IMG/VR virus record: IMGVR_UViG_3300008107_006173
Reading direction: 5' to 3' (one strand)
Origin: a virus
Taxonomy: Duplodnaviria > Caudoviricetes
Length of the DNA stretch: 64,000 nucleotides
The translations under genes were made by a program, and so were the position numbers. Every line of letters starts with the position of its first letter. Within the stretch, counting starts at the first letter, position 1. This document shows positions 1 to 64,000 of this stretch, in pieces. The notes beneath the pieces were generated by a model. That model was not told the origin of the DNA. It worked only from the letters and a program-made list of their open reading frames with translations, and searched no databases.

Positions 1-939
1 AAACTTTGGATTAATTTGTCTATATGTAGGAATATTATATGCTGTATAGAAACTTCTCTTATTAGTGCCAGCATAAATTGTACCAATAAATGTTACGCCG
101 CCTGATTCAGTATTGGCGTTTGAAAGTGCATGAAGAATTGCTGCATTACTATAATATGCTACAGTAATTTCATCACCAGGGCTTGGAATATTTCTAAAAG
201 AAATAACATGACTATTGCTAGCTAAGGTATTAGCACTAAAACTATAATCCTTAGATGCAGCAGGCGATACATTGCTGTTGTCGCCTAATAGTAAAACGCT
301 ATTTCTTAGTACAGTTAAATCAGTTGCAGTAAAAGCAGCATTGCTAACTGTACTCACAATATTATCTGGGACAAATGACAGGGTGTTAGCTGTGGTAATT
401 GTTTGGTTTGATGTGAGAGTAACAACCGTATTACTGTTTGCAGCACTAATTGCAGCTACACGAACAATACCAGGAATATCAGCACTTTGAACACGATCAC
501 CTACATTAATACTTTCGTCATAAGTATCTAATTCAATAGTTGTTGAGGTAACATTAGCAATAGAGTTTGCTGTTGCAATAACTCTAGAATTTGCGGCAAA
601 AACTGCTAATCCAGAAGTTCCATATGTATTTGATGATAGAGCCCAGCTGGCAGTTTTAGTAACACCATCAAAGGTACCACTAGGAAACTTTTTGTAAGGA
701 ATAGTAAATGAAATTAAATTATTGTTAGCGATACTTTGTGTAATTGACTTTGAGTTAGTTGTTGACTCAAAGAAACTTATTTTATTATAGTTACCGCTAA
801 TAGCGTCGTCAGGATCAGCACCAATAAATAGCTGTCTACTGTCAACTGCGAATCCTAACTCGCCCGGACGTAATGGTTGAGGGAGGTCCTGCTTTAAACC
901 TCTTCGATTTTGAATTCGTGATATGATTACATTTGCCAC
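1..939 (-). CDS. Tail fibre/baseplate-type virion protein, partial (runs off left edge; absent from ORF track)
   Basis: GTG at 939 with RBS AGGAG and late box GATAAATA at 964-971. Translates MANVIISRIQNRRGLKQDLPQPLRPGELGFAVDSRQLFIG, the IQxRRG..LP..GE.G...D...LFIG motif typical of tail fibre N-termini, followed by Ser/Thr/Asn-rich beta-type sequence. Confidence 0.75.
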   Translation of the reverse strand, partial: MANVIISRIQNRRGLKQDLPQPLRPGELGFAVDSRQLFIGADPDDAISGNYNKISFFESTTNSKSITQSIANNNLISFTIPYKKFPSGTFDGVTKTASWALSSNTYGTSGLAVFAANSRVIATANSIANVTSTTIELDTYDESINVGDRVQSADIPGIVRVAAISAANSNTVVTLTSNQTITTANTLSFVPDNIVSTVSNAAFTATDLTVLRNSVLLLGDNSNVSPAASKDYSFSANTLASNSHVISFRNIPSPGDEITVAYYSNAAILHALSNANTESGGVTFIGTIYAGTNKRSFYTAYNIPTYRQINPKF

Positions 940-969
940 TGTTAAGTCTCCTGAACTTAACAGTATTTA

Positions 970-1641
970 TCACTTTGAACGATAGTAATCTTCTAAACGC
1001 TGTGCCCAGCGATCACAATAATAATCAAACTCGTTGCCTTCTATAATATAATCGCCAAATTTAGCGTCGCGATCTACCATTAAAATTGCAACTTTGCGTA
1101 TGTTTGTACCGTACATTTCGTTGTGCGCTAGCGCATATGCACAACCCTGTAAAAAGTAATCTTCGATCCATTCACGCTTTTTTAGCTTCTTAGAAGTCTT
1201 ATAGTCAATGATCGATTCTGCGCCTTCATATATACCAACGCTATCTGTAGTGCCGGCATAAAGCCCCCGGGCTAGTAAGCCTACCTCAACACCCCAAAGC
1301 TCATTGACTTTAGGTAAACCCTGTTCAATCATGCTCAGCGTCATTTTACGAGCTAATATGCTTACAAGATTATTACCAAAGTTATCCCATTCTTGTCCTT
1401 TGACATATTTTTCAATAGCATTGTGTACTTTAGTACCTAGGCCCGCACTTTGCTGACTTTGACGATTGGCTTCTTCTTCGCCTACTCGTTTCTTCCATTC
1501 AATTAGATGAGTTTTATCAGCAGTACTGTCAAGAATAGTAGTAACACTAGGCACAGGTTCAGCATCATCGCCAACATACTGTCGGCCAGCGGGCGTTTGT
1601 AGTCTTTTTAGTTGTGGGTAATTATATTTGTTTATAAGCAT
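970..1641 (-). CDS. PD-(D/E)xK exonuclease (lambda exo/Cas4-like fold)
   Basis: Motifs PSVTTIL, GTKVHNAIE, YAGTTD, IIDYKTS, LQGCAYA. Confidence 0.85.
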   Translation of the reverse strand: MLINKYNYPQLKRLQTPAGRQYVGDDAEPVPSVTTILDSTADKTHLIEWKKRVGEEEANRQSQQSAGLGTKVHNAIEKYVKGQEWDNFGNNLVSILARKMTLSMIEQGLPKVNELWGVEVGLLARGLYAGTTDSVGIYEGAESIIDYKTSKKLKKREWIEDYFLQGCAYALAHNEMYGTNIRKVAILMVDRDAKFGDYIIEGNEFDYYCDRWAQRLEDYYRSK

Positions 1642-1646
1642 CGTTT

Positions 1647-1675
1647 AATATAACATATATAAATCGTTATGTCAA
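1647..1675 (-). promoter_or_regulatory. Sigma70-type promoter
   Basis: TTGACA (1670-1675)-17 nt-TATATT (1647-1652), ending 5 nt before the exonuclease ATG. Confidence 0.7.
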
Positions 1676-2373
1676 CGATTTTCTAACAGCTCTATAAGTT
1701 TGTATGCGAGCTTTCTATGTCCTATTATGTTAGGGTGTATTTTATTAGGTGTTATCCAGTCTAGATGTGAACATAGATCTGGTGTAAGTTTTTCATTGTC
1801 GATATACTGTAAAGCATCTTCAATGAATTTAGTTTTAAATGTTTCTTCAACTAACGAAGTATCTGTTAATAAGGCATCATTAAACAGTATCAATTCACTA
1901 AAATTCTCTGGTAATATTAAATTGCAGAATATAGGAACAATATGACATTCTATCTTATACATATAACAAATTGTGTAAAAGGAGTTTAGTGCAATTATTG
2001 AATCGTATATAAAAAGATCATACTGAGTTTTATTGCGTGTATTACAATAATGCAGTTCCTTGTTAAGTTCCCCTGATACACCAAAGCCTCTGTTCTGTGC
2101 TGTGGCGCACAGAAATGCAGTATATTTTATTTTAGGATTGTATAAGTTTTTACAGAATTTTAATAGCTGATTTAAAGCGTATTCAATTGAAGACGAACCA
2201 CGAGAAAAATTTATATATGGTGTGTTTCTATGTGTTGAAACAAAGTGCGGGAAAGCCTTTAAAGGATTATCTCTGCCTAACAAAACATTTGGAAAAATAC
2301 TTTTGTCAAATATATCGTTTGTGGTGCCTAATTCAGAACCTATAGGCCAACTATCACCAAACCATAAATCCAT
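1672..2373 (-). CDS. SGNH/GDSL-like hydrolase or acyltransferase
   Basis: N-terminal WFGDSW and C-terminal HPNIIGH; AT-rich. Confidence 0.65.
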   Translation of the reverse strand: MDLWFGDSWPIGSELGTTNDIFDKSIFPNVLLGRDNPLKAFPHFVSTHRNTPYINFSRGSSSIEYALNQLLKFCKNLYNPKIKYTAFLCATAQNRGFGVSGELNKELHYCNTRNKTQYDLFIYDSIIALNSFYTICYMYKIECHIVPIFCNLILPENFSELILFNDALLTDTSLVEETFKTKFIEDALQYIDNEKLTPDLCSHLDWITPNKIHPNIIGHRKLAYKLIELLENR

Positions 2374-2440
2374 TTATCACCAGCCAGTTTTATTTAAAAA
2401 ATAATTTTACCAATGTGCTTTTGTAGATAATTTTTTAGAG

Positions 2441-2743
2441 TTACCAGGAAATGTTCCAAGTAATAGTATCCTCGGTTGTAGTATTAGTTAGAATACTAAC
2501 ACCATAACCTAGACCAGTAAAGTAATCCTTTACATAGTTAACTTGATCTAATTTTGTTGCATCATTGGTAACACCATTATACACATCAGTCATTGTGGTG
2601 TTACTGTTAACATTAGCATACAATACACCGGCATCAATATTTGCTAGTACTGCGGCTTCAATACTGCGAATCTCACTATGTATAATGCTGTTGTTGCGAG
2701 TATCGCGTCGTGCTGTTGTAGCATTGACAAATATGTTAGCCAT
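2441..2743 (-). CDS. Hypothetical, probably virion protein
   Basis: 100-aa ORF coupled to upstream gene by a TAATG overlap. Confidence 0.6.
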   Translation of the reverse strand: MANIFVNATTARRDTRNNSIIHSEIRSIEAAVLANIDAGVLYANVNSNTTMTDVYNGVTNDATKLDQVNYVKDYFTGLGYGVSILTNTTTEDTITWNISW

Positions 2744-3075
2744 TATAGATCCGCCTTAATGTCTTTCATTGCTTGATTGCCTGCAAGTTTTGAAACATCA
2801 ACTGCTTGTTCAGCGTCTTTGTTTAAGTCTGCAGGTAGTTCGTTTTTTGGTATAATCTTATCTTTATCTACGCTGCTAGCAAAGCCACTCTGGTCTACTG
2901 CTTGAATAAGCTCATCGGTAGATGTAACATAGCCCTGCCGTGCTAGTAATGATTTAAACTTTTCAGTTTTAATTTCTTTAATACCCTTAGACATTGCTCG
3001 TGTGAGAATATCCTGAACAGCAACGATCAGTTCGCCGTAATAACTCTCAGTTAAAACAATATCACGAATTAGCAT
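2743..3075 (-). CDS. Hypothetical protein with capsid-targeting-like leader
   Basis: Starts MLIRDIVLTE-S; coupled to neighbouring genes. Confidence 0.65.
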   Translation of the reverse strand: MLIRDIVLTESYYGELIVAVQDILTRAMSKGIKEIKTEKFKSLLARQGYVTSTDELIQAVDQSGFASSVDKDKIIPKNELPADLNKDAEQAVDVSKLAGNQAMKDIKADL

Positions 3076-4391
3076 TAAATTGCTGCTCTACCTAGTGGTT
3101 CTTCTTCTGGACCAGCGGCTGCTGGTTCATTGACATCAACAGCAGGTTCTTCAGCATCAACTGGTTCTTCTTCTGGCTCAGCTAATCCGCCTGTGTCACC
3201 AACGGCACCAGCTACCTCGCCTCCAGTTAATTGTGCAACTGCATCATCTAAGCCTGCCTTAGTTGCTTTTGCATTTTCTAACTGTGCCGTCAACACACCT
3301 GATACTGTATCACTGAATGCCTGTGCTGTGCTTGCGCCCATTTCACTACGCATTTGATCTGTAATAGCTGGAAGTTCTTCGTTGATCATGCGCCCGATAC
3401 GCTCTACTTGATCTTGAATATCGTCAGCCATAGCACGAACTGCCATTACAACTTCAGCTTGCTCAACGTCAACTTCTTCGTTTAGAATATCGTCAACGAT
3501 GTCGCTTAGTAGGCTTTCAGTTTTCTTATCCTTCTTGCTACCAAATCGTGCCATTGCACGTCTAATGTCATCTTCACCAACTGATGAGAGATCGTATTCT
3601 TTACCATTGAAACTAAATTTATGTTTCTTTGCAGCAATAGCTTGATCTCTGGCTGTATTAAATGCATTTTGCTCTGCAATTTTACGACCAAAGTATTGAA
3701 TGCCTGATGTAATAGCTGCTTCGTCTAGGCCGTTTAGGAATCCAACAACAGCATCTCGGCTCTTGCCAGCAACCTTAGCAAATTCTTCTAGCTTAGATTC
3801 AATTACATCATAGCTGGTCATGCCTTCTAGCTTAATACCAATTTCTTCAGCTAGAGCTTTTAGCAGCTTCTCGTCAAGATCGGTCTTAGCAGGGACATTT
3901 TCTTGAACTTCTTCTACTGCTTCATACTTCATAGTGCCGCATTCGTCCATGTAGCTCTTAGCGGCTGTGATTACGATTGGCATAACATGATCATCATCAT
4001 ATGCAAAACGGGTGTCCATTCTGTAGCGGTTCATGCACTCGCCAACAGCTTCGTCCATTGTGTAACCACTGTCCATTAGCTTACGAACAGTTGATTCCAG
4101 CATTTCTTTCATAGCCATGTAAGCTGGGCTTTCAGCATACATGCCTTCGTTGATCATTGTTTCAACTACATCTTTGATGCCTAAAAACTTAGCATAGTCT
4201 GGCTCAAGATGAAACATCTTGTTTGTGCCACGAAGTTTAATAATTGCCTTCTCAGCTGACTCTAGTACTTTTTCTAGCTTTTCCTTTCTAGGGAAGCCCT
4301 TTGAAATGGATATGCCAAACTGCTCCTTAAGAACAGAATTAATTTTCTTAATTTTTCTGTTAGGAGTTTCTCTAAAATCTTGTAAAAACAT
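3075..4391 (-). CDS. Acidic coiled-coil head/core-like protein
   Basis: 438 aa, late box at 4423-4430, leader MFLQDFRE, several internal [ILV]xE sites, acidic tail. Confidence 0.65.
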   Translation of the reverse strand: MFLQDFRETPNRKIKKINSVLKEQFGISISKGFPRKEKLEKVLESAEKAIIKLRGTNKMFHLEPDYAKFLGIKDVVETMINEGMYAESPAYMAMKEMLESTVRKLMDSGYTMDEAVGECMNRYRMDTRFAYDDDHVMPIVITAAKSYMDECGTMKYEAVEEVQENVPAKTDLDEKLLKALAEEIGIKLEGMTSYDVIESKLEEFAKVAGKSRDAVVGFLNGLDEAAITSGIQYFGRKIAEQNAFNTARDQAIAAKKHKFSFNGKEYDLSSVGEDDIRRAMARFGSKKDKKTESLLSDIVDDILNEEVDVEQAEVVMAVRAMADDIQDQVERIGRMINEELPAITDQMRSEMGASTAQAFSDTVSGVLTAQLENAKATKAGLDDAVAQLTGGEVAGAVGDTGGLAEPEEEPVDAEEPAVDVNEPAAAGPEEEPLGRAAI

Positions 4392-4452
4392 AATATTAAT
4401 CCCTGCTATTGGTTATTACACTTATTTATCAGAAAACGCAGGAATTTTTATC

Positions 4453-4926
4453 TTATTTCAGAGTAGCGAGTTCTCGGTTAACATTCTTTAACTGTTGTAT
4501 AGCTATATCAAGCCGTGTAATAACAACTTCACGTCGAAACTCGTCTTTAGTGGTACCAATTGTGTGTCTATAGTACATGCAGTCTGTGCTTAACTTATGA
4601 TACATACCTATCATAGTTTGAGCAAAATTAAGGTTTATGCTCTTTCTAGAGTTTAGCGCATTACATATGTTATTAGCCAGTATGTAACCGGGGATATCTA
4701 ATAATAATGCTTTCTTTTTAGTGTACTCAACTAGGTTATAGAACCCATCGTTATTTTTTTCAATAACATAAACACCACGCTCAATGATCTTATCTGTTAA
4801 GCGTTCTAGTTTTTTAGCTAGCTCGTATTTGTTAAAGTTGAGCTCTTTGCGGGTAGATTCGGTAACCAACATTTTCATTCCTGCGTACTTTGCTAAGAAC
4901 ATTCTTCTTATATAAATCTTCAGCAA
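4453..4926 (-). CDS. Hypothetical protein (true start may be ATG at 4878)
   Basis: Open frame in gene-dense operon; no recognisable motif. Confidence 0.55.
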   Translation of the reverse strand: MLKIYIRRMFLAKYAGMKMLVTESTRKELNFNKYELAKKLERLTDKIIERGVYVIEKNNDGFYNLVEYTKKKALLLDIPGYILANNICNALNSRKSINLNFAQTMIGMYHKLSTDCMYYRHTIGTTKDEFRREVVITRLDIAIQQLKNVNRELATLK

Positions 4927-5053
4927 TATAAGATTCGCGTTCTGACAGTTTACTTATGTTCAAAAAACCTTCAAATTCTGCTTTACTGAACAAGTTAGCT
5001 TCTTCCCTGCTAATAATACACAGCAGGTTATTTTTACCTTTTACTGCTCTCAT
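4832..5053 (-). CDS. Hypothetical protein
   Basis: 73-aa ORF with ATGA overlap with upstream gene. Confidence 0.6.
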   Translation of the reverse strand: MRAVKGKNNLLCIISREEANLFSKAEFEGFLNISKLSERESYIAEDLYKKNVLSKVRRNENVGYRIYPQRAQL

Positions 5054-5997
5054 ATTTTACTATATGGTAACAAGTCACCATACTCCTTCCAGTTACTATC
5101 CGGGTATGAGTCTAGTTGCTGTATGATATGATTAGCAACTCTTTTTTGCCAATCTACCCCGGCATGTTTTAAATCTCTAGCTAGCGGTTCACTATTTAAA
5201 ATGTTTTGATCGCTTGGATGTATATTTGTATAAATGGTGTCAGCGTATGCAAAAGGAATACTTAAATAATTTGCAAGTAGTTTAAGGGTCTGAACATTAC
5301 GCCGTTGCATCAGATATGATGTGAACGGAATTGATTCTACTAATTGTTTAGTAGTTTTGTTTGGCCTGTCTTCATTATGTTCTACATCGTGCCATAAATT
5401 TACTAAACGATAATTTGTTGGTGGGGGCATATGTGTTTCTTGCGGAACAAAAAAGTCTATTCTACCAGGCGGAGGCAATAGCACACAGATAGCTCTAGGT
5501 CGCCAAATTTCATCTACTAGCCAGTTAGTAGCATATATAGATGCTATATCTAAGCCCATGCCAGGAACACCGAGATTGTAAGCCGGTATGTCAAAATGTT
5601 TTGAAACCATATCAGGCCAAGTATACTCTTCAGGCAAGCCAACCCCATAGGTAAAACTACAACCAAAACACACAATAGGCCTATCTATTTCATCAAAGTG
5701 TTTTGATCTAAAACCATGTGAATTTATTTTGTATTCTATTTTAGTTTTAACATTACCTTCTTTATCAGCCCAACCGCCATGTAGTAATTTTTCTTTTGCT
5801 GCCGGATCTAGAAAATTTTTATCAAATTCATTTTTAGAATCAGGAAACATAAAATTAGCGGCATAATAATCCTCTGGATCTTTTCTCCATTCGCCTGTAA
5901 ATGTCGATGACATGATTGAACGACGAACTGTATCACGCAGGTACTGCGGATTTTCGTTGAACATCTTATTTAGATCTAAAAAGTTTTGATAGTGCAT
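5050..5997 (-). CDS. SGNH-like hydrolase/acyltransferase
   Basis: CFGCSFTYGVG, YNLGVPG and C-terminal DLKHAG motifs. Confidence 0.65.
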   Translation of the reverse strand: MHYQNFLDLNKMFNENPQYLRDTVRRSIMSSTFTGEWRKDPEDYYAANFMFPDSKNEFDKNFLDPAAKEKLLHGGWADKEGNVKTKIEYKINSHGFRSKHFDEIDRPIVCFGCSFTYGVGLPEEYTWPDMVSKHFDIPAYNLGVPGMGLDIASIYATNWLVDEIWRPRAICVLLPPPGRIDFFVPQETHMPPPTNYRLVNLWHDVEHNEDRPNKTTKQLVESIPFTSYLMQRRNVQTLKLLANYLSIPFAYADTIYTNIHPSDQNILNSEPLARDLKHAGVDWQKRVANHIIQQLDSYPDSNWKEYGDLLPYSKI

Positions 5998-6000
5998 GTC

Positions 6001-6135
6001 TTACTTTTTCTTTGTTTTTTTCTTCTTTGGTTTATAGATACTGGGGTTGGGTCGCTTGATAACAGCGCCCAATGGCTGTGCTACAACTGCTATACTGCCT
6101 GATGTAGTTTCAACTATAATATCATTAATCTTCAC
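6001..6135 (-). CDS. 44-aa basic peptide with capsid-targeting-like leader (not in ORF track)
   Basis: GTG at 6135 after GGGAG; MKINDIIVE-TTSGSIAVVAQPLGAVIKRPNPSIYKPKKKKTKKK then TAA at 6001-6003; fills the gap between neighbouring genes. Confidence 0.75.
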   Translation of the reverse strand: MKINDIIVETTSGSIAVVAQPLGAVIKRPNPSIYKPKKKKTKKK

Positions 6136-6343
6136 TTAAACATCTCCCGCTTGATTCAATAATACCATATTGTTTTTCAAGCAAATACTTTCTTGTTGCA
6201 TTGCTATTTACACAAAGTAAATCGCTAGCTTTGGTTTTCCAAATGTTAGGCACTAATCCATGTACTAATAAAACTCCTGCTACTTTCCATGATCGTAACA
6301 AGTGCTCAAAATAACCATAACCTGTTTCAGACAAATGACTCAT
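6125..6343 (-). CDS. Small hypothetical protein (resembles DUF6356-type proteins)
   Basis: HL...YFEH...W...LLVHG..P pattern, recalled from memory and not searched. Confidence 0.55.
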   Translation of the reverse strand: MSHLSETGYGYFEHLLRSWKVAGVLLVHGLVPNIWKTKASDLLCVNSNATRKYLLEKQYGIIESSGRCLSED

Positions 6344-6963
6344 AAACCTACCTCTTGTTGAAAATCTGTTGAATAGTTTAAATTTACAAAATCTTCTAAA
6401 TAGATATGGCGGACCAGATCAATTGTTGTTGATGTATAGTTATTTAAATATTCGTCCAAAGAATAATTACCAACATTCAAATTTGGCATTTTAATATTAA
6501 AATCTGTCTCAAATTCTTCAATGTGTTCAAATCGATATAACTTGTCTAATGACATTTTTCCGTTCATATCAAAAAGAAAAAATGATTGAGGATAAACAAT
6601 AAAAGGTGTAGCATTAGTATTTTTCTTTATACTTACATGATCTAGAAATTCAAATACTGCTTGTTTCTTGCGTCTCACATGATCTAAAAATTGTTCAAAA
6701 GAAATGTCTGACAAATGATATCTTTTAAAATGTTGATAATAACTAAATGCTCGTGTAAATGGATTTCTGACTATAGAAAAAACAAAAAAATTATTCAGGA
6801 TATTGTATCGCTCAAGCACAAACAAGGGACTATGATTCATGTTAGAGTCAATGGGGATCTTTGGCGTAATTTTCCATGACTGTGTTTCTGTTAGAACTTT
6901 AAGTACAGAAGTTCCTGCAGTTTTAGGAACATGAACAAATAATACAGGCTTATCAGTGATCAT
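6340..6963 (-). CDS. Sulfotransferase family protein
   Basis: 5'-PSB motif FVHVPKTAGTS and 3'-PB motif FSIVRNPFTRAFSYY. Confidence 0.85.
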   Translation of the reverse strand: MITDKPVLFVHVPKTAGTSVLKVLTETQSWKITPKIPIDSNMNHSPLFVLERYNILNNFFVFSIVRNPFTRAFSYYQHFKRYHLSDISFEQFLDHVRRKKQAVFEFLDHVSIKKNTNATPFIVYPQSFFLFDMNGKMSLDKLYRFEHIEEFETDFNIKMPNLNVGNYSLDEYLNNYTSTTIDLVRHIYLEDFVNLNYSTDFQQEVGL

Positions 6964-7514
6964 TTAAACGCCTTCTTTGGAATAATATCCATAATTAAAT
7001 GAATTCTATCTGTGTCACCGTTGTTACTAACAGCATGTTCTCTAGCATTATTAATTTCATAACAACTGCCTGTTTTCATGTTAACCACGTCGCCATTTAA
7101 AAAAAACTCAACAGAATCGTTAGTTACAATTGGTATATGTAATCTATGTACATTCAACAAATAATATCCCCCATCGCAATGGACAGGAATTTTTTGTTTA
7201 GCTGGAAGATTAACATACAAAGATCTTCCCAGTTTGCCGTCAAATACATTTTCAAGCTCATCAGCAATTTTATATGTAAGCTGATTTAGCTTTTCGCTGA
7301 CTAGATGTTTTTTTAAATTATAGTTTTTGCCTCGCCATGTTAGCGGTAAGCTACTAATAAAAATACTTTTTGTTAATTGATGGGTAGAAGAGCTGTTCTG
7401 TCTAGATTGATCTAGATCCCAAATAGCAGAATCTAAAATTGATATTTCATGTGCAATTGCAGAAACATCAAACTCATTAACAATTCTGTAATTAAACCCC
7501 GGGGTGTCCAACAA
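6960..7514 (-). CDS. Aspartyl/asparaginyl beta-hydroxylase-like 2OG-Fe(II) oxygenase
   Basis: HxD (IPVHCD), RLHIPI, HAVSN...DRIHLIMD. Confidence 0.85.
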   Translation of the reverse strand: MLDTPGFNYRIVNEFDVSAIAHEISILDSAIWDLDQSRQNSSSTHQLTKSIFISSLPLTWRGKNYNLKKHLVSEKLNQLTYKIADELENVFDGKLGRSLYVNLPAKQKIPVHCDGGYYLLNVHRLHIPIVTNDSVEFFLNGDVVNMKTGSCYEINNAREHAVSNNGDTDRIHLIMDIIPKKAFK

Positions 7515-7533
7515 AATCTCCTTTGTAATTCTC

Positions 7534-8070
7534 TTAGTATAATCGAGAATTGACTACATCCCAATTAATAATACGCCAAATGTTATTTAAGTATTTTGCT
7601 TTGTCGTGTTCATAATCTAGGGCCCATGCATGTTCCCACCAGTCTATTAGTAGTGCTATATCATTTTTAATTTGGTGATTAGTAATGGTTTTGATCTCAC
7701 CTTTTTTACTCAAGTATACCCATCCGCTGCCTTGAATAGACATTGCTGTTTCGGTAAACTTTTCTTTGAATAAATCAAAGTCCCCAAATTTGCTTTCAAT
7801 TAATTCCTTACTTGCACCCGTAGGCTTATTGCTGCCCTTTGGTGGTTGTAGTTGCGGAAAGAAAACATTGTGAAGATATGCGCCTGCTTCGTTAAACTTA
7901 GCGTCGCCTTCGCCCGCATTATATTTTTTAACATATCCAGCAGCTAGTTTACCATAGTGGTAATCAATAGTTGCTTCGCTCATTACAGGCACAAGATCAG
8001 ATTTAGCGTAAGGAAGTTTTTCCTGTACTAGCTGCTGTTTTGCTTCTATTAAAAAATCATTAAGTTTCAT
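7534..8070 (-). CDS. sod: Fe/Mn superoxide dismutase
   Basis: LPY, DYHYGK, HNVFF, GSGWVYL and DWWEHAW; all four metal ligands present. Confidence 0.9.
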   Translation of the reverse strand: MKLNDFLIEAKQQLVQEKLPYAKSDLVPVMSEATIDYHYGKLAAGYVKKYNAGEGDAKFNEAGAYLHNVFFPQLQPPKGSNKPTGASKELIESKFGDFDLFKEKFTETAMSIQGSGWVYLSKKGEIKTITNHQIKNDIALLIDWWEHAWALDYEHDKAKYLNNIWRIINWDVVNSRLY

Positions 8071-8696
8071 TTCTTTCCGCCCTTCATGTTAGCACACCAG
8101 TGATACATCTTGCCTCTCTCACCGCCGTACTTTTTAGCTTTAGCTCGTAGATCTGTTACGCTACCAGCACAACTAGCGCCAGAGCGTTTAACACGGCCTG
8201 GACGACTCTTGCCTCTTACTTTTCCGTCAGCAAAGTTTTCTTCTACAGGCTCGCCAACTGGAATTACCTCTAGCACTTTTACTTGACTCGGGTCTAAAAT
8301 AACATAGCTGATATTGCCCTTGTCCTCGTAACGATTCTTGTAAACAAAGCCATCATAGCCTAGCTCTTTTACTTTAGCTAGTAATGCTGTACGAAGTTGT
8401 ACAGGATCCTGTAGCATTGTAATCTTTTCCATTTCTTCTTGAGAAATCTTTTTCTTGTCTCTCAAGTCAAACGCATACACTCTATCATAATGATTGCCAG
8501 CAAAGTCTTTGACAGTAAATGGATTGTGTATGTCTAATTGTACTTTGTAGATTTTACCGTTTGCGTTCTTCTTGTAGTCCATACGGTCTCTGGCAGCTTT
8601 TTCGGTGCCAAAGTGAGTCAATGGACGAAACTGTGTAATATCATCTACTGTGCCGTGATAGGCGATAATAGGTGTTACTACTTCAACTATTTTCAT
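8067..8696 (-). CDS. ADP-ribosyltransferase-like domain plus C-terminal basic module
   Basis: AYHGT, THFGT..AA, GYDGFVYKN..E..SYVILDPSQVK, then VEE-NFADG and a Lys/Arg/Cys-rich module. Confidence 0.65.
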   Translation of the reverse strand: MKIVEVVTPIIAYHGTVDDITQFRPLTHFGTEKAARDRMDYKKNANGKIYKVQLDIHNPFTVKDFAGNHYDRVYAFDLRDKKKISQEEMEKITMLQDPVQLRTALLAKVKELGYDGFVYKNRYEDKGNISYVILDPSQVKVLEVIPVGEPVEENFADGKVRGKSRPGRVKRSGASCAGSVTDLRAKAKKYGGERGKMYHWCANMKGGKK

Positions 8697-11575
8697 TTCT
8701 TTGCTAACTCTATGGTTAGATATGGATTGCCGTCGCCCCCGGTAACAGATTTTTCTCCAGCTACTTCATAGCCAGGCATCAGCTTTGTTGCTCGACGTGC
8801 CAGTGTTCTATAAAGTTTTACTCTACTCTCATCATCTGCTTTACTAGCGATAATAATACCTGTGGGGTCTTGCTCTGCTACTTCTTGCTGTAGAATGTTA
8901 GCAACTGTGCTAAACACACGAACAGCATCACCTGTGCCGGTTACGCCTGACTCTGGCTTACCGGTTTTCATATCAGTTAAATCAAAGTGTATTTCTAATT
9001 TGTTAGCATCGTCTTTTCTGCGATTGAACACTTGTACCCTGTACAATTGTCCAGCATCTGTTTGAAAGCGATATGCTCGCTTATCAGGTGTTTTTACATT
9101 TCGAACAAAATCATACGGACTATCTGCTATTTCACTTAATACAGTGAATAGTCTACCAGGCAATTTAGGTTGTTGTGAATTAAATACTTTGTCTAATGCA
9201 CGACCTGCTAGATTTTTAGCTGTATCTAATTTTGGAACTTTAACATTATCTCGTGTCAAGTAGAATGTAGTGAACAGCGAGCCTTTTAATTTTTTTACAA
9301 AATTATATCCGGGCAATGATTTACCTGCTTGTGCTGCTAACATATTATATAATTTAATACGACTTGGTTCATTGTTATCAGCAGCAAACATTAGAATTTC
9401 AGGTTGATTTTGAGCTACATAATCTTTTACGATATTAACCACAGTACCAAACACTTTGCGTGAATCACCTGTACCTGTAATATCATCTTTGGGCTGATTA
9501 TTCTCACCACGAGCCATAAAACTTACTTCAACCTTCTTATCGCCCTTAAACACGGCTTTGTAATCATTGCCTGCATCAGTAATGAAATAGTAAGCATTGT
9601 TCTTAAATTCATATGGATATGAACTGTCAAGTGCTTCAGCTACTTTACCTTCTGGTGGCTTAGTATGTATTTCTGGTTCTTCGTGACTACCTGAAATGTC
9701 CTTATACACAACGCCTAACTTATCAAATACTTTCTTCATTCGCTCCATCTCTTCAGGAGAAGCAAATGTAATAGTCATATCTGACGGGCCTACACCTAGC
9801 TCATGCTTATCGTAATTTGCTAAACTAGTATAGTGCTGCCCTAGCTTGTAAAAATCCATGTCGTCTGACTTGTCAATTACTAGAGTATTTTGCGGAGCAG
9901 TTAATAGCGAATGTTGATAGCCTGATGGGTCTGGTTCAACTGCGGTCGATCTACCTGCTTCACCCATGTGCTTAAAGTATTGTACTTCTCGTTCACGATT
10001 TTCTGCGCCGGACTTGCTAGGATATGTACCTAGGTTCTTGCCCTTTTTACTCAGCAGTCTGTAACCGCCTTTTACTTTGCGAATTGTTTCTTCAACATCT
10101 GCACCTAGATATTTGTCTAATGTTGCTTTAACATCTTCAATGTTACCCACATGCCCTTTGTATTGAACGCCAATACCATTTTTTTCTTTCCAACTGTTTA
10201 GATACTTAGGATAGTCATCAATTAAAATATTAGGTGTGCCATCTGGCTGTGTAGCGAACTGTGCCTTGTCGCCAGTGAAATGCATACCTTTAGGTTGAAT
10301 GTTTAAATATTTCTTTACCCATGCTGCCTTATACTTTGCACTACCTTCACGGTCATACTTTAGTGGCGAACTTAAAATGTACCAATCGCCATTGGTCATT
10401 TTATTAACCATAGCAATTAGTTGGTCAGCCTGCTCATACTTAGGTAATTTGTAAAAGAAGTCAGTGCCAGCAAATGATGCCATTGTATCTTCCATGTCCT
10501 GTAATGCAAGTTCTCTAGGCTCTGCATGACCTGTGACTGCGGTAACGCCGGCATAGAAGTTAGCAATTACACCATCCATATCTACATATACCTTAGGCTT
10601 GCTTTGTACATCTTCGTTGCGAATTCCTTTACTACGACTTCCGCCACCTTTACGAATGTCATTTAATTCATCGTAGGCTGCAACAACAGTATTCAATGTA
10701 TTAGAAAATTGTTTTACAGTTTGTGCTGCTCTACGAAATGCGCCACCATGTTCTACTTCTAAATCTTTTGCTAGTGCTTCTGCTTCTCTGCGGGCCTTAT
10801 TCCGTAACCCAGCAAGACTATAGCGACCAGCGCCGCCAATTACTAACACTTCAGTGTTATCCATCGGTGCTTCTTTGTCTACTCGATATATAACTTTTGT
10901 TTTGTCTGTTACATCTTCTTGTGCCACAGATTTTTGTAACTGTGCTTTGCTAACCCAATCACGAGCCTGTGGTGTAATTGGAGATTTTAAAAACTTATCA
11001 ATTTGTTTTAATGGAGTATTAAAATCAGGATTTTGATCATTCGACACTTCAACAAAGTTTGGAGCAAATACATCAGCTAAACTATTTTTATTTTGTTGTA
11101 CTTGTTTATGCGACTGAACAACAATGTCTGTAGGTACTTTTCTATCGCGTAATAGGTTACGCTGTAATGCAGTCTTTAAACTAGTGTTAACAAACACCAT
11201 CATTGCTTGATAACCAATGGCTTCTAATTCTACTTTTAGTTTAGCCATTTTGTTAACATCTTTAGCAGTACCATCAATGATTAATCCTAGTCGACCGTCT
11301 AAATAAATGTCTTGTTTTTTGTTTGTGATTTCTTTAGCACGCTGACGTGCTACATCACGCTGTGGCTGTTCTTCAGGCGGCATTTCAAAACTTAAATCAC
11401 GCTTACGCATTAGGTATTCAAATGCATCATCGCTGTTTAAGACTTTAAGGCCTCTACTAATCAACCCAAGCTCATTCGCAACATAGCTTTTGCCGCTGCC
11501 TGGACCGCCTGCAAAAAATATTACTTTAAAAATTCCAGGGTCTTTTGGCCCTTCTTGTAAATCTATAAATCTCAT
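8693..11575 (-). CDS. 960-aa multi-module protein: P-loop kinase, HAD 5'(3')-nucleotidase-like domain, duplicated C-terminal domain
   Basis: GGPGSGKS; YVDMDGV...ILIDDY; two copies of TDAG..Y...TGTGD...VF.TV.NI...SR.KLY...PGY. Confidence 0.8.
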   Translation of the reverse strand: MRFIDLQEGPKDPGIFKVIFFAGGPGSGKSYVANELGLISRGLKVLNSDDAFEYLMRKRDLSFEMPPEEQPQRDVARQRAKEITNKKQDIYLDGRLGLIIDGTAKDVNKMAKLKVELEAIGYQAMMVFVNTSLKTALQRNLLRDRKVPTDIVVQSHKQVQQNKNSLADVFAPNFVEVSNDQNPDFNTPLKQIDKFLKSPITPQARDWVSKAQLQKSVAQEDVTDKTKVIYRVDKEAPMDNTEVLVIGGAGRYSLAGLRNKARREAEALAKDLEVEHGGAFRRAAQTVKQFSNTLNTVVAAYDELNDIRKGGGSRSKGIRNEDVQSKPKVYVDMDGVIANFYAGVTAVTGHAEPRELALQDMEDTMASFAGTDFFYKLPKYEQADQLIAMVNKMTNGDWYILSSPLKYDREGSAKYKAAWVKKYLNIQPKGMHFTGDKAQFATQPDGTPNILIDDYPKYLNSWKEKNGIGVQYKGHVGNIEDVKATLDKYLGADVEETIRKVKGGYRLLSKKGKNLGTYPSKSGAENREREVQYFKHMGEAGRSTAVEPDPSGYQHSLLTAPQNTLVIDKSDDMDFYKLGQHYTSLANYDKHELGVGPSDMTITFASPEEMERMKKVFDKLGVVYKDISGSHEEPEIHTKPPEGKVAEALDSSYPYEFKNNAYYFITDAGNDYKAVFKGDKKVEVSFMARGENNQPKDDITGTGDSRKVFGTVVNIVKDYVAQNQPEILMFAADNNEPSRIKLYNMLAAQAGKSLPGYNFVKKLKGSLFTTFYLTRDNVKVPKLDTAKNLAGRALDKVFNSQQPKLPGRLFTVLSEIADSPYDFVRNVKTPDKRAYRFQTDAGQLYRVQVFNRRKDDANKLEIHFDLTDMKTGKPESGVTGTGDAVRVFSTVANILQQEVAEQDPTGIIIASKADDESRVKLYRTLARRATKLMPGYEVAGEKSVTGGDGNPYLTIELAKK

Positions 11576-14194
11576 TTACATCGCCTTTGGGTTAAACTGA
11601 TATAACATTTCCTGTGGTTTATCTGTGGTGATAATAGCTGGATTTTTCTTATAAGCACTGATTCGTAACAAGTCCTCACCACTACCTACAACTATAACAG
11701 GCTTTGCTTCAGCACCAAAAATTGTGCCGAATACTTTATTACCAAGCTCTGTTCTAGTTTTTGGATCTAAGTTTGCAGAGTTTGCTAATGTTACAAAGTT
11801 GCTAATGTTTAAAGATTGCTGTGATGCTAATGCTTGATCCATTAATGGTTTCATTTGTTCAAAGCTATTAATGATATTAAGCATTTGTTCTCTGCTTGGT
11901 AGTCGACCTGTTTCACCAAAGCGGCCGCCGCCGCTGCCTTTCTTCTCACCGATAGCTGCTTTAACTTCTACTGGTTCGCCTGCAACAGTAACATCACCTT
12001 TACCTGCAATGCTAATTTCTTTGCTTAAAATTGCCAGTGCATGTTCTAATGGACCTTTCATTAGTTTGCCTACACCAAATGACTTCATGTGATCTAGAAC
12101 TTTTCTATTGATTGGGTCGCCAAAGGTAAACTGATCCACAGTATAGATACCTGGGCTGATTAATATTGATGCGTCAATTACTTTGTCGTTAGCCAAGTTA
12201 TCAGCAAGTTTTGCCTTCTCTTGGTATGTAATTGGCGCATTTGAAAGAGCTTGTGCAATGTCTACTACCCAGTCTTTACCATACTCACCTTTAAGAACGT
12301 CTGGTAGCACAGCACTGATGCGATCTGTTACATTATTTTTATTTAAGATTGTGTAGATCTTATCTAAAAGATCTGCATTCTTTTTAGCAATTTCCGCATC
12401 TTGTGGTGCAGTATCAATACTGTTAACAGCTTGAAGAATTTCTTTTTTAGCAGCATCGAGACTGCCGTACTCATTTAACTTAGCTTCATGCAAATTAATT
12501 TGCTTTTGCAGCGACGGGTGCATGTCCTTAACATATTTGCGAAGTATAGGTCGTAAGCAGGCTTTATCACCCTGTGATGCTCGAACCTGTCTAAAATCTT
12601 TAATCATTCTAGGATCAGGAATAGCAAAGAATGCATCCATTTGTCCCTTGATGTCGTTAGCAGCAAAATGTCTACTTAACAACCTGTTAATGACTTTTAC
12701 AGGACTATTGTCTGGTACTGCATCTTGCAGGATACTTTCATTAATGCTTTCACTCTTTTTACCCCAGTTCTTAGCACCTTTCTTACGGCACTGAACTAGA
12801 GCACCTGAAGCATACGCACTTGGCCATACTTTATAGCGTGACTTAACTTTGTGATAGCAAGCGTCTTGTTTTTCTTGCAACTGTGATTCGTGAACAATGT
12901 TGCCGCCGCAACTAGGACAGATATTAAACGGAATGTTTGTATCTTCTGCTACGCTTTCCTTCTTGGTAGCAACATTTTTTGCTGCGCCTTTACGTTCTGG
13001 ATTTGGATCCTCTCTACGCTTGCGACGAGCAGCACTAGCACGCCCATCCTTGCCTAATGCGTGCGCTTTGCTTTGTGGTAAACATTTGGGTTTGCCTTCG
13101 CTATCACTACCTCTAGCACAGTCGCCTTTAATCTTGCCGTCGGGCCCAAAACGAACCCACTTGTCTTTGAACCATTGTCGTAGATTCTCATCTAATGATC
13201 CTGATTCATTAACTAGATCATTATACATTTTTGCTAGCTCTTTAGCGTCTACACCTTCGTAACTTCTTGCAATGCGGGCAGCATAATATTCTACGCTGTG
13301 ATTTCGAGGTTCTTGTTTTCTATCTAATACACCAACAAGGGCCTTTAGAGCAGCACTATACCGGCCGCGTCTTAATAAATGCCTACCAAAAGTATCATCT
13401 TCACTTACACTCGAGCTGCTTGTTTCTTGCCCGGCTTGTCTTGCGTTACGACCAGCGCAATGTGCTTTTTGACTAAAACCTTTTGGATTTGAACAATCAA
13501 TTGACTTTTTATATTTCTTAGACCACGCTTCATCAAGTTTTTCCTTGTCCACTGTAGACAGTATTTCTAACTGTTCTTCCAGTGACAAATTTTCAAATTC
13601 GTTTAATTTGTTTAATCTAGGATTTGGTTCTACTGAACTATTCATAGGATTAAAATTCCATACGCCTTGTGCAGCGGATTGGCCTTTTGCAAAACTGCCT
13701 GTTACAGCGTTTTTAATATCTTTAGCTATTCCGCCAACGGTTGTTTTATCTTGCTTGTCTGCTGCACCTGCATCAGCTGCCTTTGGTTTTCTAATAATCA
13801 ATTTATCTTTTTTGTCTGCCACAGTATATTCACCCCGCGGGTCTTGCATTACAACAGCGTCAACATTTGGTTTCTTTCCTACAGGAGAAACAACCACACC
13901 CTGGTCTTCACCGTTGCGGTTAGTAACTACAGCACCCATTGGTGCTTTAGTTGCAGGAATCACCATTAGATCATCATCGTCGTCATCAGGTTTTTGCGCT
14001 TGAGTAGATTTTTTACTAGGTGACGGTGATGATGCACTAGAAGGACTAGGCGACGATCCGGATGAGGTGGGGCTCACTGATCCTTTTGCTGTAATTGAAC
14101 CAGAGGTTTGACCGCTAACAGGTGTAGGTGGACCTGAATCTTTACCATATTCTAATAAAAAGTTTTCTAGGGTTCTGATGTTTTCAAATTTCAT
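11576..14194 (-). CDS. 872-aa multi-module protein ending in a PD-(D/E)xK-like domain
   Basis: Ser/Pro-rich N-terminus, several short basic Cys-containing modules, CPSCG knuckle, KGDVTVAGEPVEVKA. Confidence 0.7.
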   Translation of the reverse strand: MKFENIRTLENFLLEYGKDSGPPTPVSGQTSGSITAKGSVSPTSSGSSPSPSSASSPSPSKKSTQAQKPDDDDDDLMVIPATKAPMGAVVTNRNGEDQGVVVSPVGKKPNVDAVVMQDPRGEYTVADKKDKLIIRKPKAADAGAADKQDKTTVGGIAKDIKNAVTGSFAKGQSAAQGVWNFNPMNSSVEPNPRLNKLNEFENLSLEEQLEILSTVDKEKLDEAWSKKYKKSIDCSNPKGFSQKAHCAGRNARQAGQETSSSSVSEDDTFGRHLLRRGRYSAALKALVGVLDRKQEPRNHSVEYYAARIARSYEGVDAKELAKMYNDLVNESGSLDENLRQWFKDKWVRFGPDGKIKGDCARGSDSEGKPKCLPQSKAHALGKDGRASAARRKRREDPNPERKGAAKNVATKKESVAEDTNIPFNICPSCGGNIVHESQLQEKQDACYHKVKSRYKVWPSAYASGALVQCRKKGAKNWGKKSESINESILQDAVPDNSPVKVINRLLSRHFAANDIKGQMDAFFAIPDPRMIKDFRQVRASQGDKACLRPILRKYVKDMHPSLQKQINLHEAKLNEYGSLDAAKKEILQAVNSIDTAPQDAEIAKKNADLLDKIYTILNKNNVTDRISAVLPDVLKGEYGKDWVVDIAQALSNAPITYQEKAKLADNLANDKVIDASILISPGIYTVDQFTFGDPINRKVLDHMKSFGVGKLMKGPLEHALAILSKEISIAGKGDVTVAGEPVEVKAAIGEKKGSGGGRFGETGRLPSREQMLNIINSFEQMKPLMDQALASQQSLNISNFVTLANSANLDPKTRTELGNKVFGTIFGAEAKPVIVVGSGEDLLRISAYKKNPAIITTDKPQEMLYQFNPKAM

Positions 14195-14900
14195 TTGCGT
14201 GTTCCAGGCTTAATTGTTGACTTACATAAATTTTCTTAAATTTAGTTAGCAGTTCTAAGAATCCTGCATTTCGTAAAGTTTTAAAAACTAAATTTTCTGT
14301 ACCAAACTCACCGTGTTTGCTAAGACCTTCTTTACGATCTTCTTTGATCTTTTCCCAAATTTTATTAACAGCATCTATATCGCGCTTACGAATAGCATCG
14401 CTGATAGAGTTTACATAACTCTTAGCTTTTGACTGCACATCACTGTCGTCAATCTTTGCTTCTACCTTCTTTGGCTTTGACAACCACTTATGATGCATGA
14501 TACTAAAAATACCCGCACTAGCATGTGGTTGATCGCTGAACTGGACATATAATTCAACAGGCTGTTTTTTAATAACAATTTCGTGTTGACTGTTGAAGAT
14601 AGTTTTCTTAGCATCAAAAAAGTTACGCATAAGAGCTTGTTTATCGCTGTCTACTTCAACTACAATATGAAGATCAATATCACTTTTTAATGTATAAGTA
14701 AATGCTGCATTACTACCTGATACAGTAATATCTACAACTTTTAAATCTTCAACGTCTAGGAAATCAATAAAAAAGTTTGCAATCTTTGAAAGCCTTTCTG
14801 AAACTTCAGGCTTTAGCATATAATTTTCCCAAAGAGAAGGATTGAGTTTGTCGTGAAACTCGATGGCTCCCATTACTCCCTTTAGTTCGCTAATTTTCAT
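14184..14900 (-). CDS. Pol-beta superfamily nucleotidyltransferase
   Basis: SGSNA...SDIDLHIV signature (GS...DxD) with a later VELY. Confidence 0.85.
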   Translation of the reverse strand: MKISELKGVMGAIEFHDKLNPSLWENYMLKPEVSERLSKIANFFIDFLDVEDLKVVDITVSGSNAAFTYTLKSDIDLHIVVEVDSDKQALMRNFFDAKKTIFNSQHEIVIKKQPVELYVQFSDQPHASAGIFSIMHHKWLSKPKKVEAKIDDSDVQSKAKSYVNSISDAIRKRDIDAVNKIWEKIKEDRKEGLSKHGEFGTENLVFKTLRNAGFLELLTKFKKIYVSQQLSLEHANEI

Positions 14901-15142
14901 TATTTTCCTATCATATTAATGATGATTGCTGTGACCACACTTAACAATGTAGTTACAGTAATTGCCACAATACCTATAATCCAATTTTCTAATTTATTAA
15001 GTCGTTCTTTAGTGTCAGTTTTGAACTCGTTAAGTTCGGTGGTGATATTTTCAATTCGCAACATATCTGCGATTATGTGCGCTTCTAGGTTACCTGTCTC
15101 TAGATACACTTGAGTCTTTTCTTTAGTTTCTTTATCAGCCAT
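14900..15142 (-). CDS. Small coiled-coil protein with C-terminal transmembrane helix
   Basis: Coiled coil followed by hydrophobic WIIGIVAITVTTLLSVVTAIII. Confidence 0.7.
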   Translation of the reverse strand: MADKETKEKTQVYLETGNLEAHIIADMLRIENITTELNEFKTDTKERLNKLENWIIGIVAITVTTLLSVVTAIIINMIGK

Positions 15143-15549
15143 TATAATAGATCCTGTTTACTAAATTCCATATTAACTGTGTTCTTAGTATCAATTGTAC
15201 CATCGAACAACACAATACCATGTAATTCGTCTGTTAATGTCTGTATAGTATGTACTTCTGCTCGCTCAAATGCAAACTTAAAAATCCAGCCTGCACCTGT
15301 CAATGTTTGTGCGCCAAAGTTTTCTAGTACCAAGCTGCCGGTGCCATTTAGATAAACAGGTTCATTCATCATAATAGGCATAGCTCTTAGTCCGATAACT
15401 TGCACAACACTTTCAAAATCTTTTTGACTATTATCGTTATAATCGCCGGTTCGTGTAATGTCTAGTGTAGTAAACAATGTATAGAATTCGATGTTACCTG
15501 TAACAACTTCAGCACTACCCATTGCACCAGATCGTGATGTGTAACTCAT
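15142..15549 (-). CDS. Virion protein, possible capsid decoration family
   Basis: Late box at 15571-15578 and RBS GGAG; pattern similarity to the 15669 and 43146 ORFs. Confidence 0.55.
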   Translation of the reverse strand: MSYTSRSGAMGSAEVVTGNIEFYTLFTTLDITRTGDYNDNSQKDFESVVQVIGLRAMPIMMNEPVYLNGTGSLVLENFGAQTLTGAGWIFKFAFERAEVHTIQTLTDELHGIVLFDGTIDTKNTVNMEFSKQDLL

Positions 15550-15615
15550 GTATGTATCTCCAATATTTTATATTTATCACATCTAGGATTTTGAATAGGT
15601 TAAAAATTAAACCAA

Positions 15616-15645
15616 AAAAAAGCCCCCGACTAGCGAGGGCTTTTT
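15616..15645 (-). terminator. Rho-independent terminator, possibly bidirectional
   Basis: GC stem agcccccg/cgagggct flanked by A and T runs. Confidence 0.8.
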
Positions 15646-15668
15646 CATTCCTTGGTCCTAAGGAATTA

Positions 15669-15995
15669 TTATACTACGCGGTAGCTACCTGCTGTAACTG
15701 TTAAGTTAGCATAACCTGTTGCTGCGCGAACATTTGCTTGAAGGTCTGCTGCTGTAACACCTGGAAGTTCTACTGCAACATACATTACGCGAGCGTTGCC
15801 GCTTGCAAGGATTACTGGGTTAGCAACTAGTTGGATTGCCTTAACAACTTTTTCACCTGGATCTGCTGAACCAGCTGTGAAACCAAAGTTTGCAATGTTT
15901 GCTGAACCATCTACTTCGTCAACAATAAAGTGAGTTAGCGCACCAGTTAAAAACTGGCCTACTGCTACTGTACCATTTACTCTTGTCTGAGCCAT
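15669..15995 (-). CDS. High-copy virion protein, possible capsid decoration
   Basis: Own late box (16043-16050), hairpin leader, TTAGGAGAA RBS and terminator; biased codons. Confidence 0.6.
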   Translation of the reverse strand: MAQTRVNGTVAVGQFLTGALTHFIVDEVDGSANIANFGFTAGSADPGEKVVKAIQLVANPVILASGNARVMYVAVELPGVTAADLQANVRAATGYANLTVTAGSYRVV

Positions 15996-16073
15996 CGTTA
16001 TTCTCCTAAAATATTATACGCACTTTCGTGCTTGTATAAGTTTATTTATCAAAAAAAGAAACTTTGATTTAGA

Positions 16074-16835
16074 TTAGGGCCGACGGCTGGCCCAATAAGC
16101 AGCTAAAGCACCAATACCCGTGCCCAGGTTCTGTGCGCCCACTGGGGTGGATAACTTGTTAGCAAGAGCTGCTGTAGCTGCTGCGGCAATAGCATCGTTG
16201 GATACATCCTTTGGAGGTGCAGCAATATCAGAATTTACATAGTTGCGATCCTTTAACATATCAGTTAATGGTACTAATAATTCAGATCCGCGGCCAATCT
16301 TTCTAAACTCTTGTGTAACTTGAGCAACTACTAACTGCTTTTGTATATTCTTTAAGTTACGCCAATCGAGAATTAACCGTCTCCAACGCTTATAGCGACT
16401 ATCAGTAATTTTTAATTGTGTTTCAAATCTAAACAAGTTAGTGTATGCATCATTACTAGTAACAAATCCATTAGACATGTCCATAATAAAACGCCAATGC
16501 ATCTTAGGCTGGAACTTTAATCGTTCAATATAATCTTTACTGCTGGAATTTTTCAAACTTACTTGTTTGTTTTGAGGATTAGACACAGTATATGCTAGCA
16601 GGTATAAATCTGTAGCATGGGTTCTAAACAATGAATACCCACCATATTGTACTGTTTTCTGAGCATAGGTCAAACCGTAGTCTACAGTTTCATCGTCTAA
16701 GGTAAGCATGTATGTAACTAGAGTAGTTAGATACAAAAGATTAGCAGCGTCTTTGCCGTCAATCTCAGCAAAGTTTCTGCTGTATCTGTATAGCCTAGAC
16801 TCGGTTAATACCTTGTCAAGTAACAGAAATTCCAT
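16074..16835 (-). CDS. Hypothetical protein with leader and C-terminal Gly/Ala hydrophobic tail
   Basis: Starts MEFLLLDKVLTE-SR; ends NLGTGIGALAAYWASRRP. Confidence 0.65.
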   Translation of the reverse strand: MEFLLLDKVLTESRLYRYSRNFAEIDGKDAANLLYLTTLVTYMLTLDDETVDYGLTYAQKTVQYGGYSLFRTHATDLYLLAYTVSNPQNKQVSLKNSSSKDYIERLKFQPKMHWRFIMDMSNGFVTSNDAYTNLFRFETQLKITDSRYKRWRRLILDWRNLKNIQKQLVVAQVTQEFRKIGRGSELLVPLTDMLKDRNYVNSDIAAPPKDVSNDAIAAAATAALANKLSTPVGAQNLGTGIGALAAYWASRRP

Positions 16836-18109
16836 TACTTACTCCCGGGCTTACCTGAGCCAAAGTTTAGTCTGCTAAACTCTAAACGGTCAACAAGTTT
16901 AAGTGCATTACCAATACGGTCAACAGCAACAAAGCCTTCTTCGTTGGTAGCTACAAATGCATCACCTTCTTGTTTAAATGTAGGAATTTGGCGAATCTGT
17001 TCTAGCTTACGAATTAGTCGTACTTTTGCTTCAATGATTTTTAAGTATAGATCATATACTGCTACAATTTCAGGCACATGCTGTCTAATAAACTGCACAC
17101 CCTGTGTTAGTTGCTCAGTAGCAGCAGATTGCTTTTCAGCAGTCTTGTATCCATCAATTTTTTTCTTCATAAAGTCTATGTACTTTTGTACAAAGCCTTG
17201 TGCAAACTTTTCAGGTGCGTCAAATGCACCAGCGCGAATATTATTATTGACATGCGCTTTAAGTTGCTGTATAAAGTCAGGACCTATAACTTCGTTGCCT
17301 TTTTCAAGCCAACTAAATGTTGCAGCAGGAATACCTTTGAGATAATGGTCGGCTTCGCTGATAGCTTCTATTACACTTGCACTTTCTTCAGATGTTAGAG
17401 TAACTGTACCGCTAAGATCTTGGATACGAGCATCTCGGTGCCATACACCTGGAGTATTACCTAGTTGACTGCTATCAAAACCAAATGTTGCAGTAGTATC
17501 AGCTAATGTAGGGCCGCCTGGATATTCTGTATGCCATACAATGCCCATTTCGGCGCTCATAATTTGTCTAGCCAGGTCGCTGTCCTTTGGTACTGCATAC
17601 ACGATTGTGTTTGGTTGAAATGTAATATATTCCACGCCGTCAATGTTAGCTTCCTTAAGGTCGCTGCGTGTGAACAGCATATCACCCTGTACAACAGTAT
17701 TCCATTTTAGCTTACTGAGATTTTTTAGGGCAACTATTAACTTTTCTTGCAGACCTTCAGCAGGATGATTTGCCTTGATATCAGCAACAGTGAAATTTAG
17801 CTTTGGACTTTTAGCAAATACGCCCTTAGTTCCAACAAAGAACTTTCCTGACTCAGGGTCTCGGCCAGCAACTACCGCTGGAGCGCCATCCCACTTAGTG
17901 GTCATGCTTACTGCACCTTTGCTGTGACCTTCTAGCATTTCATGCAAGCTATATAGATAGTCAATAGCTTCTTTAGCGCCGGCAAAACCTTTGTTAAAGA
18001 TATTATCTTCTAGATGCTCAAGGTGAGTGTTCTTGCCTTCAGCCTCAGCTACTAGACTTTCACTAATAATTTCTGTTATTAAAGGTTTTGAAATTTCAAT
18101 AAAACGCAT
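16835..18109 (-). CDS. Ligase-like nucleotidyltransferase (DUF6267-like)
   Basis: KNTHLEHLED N-terminus; motifs KWDG (I), VQGD (III), EGFV (IV), LKLV (V). Confidence 0.7.
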   Translation of the reverse strand: MRFIEISKPLITEIISESLVAEAEGKNTHLEHLEDNIFNKGFAGAKEAIDYLYSLHEMLEGHSKGAVSMTTKWDGAPAVVAGRDPESGKFFVGTKGVFAKSPKLNFTVADIKANHPAEGLQEKLIVALKNLSKLKWNTVVQGDMLFTRSDLKEANIDGVEYITFQPNTIVYAVPKDSDLARQIMSAEMGIVWHTEYPGGPTLADTTATFGFDSSQLGNTPGVWHRDARIQDLSGTVTLTSEESASVIEAISEADHYLKGIPAATFSWLEKGNEVIGPDFIQQLKAHVNNNIRAGAFDAPEKFAQGFVQKYIDFMKKKIDGYKTAEKQSAATEQLTQGVQFIRQHVPEIVAVYDLYLKIIEAKVRLIRKLEQIRQIPTFKQEGDAFVATNEEGFVAVDRIGNALKLVDRLEFSRLNFGSGKPGSK

Positions 18110-18110
18110 C

Positions 18111-19091
18111 TTAGATACCTGCTTTAATTTTTATATCAGCTAGTTCTTTTGACATGATGAATACATAATCAGAAACACTTTCATCAATGCGAACTACTAA
18201 ACCTAAATCTTTCCATGTTAAACCAAAACTTTCTAGCATGTTATTAATCTCGTGGTATGCACTCTGTGTTAGCATACGCTCGCCTGCTTTGGCTTGAGCT
18301 AACCACTGAGGATGAAGTTTGCTCACATCGTAACCTGCTTGTGCAAACTTTAGAATTTTATCAGCAGCGTATGCGCCGCTGTCTTTATCGCCAGCTGCCA
18401 GTTTTTTCATATCAGCTTGCAACGATGCAATTGTTTTAGGAGGTAAAGCCTTTGCGCCTGCGGCAGGTTTTAATGTACGCATCTGTTGTTTAGAAACCTC
18501 AAAGCTATCTGCTCCTTGAGGCACTTTGAGGCCACCGCCGGCAAATCTACTAGTAGGTGCTTGAGGTGCTTGAGGTGCTTGTGCATTACCTTGTGCAGGT
18601 GCTGCTGGCTCTGCTGCGGCATCGTCAGGTTGACCATCACCGTCTGTGTCCTTAGGACGAACAAGTGCAGCAACACCACGACCCAGAGCCGAGCCAATCT
18701 TTGCACCAATCTTTTGTGCGATGCCTGCTTTTGGATCTAAGCCTTGTGCAAAAGGGCCGCCTAGCTTTTGACTAATTTTTTGGCCCATTGAGGGTTTTAG
18801 TGGCTCGCCGCTATCATTTGCACCGTGTTTATTCATAAGTTGACGGTTCAACATACCTTTAGCTTCGCCTTTAGTAGGATGAACCCACTTTCTTGTTTGA
18901 GCGTTATAGGTATAACCAGAATCTTTAGTGCCATTCTTAAGACCGGTTGAAGCTGCTTGCGGTACAGCAGTAGGCTGTGCTGGAGCATTCGTCTGTGGCG
19001 TTTGCATAAATGCTTTAGCAGCGGCAGCACCTCGTTTAAATAGATCTAAAGGCGCTTCGTCAATGTTTTCAATTTCATGTAGTCGCATCAT
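18111..19091 (-). CDS. Hypothetical Ala/Pro/Gln-rich protein with leader
   Basis: Starts MRLHEIENIDE-AP; low-complexity linkers. Confidence 0.65.
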   Translation of the reverse strand: MMRLHEIENIDEAPLDLFKRGAAAAKAFMQTPQTNAPAQPTAVPQAASTGLKNGTKDSGYTYNAQTRKWVHPTKGEAKGMLNRQLMNKHGANDSGEPLKPSMGQKISQKLGGPFAQGLDPKAGIAQKIGAKIGSALGRGVAALVRPKDTDGDGQPDDAAAEPAAPAQGNAQAPQAPQAPTSRFAGGGLKVPQGADSFEVSKQQMRTLKPAAGAKALPPKTIASLQADMKKLAAGDKDSGAYAADKILKFAQAGYDVSKLHPQWLAQAKAGERMLTQSAYHEINNMLESFGLTWKDLGLVVRIDESVSDYVFIMSKELADIKIKAGI

Positions 19092-19359
19092 CTTCTCCGG
19101 ATTGGCTTTCTCGAATAATTTTCTTTATGCCCCTGGAGAATTTTGCGCTGTCGCGGCCTTTGATACTGTTAATCAATCTATTGGTTAGATCTTTAGCAGT
19201 TTCATCGTCGTAGTATCTGTCGATTTGTTCTAGTAGATTGATTGCACTTCGGATAACATGTTCACCGCGGTTTTCCACTACATGGTCACGGTCCCTATCA
19301 ATTGAAATCTGATTAAGTTCTTCTAGAATACTTCGACTGCGTCTCACAACGGTCTCCAA
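19075..19359 (-). CDS. Hypothetical protein, first gene of a late operon
   Basis: Late box GATAAATA at 19376-19383. Confidence 0.65.
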   Translation of the reverse strand: METVVRRSRSILEELNQISIDRDRDHVVENRGEHVIRSAINLLEQIDRYYDDETAKDLTNRLINSIKGRDSAKFSRGIKKIIRESQSGEDDATT

Positions 19360-19381
19360 GTTTTAGTATTAAGTATATTTA

Positions 19382-20761
19382 TCACTTTTTACCTTTAATG
19401 AAGTCCATTAACGCAAGGCTGGAATTAACTGTTTCCTGTGCTTGTGGTTCTTCAGCTTTAATAGCACCACTACGCTTTAACTGCTCAACTAGGCCTTTGG
19501 TTGAAACAGTATTAGCATCCTCTTCACCTTCTTCTAAATCTTCAATTCGTAGTGTATCTGGGTTAAATTTAAGGTCTACTTTACTACCAACACCGCTACT
19601 GCTTCTTGTTTTCATAAACTGAATTTGATAACGTCCGCGCTCACGCATAGCATTACTGGTAAAGATACCAATAACATTATCAGATGTGTTAATTTTACTG
19701 ATACCGCCAGCAATGTGACTGTGGTCAAATTCAATTTCTTCTACTGCTGCACGATTTAGCTGTGATGCTGTTACTAACAGTAAGTTGCGCTCTACTGCTA
19801 GGTTACGCAATTCTTCACTCACATATTTGTCCTTAACGAACAAGTTCTCTGCGCTGATCTTTGCAGCAATGGGCATCATGAGATCTAAATAGTCCACTAG
19901 TAGTGCATCTACTTTAACGCCACTTTGGATTTCATACTCGCGCAAGAATGCACGGATGTCGTTGGCAGTAATACCGCTGGGCATCTGTTTAACACGAAAC
20001 TTACCGGCGCCTTTACCTTTCATACGCACCTTAAGATCAACATCTTCAATATTACGCATGATTTCGCGAGCGGCATGACCACTTACCATACTGTCTAGTC
20101 GCATACTAATAAGTTGCTCACTAAGTTCTAGACTGATGTAAACAACATTAAGTCCTGCAAGACTCCAGTTAACACCAAAGTTTTGCAAGAACAAACTTTT
20201 GCCTGCGCCGGAGCCACCAGCGAATACAGTAATTTCACCTCGGTTAAGGCCGCCGTATAACTTCTGGTCAATGCCTTTCCACCCTGTGCTAATTGCACCA
20301 GCTTGCTTCTTGATCCACTCAAGTCTTTCCTTGGGGTTTTCAAAATAGTCTAAGCCCAAATCCTTTACGAGCCCAGTTTGTACTGCTGCCTTAATCTTGT
20401 TTTCTACTTCACCGTAGTTTTGCTTTTCTAGTAAGTCTGTACTTTCAATGATTGCTTTTTCTAGGGCCTTGTGTCTACAGAAAGTTTCAAACTCATCCAT
20501 AAACCAGTTTTGATGATCTGGTGTTACATTCTGTATTACTTCTATATCAAGCCCGCCAATAGCATTGATTTGTTCTAGTGTAGGGATACTGTTATATTTT
20601 TCACTGTGATTCTTTAAAAGTTCAACTGTAGTTTTAAACTTACGATTAAAAAACTCTGGTTTGATAATATTTTGACAACGAGCAAATAAGTCAGCATCGC
20701 TGATTAGAAACTTTACAAAAAGTTCCTGTACATCATCTGTATATTCTTTTATTTCGCTCAT
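19382..20761 (-). CDS. gp41: Replicative DNA helicase (T4 gp41/DnaB-like)
   Basis: Walker A GGSGAGKS, SLEL, VDYLDLM, TASQLNR, KTR. Confidence 0.95.
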   Translation of the reverse strand: MSEIKEYTDDVQELFVKFLISDADLFARCQNIIKPEFFNRKFKTTVELLKNHSEKYNSIPTLEQINAIGGLDIEVIQNVTPDHQNWFMDEFETFCRHKALEKAIIESTDLLEKQNYGEVENKIKAAVQTGLVKDLGLDYFENPKERLEWIKKQAGAISTGWKGIDQKLYGGLNRGEITVFAGGSGAGKSLFLQNFGVNWSLAGLNVVYISLELSEQLISMRLDSMVSGHAAREIMRNIEDVDLKVRMKGKGAGKFRVKQMPSGITANDIRAFLREYEIQSGVKVDALLVDYLDLMMPIAAKISAENLFVKDKYVSEELRNLAVERNLLLVTASQLNRAAVEEIEFDHSHIAGGISKINTSDNVIGIFTSNAMRERGRYQIQFMKTRSSSGVGSKVDLKFNPDTLRIEDLEEGEEDANTVSTKGLVEQLKRSGAIKAEEPQAQETVNSSLALMDFIKGKK

Positions 20762-21516
20762 TGCATTACACCCTTGGCCTGTAAATAATTATATATGTAT
20801 CTGTAAATCTTTTTATGTCCTTGCTTACTTGGATGCCTATCAGTAGGAGATTCAACATCGTTTTCATCAAGCAACACATGACTTATTGGTCTGAGAGTTG
20901 TTATTCTGTTTTGATCCATTAGCTTAAAAATTTCTTTAACTCTCAAATTAGAACAATCTTTAGCTATTACTTCTGGGGAACATTTATTACTCATACAAGT
21001 AATAAAATATTCAACATTTTTCTTTTCTAGATATGATGTAAGAGCAAATAACTTTTCAAATAATTCATTTGCTATTAGATCATAATTTAAGAATAAGTTT
21101 CTATAAGCGATCGGTGTCTTAGCTCGCCTAGCTACATCATCGATATCAATAGTTTTAGAATCTGTTGCACTATCATCAAGTAAAGGAGCGTCATGAACTA
21201 CGCCTGCATAGTGCTGCACAACATTGTCAAAATATTCAAATCTATAAGGATCCGTTAATTGTATAATTGCTACCCAGTTTGAAGGATCTTCTACCTTATT
21301 AAAAAAATCAAAAGTTCGTCGCAACATTCTCAAATTACTGCCTCCAGCCCAGGATTCATTAACAAATTCGCTGAAATGATTTCCTAGGTGGCCTGCCCAG
21401 GTCCAACTACAGGGTTGGGCATGATAAGCTCGTAAGATTTCTGTATTGTGTGCATCGTCGTCGGGGACGTGGCCATAGGTGAAACTACATCCGTTCGTAT
21501 ATAATTTATTTCTCAT
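20758..21516 (-). CDS. SGNH-like hydrolase/acyltransferase
   Basis: YTNGCSFTYG and DRHPSKQGH; AT-rich gene between primase and helicase. Confidence 0.7.
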   Translation of the reverse strand: MRNKLYTNGCSFTYGHVPDDDAHNTEILRAYHAQPCSWTWAGHLGNHFSEFVNESWAGGSNLRMLRRTFDFFNKVEDPSNWVAIIQLTDPYRFEYFDNVVQHYAGVVHDAPLLDDSATDSKTIDIDDVARRAKTPIAYRNLFLNYDLIANELFEKLFALTSYLEKKNVEYFITCMSNKCSPEVIAKDCSNLRVKEIFKLMDQNRITTLRPISHVLLDENDVESPTDRHPSKQGHKKIYRYIYNYLQAKGVMQ

Positions 21517-22493
21517 AACATCTTTGCTTTTACTTGTGCTTTAATCTTATTACCTGTTGCATGTTTAATAATGCTGGCTACTGTGAGTAAACGACCGTAC
21601 TTGCTTGCTGCATCTGTAGCGTCCTTAACACTATCTTCCCAAGGAGGGAAACTTACTTCCCAACCCAATGCTAATGCTTCGTCAATTAGTTCTTTACCTG
21701 GTTCGTCTCTGTCAGGGCAAAGTATAATCCTATTGCCCAGCTTGCTAATTAAATGTGCTTGTTCTGCTGTAACATGGTTGCCTAATACTGCAACGCCGTC
21801 AATCATTATAGCGTCAAACACCCCTTCAACAACAATTACCAATTCACGCTTAGTGTCAACGAATCTATCAACATTAAACACATAGCCGCTGGTCATTTTA
21901 TGCAAATACTTTGGTGTTTGCTTGTCAGGCGGACTAATGTGTCTAGCTGTCCAGCCTACTAGTTCACCATTATAAGTGAACGGCACTACTAGTCGTTTAG
22001 TATATAACGGATCATTGTCAAACCAAAGGAGAGGGTATAAGCCGTATATACCTCGATCCTTTGCATACTGTTTAACTTCATGCGTGTCGGGGAGATCTTC
22101 AAGCATCACTGCATCTTCGGGCAGATCAACTACTTCAAACTTATTTAGACTATAAACATAGTTTTCAATCTCTTCGTTTTCAAGTTCTTCACTGTATTTC
22201 AACAGATCCATCTGAGCGTCGTGAATCTGTTTTTGATCTGCGCCCAAGCGAGTTGCTAGATCTCTATAACGCTTGCCCAAGCCGGGGGTAGGACTCCAAC
22301 CTGTGGTATATTTACAGTTAAAACAGTTGTAAGAAATCTTTGCGCCGCTGGTTATGATACCAGCTCGCTTGCGCTTGTCATTGCACATCGGGCAGTCAAA
22401 GGTCATCCAGCCACTAGGAGTACGAGTAGTCCTAATAGGCAAATTATCTAATAATAATCTATGTACTTTTTCTACTACTGTGTCAACTGACAT
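21513..22493 (-). CDS. gp61: DNA primase (T4 gp61-like)
   Basis: Zn ribbon CPMC...CFNC; TOPRIM VVEGVFDA and CPDRD. Confidence 0.9.
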   Translation of the reverse strand: MSVDTVVEKVHRLLLDNLPIRTTRTPSGWMTFDCPMCNDKRKRAGIITSGAKISYNCFNCKYTTGWSPTPGLGKRYRDLATRLGADQKQIHDAQMDLLKYSEELENEEIENYVYSLNKFEVVDLPEDAVMLEDLPDTHEVKQYAKDRGIYGLYPLLWFDNDPLYTKRLVVPFTYNGELVGWTARHISPPDKQTPKYLHKMTSGYVFNVDRFVDTKRELVIVVEGVFDAIMIDGVAVLGNHVTAEQAHLISKLGNRIILCPDRDEPGKELIDEALALGWEVSFPPWEDSVKDATDAASKYGRLLTVASIIKHATGNKIKAQVKAKML

Positions 22494-22959
22494 AATTCTT
22501 ATATTCTATCCAGCGATGAAACATTCCAACCTCGCGGCCAAATGCTTCTACTTCCCATGGGCTATCAAAGTACTTATGTTCATTACGCTTGGGCTTCCAA
22601 ATATTTCCTTCCCATAGCGTATGCAATGTTTCACCCTTTTTATCCTTCGTAGGTGCAAACTTTTTATAAAGTTGGTTTTTAGCATACTGCTTTAGATGTA
22701 CCATTTCATGAGCAAGCGTCTTAAAAATGTCATCGTCGTCTTTCTTATTTCTAAGCTGAATTGTGAAGAATCGAGGATTCTTTTTATCATCCTCACTGAT
22801 CATCATACCTTCAAATTCTAACGATCTTTCTATTTCAATATCTAATTCGATAGACCTAACCATCCGAGGATCAAGCAAAATGTTCGCATAGAACTCTGCT
22901 GCTTCAGATAGATCTCTGATTAGCTTTTTGTTCTTAGTACCATAAACACTTATATCCAT
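22483..22959 (-). CDS. Zincin metallopeptidase
   Basis: TLAHEMVHLKQY (HExxH) and SPWEVEA. Confidence 0.85.
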   Translation of the reverse strand: MDISVYGTKNKKLIRDLSEAAEFYANILLDPRMVRSIELDIEIERSLEFEGMMISEDDKKNPRFFTIQLRNKKDDDDIFKTLAHEMVHLKQYAKNQLYKKFAPTKDKKGETLHTLWEGNIWKPKRNEHKYFDSPWEVEAFGREVGMFHRWIEYKNYVS

Positions 22960-22988
22960 GCCAATGTCCTGCTGTGGGTTTATAATAC

Positions 22989-23016
22989 ATTATAGCATCT
23001 TACGATAAAAAGTCAA
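22989..23016 (-). promoter_or_regulatory. Sigma70-type early promoter
   Basis: TTGACT-16 nt ending AGATGC-TATAAT. Confidence 0.7.
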
Positions 23017-23043
23017 GAAAAAGTGCCGGGGGCGCCGGCACTT
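23017..23043 (-). terminator. Rho-independent terminator
   Basis: 9-bp stem aagtgccgg/ccggcactt followed by a U tract on the minus strand. Confidence 0.8.
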
Positions 23044-23064
23044 AGTTCTGAAGAATATTAAGAA

Positions 23065-23394
23065 TTAAAATTCTTCTTTGGCTTCTTCAACTACTTCGTG
23101 AACCACATTTTGTGATTGGGAAATAGGTTGGGGAGGAAATACTGTTGGTTCTTTAGCTGATTCGCCCTTGCTAACTGTTAGGCCTGCTAGTAGGCCAACA
23201 AACGCACCAATAATAGTATTAAATGCAGGGTTGATGATTGCAAGAATATCTTTATTATCAATCTGTTCGTTTGGCATAAAGATACCAACCAACAATACAA
23301 ACACCACTGCTACAAGGATTGTACTTAGAATTGTGATCACAATTCTTAGAATCCAGTTAATTAACCTAGCTCTTTCTAATTCAATTTTATCCAT
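23065..23394 (-). CDS. Two-TM membrane protein
   Basis: Two hydrophobic helices and a polar tail. Confidence 0.7.
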   Translation of the reverse strand: MDKIELERARLINWILRIVITILSTILVAVVFVLLVGIFMPNEQIDNKDILAIINPAFNTIIGAFVGLLAGLTVSKGESAKEPTVFPPQPISQSQNVVHEVVEEAKEEF

Positions 23395-23406
23395 TTGACA
23401 CCGCCT

Positions 23407-24216
23407 TTAATTTCTTAGTAGGATTTTATTTAATGTTCCGTCTGTGTCGTCTGGTGTGTGAGTTACACGAATCCAATTGCAGTTAACATTAAATGTATGG
23501 TGCGTAACAACACTACTGTTGCTAAGTGCTATTGTTTCAACATTGAACCAATCGCTACTAGCATCGTCGATATCAGGAACACCAAGCAAACAACTTGCTT
23601 GAATTGTTATATTCCCTGTATACTGTGTGGTATAAAATGCAATACTATGTTGGGCGTTAGGGAAATTACGTTCTAAGTTACCATAAAATGCGCTACTCAC
23701 AATAACATTAGATGTATCGCCTAACATTGTATTTGCTGTCTGTGTAAAAGTGGTTTCCGCTTGTGTAGGAACCGGCTCTTCTCCAGTTTGATCTGTGATC
23801 TCAATATCAAATCTAATGTTGTTATTTTGATCGTTATAAACTGGCAAATTCTCATTTTCTTGTGTACTGCGGGTAACATAAAGTGTATATAAACCAGATT
23901 CAATATTTGCTAAATCAGCTTCTTCAAGTACTAACTTTACTTTACCCACATCAGATGTATTAACTAAGGGCTTGGTAAAAATTCTGCGTTTTGTAGTGGG
24001 ATGAATCATGTATACACGCAAAGTATCAGAAAATACATTCTGTAGTCTGCGGTCTCGGTCCCTTATATTAAACAAAATTGTATTTGTTATACCCTTATGG
24101 GCTACCAACTTTCTTAGGTTCATAGGTCTGTTGTCCACATAAATATTATCCACAGTGACTACAAGCTCTATTACATCATCATATAGGTATAGTTTTTGGT
24201 CACCGTAGCTGCTCAT
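23407..24216 (-). CDS. Virion structural protein (beta-rich, baseplate-like)
   Basis: Late box at 24222-24229 then 5 nt then ATG at 24216, so the start is shortened from the ORF track. Confidence 0.6.
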   Translation of the reverse strand: MSSYGDQKLYLYDDVIELVVTVDNIYVDNRPMNLRKLVAHKGITNTILFNIRDRDRRLQNVFSDTLRVYMIHPTTKRRIFTKPLVNTSDVGKVKLVLEEADLANIESGLYTLYVTRSTQENENLPVYNDQNNNIRFDIEITDQTGEEPVPTQAETTFTQTANTMLGDTSNVIVSSAFYGNLERNFPNAQHSIAFYTTQYTGNITIQASCLLGVPDIDDASSDWFNVETIALSNSSVVTHHTFNVNCNWIRVTHTPDDTDGTLNKILLRN

Positions 24217-24290
24217 AACAGTATTTATCACATTTGACAGCGATTCAAAATCTGTATAAGTTAACAGAGCATTTTTGGTAAATAATTTTA

Positions 24291-24668
24291 ATGATTAATA
24301 AAAATAACATTAGTAACTATAACGAGCTAGAATTTCTAACTGGAATTTCATACTGCGGGCAGGAATATTTAGGCATTGTTGTAAATCACGACAACAGCAT
24401 TATTACATTTTATGACGTAGATGCTATGCCTACAATACAAGTTAAAAAAGAATTTCTAGAACTAGGTGAAGTCTGGTGGTGGGAAAGTAACAGACAAATA
24501 CCTATAGATGTATTTCTACACTATGAAATGCGAACTTTCCGCCCCTACCTAAAGACGTTTACTTATAAAGATGTTGAAATATTGTTTGGCCCAGTTACAA
24601 GCCTACAAAACTTATTAAAGAAGCGCATCAAACGGCGCAGTATTCAATTGATACGCAAAACGCCCTAG
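24291..24668 (+). CDS. Conserved hypothetical protein
   Basis: 125-aa plus-strand ORF; GGTAAATA 6 nt upstream. Confidence 0.7.
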   Translation: MINKNNISNYNELEFLTGISYCGQEYLGIVVNHDNSIITFYDVDAMPTIQVKKEFLELGEVWWWESNRQIPIDVFLHYEMRTFRPYLKTFTYKDVEILFGPVTSLQNLLKKRIKRRSIQLIRKTP

Positions 24669-25261
24669 GCGTAAATAGATTGCGCTTTCTCACAAATTAA
24701 ATTCATCTGTACAACAATAGCCACAGCATATGCAATTGCGTGACTGTGCTTAAAATAATAGCTACCATCAGTGGGCTTAACCCAAACCTGTTTGGTAATT
24801 TCGTTCCAACTCTTACCAATCAAATGTTTTTTGCCGGGGCGAATAATTGCAAGAATCATGGCTAACTGCTCAACACTAGTAGGCTTATATTGAGCTAAGA
24901 TATTAGAGTAGTTGCTAATATGAAATAGCTGACTTACAAATTCTTCATGTTCAAGTAAGTCCCACAACGGTTCAATATTCATTAACTCTGTGATATGTGC
25001 TTCATCCCTAACATCTTTATAAATGCCGTTATTTAGAACGTCTACTTTAAACCACCCATCTTCTTCAGCAGTTTCATATTCAATGCTGCTAAATCCTTCT
25101 AAAGGAAAGGATGGTATAGTTTGGAAATACACACCAGTATTATGCTTTGAATAAGTGCCGTCTTCGTGTTTAATACTAGCAGGTGTATGATTAACTAACC
25201 GCAAGAAGTCCTCACGGTTAGCCATATCAATATCTACGTCAAAATCAATTTTTGTTGTCAC
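24665..25261 (-). CDS. Minimal DNA polymerase III alpha (family C)-like catalytic core
   Basis: DVDID, KHNTGVY, FKVDVLN, LAIIRPGK and FKHSHAIAYA match DnaE motifs PDIDxD, HxxGV, KxDxLG, AxxRPG and FNKSHAxAY. Confidence 0.8.
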   Translation of the reverse strand: MTTKIDFDVDIDMANREDFLRLVNHTPASIKHEDGTYSKHNTGVYFQTIPSFPLEGFSSIEYETAEEDGWFKVDVLNNGIYKDVRDEAHITELMNIEPLWDLLEHEEFVSQLFHISNYSNILAQYKPTSVEQLAMILAIIRPGKKHLIGKSWNEITKQVWVKPTDGSYYFKHSHAIAYAVAIVVQMNLICEKAQSIYA

Positions 25262-25397
25262 TGTTCTTAATCAGTTCATTTAATTCATCTGCTGCAACAC
25301 GAATAGTTTTAGCAAGGTTAATTTCTGTTACATATTCGCGCTCAACTAAACGAGCAATCTCGTGAAGTCTAATTACAGCCTCATCATTCTTTGTCAT
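25245..25397 (-). CDS. 50-aa hypothetical protein (not in ORF track)
   Basis: MTKNDEAVIRLHEIARLVEREYVTEINLAKTIRVAADELNELIKNSDNKN; fills the gap between thyX and the DnaE-like gene. Confidence 0.6.
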   Translation of the reverse strand: MTKNDEAVIRLHEIARLVEREYVTEINLAKTIRVAADELNELIKNSDNKN

Positions 25398-25417
25398 AAA
25401 ATTTCTCTAGTTATGAA

Positions 25418-26083
25418 TCAATCTTTATTATCGGCCCAGTACTCATCGAGCATTGGGAAATGTTCTAGCACAATCTTCTTGCATTGTTCAGCAATAATCA
25501 TGTGTTCTTTTTGTGTGCCATTTGATGCCCGTAGGTCAATGTAATGAATCCAGCTACGCAAACTACCTGCCATGTAAAGTGTGCTTTCAGTTAAACCCTC
25601 TGGCAATACAGCGCGAGCCTGTTCCTTGGCAATACCTTTATCCAACGCCCACTTGTATGCGGCTTGGGCGGCATTACGAACCTTTGCTTGTTGCATATGC
25701 CAATCTTCCTGTAGTGCAGGATCGTTTACATCAACTGAGTTCTGACGATTCTTTTCATCTTGTAATCGTGCTTCACGGTCACAGCCAATGTTCTCTGCTA
25801 CAGCATAACGCTGACTGAATTCTTGGAATGCAAAGCTACGGTGACGTAGAATCTGTCGTGCAATATCACGAGTGGTTTTAATTTCCATTGTGATATGCAC
25901 CATCTCAAACGGACTCCAATGCTTGTGCTTAATCAAATACTTTAACAGCTTTGGTGCAGTCTGTGTATTGCTTTGGTTAGCAGGATTGCTTACTCGGGCT
26001 GCATATGCAACCAAGTCACCTGGTGTATGACAATCCGTAATAGCACTGGGCTTAGTTACGCCAATTAAATTTACTTCACTCAC
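25418..26083 (-). CDS. thyX: Flavin-dependent thymidylate synthase
   Basis: RHRSFAFQEFSQRY motif, KEQARAVLP, LRSWIHY. Confidence 0.95.
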   Translation of the reverse strand: MSEVNLIGVTKPSAITDCHTPGDLVAYAARVSNPANQSNTQTAPKLLKYLIKHKHWSPFEMVHITMEIKTTRDIARQILRHRSFAFQEFSQRYAVAENIGCDREARLQDEKNRQNSVDVNDPALQEDWHMQQAKVRNAAQAAYKWALDKGIAKEQARAVLPEGLTESTLYMAGSLRSWIHYIDLRASNGTQKEHMIIAEQCKKIVLEHFPMLDEYWADNKD

Positions 26084-26238
26084 TTTTTACCTCGGTTTAA
26101 TCTGTGTGTTAAATTAACAATCTTTCTCTGTAGTGTAGGCTCCAAGTCATCTGCAACTTGGACATAAAACAGTAATGCTTCTTGAATAATATCTAGATCT
26201 TCAATACTAAAAATTGCTCTGGGTTTCTCGTTAGTCAT
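26080..26238 (-). CDS. Small hypothetical protein
   Basis: ATG at 26238 overlapping the upstream stop (MTNEKPRAIFS...). Confidence 0.55.
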   Translation of the reverse strand: MTNEKPRAIFSIEDLDIIQEALLFYVQVADDLEPTLQRKIVNLTHRLNRGKK

Positions 26239-26995
26239 TACTGTTATCCTTATTATTGTCCCAACGGTCGCCCTGGACATACAACTTATAGTCTTCAATG
26301 TCAATGATGCCGTCGTTATTTAGATCTTCGGGATTTTCCCAGCCTAGTTCTTCCCAACGCTTTGCAGATTCATACAGCTTATAGTCATCTTCGTCAATAT
26401 CGCCATCGCCATCTAAATCTTCGGGGTTATCCCATCCCTTATCTTCCCAACGCTTTGCAGATTCGTATAACCGATGGTCATCTTCATCAATGTCGCCATC
26501 GCCATCTAAATCTTGAGGATTGTCCCACCCTGATGAGGCAGCGTCCCAACGATCACCTGCATTATATAACTTAAAGTCATCTTCGTCAATGTCGCCGTCG
26601 CCATCTAGGTCAACGCCTTGTTTGGCTTTCCATGCGGCAAAGCCCGATGCTGCTGGTGCTGCTTTTGTAACAACCCGTTTTACTACTTGAGGTGCTACAG
26701 GTGCAGGTGTAGTGAAGGATTCATCTAAATCGTAAGGTGTTACATCAAATGTTGGCGTTGCATTTCTAATAGTTGTGATATATCCCGCAGCGGAGATAGC
26801 CTGAGCACGAGCAACTGCTTCACGATAATCGATGTATTTGCCATCGTCAAACCACCACCAACGATCAAACACCCACTTTGCTTTTCTGCGATATTCTACA
26901 AGCCAACGATCGTCAACTTTACCAACACGCACTTTTGTAATAGGCCATTTGATTACTTCCAGACCTATATCTTTAATTGTTAAATTCTCTTTCAT
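26231..26995 (-). CDS. Protein with four EF-hand/dockerin-like Ca-binding repeats
   Basis: Three DLDGDGDIDEDD and one DLNNDGIIDIED. Confidence 0.8.
   Translation of the reverse strand: MKENLTIKDIGLEVIKWPITKVRVGKVDDRWLVEYRRKAKWVFDRWWWFDDGKYIDYREAVARAQAISAAGYITTIRNATPTFDVTPYDLDESFTTPAPVAPQVVKRVVTKAAPAASGFAAWKAKQGVDLDGDGDIDEDDFKLYNAGDRWDAASSGWDNPQDLDGDGDIDEDDHRLYESAKRWEDKGWDNPEDLDGDGDIDEDDYKLYESAKRWEELGWENPEDLNNDGIIDIEDYKLYVQGDRWDNNKDNSND
26255..26611 (-). repeat. Coding tandem repeat, four units of 93-99 bp
   Basis: Unit DLDGDGDIDEDDx(K/R)LY....RW...GW(D/E)NP(E/Q), also visible at DNA level. Confidence 0.9.
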
Positions 26996-27006
26996 AAATT
27001 ATACCC

Positions 27007-27720
27007 TCAAATTCTAGCGGCTTCACAGGCAGACTTAACTTCTTCTACTTCTTCGGTATTCTTTGCAAAAACCTTGAACCAGAATTTGGCATCAATAATA
27101 TGATTTATCATCTTGATTTGTTCGTCGTTAAATCTTGTGAGTAGTTCCCTACCCGTGTCGCTCAAATATAGCAACCAAGGAGATATCTTAGCTGCCCTAA
27201 TATCATGTACTGCTCTAGGTGTACTAACTATTTTAAAATAGTCCTGCCATTCAGCATCATTGTCTTTAGACCATTCAGCTAGATATAGTACACTTCGTTC
27301 TAATGCTCTAATCCCTGTTTCTTTTTTAACATAGTCAAGTAAGAACTCGTCATATAAACTATCCTTGCTCCAATCAGCAAGTTTCTTACCATTTTTAATC
27401 AACCATTCAGCAAATTTTTCTGGCTCTAAATATTCATTACGCACACAGCTACGACCAAACTTCACAAATGCTTCATAGTATTGACTACGAATAAAATCTT
27501 CCATACTTTTTGGTTTACTAGATGTAGTACTTAGCTCATAAAACATTTGAAACACACGAAGGCCTAGCCGCACATGTGTCATTTCTCTATCCGCCCAGCG
27601 GCGTTTCTTAGGACACATGTGGGCAGAAAGTGTTCGCTCATTGCGAAACTCTTTTTCGCACCACTTGCAGGTGGTGTCACTTTCCAAAGATGTCTGCAAT
27701 AGTTTTGTCATCATAGCCAT
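27007..27720 (-). CDS. Conserved protein with N-terminal C2H2-like zinc finger
   Basis: CKWCEKEFRNERTLSAHMC. Confidence 0.7.
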   Translation of the reverse strand: MAMMTKLLQTSLESDTTCKWCEKEFRNERTLSAHMCPKKRRWADREMTHVRLGLRVFQMFYELSTTSSKPKSMEDFIRSQYYEAFVKFGRSCVRNEYLEPEKFAEWLIKNGKKLADWSKDSLYDEFLLDYVKKETGIRALERSVLYLAEWSKDNDAEWQDYFKIVSTPRAVHDIRAAKISPWLLYLSDTGRELLTRFNDEQIKMINHIIDAKFWFKVFAKNTEEVEEVKSACEAARI

Positions 27721-28150
27721 GTGCTTTCGCTAGTTCTTTTAAATCTTCTCTAGTATTTAACATCAAGAACAGTTCTAAATCATCCCTTTTAAAGTTTGGA
27801 TATATACTGTAAACAAACTCGCTGAGTTTATCCTTCTTCTTTTTACTGTTAGGCGGTTTGATATAAGGATGGAATTCTACTTTACCAGAACCGGCTGCTG
27901 TCATTAGTAACCACTGTAGTTCTGGGTGCTTACTAACATCGCTAAAGTTTTTGTTAACAAGTTCATTGACCATAAACAAGTAATGAGCAGCATTGCGTCC
28001 TTGTGCGCTACTAGCATAGCGCATCATCATCCAAGGTACAAATGCTTTCTTCTGTTCATCGGTCAAGCGACTATAAAAGCCTCTGTCCTTTTTGTCCAGA
28101 GCTGCCATAATATCTTTTAGAGCAATAGCAGGTTCTTTTTTAGTTTTCAT
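27677..28150 (-). CDS. Probable clamp-loader small subunit (gp62-like)
   Basis: Size and F.PWMMMRY...VN..F...HP.LQW pattern; recalled resemblance only. Confidence 0.5.
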   Translation of the reverse strand: MKTKKEPAIALKDIMAALDKKDRGFYSRLTDEQKKAFVPWMMMRYASSAQGRNAAHYLFMVNELVNKNFSDVSKHPELQWLLMTAAGSGKVEFHPYIKPPNSKKKKDKLSEFVYSIYPNFKRDDLELFLMLNTREDLKELAKAHGYDDKTIADIFGK

Positions 28151-29250
28151 AGTTCAATATCTAAATCTACCTGTTCCCACGGCAAATGGTCTTTACCAAA
28201 GTGTCCGTAGTTTGTAGTATCTGTTAATTGTACACTAAACAGGCCGAACTTGTCAATGATTCCTTTTGGGGTAAGGTCAACATTTTTTAGAATCCAATCA
28301 GTTAGTGCGCGACTGTCGCCGTTGCTCTCAACATAAAAGCTCATTGGTGCTTTAACACCGATTGCATAGCTGACTTGGCATGTGGCCCAATCTGCATGTC
28401 CACTTGCCACAATGTTCTTAGCAAGGTAGCGCATCATATAAGCGGCGCTGCGATCTACTTTGGTAGGGTCCTTTCCACTAAAAGCACCACCGCCATGAGG
28501 ACTATAGCCGCCGTAAGTATCGACGATGATTTTTCGTCCTGTGAGGCCCGCATCACCATCAGGGCCGCCAATAACAAAACGGCCAGTAGGATTAATGTAA
28601 AACTCAGTGTCATTATCAATTAACTCCATTTCAGGCATAGATTGTATAAAGCTCTTTACGCTAGCACGAACATTATCGATACTAATCCAGTCTGCATGTT
28701 GCGTACTGCACACAATCTTTGCAATGCGTACAGGCTCTGCATCGTCATTGTATTGGATTGTTACCTGCGACTTTGCATCAGGTCCCAACCATTCTGTACC
28801 ATTCTTTCGATGGCGAGTAAGCATTTCAACAATACGATGACTTAGATGGATAGCCAAAGGCATATAGTTAGGTGTTTCACGACAAGCATAGCCAAACATA
28901 AGACCCTGGTCGCCTGCGCCAAAGTCATCTGTGCCTAGTGCAATATCTGCACTTTGTGGATGCAGCTCGTTATAGATTTTTAGATGCTGCCAGTGGAAGC
29001 CTTCTTGTTCGTAACCAATATCCTTAACTGTGTTACGCACAATGTCTGCAATCACACTCTTGTCAATTTCTTTGGTGCTCTTATACTCACCAGCTAGTGT
29101 TACCATGTTAGTGGTGACTAGTGTTTCTACTGCGGCACGGTGAGCTGGATTCTTATCCAGAATATATGTAGCAACAGCATCACTGATTAAATCAGCAACC
29201 TTGTCAGCATGTCCTTCACTTACGCTTTCACTTGTAAAAAGATACCCCAT
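28147..29250 (-). CDS. metK: S-adenosylmethionine synthetase
   Basis: FTSESVSEGHADK, GAGDQG, GGPDGDAGLTGRKIIVDTYGG, GGGAFSGKDPTKVDRS. Confidence 0.97.
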   Translation of the reverse strand: MGYLFTSESVSEGHADKVADLISDAVATYILDKNPAHRAAVETLVTTNMVTLAGEYKSTKEIDKSVIADIVRNTVKDIGYEQEGFHWQHLKIYNELHPQSADIALGTDDFGAGDQGLMFGYACRETPNYMPLAIHLSHRIVEMLTRHRKNGTEWLGPDAKSQVTIQYNDDAEPVRIAKIVCSTQHADWISIDNVRASVKSFIQSMPEMELIDNDTEFYINPTGRFVIGGPDGDAGLTGRKIIVDTYGGYSPHGGGAFSGKDPTKVDRSAAYMMRYLAKNIVASGHADWATCQVSYAIGVKAPMSFYVESNGDSRALTDWILKNVDLTPKGIIDKFGLFSVQLTDTTNYGHFGKDHLPWEQVDLDIEL

Positions 29251-29807
29251 TATTCATCCTTGTTATATGTAATGACGCTAAATGTTTTAACGCCCTGTTC
29301 TGTTAGTTTAACTGTGCCGCCTAGAAATATTAGATCAATAACTGAAGCATAACATACTTCGATCGGATGCACATTAAACTTCTTAAGCAACTCAACAATA
29401 GCTAATGCTGTTCCGCCTGTGGCGTTCACATCGTCAACAATTAATACATTGCTCACTTCACCAAGCGGAGCATTTTCTTTCATATGCAGACTCGTGTTAG
29501 CATACTCATACTCAAAGTCATATCCAATTGTGGGCGGTGGCAGCTTGCCTGGCTTGCGAACCAGGTGTAACGGGACACCCAAATTAAGTGCTACTGGGCC
29601 GCCCCAAATAAACCCCCTAGCATCGGCTGCTACTACATCAGTGATATAATTAGCCCTAGCAAACGCTGTAATAGCGTCTACAGTGGCTTTAAATGCAGCA
29701 GGCTTATACAGCAAGCTAGTAACATCTTTGTACTGTACACCCGCTACAGGAAAGTCTGGAATAGGGGTAATTTCATGCTTGAGGTTATAAGGATCTGTAT
29801 CTTGCAT
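29250..29807 (-). CDS. apt: Adenine phosphoribosyltransferase
   Basis: IPDFP..GV.YKD, ARGF, RKPGKLP, VLIVDDVNATGGT. Confidence 0.95.
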   Translation of the reverse strand: MQDTDPYNLKHEITPIPDFPVAGVQYKDVTSLLYKPAAFKATVDAITAFARANYITDVVAADARGFIWGGPVALNLGVPLHLVRKPGKLPPPTIGYDFEYEYANTSLHMKENAPLGEVSNVLIVDDVNATGGTALAIVELLKKFNVHPIEVCYASVIDLIFLGGTVKLTEQGVKTFSVITYNKDE

Positions 29808-30307
29808 TAGCCCACTAAGTCCCCAACTTGTAGATCACAAACCTTGTTAAGCTCTTTAACAAACAATGCACATAGCGGCTTACCCTTATTTTCCAATGGT
29901 ACTGCTAGTACATGCCCATTCTTTAACTTTGGAAAGTACCATTTAACATCTTGAAATATGTTTGTAATAGAAATATCGTAACTGGTTAAAGAGTTGCTTA
30001 CCATTGGATTTAATGCTAGACAACGAAATCCTCGATTATTTAAACTTGCTAAAGGAATAACTTCTACCGCAGTATAGTCCTCATCACAAATTACAATACT
30101 CCAATCCATGGGCATTTGCAAACTATGTTTGCCTATTTGTAGGCAGATAGCAGGAGCATGAAAGCTCTCTAGAAAGATCAAAGGAAGAAAGTAATAGTCG
30201 ATGTAGGTTGGATCGCTTGCATCAAGTACACAATATCGAACGTCTTCAATTTCATCTGGTACAGTATCTAAATCATAGGGTTTGTTATCAACTGTTAGTA
30301 TTTTCAT
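29807..30307 (-). CDS. Conserved hypothetical protein
   Basis: 166-aa ORF in a coupled operon. Confidence 0.7.
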   Translation of the reverse strand: MKILTVDNKPYDLDTVPDEIEDVRYCVLDASDPTYIDYYFLPLIFLESFHAPAICLQIGKHSLQMPMDWSIVICDEDYTAVEVIPLASLNNRGFRCLALNPMVSNSLTSYDISITNIFQDVKWYFPKLKNGHVLAVPLENKGKPLCALFVKELNKVCDLQVGDLVG

Positions 30308-30587
30308 ATTGCTTCCTAAATGTTTTGTTTAAAATGTTTGCCATGTCAGCAAACACGCTCTTACCTTGCCGTGAACTGTTTGTTACAATCTTGTTAGGAC
30401 CGCGGTCCCAATTATAAGCAAATGTTAGTTTTGGGATGTAGCTACACCATTCGCTGTGTACAATGAGTGGGCTGTTCATGAACTTCATGTTCATATCACA
30501 CCCACAACCAACACAACGTCCTTCTAGTTTTAGAAAGGCTTTATCAGTGTCAGTGAGATTTGTATATTCGTCCAGTGTCATTTTCAT
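30288..30587 (-). CDS. Hypothetical protein with CxxC and H..C residues
   Basis: RCVGCGC...HSEWC; ATGA overlap with upstream gene. Confidence 0.6.
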   Translation of the reverse strand: MKMTLDEYTNLTDTDKAFLKLEGRCVGCGCDMNMKFMNSPLIVHSEWCSYIPKLTFAYNWDRGPNKIVTNSSRQGKSVFADMANILNKTFRKQYENTNS

Positions 30588-32041
30588 TTGTATTCAACTT
30601 TAGTCATTTGGTTTCTAAAGTTTTGTTCTTTATAATATGTTTTACGATGTGTTAAGTGTCTCTTACTATACTTTAAATTGCTGGTAAGGTCAACTACTTG
30701 TACATAATCTTTATCTTCTGCTTTACGGATTCCGCGGCCGATACTTTGAATTACACGAACAAAGCTCTTGCCGGGCTCTATCATAACAAGATTGAAGATG
30801 CGAGGAATGTTAATACCCACAGCAGCAACACCGTAGGTAGCAACAATAACCTTGTTATTCATTTCACTAACTTCAGCGTATTCCTTTTGACGATCATTTG
30901 TTTTCATCTCGCCACTGATAAACACCCAATCTGAGTTACGCTCCATTAGCATTTCGCCTGTTTTGATACGATCAATTAGTACAAGTGTGTTACCGCCTGT
31001 GCTTAGTCCGTTGATTATTTGACTAATGTGATCTATACGAGTTGGATCTGTAAGCAACCATTTTAGTTCTTGAGCGTAACTATTAAAACCCAATTGGCCG
31101 TCCTGCAACTGAAGAATATTAATATCTAAATCAGCAAGCACACCCATATCTTGAAGTTCCTTGCTGCTTAAATTACCAACTACAGGACCAATAGCACAAA
31201 CACAACCAACTGCTTCGTATTCATCTTTGGGGATGGTACCAGTTAAACCCCAACGAATAGGTACATTACGGAACATGCCGCCTAACTGATCACGAAGCAC
31301 ATCAGCCTTTGCCTTGTGAACTTCGTCAACCATTACGCACACTACACCTTCTAAAAACTCGTCAATTGTGATATTAGCGGTGCCGGCTTTAGTTGCCTTT
31401 TCCAAAATGTCAAGACTCTGCCATGTGCAAATAGTGTGAGTCTTTCCAAAGTCTTTTCTGTCGCCAAAGTATACTCCAACATCAAGTCCTAAATTGATAT
31501 AGTCACGCTCTGTTTGAACAACAAGATCCTTGTTGGGCACAATTACAATTGTTCGACCATACGGCTCACAGCGATGACTTAGAACTGCTGTGATGATGGT
31601 CTTGCCTGCGCCGGTAGCAATCTGCTGTATGCATTGTGGGGTATCAAGAAAGCGATTAATTACTTCTACTTGATAGTCTCTAAGTATAATAGGTTCGCCC
31701 GCATTTGGATGATTCTTAGGCTATGGAATGTGCTCATAGTCCAATTGATCTACAGCACTGAATTCAAAGTTCCACTTGGTACGCATATCGTTGATTTCGA
31801 TATCGTAACCCTCTTCAACTACTAGAGGCAGTAGTTTATCCAAAAGATTAAAATAGGTACGGCCGCCAATATCGCAATATCTAATACAGCCGTCCCAGCG
31901 TCCTAATTTAAACGCAGGCATATGTCTAGCATAGGGCAAGAAATACTTTACTGCATCAGATATCTTGCGACGAGTTCGCGGGTCCAGTCCCGCAAACCTA
32001 ACATTAACTTCATCGCGAATTTCTAATGTAACCTTCTGCAT
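30584..32041 (-). pseudogene. uvsW: UvsW-like SF2 helicase interrupted by one in-frame TAG at 31721-31723
   Basis: The two track ORFs share one frame. The sequence reads EHIP*PKNHPNAGEPIILRDYQ...ATGAGKT...DEVH...GLTGT...QSIGRGIR. Confidence 0.85.
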
Positions 32042-32093
32042 ACTATACTAATTTATACTCAGTCAATGGATTTGTCAAGCCCTTAAAATAGAT

Positions 32094-32127
32094 AAAAACT
32101 ACCCCCCGAGTTGCCTCGGGGGGTAGT
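32094..32127 (-). terminator. Rho-independent terminator
   Basis: 13-bp stem actaccccccgag/ctcggggggtagt, GCAA loop, U tract. Confidence 0.9.
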
Positions 32128-32153
32128 GCCTTTACGCTGTGGGAGAATAACGC

Positions 32154-33209
32154 TTAGGCAAACCGCTTCATACAGGTGCTCTCTGCAAGATCCTTCCAGT
32201 TCTCAGGAGCCATCTTCTTAAGGTCTGCAACCTTAAGCACCATACGCAAACTAATCTCTCGGAGTAGACTTGCCTTCTCAACCATAAAGTCTACAACCTC
32301 CTGCTCGCCCTCACCACCAAAATCGTACTCAGCAAGCATGCCGTCGTTAACGATCTGGTTAATTCGCAGGAAGCGATCGCTTACACTATCCATACCCAAG
32401 TCAATGTAGTGGCAGCGTGACATTAGGGCCTGCAAGTGATCCTGAATCTTCTTGCTACGAACATTCTCAAAGTTGACGTTCGTGATAAAGATACAACCAC
32501 CCTTAAAGTCGAATCGATCCGGAATGCCCTCGCGACGCAGAGCGTTGGATTCTGCCTTCCAAGTAATGGTGCGCTTCTTGCCCGAGTCCAGTACAGCCTT
32601 GAGCATGTTCAAGCAAACTTCGTCAAACAAGATGCTGTCACAGTCGTCAAACACAAGGATGTCGCCTTCTCGACTGTTGTTAAACAGCGTCTGGAACAAA
32701 CCAATTGGGCTCATTGCGCCCTTAACAACTTCAGTGCGAGCATCCTTACCGCCAGCGAGCTTGTGCATCGCTTCGTACTCATCGAGGATTCGCTCAACAC
32801 CAAAGCTCTTACCAACACCAGGAGGGCCGCTAACAATTAGACCACGCACAACACCGTTAGCAACAGCGTCAGTCATTTGGTCTAGAATCGCAAAACGCTT
32901 GCGGATACGATCCATTGCCTCTTCAGGCGTCTCTGCTGGTGCAGCAGGTTTAGTCTTAGTAACCAGTGCAGCAACAGGTGCCGCAGAAGCAACACTCACA
33001 GGAGTGTCAGTGCCGACGTACTCTACGTCTTCAATATTTTCAATCAACACGCGGATTGCTGCCTTATCAGTGCCGAGGATGTTTGAAGCATCAACGGTAA
33101 CAAACATGCCCTTCTTGCCTACCTTCATAGGCTTAACGAGCGGAAAAACAGTATCGTAAATTGGAGCATTACGATAGCTGCCCTGCTTAATTTTAATCAA
33201 CTTCTGCAT
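32154..33209 (-). CDS. AAA+ ATPase with small N-terminal domain
   Basis: GPPGVGKS and LVFDDCD; own promoter and terminator; visibly more GC-rich codons. Confidence 0.85.
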   Translation of the reverse strand: MQKLIKIKQGSYRNAPIYDTVFPLVKPMKVGKKGMFVTVDASNILGTDKAAIRVLIENIEDVEYVGTDTPVSVASAAPVAALVTKTKPAAPAETPEEAMDRIRKRFAILDQMTDAVANGVVRGLIVSGPPGVGKSFGVERILDEYEAMHKLAGGKDARTEVVKGAMSPIGLFQTLFNNSREGDILVFDDCDSILFDEVCLNMLKAVLDSGKKRTITWKAESNALRREGIPDRFDFKGGCIFITNVNFENVRSKKIQDHLQALMSRCHYIDLGMDSVSDRFLRINQIVNDGMLAEYDFGGEGEQEVVDFMVEKASLLREISLRMVLKVADLKKMAPENWKDLAESTCMKRFA

Positions 33210-33243
33210 TTAATGTCTCCCACAACATTTAACTTACATATTA

Positions 33244-33271
33244 ATAATAGCATCTTTTAGGATGCTGTCAA
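33244..33271 (-). promoter_or_regulatory. Sigma70-type early promoter
   Basis: GGTTGACA-GCATCCTAAAAGATGC-TATTAT. Confidence 0.75.
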
Positions 33272-33276
33272 CCAGT

Positions 33277-33435
33277 TTAGGCAAGAATTTTCAACATAAC
33301 AATAAGGGCAATAATTGCGCCCCAATAGCCCAGGAATGCATCGAATCCTTTAAATCCTGTAAGCCCTGCGAGAATGTCAAGCAAGTTGCTCAACACTACC
33401 CAAGCCCCACCAAGAATTAATACTGCTGCAAACAT
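33277..33435 (-). CDS. 52-aa two-helix membrane protein (not in ORF track)
   Basis: MFAAVLILGGAWVVLSNLLDILAGLTGFKGFDAFLGYWGAIIALIVMLKILA; RBS TAAGGA and own promoter. Confidence 0.75.
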   Translation of the reverse strand: MFAAVLILGGAWVVLSNLLDILAGLTGFKGFDAFLGYWGAIIALIVMLKILA

Positions 33436-33460
33436 CGTTTATTCCTTACCCTACATTTAT

Positions 33461-33488
33461 ATAATAACATCTTTAGGGAGAGTGTCAA
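33461..33488 (-). promoter_or_regulatory. Sigma70-type early promoter
   Basis: GGTTGACA-CTCTCCCTAAAGATGT-TATTAT. Confidence 0.75.
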
Positions 33489-33504
33489 CCATTTTTTAGG
33501 TAAT

Positions 33505-33539
33505 AAAAAAAGCCTGCTAAATCAATAACTTAGCAGGCC
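33505..33539 (-). terminator. Terminator whose loop overlaps an IHF-consensus site
   Basis: Stem gcctgctaa/ttagcaggc followed by a U tract. Confidence 0.75.
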
Positions 33540-33558
33540 TAATAAAATCAATGACTTA
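33520..33558. promoter_or_regulatory. Two tandem IHF-consensus sites
   Basis: AATCAATAACTTA (33520-33532) and AATCAATGACTTA (33546-33558) both match WATCAANNNNTTR. Confidence 0.55.
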
Positions 33559-33694
33559 CGTCATCTTGTCCGTAATTGTCATTTTTAGCTTCTTTTTTGC
33601 GGTCTTTGAATACCTTAGCTCTGTTAAAATTATGTGCGTTTTTAGCCACAGGATTGCGTTTAGCAACTGTTGGTTTTTTAGGTTTTTTAGCCAT
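33548..33694 (-). CDS. 48-aa basic protein (not in ORF track)
   Basis: MAKKPKKPTVAKRNPVAKNAHNFNRAKVFKDRKKEAKNDNYGQDDVSH; RBS GAGG, promoter upstream, terminator downstream. Confidence 0.75.
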   Translation of the reverse strand: MAKKPKKPTVAKRNPVAKNAHNFNRAKVFKDRKKEAKNDNYGQDDVSH

Positions 33695-33719
33695 AACACA
33701 ATTCCTCAAAAGTATACTA

Positions 33720-33748
33720 ATACTAGCACCTTTTTAGAAAAGTGTCAA
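33720..33748 (-). promoter_or_regulatory. Sigma70-type promoter
   Basis: TTGACA-17 nt ending GGTGC-TAGTAT. Confidence 0.65.
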
Positions 33749-33749
33749 C

Positions 33750-34070
33750 TCAGTATTCAGTACAACGATACTCTGTTCTACGCTCTAAAATATCGCCCCA
33801 ACGGTTTTGCACAATAATTGTAAGTTCTTCGCAATGCTTTTGTGGTTCCTTAACTACAATAATTTTGCGATTATTTTCTCGTTCTTTAGCCTTAGCATCT
33901 GAAATAATAGCACCAAGTACAATACCACCAATTAATGGTGCAACCCATTTGCCGCTACCTTTGTGATTGTGGTGATTGTGTGATCTATAATAATCATGAT
34001 GTTTAGGATCTGCTAGTGCGGGTGTTGCTACTGCAAATGAAAGAACTGCTGCTAAAATATATTTGTACAT
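33750..34070 (-). CDS. Exported His-rich small protein
   Basis: Signal peptide ending ALA-D, His-rich stretch, GGIVLGAII glycine zipper. Confidence 0.75.
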   Translation of the reverse strand: MYKYILAAVLSFAVATPALADPKHHDYYRSHNHHNHKGSGKWVAPLIGGIVLGAIISDAKAKERENNRKIIVVKEPQKHCEELTIIVQNRWGDILERRTEYRCTEY

Positions 34071-34128
34071 AGTAATCTCCTACTATTTTATTTAGTGTTT
34101 TTGTATAGATTACAACCTTAACTAAACA

Positions 34129-34590
34129 TTAACTAATTACAATATCTTCCATGCCTGCGGTACGCAATCTTGTGATGTGACCAATCTGCCACTGTTTAGT
34201 ATCTAGGCCTTTCATAATACCCAAAAACTTATTACGCATCAGACTGAATTGGTTGGTCAGGTGAGTGAGAGTAATTACACTCTCCTCACCGTCCACAAAC
34301 TTTTCAGCATCTCTGCTGCTTAATTGACGATTATAACTTTCTAAATATTTTCTAAATACCTTACTGCGCTCTTTGCGTAATTCAATATTTAGATGTTCTA
34401 GAATTGCTTCAATTTCTTGAAGTTGGTTAAATCGCTTTTCAGTAATGCCCGGGAGGGCAGCACTGGCTTTTTCCAGACTGCCCTTGATCCCGCACTCGTA
34501 CCTGGCTTCGTCAAGCTCATTTTCAAAGTACTCAATGCAATCAACGATAACACTAAGATCTTCTACTATCTTGTTATACCAGGTACTCAT
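34129..34590 (-). CDS. uvsY: Recombination mediator UvsY-like
   Basis: Helical, size and position downstream of uvsX; ends KQWQIGHITRLRTAGMED. Confidence 0.65.
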   Translation of the reverse strand: MSTWYNKIVEDLSVIVDCIEYFENELDEARYECGIKGSLEKASAALPGITEKRFNQLQEIEAILEHLNIELRKERSKVFRKYLESYNRQLSSRDAEKFVDGEESVITLTHLTNQFSLMRNKFLGIMKGLDTKQWQIGHITRLRTAGMEDIVIS

Positions 34591-34593
34591 GCG

Positions 34594-34830
34594 TTAACAT
34601 TCCCAGTCATCTTCATCGCCATCTTCTTCTAATAGAAGATCAAAATGGCTTACTACTGCTGTCTTTAACACGCTGTCATATTCATTAACAAATGATTCAA
34701 CATCACTGATGTCTACATTATCGTCAAATAGTCTAACAAGTGTTTCAGCAGCCTGTAGTCTTTCTTTTCTTGGGATAAAGGATTTAACCGAATCCCAAAC
34801 TTCTCCTAGAAGTACTACTTCAGGACTCAT
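34594..34830 (-). CDS. Hypothetical protein
   Basis: ATG at 34830 overlapping the uvsX 3' end (MSPEVVLLGEVW...). Confidence 0.65.
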   Translation of the reverse strand: MSPEVVLLGEVWDSVKSFIPRKERLQAAETLVRLFDDNVDISDVESFVNEYDSVLKTAVVSHFDLLLEEDGDEDDWEC

Positions 34831-35926
34831 CTGCATATTCCTCCGTAGTTGGCTCAAAATCAGCGGGATCAGCGTCTGCTACAGTTGTAGTATTAGCGAC
34901 TGGATTTTGACCCCACTCGTCAATAATTACCTGCAACTTATTGTTGGTCCAACCTTTTCTGAACTCCTTGATGATTTCACCAGTAACAGGTGAAGTATAC
35001 GCAAGTCGATTGCCTTCCTTAACAAGAATACCTTTTGCTTCAAACATGTCCAATAGGCCACTATAAGGATTCATACCTGAGTCATAAGGAATCTTAATTT
35101 GAACGCTTTCAAACGGCTTGCTATAGCGAGTTTTCATTACCTTACAGGCACTACGAATACCACGCACTTCGCTAATCTTATTACCGTCATCATCTTCCTT
35201 GAGCTTGAGCTTACGCATAGCAACTACAATTGAACTAGCGTAAATAAAGCCCTGTCCACCACTGATCTTGTCATCTGGATCAAACATATCCTGACTTGCA
35301 TAAGTGTGGTTTGTTGCAACTAGTCCAATTGGATAAGGTGCAATCATGTTTACAGTATTACGAACCAAGGCTGTAAGAGCCTTTGGCTTTCTACCCATAT
35401 CACCCTTCATGTCACCCTTCTGGAACTGATCAACATCAGTTGGAGTAAGCAACATGCCGAGACTGTCAATTACGAACAGTAATTTGGGCATTTCTTCATA
35501 CTTCAGTGAGCCATAATTAACTTTGTAGTCTTTCATAAAGTCTGAGATGGCTTTGGCCACATCGTCAATCATGCTAACTGAAATACGCAACAGCTTTTCG
35601 GAACTAGTATCAACGTCTAGTGCCTTGAGCCATTCTTCATCAAGTGCGTTCTCGGAGTCAAAAAGAACAACCTGACAGCCCATCTTTTGAGCGTTCTTCA
35701 CAATATTGCCGGAGCAAATAAAGCTCTTACCGGAGCCTGATTCACCTGCAAACACACATACCTTACCTAGCGGAATACCCTTGTTAAAGTCTCCGCTGAT
35801 AAGATAGTTTAGAGTATGGTTACCTGTGCTGATCCAATCAACTGGATCATGGAAACCAGCACTGATACCCGTAATGTTTTTAGTTAGACCAGTACGAAAC
35901 TTGGTCAGATCAAAAGGTTTCTGCAT
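34820..35926 (-). CDS. uvsX: RecA-like recombinase
   Basis: GESGSGKS, FDSENA, IDSLGML, ATNHTY, ISGGQGFIYASS. Confidence 0.95.
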   Translation of the reverse strand: MQKPFDLTKFRTGLTKNITGISAGFHDPVDWISTGNHTLNYLISGDFNKGIPLGKVCVFAGESGSGKSFICSGNIVKNAQKMGCQVVLFDSENALDEEWLKALDVDTSSEKLLRISVSMIDDVAKAISDFMKDYKVNYGSLKYEEMPKLLFVIDSLGMLLTPTDVDQFQKGDMKGDMGRKPKALTALVRNTVNMIAPYPIGLVATNHTYASQDMFDPDDKISGGQGFIYASSIVVAMRKLKLKEDDDGNKISEVRGIRSACKVMKTRYSKPFESVQIKIPYDSGMNPYSGLLDMFEAKGILVKEGNRLAYTSPVTGEIIKEFRKGWTNNKLQVIIDEWGQNPVANTTTVADADPADFEPTTEEYADES

Positions 35927-35939
35927 ATACTACTCCTAA

Positions 35940-36956
35940 TTAGGCTTGCTTGCGGTTACGAATCATTGCAAGAATGTCATCAGCTGACTTCTTTGCACCA
36001 TCGCTTGCTGCTGGAGCAGGAGTTGGTTGTGCTTCTACCTTTGGTGCTGGAGTAGTGTCGAAAGGTGCTTCGTCATCTTCTTCAACTGCTGGCTTTGCTG
36101 CTGGAGCAGGCTTTGCTGCTGGAGCACTAGCCTTCTGAAGTGCTGGGCTTGCTGCACTAGCAGGTACTTCAACACCATATGGCTTATAGTAGTTACCCCA
36201 ACGAGCAGCATCATATAGTTCACCATTAACACTTGCTTCAAACATTTCAGCAATAGCCTTATAATGTTCAGCGGTTGGGCGAGCTGGGAGGAAGTCCTTT
36301 AGATCGTACAGACCATGCTCATCAATAGCAGCAAGTTCTGTTTCATCTAAACTACGCTCCTTACGAGCCCACTTACTGGTGCTGTAGTCTGCATACTGAC
36401 CCTTTGTTGTCTTTGACAAGCGGAAGTCTGTACCATTTACATAGTCAGTTGGGATATTTTCCATATCTGGGTCCATAAGCGCACCCTTAATGATATTGAA
36501 AATCTGAGGACCAATTACAAATCGACGAATTGGATTTTCTGGCTTTTCTTCATTTAGCGGATTTTCTGTTACAAAGCCCTGGAAGATATATGACTTCTTC
36601 TTCCAATACTTACGACCCATTTCCTCAAGGCTCGGATCCTTAAACCAAGGACGAACTTCAGTTAGAATTGGGCAGTTGTCGCTGTACATTTCACCGCACG
36701 GTACCTGTACAGTTACAGGCTTATTTTCTCCGCCTACAACACCAGGGAAGGTCAAGCGAATCATTTGTCGCTCTACCCAAAAGAATGTGTTGTTGGGGTC
36801 ACCGTCTGGTAGGAAACGAAGCGTTGCGCTTTGTCCTTCTTCAATATTCCAAAACGGGTAAATTGCGTTGTCGCCTGCGGTCTTGTTTGAATCTTTAGAA
36901 CCGGGCTTATTTTCCATTTGTGCGAGCTTCGCACGGATATCAGCTAATGAGGCCAT
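35940..36956 (-). CDS. gp32: Single-stranded DNA-binding protein (gp32-like)
   Basis: LRFLPDGD...FFW, CPIL, KYWKKKSYI, YADYSTSKW; acidic/Ala-Pro tail. Confidence 0.85.
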   Translation of the reverse strand: MASLADIRAKLAQMENKPGSKDSNKTAGDNAIYPFWNIEEGQSATLRFLPDGDPNNTFFWVERQMIRLTFPGVVGGENKPVTVQVPCGEMYSDNCPILTEVRPWFKDPSLEEMGRKYWKKKSYIFQGFVTENPLNEEKPENPIRRFVIGPQIFNIIKGALMDPDMENIPTDYVNGTDFRLSKTTKGQYADYSTSKWARKERSLDETELAAIDEHGLYDLKDFLPARPTAEHYKAIAEMFEASVNGELYDAARWGNYYKPYGVEVPASAASPALQKASAPAAKPAPAAKPAVEEDDEAPFDTTPAPKVEAQPTPAPAASDGAKKSADDILAMIRNRKQA

Positions 36957-37022
36957 AATGTTTTCTCCTTAAGTTGCCTTGTTGCCTTGTTTGTAACATA
37001 CCTAAATATGCTACTGTAGTTT

Positions 37023-37059
37023 ATTATATTGCCATGTTGTAGGAAAGTCAATGACTTTC
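37023..37059 (-). promoter_or_regulatory. ssb promoter with a palindrome over the -35
   Basis: TTGACT-17-TATAAT; GAAAGTCA-A-TGACTTTC at 37043-37059; late-type CATAAATA at 37068-37075. Confidence 0.7.
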
Positions 37060-37133
37060 TACAATTTTATTTATGCCAAACACACTAAATGCCCGACATT
37101 ATTAGTTATCTTTTTAAAAACTATAAATGAAGT

Positions 37134-37688
37134 TTACTGGAATTTGATTCGGTCAAAGTCAAACCAACCAGTTGCTATGTATTTGTCTGTTTGTAGATCT
37201 GCTGCTGCACGATGTAAATGAGTAAAAGATGCAGGCCATATAAGTAATGTTCCCGCTACAGGCTGAATTGATAGATCAAAATGCTTAAATTCGGTTGCGC
37301 CGCTTGTTTCAATAGAGTTTAAATATATCATCCAGGCTGCAAATCTTTTGTTTGACGATGCTTGTTCAGCATGCCAAACAGTAAAGCCGCCGCCTGGTTC
37401 AGACTTTTGAAATTTCCATATAGGATTAAAAATCTTATCAAACTTTTCAGTGCTAGCACCATACACATTATTGTATTTGTGCCAACCTTTATAAACTCGA
37501 TCAAAGATCATTGACTCAATAGTTGCCAGTTCGCTGTGAATGCCTGATCGAATATTATAATCCTTCCTATACGAATTATCAATATAATTTGCACGATTTT
37601 GAAGAATTATTTCATCAATTATTCTACATGTATTAGCGCACACATTACTTGGTAAGTATGAAGGATAACTACTTATAAATGTCGTCAT
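37134..37688 (-). CDS. 2OG-Fe(II) oxygenase
   Basis: FTVWHAE, WMIYLN, G.TEF, WPASFTHLHR, KYIATGW. Confidence 0.85.
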   Translation of the reverse strand: MTTFISSYPSYLPSNVCANTCRIIDEIILQNRANYIDNSYRKDYNIRSGIHSELATIESMIFDRVYKGWHKYNNVYGASTEKFDKIFNPIWKFQKSEPGGGFTVWHAEQASSNKRFAAWMIYLNSIETSGATEFKHFDLSIQPVAGTLLIWPASFTHLHRAAADLQTDKYIATGWFDFDRIKFQ

Positions 37689-37689
37689 A

Positions 37690-37721
37690 AAAAGTCCCGC
37701 ATAATGTTAATTATGCAGGAC
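37690..37721 (-). terminator. Rho-independent terminator
   Basis: 12-bp stem gtcctgcataat/attatgcgggac followed by TTTT. Confidence 0.7.
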
Positions 37722-37746
37722 CAAGAAAAGATACACCACTTACTGA

Positions 37747-39009
37747 TTAAATTACGAATGTTTCTAAATATTTTTCGTATTGTTCCGATTCTGTTATGCC
37801 CGGTATTGTTTTAGTTTTTGCTTCGGATGCACTGAGTAGGCAGCTCTTAACTGTACCATACTCAAAATGATTTAGTGTGCCGCCTGCGTTAAGTTTCTTA
37901 CTAATGCCATGAAGATGATTGCTTAGTATTGGATTTTGAGCAGCGTATCCCATTTGTGCCACTTGATGCCCTAGTCGTGCATGTGGTGATTCAAAATCTA
38001 TCACATCACTTTCGCGCAATGAGTCTTTAAGTCCTTCAAAAGTTTCTTCCTGAATTGCATTTTTGATTCTACTCTCGTATGATTGTTGTCTTGCCATTGC
38101 TCGTTTGATACCGCCCATAGCATCAGCTACGCGGTTATCAAAATGTGTTTCTACAAACTTTTGTTCAATTTCAATTGTATCTTCTTCAATAATACTTAGA
38201 TTCTGATAGTCTTCTAAACTTTCTACAGTATTTGCGTATGTCTTAATACCACTTAGTTTTTCAAAAGTATTGCGAATGCTGTTAATTTGCTCTAGTGCTA
38301 GAGTTACATATTCTTCATTTGATTCGTTTACTAGATTTGCCTTGCGAACATAACGCACAAATTCTTGAAGCTTGCGATATTCTGCTGCTAGTTGAGTAAT
38401 TGATTCGCCTACGCTATCATGCATTTCGCCGCCTGCATACAAGTGACGTGCCATTGCACGAGCAGCCTTTAAACTGTTCTCCTGCATCTTGAAACGCTCT
38501 TCGCCGCGCTGAATATAAATGCTGTGAATGTTGCGACTGCGTGAGCCGCGAACTTCTTCATTAACAGCCTTCTTATGACGAACAACAATTTTAATGTTGT
38601 CTAGGGGTTGATAACTGGTTTTTGTTGATCCTGTCATCACACCAAATCCTTCCATAACGTCTGCCATGTCTTTCTCCGAATTTTGTGCAATATTAACTGC
38701 TTCACCTTTTGGCTCGATCTTCTTGTCAAATATCTTGTAATCAAAAGTAAATGGGGGATTACTTCTTGCAAGCTTCTGTAACATTTTTCTTATAGGATGC
38801 TCGCTCAAATCCTCGCTGGTCGCTAGACTAATAAGATCATAATTAAGATCTAACCGTACTAAAAGATTAGGATCAGACACAGAGAATCTAGTTGCTTCCT
38901 GTGGATTTACAACCAACTTTCCTTGCTTATCATAATTTTTTACAGCGTACCCAAAACCCTTTAAAATATTAAAGATTTTTTCCGCTAGTACATTAGTATC
39001 AATTGCCAT
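37747..39009 (-). CDS. Late virion-associated hypothetical protein
   Basis: 420 aa; late box at 39031-39038. Confidence 0.65.
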   Translation of the reverse strand: MAIDTNVLAEKIFNILKGFGYAVKNYDKQGKLVVNPQEATRFSVSDPNLLVRLDLNYDLISLATSEDLSEHPIRKMLQKLARSNPPFTFDYKIFDKKIEPKGEAVNIAQNSEKDMADVMEGFGVMTGSTKTSYQPLDNIKIVVRHKKAVNEEVRGSRSRNIHSIYIQRGEERFKMQENSLKAARAMARHLYAGGEMHDSVGESITQLAAEYRKLQEFVRYVRKANLVNESNEEYVTLALEQINSIRNTFEKLSGIKTYANTVESLEDYQNLSIIEEDTIEIEQKFVETHFDNRVADAMGGIKRAMARQQSYESRIKNAIQEETFEGLKDSLRESDVIDFESPHARLGHQVAQMGYAAQNPILSNHLHGISKKLNAGGTLNHFEYGTVKSCLLSASEAKTKTIPGITESEQYEKYLETFVI

Positions 39010-39036
39010 AATAGTATTATCCTCTAATACTATTTA

Positions 39037-40632
<1,596 letters not shown>

Positions 40633-40656
40633 CTAAAACAAACAGTTTTACTGATA

Positions 40657-42339
40657 TTATGATAACCGCTGTGCTAGCTTATCTTTAATAGCATTAATTA
40701 ATGCTGTTTTGTCAGTGGTATATTTAAGATCTAGTGGCTTTGGTCCAGGCACCATAGGGATAGCAACTTCAGCATCGTCACAACCGCATGGTTCTTCAGC
40801 CGGTGCTTCAGGAGCATGTGGTGCAAGAGCTACGGCAACATCTTTCATACTGGGCTCTTGCATTGCGCCGTCGCCATTGTAATTAACACCTGCTAACTTC
40901 AATATGCGATGCAATTCTTCCATATCCTTAGCATTGGCGCTTACTGTTACGCTAGAATCACCAATACGCTTAGTTTGATTAAAACTAATATTTGTATCTT
41001 CTTGCGGGCCTACTGCGCCAGGCATTGTCTCTGGACCCGGTGAATAATAGTTTTCGGGAAGAATAGATGATTTAGTGACCGTTGTTTTAAATACAGCAGG
41101 ATCTACTCCAACTCGTTTTGCAGCAACTTTGTGTGCATGGGCTGTATTTTGTGCTTTGACATGAACTGCCCCAGCATCAACTGATTTGCCAGCATGTTGT
41201 TTAGGGAATTCAACTTTCCACATACTGTATTCTTCATTAACATTATCTTCTGATACTATACGAGCACTTTTTGTTGAAGGTTGATCGCGATAATGATTAA
41301 GTGCTTTATATGCATTTAGTGGATGTACTGGTACACGCTTTGTGTGACCTAATAGACTGACAATTTCAATATATTGCTTACTCTTGCCAGAATCCTCACC
41401 AACTTTATCTGGTGCAGGTAATGCTTCAACATCGCCTACGATGCTTTCATAATCATCCATGCTTAATGCACCATTCTTTGACAATTCAATCATACGCTCT
41501 GCTGCATTGTGCAGATCCATATCTTCTTGTGCATCTTCACGGGCGTATTCCATCATACGAAGTAATAGAGGAACATCTAATGTTACTGTATCAACTTCAT
41601 CATTTTCGCTGTCGGCATCAGTTGGATCTTCATCGCTATCACCTAATGCGTCTTGCGCCATAGTTCCTGCTACATGGCCAACGCCGCCAGCTACACTACG
41701 AGTAACTGCACTTGCGCCGCTGCCAACCACTGCTCGACCAACAGCAGCGCCAATGGCTGGTAAAATTTCATCAAGCTGTTCTGCGCTTTCCATGCGGTCA
41801 TAATGACCTGCTTCTAAATCTTGAATAACTTGCTTGGTCCAAATACTTACATCGCTTGAACCAATTTCTTCTAAACCATCACTGCCGGCAAAATCTGCCA
41901 CATCATTAATAGCAGCCATTACCTTAACTGGACCGTACTTGCCAAGTAGGTCTGTGTGCTGCATCATAATGCGGCGAGTAACTGCGCTAGAAACTGCGTC
42001 AATGCTGTCTTGGTCTTCGGTAACATTCTCAACAGCCTTAACTAACTTTACCATTGCTAAAAACTTTGTTCTTAGTGCAGGATCAGCAAAAATCTTTTCT
42101 AACGCACCAGCAAACGGTGCCAAAGATTGTAATAATGAAGGATTTAGAGCTTTACCTTTTTCTGCTTGATCAATTGCTTGAGCAAATTTTGCATTTGGTT
42201 TTCCGCCTAATGCTCTCGATACAGCGGCTGCACCAGCTCTAGTTTTTGGATCTAGTGGTGCATTTTTTGTTTGTGCAGCTGGAGTGGCAGCTGGAGGCGC
42301 ATTAGTTGTTGCAGCGTTTTGGAATTCTGAAAACTTCAT
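40657..42339 (-). CDS. Multi-module head protein with capsid-targeting-like leader
   Basis: RBS GAAGGA before MKFSEFQ (start 42339); modules joined at VTE-D, LDE-I, VGE-D, VNE-E, LPE-N. Confidence 0.7.
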   Translation of the reverse strand: MKFSEFQNAATTNAPPAATPAAQTKNAPLDPKTRAGAAAVSRALGGKPNAKFAQAIDQAEKGKALNPSLLQSLAPFAGALEKIFADPALRTKFLAMVKLVKAVENVTEDQDSIDAVSSAVTRRIMMQHTDLLGKYGPVKVMAAINDVADFAGSDGLEEIGSSDVSIWTKQVIQDLEAGHYDRMESAEQLDEILPAIGAAVGRAVVGSGASAVTRSVAGGVGHVAGTMAQDALGDSDEDPTDADSENDEVDTVTLDVPLLLRMMEYAREDAQEDMDLHNAAERMIELSKNGALSMDDYESIVGDVEALPAPDKVGEDSGKSKQYIEIVSLLGHTKRVPVHPLNAYKALNHYRDQPSTKSARIVSEDNVNEEYSMWKVEFPKQHAGKSVDAGAVHVKAQNTAHAHKVAAKRVGVDPAVFKTTVTKSSILPENYYSPGPETMPGAVGPQEDTNISFNQTKRIGDSSVTVSANAKDMEELHRILKLAGVNYNGDGAMQEPSMKDVAVALAPHAPEAPAEEPCGCDDAEVAIPMVPGPKPLDLKYTTDKTALINAIKDKLAQRLS

Positions 42340-42340
42340 C

Positions 42341-43033
42341 TTAGTTCCTTCTAGCACTCTGACTAATCACATCAACTTCTTTGTTCTCAATTCCCTTGCC
42401 CATATTGGCAGTATTATGAATTGTATCCCAAAGTGGCTTTAGATCCTCTCCCATCAATTCATCCTTGTTTGGATAATTGCGGAAATAATCTGCGCCCTTT
42501 TCTGCTTTAATCTTTGCTAGCTCATCTAAAAACTTTTTGTTAAATTCTTCACCAAAGAAAGGACCGTCTTTGTAGAGGTCTGGATTCTGCATTCCATAAT
42601 GTTCTTGATCTTCGTTAGCAAGTACACTTTCCTCTTGCTTTGGTGCGCGGTCTTTATTAAATTCTGTACGCTCTTCAGCATTTTCACTTTCTAATCTACG
42701 AGGATCTTTTACACCATAAACAAGAACACGCTCATGTGGTAAGCCTAAATTAACTGCTAACCATACTTCTAAAATTCTTTCATTAACAGGATACTTGAGA
42801 ACTACATCTGTTGCACAAACTTCTGAAACAAACTTAACACCTTTAGCACGAACAAATTCCATTGGATTTTCTTCGATTGGTCTGCGCTTCCAAGCAGCAG
42901 CACTTACAAGGCCGTATTTCTGTAGTGCATTTTCAAGTTGAGTCATTTGCTCGGCGCCGCAGTTAGCAGCGAACTTAACTCTATATGCGTATTCTTTTTT
43001 GAAGCTTTCAGCGATGAATTCTTTTAGTTGCAT
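42341..43033 (-). CDS. Late head-associated protein
   Basis: Starts MQLKEFIAE-S; late box at 43056-43063. Confidence 0.7.
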   Translation of the reverse strand: MQLKEFIAESFKKEYAYRVKFAANCGAEQMTQLENALQKYGLVSAAAWKRRPIEENPMEFVRAKGVKFVSEVCATDVVLKYPVNERILEVWLAVNLGLPHERVLVYGVKDPRRLESENAEERTEFNKDRAPKQEESVLANEDQEHYGMQNPDLYKDGPFFGEEFNKKFLDELAKIKAEKGADYFRNYPNKDELMGEDLKPLWDTIHNTANMGKGIENKEVDVISQSARRN

Positions 43034-43072
43034 AGTTATGAACTCCTGTTATAACTATTTATCATCTTAGTC

Positions 43073-43099
43073 AAAAAGGAAGGGGCCTAAGCCCCTTCC
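43073..43099 (-). terminator. Rho-independent terminator
   Basis: Stem ggaaggggc/gccccttcc followed by a U tract. Confidence 0.85.
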
Positions 43100-43145
43100 C
43101 ATATTACTCTACTCGTCGGGCGTTACAAGTGCCCTACTTATTATA

Positions 43146-43490
43146 TTAAGATACTACTAAACTTGTACCAACTGTTACAGCGGCGCCTGAGAAGTCGTAG
43201 CTGTTAACGGTGGATGTACCGATAGCCTGTAGCTGAGTTTCTAGTGCTACTTCGTCAAACTGTGAACCGTCAACTACGCAGTGGATCTGACCACTTGTGT
43301 TTGATGGTAGGAAGTATGCTAGTGGCTGAATGATCTGTAGAGCACGCTCTACTGCTTCACGAGTAGCATCATCTTCAGTCTGAAGATTTGCACCTGTGTC
43401 AACCATGATTAACTTTAGATTATGTCTGCTGATTAGTGTACCTGTTGCAAATTCTGCAACGCCTGCACCATTACCTTTTGATTGTGGCAT
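43146..43490 (-). CDS. High-copy virion protein, possible capsid decoration
   Basis: Own late box (43538-43545), TTAGGAGAA RBS and terminator; resembles the 15669 ORF. Confidence 0.6.
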   Translation of the reverse strand: MPQSKGNGAGVAEFATGTLISRHNLKLIMVDTGANLQTEDDATREAVERALQIIQPLAYFLPSNTSGQIHCVVDGSQFDEVALETQLQAIGTSTVNSYDFSGAAVTVGTSLVVS

Positions 43491-43536
43491 TTTGTTTCTC
43501 CTAAAATATATTACTCGACTAAGTCAAGCTATGCAC

Positions 43537-44007
43537 TTATTTATCTTTTTGGTTGATAATTTTAAGTAACTCGTTACGATCAAATTGACTGCTGGATTCT
43601 TCTGGGGACACGCCGTTTGCTTTATCTAATCTTGCTTTTTTAAGCATTAGGTCAACTTGTTTTAGTTTTCGTGTTACTTTACTGTCTTTGGCTTCTAATG
43701 CAATTTTTAGCATCTGAGCAGCATTATTAAAAACAGGGCCTGCTGCCATATCTGTCATGTTCATACCCAATGCCATAAGCTGAGTATAACTGTCTATGGC
43801 TTGCCGAGCAATGTCGTCCATTTCGCCATCATGCGCTTCCATACCACGCACTTCACTGAGTGCCATATTAATTTTTTCACTGATAGTAATAGCATCTTCA
43901 ACAGTTTGAATAGTTGCTATAGGATTTTCAGTTTGGGCGGGCTGTGCAGCACTCAATGCTACATCTAATGGCGGTAAATTAAATTCTTCTTCCAATTTCT
44001 TAGTCAT
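43537..44007 (-). CDS. Probable terminase small subunit
   Basis: Helical, 156 aa, near the large terminase and next to gp4; inferred from context. Confidence 0.5.
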   Translation of the reverse strand: MTKKLEEEFNLPPLDVALSAAQPAQTENPIATIQTVEDAITISEKINMALSEVRGMEAHDGEMDDIARQAIDSYTQLMALGMNMTDMAAGPVFNNAAQMLKIALEAKDSKVTRKLKQVDLMLKKARLDKANGVSPEESSSQFDRNELLKIINQKDK

Positions 44008-44015
44008 AACACTAC

Positions 44016-44486
44016 TTATTGCTTTTTCTTCTTAGCTATACGGCTTCTAGGATTTCTTTTCTTTTTAGTTTGAAAGATTTGATCTTCATTAAGAACTTTA
44101 AATCTTATTCCTTTTCTAGCACACCATTCTTGTGCAGCGGCCCATTTGGCAGCGTTTAACATAGCCTGCGCTTGCTGTTGTTTACTTTTAGCAGCTTCTA
44201 GAGTAGTCTGAGATGATGGTTTAATTTCAATCAGTTCAACATGCTCGCGACCATCCTTATCCATATACTGAATCATAAAGTCAGGAATGTAATTTGCATG
44301 TTTGCCAGTAAATGGATTACGATAGGGAATAGCGATACTTTCATTGGCCCATTTTACAATGTTGGGATGCATATCACACATACGCATGAAAGTTAATTCC
44401 CAACTGCTGCGAAAATAGGGTGCTTTGCTTCCTACATACTTTGCAGGGTTCTGCACAGTATAAACACCTTGTGCAAACGCCGACAT
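44016..44486 (-). CDS. gp4: Head completion nuclease (gp4, TnsA-like)
   Basis: FRSSWE, KWANE...IPY, YIPDF, IEIKP; start set at MSAFAQG. Confidence 0.9.
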   Translation of the reverse strand: MSAFAQGVYTVQNPAKYVGSKAPYFRSSWELTFMRMCDMHPNIVKWANESIAIPYRNPFTGKHANYIPDFMIQYMDKDGREHVELIEIKPSSQTTLEAAKSKQQQAQAMLNAAKWAAAQEWCARKGIRFKVLNEDQIFQTKKKRNPRSRIAKKKKQ

Positions 44487-44487
44487 G

Positions 44488-44952
44488 TTACTTCGCTGTA
44501 TATACTTGTTTGTTGTTGCTGTTAACCTTAGGTGCAACTAAACCAATTCTATTACCCGCGGGCATGAGCGCATTTAATACTTGATAAGTATCGTTGGTTA
44601 ACTGTAAGGTATAGTCATTCATTTCAAAATATGTTAATGGATTAACGCCTTGCTTTTTTGCAGTTTGCATTAAAATATCAGCCATAGCTTTTGCATTGGC
44701 TTCTTCAAAGCCTGCAATAATCAAATGACGGATCACTTGATCTAACAGCATTGGATCAATTACTTCTTGGTCTTCTGAACGAAGTGCAGCCAAGATATTT
44801 GTACTTGCTTCAGGCAAAGGAAAATTTACAGTAGAATTTTCTAAGTACTGTATTAGAGTAGACTTAGAAATTACCTGTTTATTTTCATTACCAAAAGTCT
44901 CAAACATTGAAGATGAGCCATTGATATTTGTTGATGTGTTATTAATAGCCAT
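44488..44952 (-). CDS. Hypothetical protein
   Basis: 154-aa ORF in tail/head operon. Confidence 0.65.
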   Translation of the reverse strand: MAINNTSTNINGSSSMFETFGNENKQVISKSTLIQYLENSTVNFPLPEASTNILAALRSEDQEVIDPMLLDQVIRHLIIAGFEEANAKAMADILMQTAKKQGVNPLTYFEMNDYTLQLTNDTYQVLNALMPAGNRIGLVAPKVNSNNKQVYTAK

Positions 44953-44955
44953 CTA

Positions 44956-46368
44956 TTAACCGCCCGGTGGTTTCTGTGGTGCTGTTTCGCCCTGTTGAGC
45001 AGGCGTTACACCCCTATCTTTAACAGGTCTAGATCTATTATTAGCTAGGTTAGAAGATACCGCACTAACGCTAGTTCCGATAACTGAACCAACTACTGCA
45101 TTCTTAACATTTTTACCGCTAAGTGCTGCGCCCAGTGCTGCGCCTGCTGCATTACCAACTAGATTTTCTAAGAAGCTAGACTTCTTAGACTTACCTAGTG
45201 CGTCTGCAAATCTTGCTGAATCTCCGTATACATCAGGAAGTTTAGCTCGCGTATCACCTTTAAATGTTCCGCCCGATTGACTGGCATTTGCTGCTGCGCC
45301 AGCATCACTTGTGGCCGCGGTTGCCGCTTGAGCAGATGATGGTTGGGCCGCTGTGGTTGTTGATTGCCCTGGGGCAGTAGGCTGTGTGGCTGTTGGCGTT
45401 GTTGGTGTTACTACCTTTGGTTGGCCGCTACGGCTGCGGGATTTGCCGCCGGTGCCGCCGGCAGATGCGGGTGCGCCTAACGTATCTAAACTTGTAGGAG
45501 TTGCTGGAGATTCTTTTGTACCAATTGCAATTGGTTTGCGACCTTCTTCAAACGCAGGGCCAACAAATTTATAGCCTTGTTCAAATCTTTGAACGTCGGC
45601 GTCAGTTAATGAAAAATTAGTAACGCTATATGGAACAAAGTTTTCGTAATCAAATGTTAGTTCGTATTCAAGTATATCACTAGATGAATAATCAATATCA
45701 CCCATCTTTAGTGATTTAAGCGTAGGATTTATAATACTGTACTGAACACCTTTGTTACCGTGATATAAAATAAAATCAATTCTTTCAAAGAAATTTGGAT
45801 CTTGGTTAGTATTATATCCGTAGGCATTACTATCGTATACTGTTTCTTGATCAATATTAGGTGTTCCGGTTGCGGCTGTTTGTGCTCCTGCTGTCCCTCC
45901 AAATACTGAATTTTGCATAAGAGTAGAAGTACCAGCTGGGCGAACAGGATCTCTGTCAGTTCTAAGTGTTTTATTTCTCACATTCATAAAATGATAAGAA
46001 TAATAATTCATTAACAATGATAACCATTCATTGCCAACTGTATCCATAACAGTTAGCGAAACTGGATCGTAATCAACACCAGTTTGAATTATCTTTTTAC
46101 GATTATATGAATTTTTAGTTTCTGTTTTAAAAGTAATATCAGGAAGCGATGCCTTGCGGACTAAACTACTGATCTGAGTTCTAAAAACAGAATTATCAAC
46201 TGATCCAAAAAGGCTAGCAAATAATTCTCGATTGAGAATAAAATTTACATAGCCCTGAAATTTTTGTCTAGGAGGATTAGTATCAGGTCTTAGGTGATAA
46301 GCATTGCGGAAGTCTCGGGCATAAAATGATCGTCCTGATCCTATGCCTAGTTTATCAAATAAACCCAT
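44956..46368 (-). CDS. Tail-tube-fold baseplate/tube initiator protein (gp48/gp54-like)
   Basis: LVRKASLP, YNRKK, YDPVSLTVMD, IDYSSSDILEYELTFDYE; long low-complexity tail; follows the tube gene. Confidence 0.65.
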   Translation of the reverse strand: MGLFDKLGIGSGRSFYARDFRNAYHLRPDTNPPRQKFQGYVNFILNRELFASLFGSVDNSVFRTQISSLVRKASLPDITFKTETKNSYNRKKIIQTGVDYDPVSLTVMDTVGNEWLSLLMNYYSYHFMNVRNKTLRTDRDPVRPAGTSTLMQNSVFGGTAGAQTAATGTPNIDQETVYDSNAYGYNTNQDPNFFERIDFILYHGNKGVQYSIINPTLKSLKMGDIDYSSSDILEYELTFDYENFVPYSVTNFSLTDADVQRFEQGYKFVGPAFEEGRKPIAIGTKESPATPTSLDTLGAPASAGGTGGKSRSRSGQPKVVTPTTPTATQPTAPGQSTTTAAQPSSAQAATAATSDAGAAANASQSGGTFKGDTRAKLPDVYGDSARFADALGKSKKSSFLENLVGNAAGAALGAALSGKNVKNAVVGSVIGTSVSAVSSNLANNRSRPVKDRGVTPAQQGETAPQKPPGG

Positions 46369-46402
46369 GTCGAGACTCCGCTATACTTTATCCTCTAACC
46401 TA

Positions 46403-47041
46403 TTAAGCTGTTGTGCCTGGCTCGTTAAATGCTACTGCTTCAGGGAATGGGTTACCGGCTGTTACGCGACCGTTAACATCGTTATCACCCTGATAGTGTG
46501 TTGCGTTATCAAAGCGAATCTGTAGAGTAATCTGTACAGGATCGTTTGCGCTATAGTCAGCATCACTGTAGTCAACATTGGTTAAGAAGGCGCCTTCTAG
46601 GAACCAAACTTCACTTGCGCCAGCGTTAACACCGTCAAGTACTTCGATCTGCATATCAAACTTATAGTCTGAACCTGCGGCAGCAGTTGTCTGCTGGAAG
46701 TGGTTAACCTGACGCTGTACTTGAGAACCTACCATCTTTGTTACGCTGTTGCTGATATCATCACGAAGCACAACAGTTACCTGTTCCCAACTATGCTTGC
46801 CCTGTACATATGCCTTTGAGTTGTAACTGTCAATAGTTACTTCTTCATATGTAATCTTTGGACGGGTAACGTTCTGAACATTTTGTGTTAACACTCTTGA
46901 TTCAGCTTCACCACCAAAACCACCTAAAAAGCTAACACGGAAACGATACTTTAGTTTAGGCATTAGAATGCCGGAACCACTTGTACCGGTAATTGGAACA
47001 CCAAACTTACTCTTGGTTTCCGATGTGTTGATATTTGCCAT
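46403..47041 (-). CDS. gp19: Tail tube protein
   Basis: KYRFRV, RPKITYE, W..VTVVLRDD, W.LEGAF..NVDY; directly after the sheath gene. Confidence 0.85.
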   Translation of the reverse strand: MANINTSETKSKFGVPITGTSGSGILMPKLKYRFRVSFLGGFGGEAESRVLTQNVQNVTRPKITYEEVTIDSYNSKAYVQGKHSWEQVTVVLRDDISNSVTKMVGSQVQRQVNHFQQTTAAAGSDYKFDMQIEVLDGVNAGASEVWFLEGAFLTNVDYSDADYSANDPVQITLQIRFDNATHYQGDNDVNGRVTAGNPFPEAVAFNEPGTTA

Positions 47042-47145
47042 CTTGTTCTCCTACGAACTATAAAAAGTTAAAACTTCAAAAAGTTTTGTATGTAGATATT
47101 TATCATATTATTTCAAAAATCATAAACTCTTGCTTTAATTCCAAA

Positions 47146-47173
47146 AGAAAAGGGGCATTTCTGCCCCTTTTCT
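47146..47173. terminator. Bidirectional-type terminator after the sheath gene
   Basis: 12-bp stem agaaaaggggca/tgccccttttct, GAAA loop on the minus strand. Confidence 0.85.
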
Positions 47174-47195
47174 ATTTTTAAGAGTTTGTTCTCTA

Positions 47196-49805
47196 TTAAC
47201 CAGTTGTACCAAGTGTGTTCTGGATACGAATTGGAATGTAGATAAACTCAACTGCTTTGACTGGCTGAATAGCAACATCAATATGTAGCTCATTGCGGTC
47301 AATTCTTGCAGGTGTATTGTTTGTTGTATCACAAACTGTTAAGAAGTCAAACAAACCACGCTGTGTTACTAGCTGACCTAAGAAGCGGTCAACTACAACC
47401 TTAGCGTTTTGACGTGTAACTTCATCGTTTGGCTCAAACAAGAATGGCTTAACGATATCATCTAGACGCTCACGAATGTAAACAACTAGACGTGCTACGT
47501 TAATACGATCCAATGCGCTGGCTGTTGGGTTTAGGGTCTTTTGACCAAACACCGCAATACCTCTTCCTGGGAAGTTGCTGATTGGGTTTAACTTGTTAAC
47601 GTATAAGCTATCTCGCTGACCTTCACTTAGCGCAACACTCACAAACTCAGCTGTATCAGCGTTGATATAACCTAAGCCAGTTGCGTTAGTTACAATACCG
47701 CGCTGGAAGCCGGCTGGTGCAAACCATGGGAAAGCAACATTATCGTTATAAGCAAGTGTGCGTAGCGCAATATGACTTGCTGGAACAACAACATTTGTAC
47801 CGTCTAGGTTTGTTGTTAAGCCGTGTGGGTAATAAACTGCTGCATAAGCATTGCTGCTTACTAGGCCGTCTTCACCATTTTCTTCTGCATTGTTTGAGTT
47901 AGTTGCCCATGCTTGGGTTGCTGTTGAACTTGATGCTAGGCGTAGAGGAGCGTCAGCAACAATAAATGCTGTTTCCTTACGATCAACATTTAAGCTGATC
48001 ATTTCATCTAGCAGTTCTGGATATCCAGGTGCTGCAATTAGATTGAAACGGTTTACTTCGTTACGAATGTCAGTGTTGCTAACAATAGCAGCCTGCATTT
48101 GTTTTACAACTGCGCGGCGTTGAGCCTTGCGTAGCATGTGTGGACTACCATTGCTCTTATTACCACTGTAGTTTACCCAGCGATCGCCTACCAATACACC
48201 TTCATGTGTATGGCCAACTACCCATTGCTTAACGTTGCCGCCACTAGCGCGAGTGTTCCAGCCAAGAATTAAGTTTGGATATTCTGCGCCTGATGGTGCA
48301 TCTCCGTCAAGTGAGCTACCAGCGTCAACACGGAAATCAGCAAATACAACACCCATATCAGTTTCTTGATCGGTGTTATCTATTAGAATCCATTCGCTGC
48401 CTGTAGCATCCCATAGATAAATCTTTGGGAAGTTTTCTAAGTCGCTGCCGTCAATCCAAATATCGCCGCCTACTAACGCAGTACCGTCACTCTGTACAGT
48501 TGGTTCAGTGGCTTTTACTTGAACATCAGTATTATATGTTACCCAAGTACCGTTGTTATTATATAACAAGTCAATGTTATCAGCAGTGATATTATCGTCA
48601 TACCAAAGAGTACCGTCTACTGTATCGCCGCTAAGAGCAGTTGCACTTACTTCGTAGCTTAAAAATTCCCAATTTGAATATGCAAGATCAGCATTAAAGT
48701 TTAGATCAGTTGGATCAAATCCTGCAACATTACCAGCACTTAATACAATATCATACCCATCTGTATTTGTAATGGTTAACAATCCGCTCACATTAGCAGC
48801 TAATGCAGAACCTGTTCTTGAAAGTGTAGCATTAGCACCGCTAATAGCATTATTGATATCAGTTGCCATGTTGTCTACAGTAGCGTTTACGTTACCAGTT
48901 GTAAATGTAACATTAACTGGTGTGCCGTCGCCAAATGTAAAGGACAATGAAATCTTATTAGCGTGACTGGCTAGTACAACCGCATTTGCAGCAGCGGCTG
49001 AACTTTGTGTAGCGGTAACTGTGCCGTCGCCGTTCCAACGCTTTAGTCGTAATGTTGCTTCACCTGATACTGTATCAGCCCAAAGAGCGCCTTCGGCTGG
49101 ATTAAATCCGTATGCTGAAAGTGCTTGATATGACAGATCCTTAACGAAAATTTCGTCTGTTGTAAACTGAGCAGCGGCTGAATCGTATACTTTAACTGTT
49201 AAAGTTGTACCGTTGTTTTGAGCGTCAGTTTGTAACATGAGGTCACCAGCTACTAAGCTGCCGCCGCCGCTGCGGGTGTTCTTAGGAACGTTACCTGCTT
49301 CTAGATCAGAAACAGCAGGAATCTTAACGCTTTGGCGTACCCATGCAGTACCGCTCCAACGCTTTAGACCCCAAACTGTTGAGGATGAGTCTAGCCAGTA
49401 AGTGCCATCTGCAGGATCGCCAGCTGGCGCAACTGAACTTGCTGCCAGTTGGTCTAGGTCAATATCTGCGCGAAGAATATACGCACGGTTAGCAATACCT
49501 AAGAAACTATAGGCTGCTAGTAGTCCGTATTCGTTTAATTCGTGACCATGTAGTGCGGTGCCACCTGAAGTTTTGAAAACTGGGTTACCGTAATTTGTTA
49601 GTAAGTCGCGCTGACTTGTGATCAACTTGACGTTAGCTGCTTCTGCGGCTGTAGTGTATGCCGCTGTTCCTGTGCCATCGGGTGAGCTCTTGTCTTGAGC
49701 TGTAGCGATGACTAGTAGAGGAACTGTACCAGTACCAGCTGGAGCGTAAAAACTTTCGTCAGTTACGCTTACGCTTACGCCTGGTGATACTAATGTTCTT
49801 GCCAT
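47196..49805 (-). CDS. gp18: Tail sheath protein
   Basis: LVSPGVSV, FPWFAPAG..RG, NPI..FPG.G...FGQKTL, DRINVARL, FLFEPND, AVEFIYIPI. Confidence 0.95.
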   Translation of the reverse strand: MARTLVSPGVSVSVTDESFYAPAGTGTVPLLVIATAQDKSSPDGTGTAAYTTAAEAANVKLITSQRDLLTNYGNPVFKTSGGTALHGHELNEYGLLAAYSFLGIANRAYILRADIDLDQLAASSVAPAGDPADGTYWLDSSSTVWGLKRWSGTAWVRQSVKIPAVSDLEAGNVPKNTRSGGGSLVAGDLMLQTDAQNNGTTLTVKVYDSAAAQFTTDEIFVKDLSYQALSAYGFNPAEGALWADTVSGEATLRLKRWNGDGTVTATQSSAAAANAVVLASHANKISLSFTFGDGTPVNVTFTTGNVNATVDNMATDINNAISGANATLSRTGSALAANVSGLLTITNTDGYDIVLSAGNVAGFDPTDLNFNADLAYSNWEFLSYEVSATALSGDTVDGTLWYDDNITADNIDLLYNNNGTWVTYNTDVQVKATEPTVQSDGTALVGGDIWIDGSDLENFPKIYLWDATGSEWILIDNTDQETDMGVVFADFRVDAGSSLDGDAPSGAEYPNLILGWNTRASGGNVKQWVVGHTHEGVLVGDRWVNYSGNKSNGSPHMLRKAQRRAVVKQMQAAIVSNTDIRNEVNRFNLIAAPGYPELLDEMISLNVDRKETAFIVADAPLRLASSSTATQAWATNSNNAEENGEDGLVSSNAYAAVYYPHGLTTNLDGTNVVVPASHIALRTLAYNDNVAFPWFAPAGFQRGIVTNATGLGYINADTAEFVSVALSEGQRDSLYVNKLNPISNFPGRGIAVFGQKTLNPTASALDRINVARLVVYIRERLDDIVKPFLFEPNDEVTRQNAKVVVDRFLGQLVTQRGLFDFLTVCDTTNNTPARIDRNELHIDVAIQPVKAVEFIYIPIRIQNTLGTTG

Positions 49806-49918
49806 TTTTGTTCTCCCATAAAAGGTTGGTTTGTATGCATATATTTATGCAAAACACCCCTAAACCGGTATTATTAGGAGAAGCAAGATTTAAAAATGAT
49901 AAAAAATGCTAAATAGCC

Positions 49919-50572
49919 TCAGACCACGCTGAGGTGAGTTTTAAATAAGTTGCGTTGCAGATCATTGACCAGTTTGTCTAGATCTTCCATGCTGCCATTG
50001 TTATTAATAATGTAGTCAACTGGAAAGCCCGCCCAATTCCATTCGCTCTCATGTACATCGCGCCAGCGAGTTTGCATTATCTTACGAGCAATAGCATTAC
50101 CCTCATTTGCTTTAACAGCATCATCAAACCATAGAGGTAACTCGCCGCGCTGCACCCAAACAACAATACCATTTAGGCTTTTGATTAGCTCGAGTTCATT
50201 TCTAAATCTAGCATCACTAATAACAACATTTTGATCGCTGTTTTTAATTCTAAATCTATATTCTAAACTTGACAACCAGATGTCCTGATGAAAATGATTG
50301 CGTAGCACATCTGTGCCCACTAGCTGAAGTGCGAGTCGCGGGGTAAAATTGTCAATGCCTAGTTTACGAGCCCAAAACATATCTGGTGTTTCGCGAAACT
50401 CTCGACTTTCTATTGTGTCGCCTTCAAGTAATGCTCGTGGCCAACCAAAAATAGCTGCACATGCATCTTTAAGAGGTGTAGCAAAACTATCTTTAATACA
50501 CCCACACGAAATAAACCGACTAGCAACTGTATCCTTGCCGCTACCAATAAATCCAACTAAACCAATAATCAT
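49919..50572 (-). CDS. gp1: Deoxynucleoside monophosphate kinase
   Basis: IIGLVGFIGSGKDT, SFATPLK, R..LQ..GTD, ISDARF.NE, HESE. Confidence 0.9.
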   Translation of the reverse strand: MIIGLVGFIGSGKDTVASRFISCGCIKDSFATPLKDACAAIFGWPRALLEGDTIESREFRETPDMFWARKLGIDNFTPRLALQLVGTDVLRNHFHQDIWLSSLEYRFRIKNSDQNVVISDARFRNELELIKSLNGIVVWVQRGELPLWFDDAVKANEGNAIARKIMQTRWRDVHESEWNWAGFPVDYIINNNGSMEDLDKLVNDLQRNLFKTHLSVV

Positions 50573-51612
50573 TATTTTTCCTTAATATATGTAAATGTGG
50601 ATTCGCCAAGACCATTGTGCTTACCGCACTGGTGAGCGCATCGCTCTAATCTATTTTCGTTAGTCCAACTATCTTCAATCACCTTAAACCACGCACCATT
50701 AACTATTTCATCAAGTGATGTAAAATTAAGATTAGCTTTTTCTGGGCCGCCAGCTAGGTTCATCAACGATTTAAACTTTTCAAACTCGTGATGTTGCTCT
50801 GCTTCATATCCATAAAGTCTGTCAGATAAAAAGCCGCAATGAAAAACATAACCATCAGCACCAATATATATCATCTTAAACTGCATCGCTATGCAGTCAA
50901 TTGGAACTGTTGCATATGATGCTTTATCAAAATTTATATAACCAGGATTGATTAGTTCTTTTTTAGTTGGCGGGCTAATGAAATAAATTTTATTTGTATC
51001 TACTACTGTAGTTCTTGCCACACGCTCATGCTTTTTATCAACAAATCTAGTAGTTCGCTTGAGTAAAAAGTCTGAGAAGCCTAGTTCGTTTGCCAGTTGT
51101 TTAGCAGCATCTACTTGATGTTCATTGTGTTCAAAGGGAAGAAATTGCCATACACTATTGCCGCCAGCAGCATTAAACGCTGCTATATTTTCCATCAATC
51201 TCTTCCAGCTTACGCCTCTACGATAAAGATGATTTGTATCTTCTAGACCATCAATACCAAACACAACCTTATCTTTTGTCCCTAAACTATTAGCCAGTTC
51301 CTTCCAAAAAGAAGGCTTACGCATCCCGCCGTTGGTATTAATTGTAATATTTGCATTTGATACTGTTTTTAACCAATGGACGATTTCAACAATATTAGGA
51401 TGTACGCATGGATCACCATAGGTGCCACAAAGCCTAATTACTTTTATTTTAGACATAAAGTCCAATGGTAGTTTTTCTTTCAGCCATGGCAATGACATCG
51501 ATGCAATGGGCAAAGACGGCCATCTAGGGCCGCCGTAAAAATTTCTTGAACATTGCGGACATGCCGCATTACAATTAGTTGTGAGTTCTAATTCGAGGAA
51601 CTCGACTTGCAT
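50572..51612 (-). CDS. Radical SAM protein with SPASM/twitch-like C-terminus
   Basis: CNAACPQC (CxxxCxxC), GTYGDP, INTNG, later Cys cluster. Confidence 0.9.
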   Translation of the reverse strand: MQVEFLELELTTNCNAACPQCSRNFYGGPRWPSLPIASMSLPWLKEKLPLDFMSKIKVIRLCGTYGDPCVHPNIVEIVHWLKTVSNANITINTNGGMRKPSFWKELANSLGTKDKVVFGIDGLEDTNHLYRRGVSWKRLMENIAAFNAAGGNSVWQFLPFEHNEHQVDAAKQLANELGFSDFLLKRTTRFVDKKHERVARTTVVDTNKIYFISPPTKKELINPGYINFDKASYATVPIDCIAMQFKMIYIGADGYVFHCGFLSDRLYGYEAEQHHEFEKFKSLMNLAGGPEKANLNFTSLDEIVNGAWFKVIEDSWTNENRLERCAHQCGKHNGLGESTFTYIKEK

Positions 51613-51617
51613 ATGTC

Positions 51618-52376
51618 TTAGCCAATTATAAATCCTAAAGGACTGTTGCCTTCTTCCATATTATGGAGAGCAACTAGTAGTTCATCAATTTCTGTTTTGC
51701 CTTCTGCCTTAAGGTCAGCACCATTAAGTTGGATGGCGCCGCCTGCGCCAGGAAGTCCACTAGCATATTTGCTACGAGCTTCGCCTAACATTAATTTACA
51801 ATGTGCTAAAGAATATGATGCTAACCATTGACTAGCATAAATGTCGCCAAGCAAAATCATTTCAGGTATAAAGTTATATACCCCAATAGCAACTTCTTCC
51901 TCATGGTTAACATTACGAAGAATTTTTAATACCTTAGTATTGCGGTTCCATAGAAAGTTATATTCACTACCAAACACACGACCAATAGTTTCTTTATATT
52001 GTGCAAACGCATCAAATACAGCAAGACCACCAATCTGACCTGCTTGTAGCATGTACATGTTGTTAAATGCCACATCAAACGGATCAAAGTTTGTTCCGCC
52101 GCCGCTATTGGTACCAATACCTCTGCGGTAAAGTCTACGAACTTCAATTACTTCATCAGGTAGTGTATACTCTGTGATACCGCCTTGAGTTTGAATAAAG
52201 ATAACACTTTCTTCAACTGAGCCGCTGCTCAACTGTCTGTATTTTCCTAACGCGATGTCAATAGCAGTATCGTAATGTTCGCGGTCAAGCTCCACATCAA
52301 CCATGCCGTCGCCTAAGCGATTTTTTAAGCTCTTTATTAGGTCTTCCCTGCTGCTGTATCCGATAGTATTTGCCAT
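51618..52376 (-). CDS. gp13: Neck protein (gp13-like)
   Basis: LG...VDVELD, LGEARSKY..LPG.GG.I.LNG; late box 5 nt upstream. Confidence 0.85.
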   Translation of the reverse strand: MANTIGYSSREDLIKSLKNRLGDGMVDVELDREHYDTAIDIALGKYRQLSSGSVEESVIFIQTQGGITEYTLPDEVIEVRRLYRRGIGTNSGGGTNFDPFDVAFNNMYMLQAGQIGGLAVFDAFAQYKETIGRVFGSEYNFLWNRNTKVLKILRNVNHEEEVAIGVYNFIPEMILLGDIYASQWLASYSLAHCKLMLGEARSKYASGLPGAGGAIQLNGADLKAEGKTEIDELLVALHNMEEGNSPLGFIIG

Positions 52377-52390
52377 ACTACTATTTATCT

Positions 52391-53551
52391 TTAGAACACT
52401 TTAATGAGCAAGGTATGCTCGTTAATGCGCCCGTTCATCTCAGTTTCCACAGCATTTAGTCCTTCAAAAAGCTTCTGAAACTTAGTACGGGCTAGCTTAT
52501 CTGCACCCTTAAGGAGCTCAGGTTTACGAAGTGTTTTTTGAACACTTTGCTTTGCGCTGAAGCCTACGATTGTAGTACCTTTAACCATCAAGTTGTGGTG
52601 CTCTTCGGCTACATATACGCCCAACTTTCGATTTTTAGTATTATAAACCCACAGTACCTGTGCATCCAAGATATTCATTGGATTGATACTTGCAAGTCCC
52701 AAACTAGGCTCGCTCTGCTTAAATTTGAGCTTGCTAACAATCTTATCCTTGCTTACAGTCCTTTTCTTACGGGTCTTACGCACAGCCTTACCTGTATTGA
52801 TAAAGGTGTCACAGGCGATAGCAATTTTTTCGTAGAACTCAAGGAACTCCTTACGCATCTTGGGAGTCATGTAAGAGTAGCCTTCTTTGATCTGCTCATC
52901 CTTCCATGCTACTACTTCCCTTGCTTCATCATGCTGGCCTTCGTATATTTCCTTAATGATCTTAGCATGAGCTGCTTTGATCATATTGTCCTTGTAGCTC
53001 TGCATTTGACTATAAGGATCAAATGTAGAAAGATCAAGTCGGTTAGCACAAAGTTCGTCCAGCAAATAGTCCCAGTGAGCGCACAAACTGCTCACCTGAT
53101 CTCTCATACGCTGCTGAATACTTATAGTAACAACATTTTTTGGTTTTTCAATTTCTACTACTGCTTTCTTTTTCTCTAATGCATCTGCTTGCACTAAGAA
53201 ATCTTCGTAGTATCCCTTGAGTCTAGCAATACTCTGCTCAGATAATGCTACACCTTTTTCTAACAAGTAAGCCATCTTACCTACTGTAATAAAATTATAC
53301 TCAGGTAGACGCTTTAGTGTAGCAGCCTGCTTTTTATCAAAATTCTTTTCACAGTATTTGATAAAAGATGCTGTTTTCTTTTTATCGTCAACTTCATAGT
53401 GGACATACGAGTCTGCTTCCCATAGCAGACGATTATAATCTTTATCAATTCCGTTAATTCTAATTGGCTTCATATCCAATTGAACTAGCCGCCAATCGGG
53501 CTCTGAAAATCCGTTAGCGGATAGCTTTCTAGGTGCTTTAGCTCTAGCCAC
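52391..53551 (-). CDS. Conserved hypothetical early protein
   Basis: 386 aa; ends LWVYNTK.RKLG...QKTLRKP...NGRIN; own sigma70-type promoter. Confidence 0.75.
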   Translation of the reverse strand: MARAKAPRKLSANGFSEPDWRLVQLDMKPIRINGIDKDYNRLLWEADSYVHYEVDDKKKTASFIKYCEKNFDKKQAATLKRLPEYNFITVGKMAYLLEKGVALSEQSIARLKGYYEDFLVQADALEKKKAVVEIEKPKNVVTISIQQRMRDQVSSLCAHWDYLLDELCANRLDLSTFDPYSQMQSYKDNMIKAAHAKIIKEIYEGQHDEAREVVAWKDEQIKEGYSYMTPKMRKEFLEFYEKIAIACDTFINTGKAVRKTRKKRTVSKDKIVSKLKFKQSEPSLGLASINPMNILDAQVLWVYNTKNRKLGVYVAEEHHNLMVKGTTIVGFSAKQSVQKTLRKPELLKGADKLARTKFQKLFEGLNAVETEMNGRINEHTLLIKVF

Positions 53552-53582
53552 AAGTTACTCCTGAAATCTCAAACACATATAT

Positions 53583-53610
53583 AGTATAGCATCTATTTAG
53601 GATGTGTCAA
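53583..53610 (-). promoter_or_regulatory. Sigma70-type early promoter
   Basis: GGTTGACA-CATCCTAAATAGATGC-TATACT. Confidence 0.75.
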
Positions 53611-53658
53611 CCATATAGAATTGTAGCAATTTTACAACATTTTGCCCAAAAACAACAG

Positions 53659-54582
53659 CTATTTTTTACCTAAATTTCTTTCCCAAATCTCTATTGTTCG
53701 GGATAAACCGGTATCTAAATCTACTTTTGGTTCCCAACCTAACATATGGGTTATCTTTTTATTAGTGCTGTTTAAAAGATAAATTTCACCGGGGCGGGCT
53801 GGCTTTGTATTCCAATTTATGACTCCCTGCCAGTTTAACTTATTTGCAATTTTTTCAGCAAAATGTTTAATTTTAATAGGTGCGTTGGGCCCTAAACAAA
53901 ATATATTACCGTTGTTACATTTATCAGGATTCTCAATTACTGCTACCCAGGCATCAAGCAAATCATCAATAAAAATAAAATTTCTATAAGGTTCAGCATA
54001 ACCTAAATTAACTTCTTGTGAATTAGTTAGCATTTGATAAACAATTTGTTCAGTTACAAAAAAGTTGTTATCCTTACGGCCATATGCATTTGTCTGACGA
54101 ATAGCTGTAAAAGGTAGGCCATAACTGCGATGTGCATACTCTAGATATTTTTCACAGGCGTACTTTGCAACAGCATACGGAGCATTAGGATTTGGTAATG
54201 TGCTTTCGTCAAACGCAGGAATATTATTTGGATCTTCTTTACCTTCTTTAATAATATCACTAATTGGTTGCCAGCCATATACTTCCATTGTACTAGCAAA
54301 AATAAAGTTTTTTAAATTAGTTACATGTTTAGCTGCTTCAATTAAATTTACGGTGCCCACATAATTAATATCACTGAACACATTTTGTTCGTAGAAGCTC
54401 TGTTCTACTTCTGTGCGAGCTGCAAGGTGAATAATAACATCAGGACTAATTAACTTAACTTGTGCCGCAACAGCAGTATGATCCCTTAAATCGGATGCTA
54501 AAAAATGAAGCTCGTGACCAGACAATCTTTTAACTAAGTGCTGGCCTATAAATCCTGAATTTCCTGTAATAAAAATTTTCAT
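53659..54582 (-). CDS. NAD-dependent NDP-sugar epimerase/dehydratase
   Basis: GNSGFIG, HLAA, STMEVYG, YAVAK (YxxxK), RPGE. Confidence 0.92.
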   Translation of the reverse strand: MKIFITGNSGFIGQHLVKRLSGHELHFLASDLRDHTAVAAQVKLISPDVIIHLAARTEVEQSFYEQNVFSDINYVGTVNLIEAAKHVTNLKNFIFASTMEVYGWQPISDIIKEGKEDPNNIPAFDESTLPNPNAPYAVAKYACEKYLEYAHRSYGLPFTAIRQTNAYGRKDNNFFVTEQIVYQMLTNSQEVNLGYAEPYRNFIFIDDLLDAWVAVIENPDKCNNGNIFCLGPNAPIKIKHFAEKIANKLNWQGVINWNTKPARPGEIYLLNSTNKKITHMLGWEPKVDLDTGLSRTIEIWERNLGKK

Positions 54583-55637
54583 GAACAATAATCCTCAAGA
54601 GTGCCTTTTCGTCTTAAATCTAATGTAGCGCAATGTATGCCGCCAGCTAAAGTCATACTATGACGGAATTGAACCGGTACGCTGTCAATGCCCCACTTAT
54701 CTAATTCACGCATTAGCGGCTCTTGTGCGCTGTCACAAATGATTGTACTTTCGTTGACACTAAGAATGTTCATGCCAATATACGGACTACATGGTGCAAA
54801 ATATCCCTGATCTACAAGTTTAGTGCCCTGTACAACACAATCGTCAAACCAGATCTTGTCCCACTTCTTAAAGATTTCTGGGCAGTTGTCAGGTGTTACT
54901 CGTGTGCTGTTCAGCAGTACTAGACCTGGACGCAACGGAATAATTGTACTGTCAAAATGTGCATAGCTGTAAAGTTCGCTATAGTGTAGTTTATAACCCA
55001 TAGGCTCTAAGAACCGCTTGAGCCACTTAAAACCCTTCATGTTGCCACTATTACTTACCTGGTATAAAATATCTCTACCAACACGAACAATATTAGGAGC
55101 ATCAAAACAAATTTCATGATCTAGTAAAGTTGCTTTTTTAAGGTCATCAAACTGATACATATTATCGTGTAACTTAGGCTTTGGTGCGTTGAGCCATAGT
55201 GCGCCATCTTCAAATGCTTCGTATAAAATATCTTCATACAAGCGGGTTTCAAAGTATCTAGCACGAACAGGTGTAGGTGTCTCTAACAGCAAATCACCTA
55301 GTACAATAATTAAATCTCGTGGACACCAGCTATACCAGCCTTTAGTTTGCCAACCTTCGCCAATGTCGTAATTAACTTTATCCCAATCAATAATTTTAGG
55401 GCGATGAACTTTAACACCCATCTTTGTAAGTGTGTTAGCCAAGCCATCAGCATCTTCGTTGGCTTCATCAATTACCCATTGCGGATAAGTGCCTTCTAAA
55501 TGTTTAATCTTTTCAGCTGGATGATTAGCATAGCTAAAGCTATGTGCGCTAATATCTGTAGCAATGCGACTATGATGTGCATGGCCTACAATAATTTCCT
55601 CTAGTGGATCCCAGTCATTGTGTGAATTTACGATCAT
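54579..55637 (-). CDS. Amidinotransferase (AGAT/StrB1 family)
   Basis: NSHNDWDPLEEIIVG, PRD, FDA, HFD, MNILS, GGIHCAT with the catalytic Asp/His/Cys. Confidence 0.92.
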   Translation of the reverse strand: MIVNSHNDWDPLEEIIVGHAHHSRIATDISAHSFSYANHPAEKIKHLEGTYPQWVIDEANEDADGLANTLTKMGVKVHRPKIIDWDKVNYDIGEGWQTKGWYSWCPRDLIIVLGDLLLETPTPVRARYFETRLYEDILYEAFEDGALWLNAPKPKLHDNMYQFDDLKKATLLDHEICFDAPNIVRVGRDILYQVSNSGNMKGFKWLKRFLEPMGYKLHYSELYSYAHFDSTIIPLRPGLVLLNSTRVTPDNCPEIFKKWDKIWFDDCVVQGTKLVDQGYFAPCSPYIGMNILSVNESTIICDSAQEPLMRELDKWGIDSVPVQFRHSMTLAGGIHCATLDLRRKGTLEDYCS

Positions 55638-56506
55638 GTGTTTATGTCTCCAAGGTATTCGCTGATACAAACCCGATTGTTATCTAAAATACCTCTATTA
55701 AAATGTTTGTATTCTTCGCCGCCTAAACCAAAAATTACTGTATCTGTATAAACTAAATTACGTTCTTCGCATACCTGTTCGTACTTGTCCTGATAAGTTT
55801 CCCAGTTCCAATCGGGACTAAAACTTTTCATAAAGTGAGCACCTAAACTCATACTATATGTATTTTGCATATTTACTTCATTGATCATACTAATACCATC
55901 GTCTGCATATTCTCGAGTAAATCTAATACCTACACGATGATTTTCTAATGCATAAAACGGTTTACTTAAACTACATGTAACTTCTGTAATCATAGGATAT
56001 TTGTTCAAATCGATATGAATATTTTTTGCTATTCCCCAGTAAGCTAAATCTAAACAAACGGGTACTTTATAAAATGCACACATCTCCATAAGACGATCAA
56101 ATTCTGGGTGCATACAGCCATAATCACTAAAAGGTGCACTAATTATTACTGCTGATAAATCTAACCCAAAAAACTTAGATGTTGAAAATTCTTTATCAAT
56201 ATAGTCAAAATCTAAAAATTTAGATATACATGCATGGTATTGAAAGTCGCCGCGCATAGCAAAAATTGTTTTGTTTTTTCCATGCTTTAAAACAAAGTTA
56301 TCAAACGTCTGGCTAGTACCCTGTGTATAATCAGCGTATTTAAAATTGTCTAAACCTTCAAGGGTTTTTGAATCAGTATATGTTAGCCAATTACGCCATA
56401 TTTCAGTATAGTCAGCAAGGGATATATCATTATACTTAAAAAGATTATAATGATCCCGTACTTGTTTACTTGTTATTGGGCGGGCGCCCCGGGTTAATTG
56501 ACTCAT
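55634..56506 (-). CDS. PLP-dependent fold-type I aminotransferase-like protein
   Basis: LDLAYW (Asp binding PLP), SLSKP (Schiff-base Lys), RVGIR. Confidence 0.75.
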   Translation of the reverse strand: MSQLTRGARPITSKQVRDHYNLFKYNDISLADYTEIWRNWLTYTDSKTLEGLDNFKYADYTQGTSQTFDNFVLKHGKNKTIFAMRGDFQYHACISKFLDFDYIDKEFSTSKFFGLDLSAVIISAPFSDYGCMHPEFDRLMEMCAFYKVPVCLDLAYWGIAKNIHIDLNKYPMITEVTCSLSKPFYALENHRVGIRFTREYADDGISMINEVNMQNTYSMSLGAHFMKSFSPDWNWETYQDKYEQVCEERNLVYTDTVIFGLGGEEYKHFNRGILDNNRVCISEYLGDINT

Positions 56507-56533
56507 CAGGCTTCGTTTAAAGTGATTATTTAA

Positions 56534-56578
56534 TACTTATCTTTCTGCACAACCTGGTTCTAGAAGTTCTGATAAATA
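56534..56578. promoter_or_regulatory. Back-to-back late promoters
   Basis: GATAAGTA on minus (56534-56541) and GATAAATA on plus (56571-56578). Confidence 0.65.
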
Positions 56579-56583
56579 GTATT

Positions 56584-57660
56584 ATGCCCAAAATAAGCCT
56601 CTGGAACCCGATTAAAACAAACGACTACAATTTTATTGATAGAATTGTAGGCGAACACTTGTATGCCGGTGGCACAGGAGTCCATGTACACAAGTATTTA
56701 GGTATACACGATAATGTAAATGCTACATCGTTAGACCCAACAAGACCTCCAGCTGGTAATACAACTAGTGATCAAATTTTTATTCAGGATCTACTATTTT
56801 TAGAAAACAGAGATCGCAAGTACGATACAAATATTTACGAATTGCGCGGGCAATATAATATTCAAGATAACGACAGTTACGATTTAACACAGTTTGGTTT
56901 GTTTTTAGCTAACGATACTGTGTTTTTAACTTTCCATATTGAAAGCATGGTAGAATCGCTTGGACGCAAATTAATGCCCGGAGATGTGTTAGAACTACCT
57001 CATTTGCGTGATGATCTGTTGCTGGGTACTGAAGGTGCTATTAATAGATTTTATGTTGTTCAAGATGGTGCTAGACCCAGTGAAGGATTTGATCCTCGTT
57101 GGTGGCCGCATCTATGGCGTGTCAAGTGCGGTCCTATCAGTGACAGTCAAGAATACAGAGATATACTTGGTACTGGTGAAAATGAAGAAGATTTACGCAA
57201 TCTTATCAGTAAGTATCAAAATGAGATTGCAATCAACGATGCAATTTTAGCGCAAGCTGAAAGAGATGTTCCATACGATCCTCAATGGAGAAGAACCGGA
57301 CACTTATACTTTGACCCCGAAGTACCTGATAAGCCAACTATAGGTTTTGACTTTGCGGGAGATACCGGTGTTCCTGTTAATGGTGTGCCTATTGCAGGTA
57401 GCGGTGAAAGTTTCCCTGTTACAGGCATAAGTGATGGGGATTATTTCTTGCGTACAGATTTTAGTCCAAATAGACTATTCCAAAAGTCAGGTAATAGGTG
57501 GATTCGCGTAGGTGATGACAATCGCAGAGAATGGGCTGCTGCTAATCGCGTACTCAGCACATTTATTAACAATGATAACTACAGAATTGATTCAAACGGT
57601 TTAAGTGAACTTGAAAAAACTAATTTAAGTAAAGTTATTAAACCAAAGACGGATAACTAA
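56584..57660 (+). CDS. gp14: Neck/head-closure protein (gp14-like)
   Basis: L.Q FGLFL.ND..FLTFH...GD(V)LELP pattern; precedes gp15. Confidence 0.75.
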   Translation: MPKISLWNPIKTNDYNFIDRIVGEHLYAGGTGVHVHKYLGIHDNVNATSLDPTRPPAGNTTSDQIFIQDLLFLENRDRKYDTNIYELRGQYNIQDNDSYDLTQFGLFLANDTVFLTFHIESMVESLGRKLMPGDVLELPHLRDDLLLGTEGAINRFYVVQDGARPSEGFDPRWWPHLWRVKCGPISDSQEYRDILGTGENEEDLRNLISKYQNEIAINDAILAQAERDVPYDPQWRRTGHLYFDPEVPDKPTIGFDFAGDTGVPVNGVPIAGSGESFPVTGISDGDYFLRTDFSPNRLFQKSGNRWIRVGDDNRREWAAANRVLSTFINNDNYRIDSNGLSELEKTNLSKVIKPKTDN

Positions 57661-57668
57661 GGACACAT

Positions 57669-59018
57669 ATGGCAGGTAAAAACTTAGACTATTGGTACGA
57701 CGAGCAAATAAAGCGATATCTAATTCAGATTATTCGTGTCTTTTCTCATTTTAAAGTAAAAGAAAATACTCGCGACGGTGTCAAGTACAATCGGGTACCT
57801 GCTCGATACGGTGATATGAGCCGCATGGTTGCAAGTATTTTGAGAAATAATACTGAAAATGCGCTAAACAATGCACCAATGATTACTGTTAGTATTCAAA
57901 GTATTCAGCCAGCTCGAGATAGAACAGCAGAACCGTTTTTAGTTGATACTCGCCAAGTGGCTGAAAGAGCTTACGATAACAATACAGGTGAATATGGTAG
58001 TGAACAGGGTAACTTATATACTACTCAACGATATATGCCTGTTCCTTATAATATGACCATACAGGTTGACGTTTGGACTACTAACACTGACACTAAACTA
58101 CAATTGTTAGAACAATTATTTGTAATTTTTAATCCAAGTATCCAGTTGCAAAGCAACGATAACCCGTTAGACTGGACCAGTGTGTTTGAAGTTGAGATGA
58201 CAGATATTAACTGGAGTAGTCGAAGTATTCCGGCTGGTGTTGACGAGTCGCTAGACATTTCAACCTTAACATTTAGCGTCCCTATTTGGATCAGTCCCCC
58301 AGCTAAAGTTAAGCGTCAGACAATTATTCAACAAATTATTGCAGATATTCATAATACCACTGGAAGTATTGGTGAATTAGGATTTGATTCTCAATATCAC
58401 GACTTCTTTGGTAGTATACCGGATAGTGCCGAAGTAATTGTTACACCAAATAACTACAGAGTGCAGATTTTAGGATCAAGTGCGTTCCTAGTTGATTTAA
58501 CAGGTACACGACAACCGTGGATTGATCTTATTGAAATGAAGGGTATGTTAAGTGCCACAAGTTTGCTAAAACTAAACATTAGCAACGACAGCGACAGTGA
58601 CGATAACTTTGTTATCGGTTCAGTAACTGCAAATCCCACAGACGAAACTGCTCTTATTTTTAATTTAGATCCTGATACCTTGCCTAGCGATACATTAACT
58701 GATGTAGATAGAATTATTAATCCTAGGTCATCATCCCCAGGAGCAGGATTACCTGCTGCTGCATTAGGACAAAGATATTTAATAACCGAAGAGCTCCACC
58801 CTACAGGATTTCCTGAATGGGGCATAACTGCAAAAGAAAATGATATCATTCAGTATAATGGTTCAGTTTGGCAGGTTGCATTTAACTCAGCAAATGTTAC
58901 TTCGGTACATTATACAACAAACGATTATACATCAAAACAATTCAAGTGGACCGGTAGTTCATGGATAAGTAGTTACGAAGGTGAATACAATCCTGGATAC
59001 TGGAGACTTGTACTGTAA
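57669..59018 (+). CDS. gp15: Tail terminator/sheath stabiliser (gp15-like) with C-terminal extension
   Basis: YWYDEQIKRY, VP..YG, PVPYNM, QLLEQ....FNP, TLTF. Confidence 0.85.
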   Translation: MAGKNLDYWYDEQIKRYLIQIIRVFSHFKVKENTRDGVKYNRVPARYGDMSRMVASILRNNTENALNNAPMITVSIQSIQPARDRTAEPFLVDTRQVAERAYDNNTGEYGSEQGNLYTTQRYMPVPYNMTIQVDVWTTNTDTKLQLLEQLFVIFNPSIQLQSNDNPLDWTSVFEVEMTDINWSSRSIPAGVDESLDISTLTFSVPIWISPPAKVKRQTIIQQIIADIHNTTGSIGELGFDSQYHDFFGSIPDSAEVIVTPNNYRVQILGSSAFLVDLTGTRQPWIDLIEMKGMLSATSLLKLNISNDSDSDDNFVIGSVTANPTDETALIFNLDPDTLPSDTLTDVDRIINPRSSSPGAGLPAAALGQRYLITEELHPTGFPEWGITAKENDIIQYNGSVWQVAFNSANVTSVHYTTNDYTSKQFKWTGSSWISSYEGEYNPGYWRLVL

Positions 59019-59443
59019 TGACAACTGCCGCTGGCGTAGTATTTTTGGCAAAAGACACAGGTCGATGCTTACTACAATTACGCAACTCCGATAAACGCTT
59101 TAAGAATACTTGGGGATTTTGGGGCGGCATGATTGAGAGGGGCGAGACCCCTTATGAGTGTATCCAGCGCGAGCTCGAAGAAGAGATTGGTTTTGTTCCG
59201 GAACTAAAAAAATTAAATCCTATCGACGTTTATCAAAGCAAGGACAGAAACTTCTACTACTACAGTTTTGTTGCTGTTGTTGACAACGAATTTATTCCCA
59301 AATTAAATGGTGAGAGTGCTGGCTATGCCTGGGTGGATATCGGTGTATGGCCACAGCCCCTACACAATGGTGCAAGACTTACACTAAACAAAAACGGTGG
59401 CACGGATAAACTACAGACTATTCTAAAAATCCACACAGAATAA
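59018..59443 (+). CDS. NUDIX hydrolase
   Basis: GGMIERGETPYECIQRELEEEIG Nudix box. Confidence 0.92.
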   Translation: MTTAAGVVFLAKDTGRCLLQLRNSDKRFKNTWGFWGGMIERGETPYECIQRELEEEIGFVPELKKLNPIDVYQSKDRNFYYYSFVAVVDNEFIPKLNGESAGYAWVDIGVWPQPLHNGARLTLNKNGGTDKLQTILKIHTE

Positions 59444-59451
59444 ATATTGTG

Positions 59452-60078
59452 ATGGATGATGTCGTCGACTTCGTGTTGTTGCGTATTCAGCAAGAGCTAG
59501 AAAAATATCATAAAACAAAAACTATACCTTTTGATTTATTAGAAGGTGCGTATTCTATTGACGACATTAAGAAATATTATTACGATAAACTTACACCAAA
59601 GTATCAAAAAATTGCTAATTCGTTAATCAGTGCTTATGAAAAAAAGATACAAAACAACTTAGATAGTCTAAAAATTGCTCTGAGAAAAGACTATACTAGC
59701 ACAATGAATCAACTAGAAACAGAATCTAGTGATTTTAAATTTCCATCAGTATTAACAAAGTATAGACCTAGTATAAATCCAGTCAAAGCACTTTTCTATG
59801 AAGTTAGAGAATTAACACGCACATATAATTTTGAAAGCGAATATCATGTATGGCTATTATCGTTGCTACAGGATCTAGAGTACAACAATAAACTTATTGA
59901 TGCGATAAGTGTAGATATAAGAAGATTAGAACGAATAGTCAGCAGATACTATTTGCCTATGATAAACTACACAGATAGTATACCGCTTGAACTGTTCCAC
60001 GCAAGACAGTTAATAAAAGATTTTCGACACTACAAAAATACTTTTATTACACTAAAATCTTGGCACCCTGAGGACTAA
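59452..60078 (+). CDS. Hypothetical helical protein
   Basis: AATAAATA then 5 nt then ATG at 59452. Confidence 0.65.
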   Translation: MDDVVDFVLLRIQQELEKYHKTKTIPFDLLEGAYSIDDIKKYYYDKLTPKYQKIANSLISAYEKKIQNNLDSLKIALRKDYTSTMNQLETESSDFKFPSVLTKYRPSINPVKALFYEVRELTRTYNFESEYHVWLLSLLQDLEYNNKLIDAISVDIRRLERIVSRYYLPMINYTDSIPLELFHARQLIKDFRHYKNTFITLKSWHPED

Positions 60079-60235
60079 AGGGAACAAATGTTCTTTCTGC
60101 AAAAGATAAATCATTATTTTTTGCGTGCTCATAAACCTCTAATGCATGTGACAAATTAGTAGTAGAAACTAATAATTTTTCATCGACCAACACAGCAAAT
60201 CTAGTGTTGTTGTTGCTTCTTTCTAGTTTGATCAT
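60047..60235 (-). CDS. Small hypothetical protein
   Basis: ATGA overlap with the cyclase stop. Confidence 0.6.
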   Translation of the reverse strand: MIKLERSNNNTRFAVLVDEKLLVSTTNLSHALEVYEHAKNNDLSFAERTFVPFSPQGAKILV

Positions 60236-62265
60236 TTTGATGTGGCTCTGTATATGCCGTCCCAGTTTTTAGGCGGACTTTTCTTGTATTCTAAAATACG
60301 ATCAATCATAGCATCATAGTAATGTGCTAATTCACCTTGCCAACTGTGTCTCATGTCTGTAGCTAGTTTGTGTGCTGTGTTCCAATTTCCTTTGCGATAT
60401 TCCTCTAAGAATTGTTTGTGTATTTTTTCATCGCTTTCGTCAAATTTTTCAAGTACTGTGTAAATTTTTGCTGGTTCTGTTTTACCTTTAACAGCAATTA
60501 AATCAAGTTCAACTACCTGGTATGTATCCAAAACCGCGTCAGCAGTCTTAGGTCCAATGATGATTTTAACGCCGTAAGGTTTGCTCTGGCCTTCGAGGCG
60601 ACTAGCCAAGTTAACGCCGTCGCCCAAACAGGTATAGTCAAAACGCTGATCGCTGCCCATATTACCAACAACCACAGTATCAGTATTAATACCAAGACCC
60701 ATTCCAAAAGCCGGGACGCCTTCTGCCTTAACTTCTTCATTGAATTCCTTTAGAGCTTTCAACATTTGAAATGCTGTGCGAACAGCATCTTTAGCATGTT
60801 GAGAATTATTAACTGGTGCGTTCCAAAATGCCATCTGGGCATCACCGATATACTTATCCAATGTACCTTTGTTTTCTAAGATAGCTTTGGTCATAGCAGT
60901 CATATAGCGATTCATAATTTTTGTAAGGCCTTGAACATCCTTACCGTAGTGTTCGCTAATTGTAGTAAAGCCTCTTACGTCTGTGAACATGATGCTTAGT
61001 TCTTGTTCGTTGCCACCAAGCTGTAATAGCTCTGGTTGACGTTGTAGTTGTGCTACTAGGTCTGGGCTTAGGTATGTGCCAAACTGTTTCTTAATCTGTT
61101 GCTTCTGTAAGAACTCGCTTACAAACTTAACACCATACACATGGAGGGCAACAAGGATAAGACCTAATGCGGTTGCTGTTGCATCTGTGAGCATGTTGTG
61201 GTTAACAAACAACCAATAAGAGCCACCGATGCTGGTAGCAATGCCCGCAACGGTGGTAACTAAACCTACATATGTCCAGCGTGATAGTAAAATTATAATT
61301 AAGCCCAGTGCTAATAACGCAGCAATTTCTGCAAAGTCTGCATAGTCTGGGCGTTGAATGTTTACGCCGTTAAACATAGTACCAACTACTGCTGCCTGTA
61401 ATTCATGTGGATGAACTGGGCCTAGTGCTGTTGGTACTGGGTTACTAATACCTGCTGCTGTTGGACTTACAATAACAACAGCACCTCTAAAATCTTTTGG
61501 TAATTTTGCTAAACTTGAACTTTGTGACTTTTGACTCCAGTCAATCCACACACGGCCCAAACTGTCTGTGGTCACTGGGCCAAACTGTGGGATACGCATT
61601 TTTTCTACGCCTAGTTCATTTAGTTTGATTTGAAAACTAGGATCACCTGCAACAACACGAAGTACTTCTAAACTTAGTGCAGGATATAATGTTCCGTCTA
61701 CACTGGCTACTAATGGTACGCGACGATTAACGCCATCAATTTCTGGTAGTGTATTAACTGTACCTGTACCGATTGCTAGTCCTTCATAGTTAGGCAAGTT
61801 AGCAATGATACCAGGATATTGAATTACTGTATCTAAATACTCTGGCCCCATGATTGCTGCACCAGCTTCACGAGGATTATTTTTTGAAGTTTCACTAGGT
61901 ACATTTGGCAGTATAACCGGATACTGTAACATTGCGGCTTCCATAGCCTTGTCGCCTTTGAAGCGATCAGGTTCAGCCATTAACACATTGAATACCACTA
62001 AGCCTGCGCCTCTGGCATACAGATCTTTTACTATGCCTGCATATTGATCACGGGGGAATGGCCACTGACCGTATTTGTCTAAGGCCGCTTCGTCTATGTT
62101 TACAGTATGAATGTTGTTAACTGTAGGTGCTTTGCTGGTAATAAGTGTATCAAAATATCTTAGACGTACACTTTCAACAAAACTAGGATCTGCTGCTCTT
62201 AGACCAACAATTAAAAATAGTGTGATTAATGCAGTCCACGGGCTTAGTAAAATTTTCTTCAACAT
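60232..62265 (-). CDS. CHASE2-domain class III adenylate cyclase
   Basis: N-terminal TM, CHASE2 (VNIDE...GQWPFPR, DGVNRR), three TM helices, MFTDVRGFT, DKYIGDA, RFDYTCLGDGVNLASRLEG. Confidence 0.95.
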   Translation of the reverse strand: MLKKILLSPWTALITLFLIVGLRAADPSFVESVRLRYFDTLITSKAPTVNNIHTVNIDEAALDKYGQWPFPRDQYAGIVKDLYARGAGLVVFNVLMAEPDRFKGDKAMEAAMLQYPVILPNVPSETSKNNPREAGAAIMGPEYLDTVIQYPGIIANLPNYEGLAIGTGTVNTLPEIDGVNRRVPLVASVDGTLYPALSLEVLRVVAGDPSFQIKLNELGVEKMRIPQFGPVTTDSLGRVWIDWSQKSQSSSLAKLPKDFRGAVVIVSPTAAGISNPVPTALGPVHPHELQAAVVGTMFNGVNIQRPDYADFAEIAALLALGLIIILLSRWTYVGLVTTVAGIATSIGGSYWLFVNHNMLTDATATALGLILVALHVYGVKFVSEFLQKQQIKKQFGTYLSPDLVAQLQRQPELLQLGGNEQELSIMFTDVRGFTTISEHYGKDVQGLTKIMNRYMTAMTKAILENKGTLDKYIGDAQMAFWNAPVNNSQHAKDAVRTAFQMLKALKEFNEEVKAEGVPAFGMGLGINTDTVVVGNMGSDQRFDYTCLGDGVNLASRLEGQSKPYGVKIIIGPKTADAVLDTYQVVELDLIAVKGKTEPAKIYTVLEKFDESDEKIHKQFLEEYRKGNWNTAHKLATDMRHSWQGELAHYYDAMIDRILEYKKSPPKNWDGIYRATSK

Positions 62266-62266
62266 G

Positions 62267-63661
62267 TTATTGTCCTTGTGTTACTGTGATTGCGCCACAA
62301 CCACCTGCGGTTGCACAACTGTGAGTTATAGAATAGAAGTTTTGTGTAGTGCCACTTTGTGTTAGGCTAATACTTGTTGGATTACCTGACAAGTTAATTA
62401 AAGCCATATGGCCTGCACTTCCTTCTTGAAGAACGGTAACAGATTTGCTACCGCCGGTTAATGCTAAATCCAGATAATGATTGCCATTATCTTTCTGCTG
62501 GATATTTAGCGTATTGTTATTATTTGCCACTGTAGCAAAGATTCCTTTTGCACCACCAGTGCCAGTTTGACTTAGTGTTAAACTGTTACTACTACCATTA
62601 ACTGCTAAATCCATATAATTGGTTACTGCATTACTTGTGCCGCTTTGTGTAGCGTTCACTGTATTGTTGTTACCGCTACTGTAATATTTGAAATAGTTTT
62701 CTCTAGTACCACTTTGCGTTACAGTGATGCTATTACTAGAACCAATCTGTTCAATGATAACTTTAGAATCTTTTACTGTTCTACTTGTAAAGGTATTAAC
62801 TTTGTTTGTGTTAACAGTATTAGCGTTAAATGAATCTCCACTACCTCCACAGCAATATGTTGGACCTGTTGGCCCACTAGGTGGGGGCGGCGCAGTACTA
62901 CCAGGATTTGGCTCAACTGATGTAAACTCTTGTCCGTTAAGCTGAGTAGTACCTATGATTTCATCAATGAAAAGAATAGGGCTTAGTGCTGTGTCGCCTA
63001 AGTTAAAAGATATAAATGCTAGATCGTAAGTGCCTGTAACGGTTACTGTAATAACAATCTGCTGCCAACCAGTTGAACCATAACTACCAGTTGAATAGTT
63101 ACCAGTTCCAGGATTTGTAAAACCTAGCAATGCATATTTTTGTTGTCCGTTAACTGTAACAGGTCCTGCAGGCCCAGTAACTACAACCATTGAACCATCG
63201 TTATATGGAGTGTAGTCTGTGCTTATGTAGTTCCATGCATAGGTATAAGTTTTGCCGGCTTCTAAAACTACACTACGCTTTGCAAAAGAAGCGTTAGTTG
63301 GATACATGTTACCATTTGCATAAATGGTATTTTTAATTGAAGTTGTTTCCGAACTGGTAAAGCCAAGTGTTGACATTGAAGAGTCAAATGATGGAGAACC
63401 GCCGCCGGCTTGAATAGCTAACATGTATGTGCCGTATGGCGTGACGGTCCAACACTTGCCACCACCTGGACAAAAATTAGACACACCTGTGGTAACTTGT
63501 GCGCCCGAACCGTTATCACTCCAGCCGCCGGTCTTTACTGTGGTGCTACCATTACTAACAGTCCAGTTAGTATAGTTACCATTTTCAAAACCATAGTTAG
63601 CTTCTTGCGCTGCCACTGGCGCACTAATGAGTAATAATAGTGCTGCTAAAATCTTTCTCAT
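62267..63661 (-). CDS. Exported protein with beta-sandwich N-domain and curlin-like repeats
   Basis: Signal peptide, Pro-rich linker, repeated Q.G..N....Q units. Confidence 0.8.
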   Translation of the reverse strand: MRKILAALLLLISAPVAAQEANYGFENGNYTNWTVSNGSTTVKTGGWSDNGSGAQVTTGVSNFCPGGGKCWTVTPYGTYMLAIQAGGGSPSFDSSMSTLGFTSSETTSIKNTIYANGNMYPTNASFAKRSVVLEAGKTYTYAWNYISTDYTPYNDGSMVVVTGPAGPVTVNGQQKYALLGFTNPGTGNYSTGSYGSTGWQQIVITVTVTGTYDLAFISFNLGDTALSPILFIDEIIGTTQLNGQEFTSVEPNPGSTAPPPPSGPTGPTYCCGGSGDSFNANTVNTNKVNTFTSRTVKDSKVIIEQIGSSNSITVTQSGTRENYFKYYSSGNNNTVNATQSGTSNAVTNYMDLAVNGSSNSLTLSQTGTGGAKGIFATVANNNNTLNIQQKDNGNHYLDLALTGGSKSVTVLQEGSAGHMALINLSGNPTSISLTQSGTTQNFYSITHSCATAGGCGAITVTQGQ

Positions 63662-63999
63662 TTACTCTGCCTAATAATTACTGTATTACCTGAGTTAGGT
63701 GCTGCGCCCCAACCTAGTTTGCCTTCGTCACCATTATGCACAATAGTTAAATTTAAGTTTGAACTTAATCTTGCTCGTACTTCTGCATAGTGATCACTAT
63801 CTGTAGTTCTATAAAAAGTTACATAAGGATTTGCTTCTACACAAATAATCTTTTCAGAGCAAGGGCCTCTCGCATTGCTGCCTGCTGCTAGAGCAGTAAG
63901 TTTAGCATCGTCTTTGTTATTATTTCTATTAGCATCTGCGTTAGCAACACGAGTTACTGTTTCTTCTTCTTTTTCTTCAAAGTCGTTTTCTTTTGAACT
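63658..63999 (-). CDS. 3' part of an exported protein, possibly FecR-domain (partial)
   Basis: Open frame from the window edge ending GNTVIIRQSK with an ATGA overlap. The FecR guess rests on typical gene context only. Confidence 0.55.
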   Translation of the reverse strand, partial: SSKENDFEEKEEETVTRVANADANRNNNKDDAKLTALAAGSNARGPCSEKIICVEANPYVTFYRTTDSDHYAEVRARLSSNLNLTIVHNGDEGKLGWGAAPNSGNTVIIRQSK

Positions 64000-64000
64000 T

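Follow-up and report, generated by a model that had tools for sequence, protein, structure and literature searches.

A seven-module protein of a PA5oct-like jumbo phage with glutamate at its module junctions: a candidate substrate of a T4-type prohead protease

The window analysed here, a stretch of 64,000 nucleotides of viral DNA, contains on its minus strand, at positions 8693-11575, a 960-aa open reading frame (P0001) which starts with ATG and is uninterrupted by stops; six independent metagenome contigs encode the identical 960-aa protein. The source of P0001 is a giant freshwater phage, a PA5oct-like jumbo myophage; the window is syntenic with the Pseudomonas jumbo phage PA5oct, and near-identical DNA was looked for in cultured phages and not found. 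Seven modules and an N-terminal leader can be distinguished in P0001 (Table 1), which brings unrelated effector-type domains together in one phage polypeptide; its stop is overlapped by the start of the gene for the 209-aa ADP-ribosyltransferase.

Table 1. Leader and modules of P0001 and its neighbouring genes, with positions in the window
Feature	Residues	Position	Strand	Basis or remark
N-terminal leader (MRFIDLQE), ends L-Q-E	1-8	11552..11575	(-)	candidate capsid-targeting sequence (CTS)
P-loop kinase module, Zeta_toxin / AAA_33 type, ends VAQE-220	9-220	10916..11551	(-)	Pfam, phrog_12810
Helical module, ends IRNE-321	221-321	10613..10915	(-)	AlphaFold2: two long helices, low confidence
HAD-superfamily 5'(3')-deoxyribonucleotidase-like module, ends VEE-496	322-496	10088..10612	(-)	phrog_2643, Pfam NT5C
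Basic mini-module, 43 residues (TIRKV.GGYR...QYFKH)	497-539	9959..10087	(-)	AlphaFold2: three strands and one helix
Alpha/beta module, Pro/Glu-rich tail, ends VAE-647	540-647	9635..9958	(-)	breakpoints at 536-549 and 620-647
DUF6934 copy A, GNAT-like fold, starts ALDSSYPY, ends LSE-815	648-815	9131..9634	(-)	Pfam PF22028
DUF6934 copy B, GNAT-like fold, C-terminal module	816-960	8696..9130	(-)	AlphaFold2 and Foldseek
Upstream neighbour, 872 aa, second modular cargo-type protein: small basic Cys/Lys modules, DUF5872		11576..14194	(-)	abuts start of the 960-aa gene
Downstream neighbour, 209 aa, stand-alone ART-PolyVal ADP-ribosyltransferase, basic tail		8067..8696	(-)	Pfam PF18760, E 1.3e-11
Fe/Mn superoxide dismutase		7534..8070	(-)	Pfam Sod_Fe_C, E 3e-25

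The initial annotation had named a kinase, a HAD nucleotidase and two diverged copies of one domain, and database matches agree with each of these assignments. The kinase module matches PF06414 (Zeta_toxin; E 2.8e-11, residues 17-179), PF13671 (AAA_33; E 6.7e-10) and phrog_12810 (E 3.9e-44), together with phrog_505, 'polynucleotide kinase'; a sequence relative with a solved structure was looked for and none was found. The HAD module is matched by phrog_2643 (E 2.7e-24; residues 325-482, an NT5C-type nucleotidase), by Pfam NT5C (E 0.0017) and, weakly (E 2e-4), by solved mitochondrial and cytosolic deoxyribonucleotidases; all four HAD motifs (DxDxV/T, S/T, K, DD) are present, as D332-M-D334-G-V, S402-S-P, K437 and D453-D454. 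Among 38 relatives no variation is seen in the Walker A motif (GGPGSGK) and other catalytic-region residues of the kinase, nor in the HAD residues DMDG, SSP, K437 and DD453-454. The two copies of one domain both belong to DUF6934 and are 35% identical; copy B, modelled alone by AlphaFold2 with a pLDDT of 85 and a pTM of 0.81, matches the SpeG and AAC(6') acetyltransferases in Foldseek (E 2e-5, TM ~0.55), which suggests acetyltransferase-like (GNAT-like) domains with a conserved TGTGD loop ahead of the first helix, the canonical GNAT N-terminal beta1-alpha1-alpha2 being missing; in GNAT enzymes the loop that contacts the pyrophosphate of the cofactor stands ahead of helix 3. Pfam and PHROG searches returned nothing significant for modules 221-321 and 540-647, and no peptidase family for P0001, whole or in parts.

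The module boundaries are genuine, as homology breakpoints and low-pLDDT or coil segments coincide with seven Glu residues (E8, E220, E321, E496, E539, E647 and E815). In BLAST comparisons with 119 relatives the breakpoints cluster at 220-233, 312-326, 490-502, 536-549, 620-647 and 797-815; the full-length AlphaFold2 model has a pTM of 0.29, and the segments that hold six of the seven junction Glu have a pLDDT <50, E496 being located in the coil 491-497. The observation of a 960-aa protein with Glu at its domain boundaries is thus borne out by the intact reading frame, the breakpoints and the modelled linkers. The suggested check on relatives also gives a positive result: modules change places, occur as separate genes or drop out, and the hydrophobic-x-Glu (h-x-E) signature is retained at module starts. 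The helical module is missing from many relatives, residue 233 being joined straight to ~312; in phage Melnitz the HAD is a stand-alone gene adjoining the kinase gene; relatives recombine these modules with PF18760 (ART-PolyVal), PF18765 (Polbeta), PF01909, PF02195 (ParB), PF00383 (deaminase) and GNAT domains.

The rule obeyed at the module starts is strict. All 79 distinct contexts upstream of the kinase, basic, DUF6934-A and DUF6934-B modules have Glu at P1 (15/15, 20/20, 22/22 and 22/22, respectively), 'distinct' meaning different upstream hexamers, some of them phylogenetically related to each other; the background frequency of Glu is 6.6%. P3 is L, V, I, T or M in 76 of these 79 hexamers, with V/I/L/M in 18 of the 20 contexts of the basic mini-module and L/I/V in the 22 of DUF6934-B, while P2 and P4 vary freely. 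The contexts of DUF6934-A include an N-terminal leader form (MKLLEFFHIDE), and unrelated partners upstream of ALDSS still end in Glu (KIDE, KVAE, LTTE, MTNE, RISE); nearly all contexts of the basic mini-module also have h-G/D/N-E directly after the module. The ART module of fused relatives carries [VIL]-[DE]-E-E before IAYHGT, and a distant cultured example, the 778-aa protein of Atu_ph07, reads DLNE/A, EVTE/G (kinase), and NLTE/L and NLNE/L at its two DUF6934 modules. In an out-of-sample test on the family of the 872-aa neighbour, Glu precedes WSxKYK in 59/60 distinct contexts and NLRxWF in 53/53 (112/113 together), with L/V/I/M at P3.

P0001 contains the motif [LIVM]-x-E at six places, of which five are junctions, so that one occurrence is observed inside the modules against ~10 expected; proteins of the window generally contain ~1.2x the expectation, and across the P0001 family the depletion is weak (ratio 0.91, median 0.75). 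E220 (VAQE) and E321 (IRNE) have their hydrophobic residue at P4, not P3, and because they miss the [LIVM]-x-E rule the kinase-helical-HAD segment (9-496) may remain one piece. The junction Glu could in principle be each module's conserved first residue and might, in the small basic modules for instance, cap a helix at its N-terminal end; along similar lines, P0001 might be packaged and injected intact, losing at most its leader, the joints acting as flexible acidic linkers or N-caps which leave the domains tethered. A precedent exists in the virion RNA polymerase of N4, a polyvalent protein that is packaged unprocessed (PMC5512222), and the joints AQE and RNE, being off motif, fit this reading; we nevertheless consider it unlikely, since a linker or N-cap would explain neither the Glu at P1 with L/V/I at P3 before strand, coil and helix starts alike (~190 contexts), nor the avoidance of the motif within modules, nor the fact that stand-alone versions have retained a short leader with the same motif at its end and do not begin directly with the module. 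A further possibility, suggested by the heavy shuffling of the modules, is that the joints are mainly DNA-level recombination linkers for in-frame swapping, with a conserved nucleotide linker giving rise to the Glu codon incidentally; this is very improbable, as nine orthologues aligned by codon show, over the 11 codons at each junction, a synonymous-codon identity of 0.46-0.84 against a gene-wide window mean of 0.64 +/- 0.14, which means no excess DNA conservation at the joints, and the free variation at P2 and P4 also speaks against it.

The leader is conserved as MRF-x-DL-x-E before GPNDP in 15/15 distinct contexts; P0001 reads MRFIDLQE followed by GPKDP, and in the AlphaFold2 model this segment has a pLDDT of 32, which places it outside the kinase fold as an unstructured extension. 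In sequence, MRFIDLQE resembles the capsid-targeting sequence of T4, MKTYQEFIAE (PMC8442874). Similar leaders of 8-10 residues, with h-x-E and then G, are found in the stand-alone kinases of Melnitz, HTVC008M and RsoM2USA, and conservation of the leader extends to four phage lineages; the stand-alone HAD gene of Melnitz is without one. As a predictor of virion proteins in PA5oct the leader pattern does not discriminate (14/45 MS-positive and 12/48 MS-negative proteins, p 0.34); in the window it is enriched (12/21 vs 9/54, p 8.5e-4) in a region picked after looking, which makes the figure indicative at most.

This lack of predictive power of the pattern by itself would suit a conventional multidomain enzyme of the cytoplasm that stays out of the head, whose kinase and phosphatase would serve, for example, nucleotide metabolism or nucleic-acid end healing with accessory acetyltransferases, and whose likeness to a CTS and to protease sites would be incidental; the AAA_33 and 'polynucleotide kinase' matches point the same way, and the adjacent kinase and HAD genes of Melnitz, a T4-like phage that is unrelated, suggest that the two work as a pair in the manner of T4 Pnkp. 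We hold such an enzyme to be highly improbable: homologues of PA5oct virion proteins lie on both sides of the P0001 gene block, in relatives the same modules are joined to ART-PolyVal and Polbeta domains of the kind that characterises injected polyvalent proteins, a DUF6934 homologue is on the PA5oct virion list, and the leader has been kept in four phage lineages. The homologue in question is a stand-alone protein with the leader MHLFELFDQIE, annotated as structural with ESI-MS/MS, as is a 73-aa PA5oct protein starting MKINDIITE. The PA5oct virion list also contains obvious non-structural enzymes. For Syn9 gp114 and P-SSM2_123, homologues of the small basic modules, virion presence is not stated in the cyanophage proteomics literature searched.

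The prohead proteases of T4-type and giant phages all cleave after Glu; in T4, CTS leaders of 10-20 residues load the internal proteins, and Alt is cleaved at ITE-6 and LTE-619 (PMC5694885, PMC8442874, PMC3012670). A protease of this kind is present in the lineage: Peptidase_S77 (T4 gp21-type) is found in PA5oct (E 7e-25), where its gene adjoins the portal, scaffold and major capsid protein (MCP) genes, and in two large related contigs, and a 104-kb contig carries both Peptidase_S77 (E 3.7e-28) and an orthologue of P0001 that is 68% identical. The major capsid proteins of PA5oct and of these two large related contigs contain four conserved [LIVM]-x-E motifs within their first 43 residues. Pfam and PHROG scans of 29 of the ~70 window ORFs of >=100 aa found neither S77 nor MCP. 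PA5oct gp212, labelled 'head maturation protease', was rejected as the prohead protease, being a ClpP homologue (PF00574, E 8e-60).

Since the N-terminus and most joints of P0001 bear the T4-type head-protease signal, the capsid probably takes up the protein, which would there be cut and then injected along with the DNA. The reading that we favour, with somewhat better than even confidence and on sequence evidence, takes P0001 for a modular 'polyvalent' cargo protein which the T4-type head-assembly machinery of a PA5oct-like jumbo myophage handles and which is cleaved and injected. P0001 would be expressed late, from the same operon as further cargo-type genes, and the leader MRFIDLQE would direct it to the prohead scaffolding core; after closure of the shell, the S77 (gp21-type) protease, cutting after hydrophobic-x-Glu, would take off the leader and cut at VEE-496, MGE-539, VAE-647 and LSE-815, and, with less certainty, at AQE-220 and RNE-321. 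The predicted products are the kinase (alone or with the helical and HAD modules), the 43-residue basic peptide, the alpha/beta domain and the two GNAT-like domains; these pieces would remain in the head, enter the host with the DNA and act early as enzymes, on targets that, like packaging, cleavage and injection, we infer. One leader would in this way bring equal numbers of several enzymes into the head, and phages could exchange entire modules because each brings its own cut site. The initial annotation had proposed that the prohead protease frees several proteins inside the head; for most joints this is consistent with the shuffling of modules with their h-x-E, the CTS-like leader, the S77 protease of the lineage, the motif depletion and the DUF6934 protein of the PA5oct virion, and the part that does not fit is the pair AQE-220 and RNE-321, which lie off motif.

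P0001 would combine two known themes, polyvalent proteins and the processing of T4 internal proteins. With IPI-III and Alt of T4 it shares a short leader that closes with hydrophobic-x-Glu, a gp21-family (S77) protease in the lineage, enzymes and small basic proteins as cargo, a hypervariable gene set and, recalling Alt, an adjoining ADP-ribosyltransferase; it has no sequence homology to the T4 internal proteins or Alt, and whereas T4 cargo is encoded by separate genes and receives one or two end cuts, P0001 has up to seven modules behind one leader, with predicted internal cuts. With the polyvalent proteins described by Iyer, Burroughs, Anand, de Souza and Aravind in 2017 (PMC5512222) it has in common the presence of unrelated effector domains in each polypeptide, a link to the virion with predicted injection, and the repertoire of zeta-toxin-like kinase, ART-PolyVal, Polbeta NTase and GNAT found in the P0001 family. 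For those proteins, release has been proposed to occur via embedded peptidases (MPTase, rarely a C-terminal assemblin-like one), which are frequent, not obligatory, and the analogy with RNA-virus polyproteins was drawn at the same time (PMC5512222); the eukaryotic-virus-like strategy suggested by the initial annotation had therefore already been put forward, in a form with embedded peptidases, whereas P0001 lacks a peptidase domain and displays, at its joints, candidate sites for a prohead protease acting in trans, together with a CTS-like leader.

In the giant phages phiKZ, 201phi2-1 and SPN3US, studied by Thomas, Black and colleagues, the protease belongs to the same superfamily and likewise cuts after the Glu of a three-residue motif; its substrates include many inner-head ejection proteins, sometimes with several sites each, but most of this cutting trims away or breaks up long propeptides, and the motif reads A/S/G-x-E (PMC5694885, PMC10052503). 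No paper joining CTS leaders with polyvalent proteins, or describing enzyme polyproteins freed by a prohead protease, was found in the literature searched. We give an even chance to the more general proposition that T4-superfamily jumbo phages may use a readable grammar, made of a CTS leader and [LIVM]-x-Glu joints, by which strings of unrelated enzymes and small basic peptides are loaded into the prohead as one precursor and freed by a trans-acting S77 protease as separate injected proteins; this would amount to a true polyprotein strategy of DNA phages, widespread in view of the thousands of relatives.

If the joints are true cleavage sites, the head content of jumbo phages, that is, the first phage proteins met by the host cell, would be readable from the genome through leaders and h-x-E joints, and sets of injected effectors would be predictable by sequence alone; polyvalent proteins without embedded peptidases would gain a processing mechanism, the swapping of modules with built-in cut sites would explain the quick change of the injected arsenal, and a natural design for loading several foreign proteins into T4-type capsids by one construct would become available. 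Further homologues of P0001 are found on ENA scaffolds of 119 kb and 335 kb. The superoxide dismutase encoded nearby has an N-terminal extension of 17 residues (MKLNDFLIE...LVQE), and its homologue in PA5oct is gp223, whose record flags ESI-MS/MS.

On the minus strand of the window, a single ORF starting with ATG encodes a protein of 960 aa, which is not an assembly artefact since the identical protein is found on six independent freshwater metagenome contigs. The last of its two DUF6934 copies is modelled with confidence by AlphaFold2 (pLDDT 85, pTM 0.81) and has a GNAT-like core, its best Foldseek matches being the SpeG and AAC(6') acetyltransferases (E 2e-5, TM ~0.55); in 38 relatives neither the kinase's Walker A motif nor any of the four HAD motifs varies, so that both enzymes look active.

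Features of the window, of the 960-aa protein (residue numbers) and of phage PA5oct
Feature	Position	Strand	Assignment and basis
960-aa protein	window 8693-11575	minus
Kinase	residues 17-179		P-loop kinase, Zeta_toxin/AAA_33-type; family searches
Helical module	residues 221-321		no described family matched (family searches)
HAD nucleotidase	residues ~325-482		NT5C-type; PHROGs E 2.7e-24 (strong), Pfam weak, solved deoxyribonucleotidases weak
Basic module (43 residues)	residues 497-539		no described family matched (family searches)
Segment	residues 540-647		no described family matched (family searches)
DUF6934-A and -B (C-terminus)	residues 648-815, 816-960		family searches; 35% identity between copies
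Junction Glu	E8, E220, E321, E496, E539, E647, E815
872-aa protein	window 11576-14194	minus	upstream neighbour
Nucleotidyltransferase	window 14184-14900	minus
ART-PolyVal	window 8067-8696	minus
Fe/Mn superoxide dismutase (SOD)	window 7534-8070	minus
44-codon ORF	window 6001-6135	minus	GTG start
230-aa protein	window 42341-43033	minus
UvsX-like recombinase	window 34820-35926	minus	one ORF
464-aa protein	window 62267-63661	minus
PA5oct UvsX-matching genes	L008 (PA5oct stretch) 25844-28844		two genes
PA5oct ClpP homologue	L009:32350-33021 (PA5oct stretch) = NC_071039 180349-181020		PF00574 E 8e-60
PA5oct S77 prohead protease	84079-84711		Peptidase_S77

That the domain boundaries fall at Glu sites, as the initial annotation held, is borne out by two independent lines, and the module shuffling to be expected from it is found as well. 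When the protein was compared by BLAST with 119 relatives in a large protein collection, these proved to be mosaic, with modules present, absent, duplicated or joined to other partners, and homology breaks off preferentially at 220-233, 312-326, 490-502, 536-549, 620-647, and 797-815. In the full-length AlphaFold2 model (pTM 0.29, which means domains without a fixed arrangement) the low-confidence segments are 1-11, 215-294, 307-324, 533-558, 635-653, and 777-818; six of the seven junction Glu lie inside them and E496 in a coil (491-497), while E8, E321, E496, E647, and E815 (5/7) stand a few residues ahead of where the next module's first strand is predicted.

The residues upstream of the joints were counted by taking each module's first conserved residues as the anchor in all instances among relatives and tallying the distinct upstream hexamers. 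In these contexts, whose phylogenetic independence is incomplete, P1 (the last residue before the candidate cut) is Glu in 15/15 cases for the kinase, 20/20 for the basic module and 22/22 for each DUF6934 copy; P3 is drawn from L, V, I, T and M in 76 of the 79, and P2 is free. The partners upstream of the module beginning ALDSSYPY are often unrelated (KIDE, KVAE, LTTE, MTNE, RISE, KVNE, PVTE), and where this module comes first the leader MKLLEFFHIDE stands ahead of it. The family of the neighbouring 872-aa protein (>2,400 relatives) served as an out-of-sample test: two of its small basic modules have Glu directly before them in 59/60 and 53/53 contexts, L/V/I/M standing at P3. The ART-PolyVal module, a separate gene in the window, is preceded by [VIL]-[DE]-E-E where fused in relatives, and the joints of a 778-aa protein of the distant, cultured Agrobacterium phage Atu_ph07 read (a slash marking the proposed cut) DLNE/A, EVTE/G (kinase), and NLTE/L and NLNE/L (two DUF6934 copies). 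In the 960-aa protein [LIVM]-x-E occurs only six times, at E8, E496, E539, E647, E815, and E901, that is, once within modules against ~10 expected from composition, a depletion that is weaker across the whole family; other window proteins carry it at ~1.2 times expectation. Despite the partly dependent contexts and this weaker family-wide depletion, the pattern lies far beyond chance. It is very improbable that the joints are DNA-level recombination linkers, a proposal not supported because synonymous-codon identity around them (0.46-0.84) is not above the gene-wide window mean (0.64 +/- 0.14).

Both T4 gp21 and the proteases of giant phages recognise a three-residue motif and cut after its Glu, T4 Alt being cut at ITE-6 and LTE-619, and capsid-targeting sequences of 10-20 residues, e.g., MKTYQEFIAE, load the internal proteins and are cleaved away afterwards (PMC5694885; PMC8442874; PMC3012670). 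The best reading, which we consider probable, is that the 960-aa protein is a head-addressed cargo precursor: a single leader would carry the entire chain into the core of the prohead, the S77 protease (T4 gp21-type) would take off this leader and cut at the h-x-E joints (h, hydrophobic), and the products would be injected together with the DNA. Packaging and leader removal are held with more confidence than the reality of every internal cut; indeed, among the Glu junctions originally proposed as cut sites, E8, E496, E539, E647, and E815 match [LIVM]-x-E, while AQE-220 and RNE-321 do not, their hydrophobic residue sitting at P4 rather than P3, so that the stretch from kinase to HAD nucleotidase, helical module included, may stay together as one uncut 55-kDa protein. 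Such an arrangement recalls kinase-phosphatase enzymes, e.g., T4 Pnkp. Packaging of the whole chain intact, as a polyvalent protein, is a rather unlikely alternative. Polyvalent proteins, as defined by Iyer et al. 2017, include zeta-toxin-like kinases, ARTs, and GNATs, are predicted to be injected and were likened to RNA-virus polyproteins (PMC5512222); their processing was attributed to embedded MPTase domains and rarely to a C-terminal assemblin-like domain (PMC5512222; see also PMC7824862, PMC9503650), whereas a peptidase domain is absent from the 960-aa protein. [quoted passage not shown] Leader-plus-protease loading, multi-site cutting and polyvalent proteins are each known; our literature search found no paper joining the three.

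The window is syntenic with the Pseudomonas jumbo phage PA5oct (terminase 57% identical; shared order of sheath, tube, terminase, gp32, UvsX, primase, and DnaB). The PA5oct UvsX-like gene looks split by an inserted element, because a 477-aa hypothetical gene separates two genes matching residues 1-64 and 65-358 of the window's recombinase. In PA5oct, S77 adjoins the genes for portal, scaffold and major capsid protein. Two of three large related contigs from the environment have it as well, and, most tellingly, a 104-kb contig carries it (E 3.7e-28) ~70 kb from a 68%-identical orthologue of the 960-aa protein. One of two PA5oct genes annotated as head maturation protease in the RefSeq record was rejected as the prohead protease, being a ClpP homologue with ClpX- and ClpS-like genes nearby; the related environmental contigs abound in ClpP homologues (574 confirmed matches). 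Four conserved [LIVM]-x-E sites lie in the first 43 residues of the major capsid protein in PA5oct and in the two related contigs, with NA(T/S)AG coming next, which looks like a T4-kind propeptide cut several times.

The sequence MRFIDLQE ahead of the kinase fold is unstructured in the AlphaFold2 model. Stand-alone kinases have similar leaders in the T4-like phages Melnitz (MKTFAELQE/G) and HTVC008M (MIPFILKE/G) and in the jumbo phage RsoM2USA (MTTFKEYLLE/G), and many relatives whose first module is DUF6934 or a small basic one carry leaders of the form M-K/R-x-x-E/D-F/I/L ... h-x-E; the stand-alone HAD gene of Melnitz is without one. Virion proteins listed by ESI-MS/MS in PA5oct include a stand-alone DUF6934 protein (MHLFELFDQIE/K) and a 73-aa protein (MKINDIITE/G) encoded between portal and protease; the leader of the latter is nearly identical to VKINDIIVE, which opens the 44-codon ORF of the window, ahead of a peptide ending KPKKKKTKKK. 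The 230-aa protein, homologous to a PA5oct structural protein seen by ESI-MS/MS, starts MQLKEFIAE, close to the T4 capsid-targeting sequence. A simple leader pattern is no guide to which PA5oct proteins are MS-positive and which MS-negative, and the virion list includes obvious metabolic enzymes too. That the 960-aa protein is a purely cytoplasmic enzyme is judged improbable.

The 960-aa gene belongs to an operon of closely spaced genes (nucleotidyltransferase, 872-aa protein, 960-aa protein, ART-PolyVal, SOD, and more small genes), an island of ~10.7 kb flanked by homologues of PA5oct PQE65_gp247 and PQE65_gp250, both ESI-MS/MS-flagged in the record. The nucleotidyltransferase and ART-PolyVal, separate small genes with the 5-residue starts MKISE and MKIVE, are fused in relatives as single Polbeta-ART-DUF6934 proteins of 600-950 aa. 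The 872-aa protein is modular too: an acidic N-terminal part rich in Ser and Pro, an unassigned C-terminal part of 380 aa, and several small basic modules with Cys and Lys, one of them DUF5872. The small modules are found in >2,400 proteins and 368 cultured phage records, nearly all T4-like cyanophages (e.g., Syn9 gp114 and P-SSM2_123, within the gp13-gp17 late cluster). The SOD carries a 17-residue extension, MKLNDFLIE...LVQE, ahead of the normal start, and it is possibly carried in the virion, since its PA5oct homologue gp223, annotated as hypothetical, is ESI-MS/MS-flagged. Elsewhere in the window, the 464-aa protein resembles a signal peptide at its N-terminus and matches the curlin repeat (PF07012, E 8e-8), unusual for a phage.
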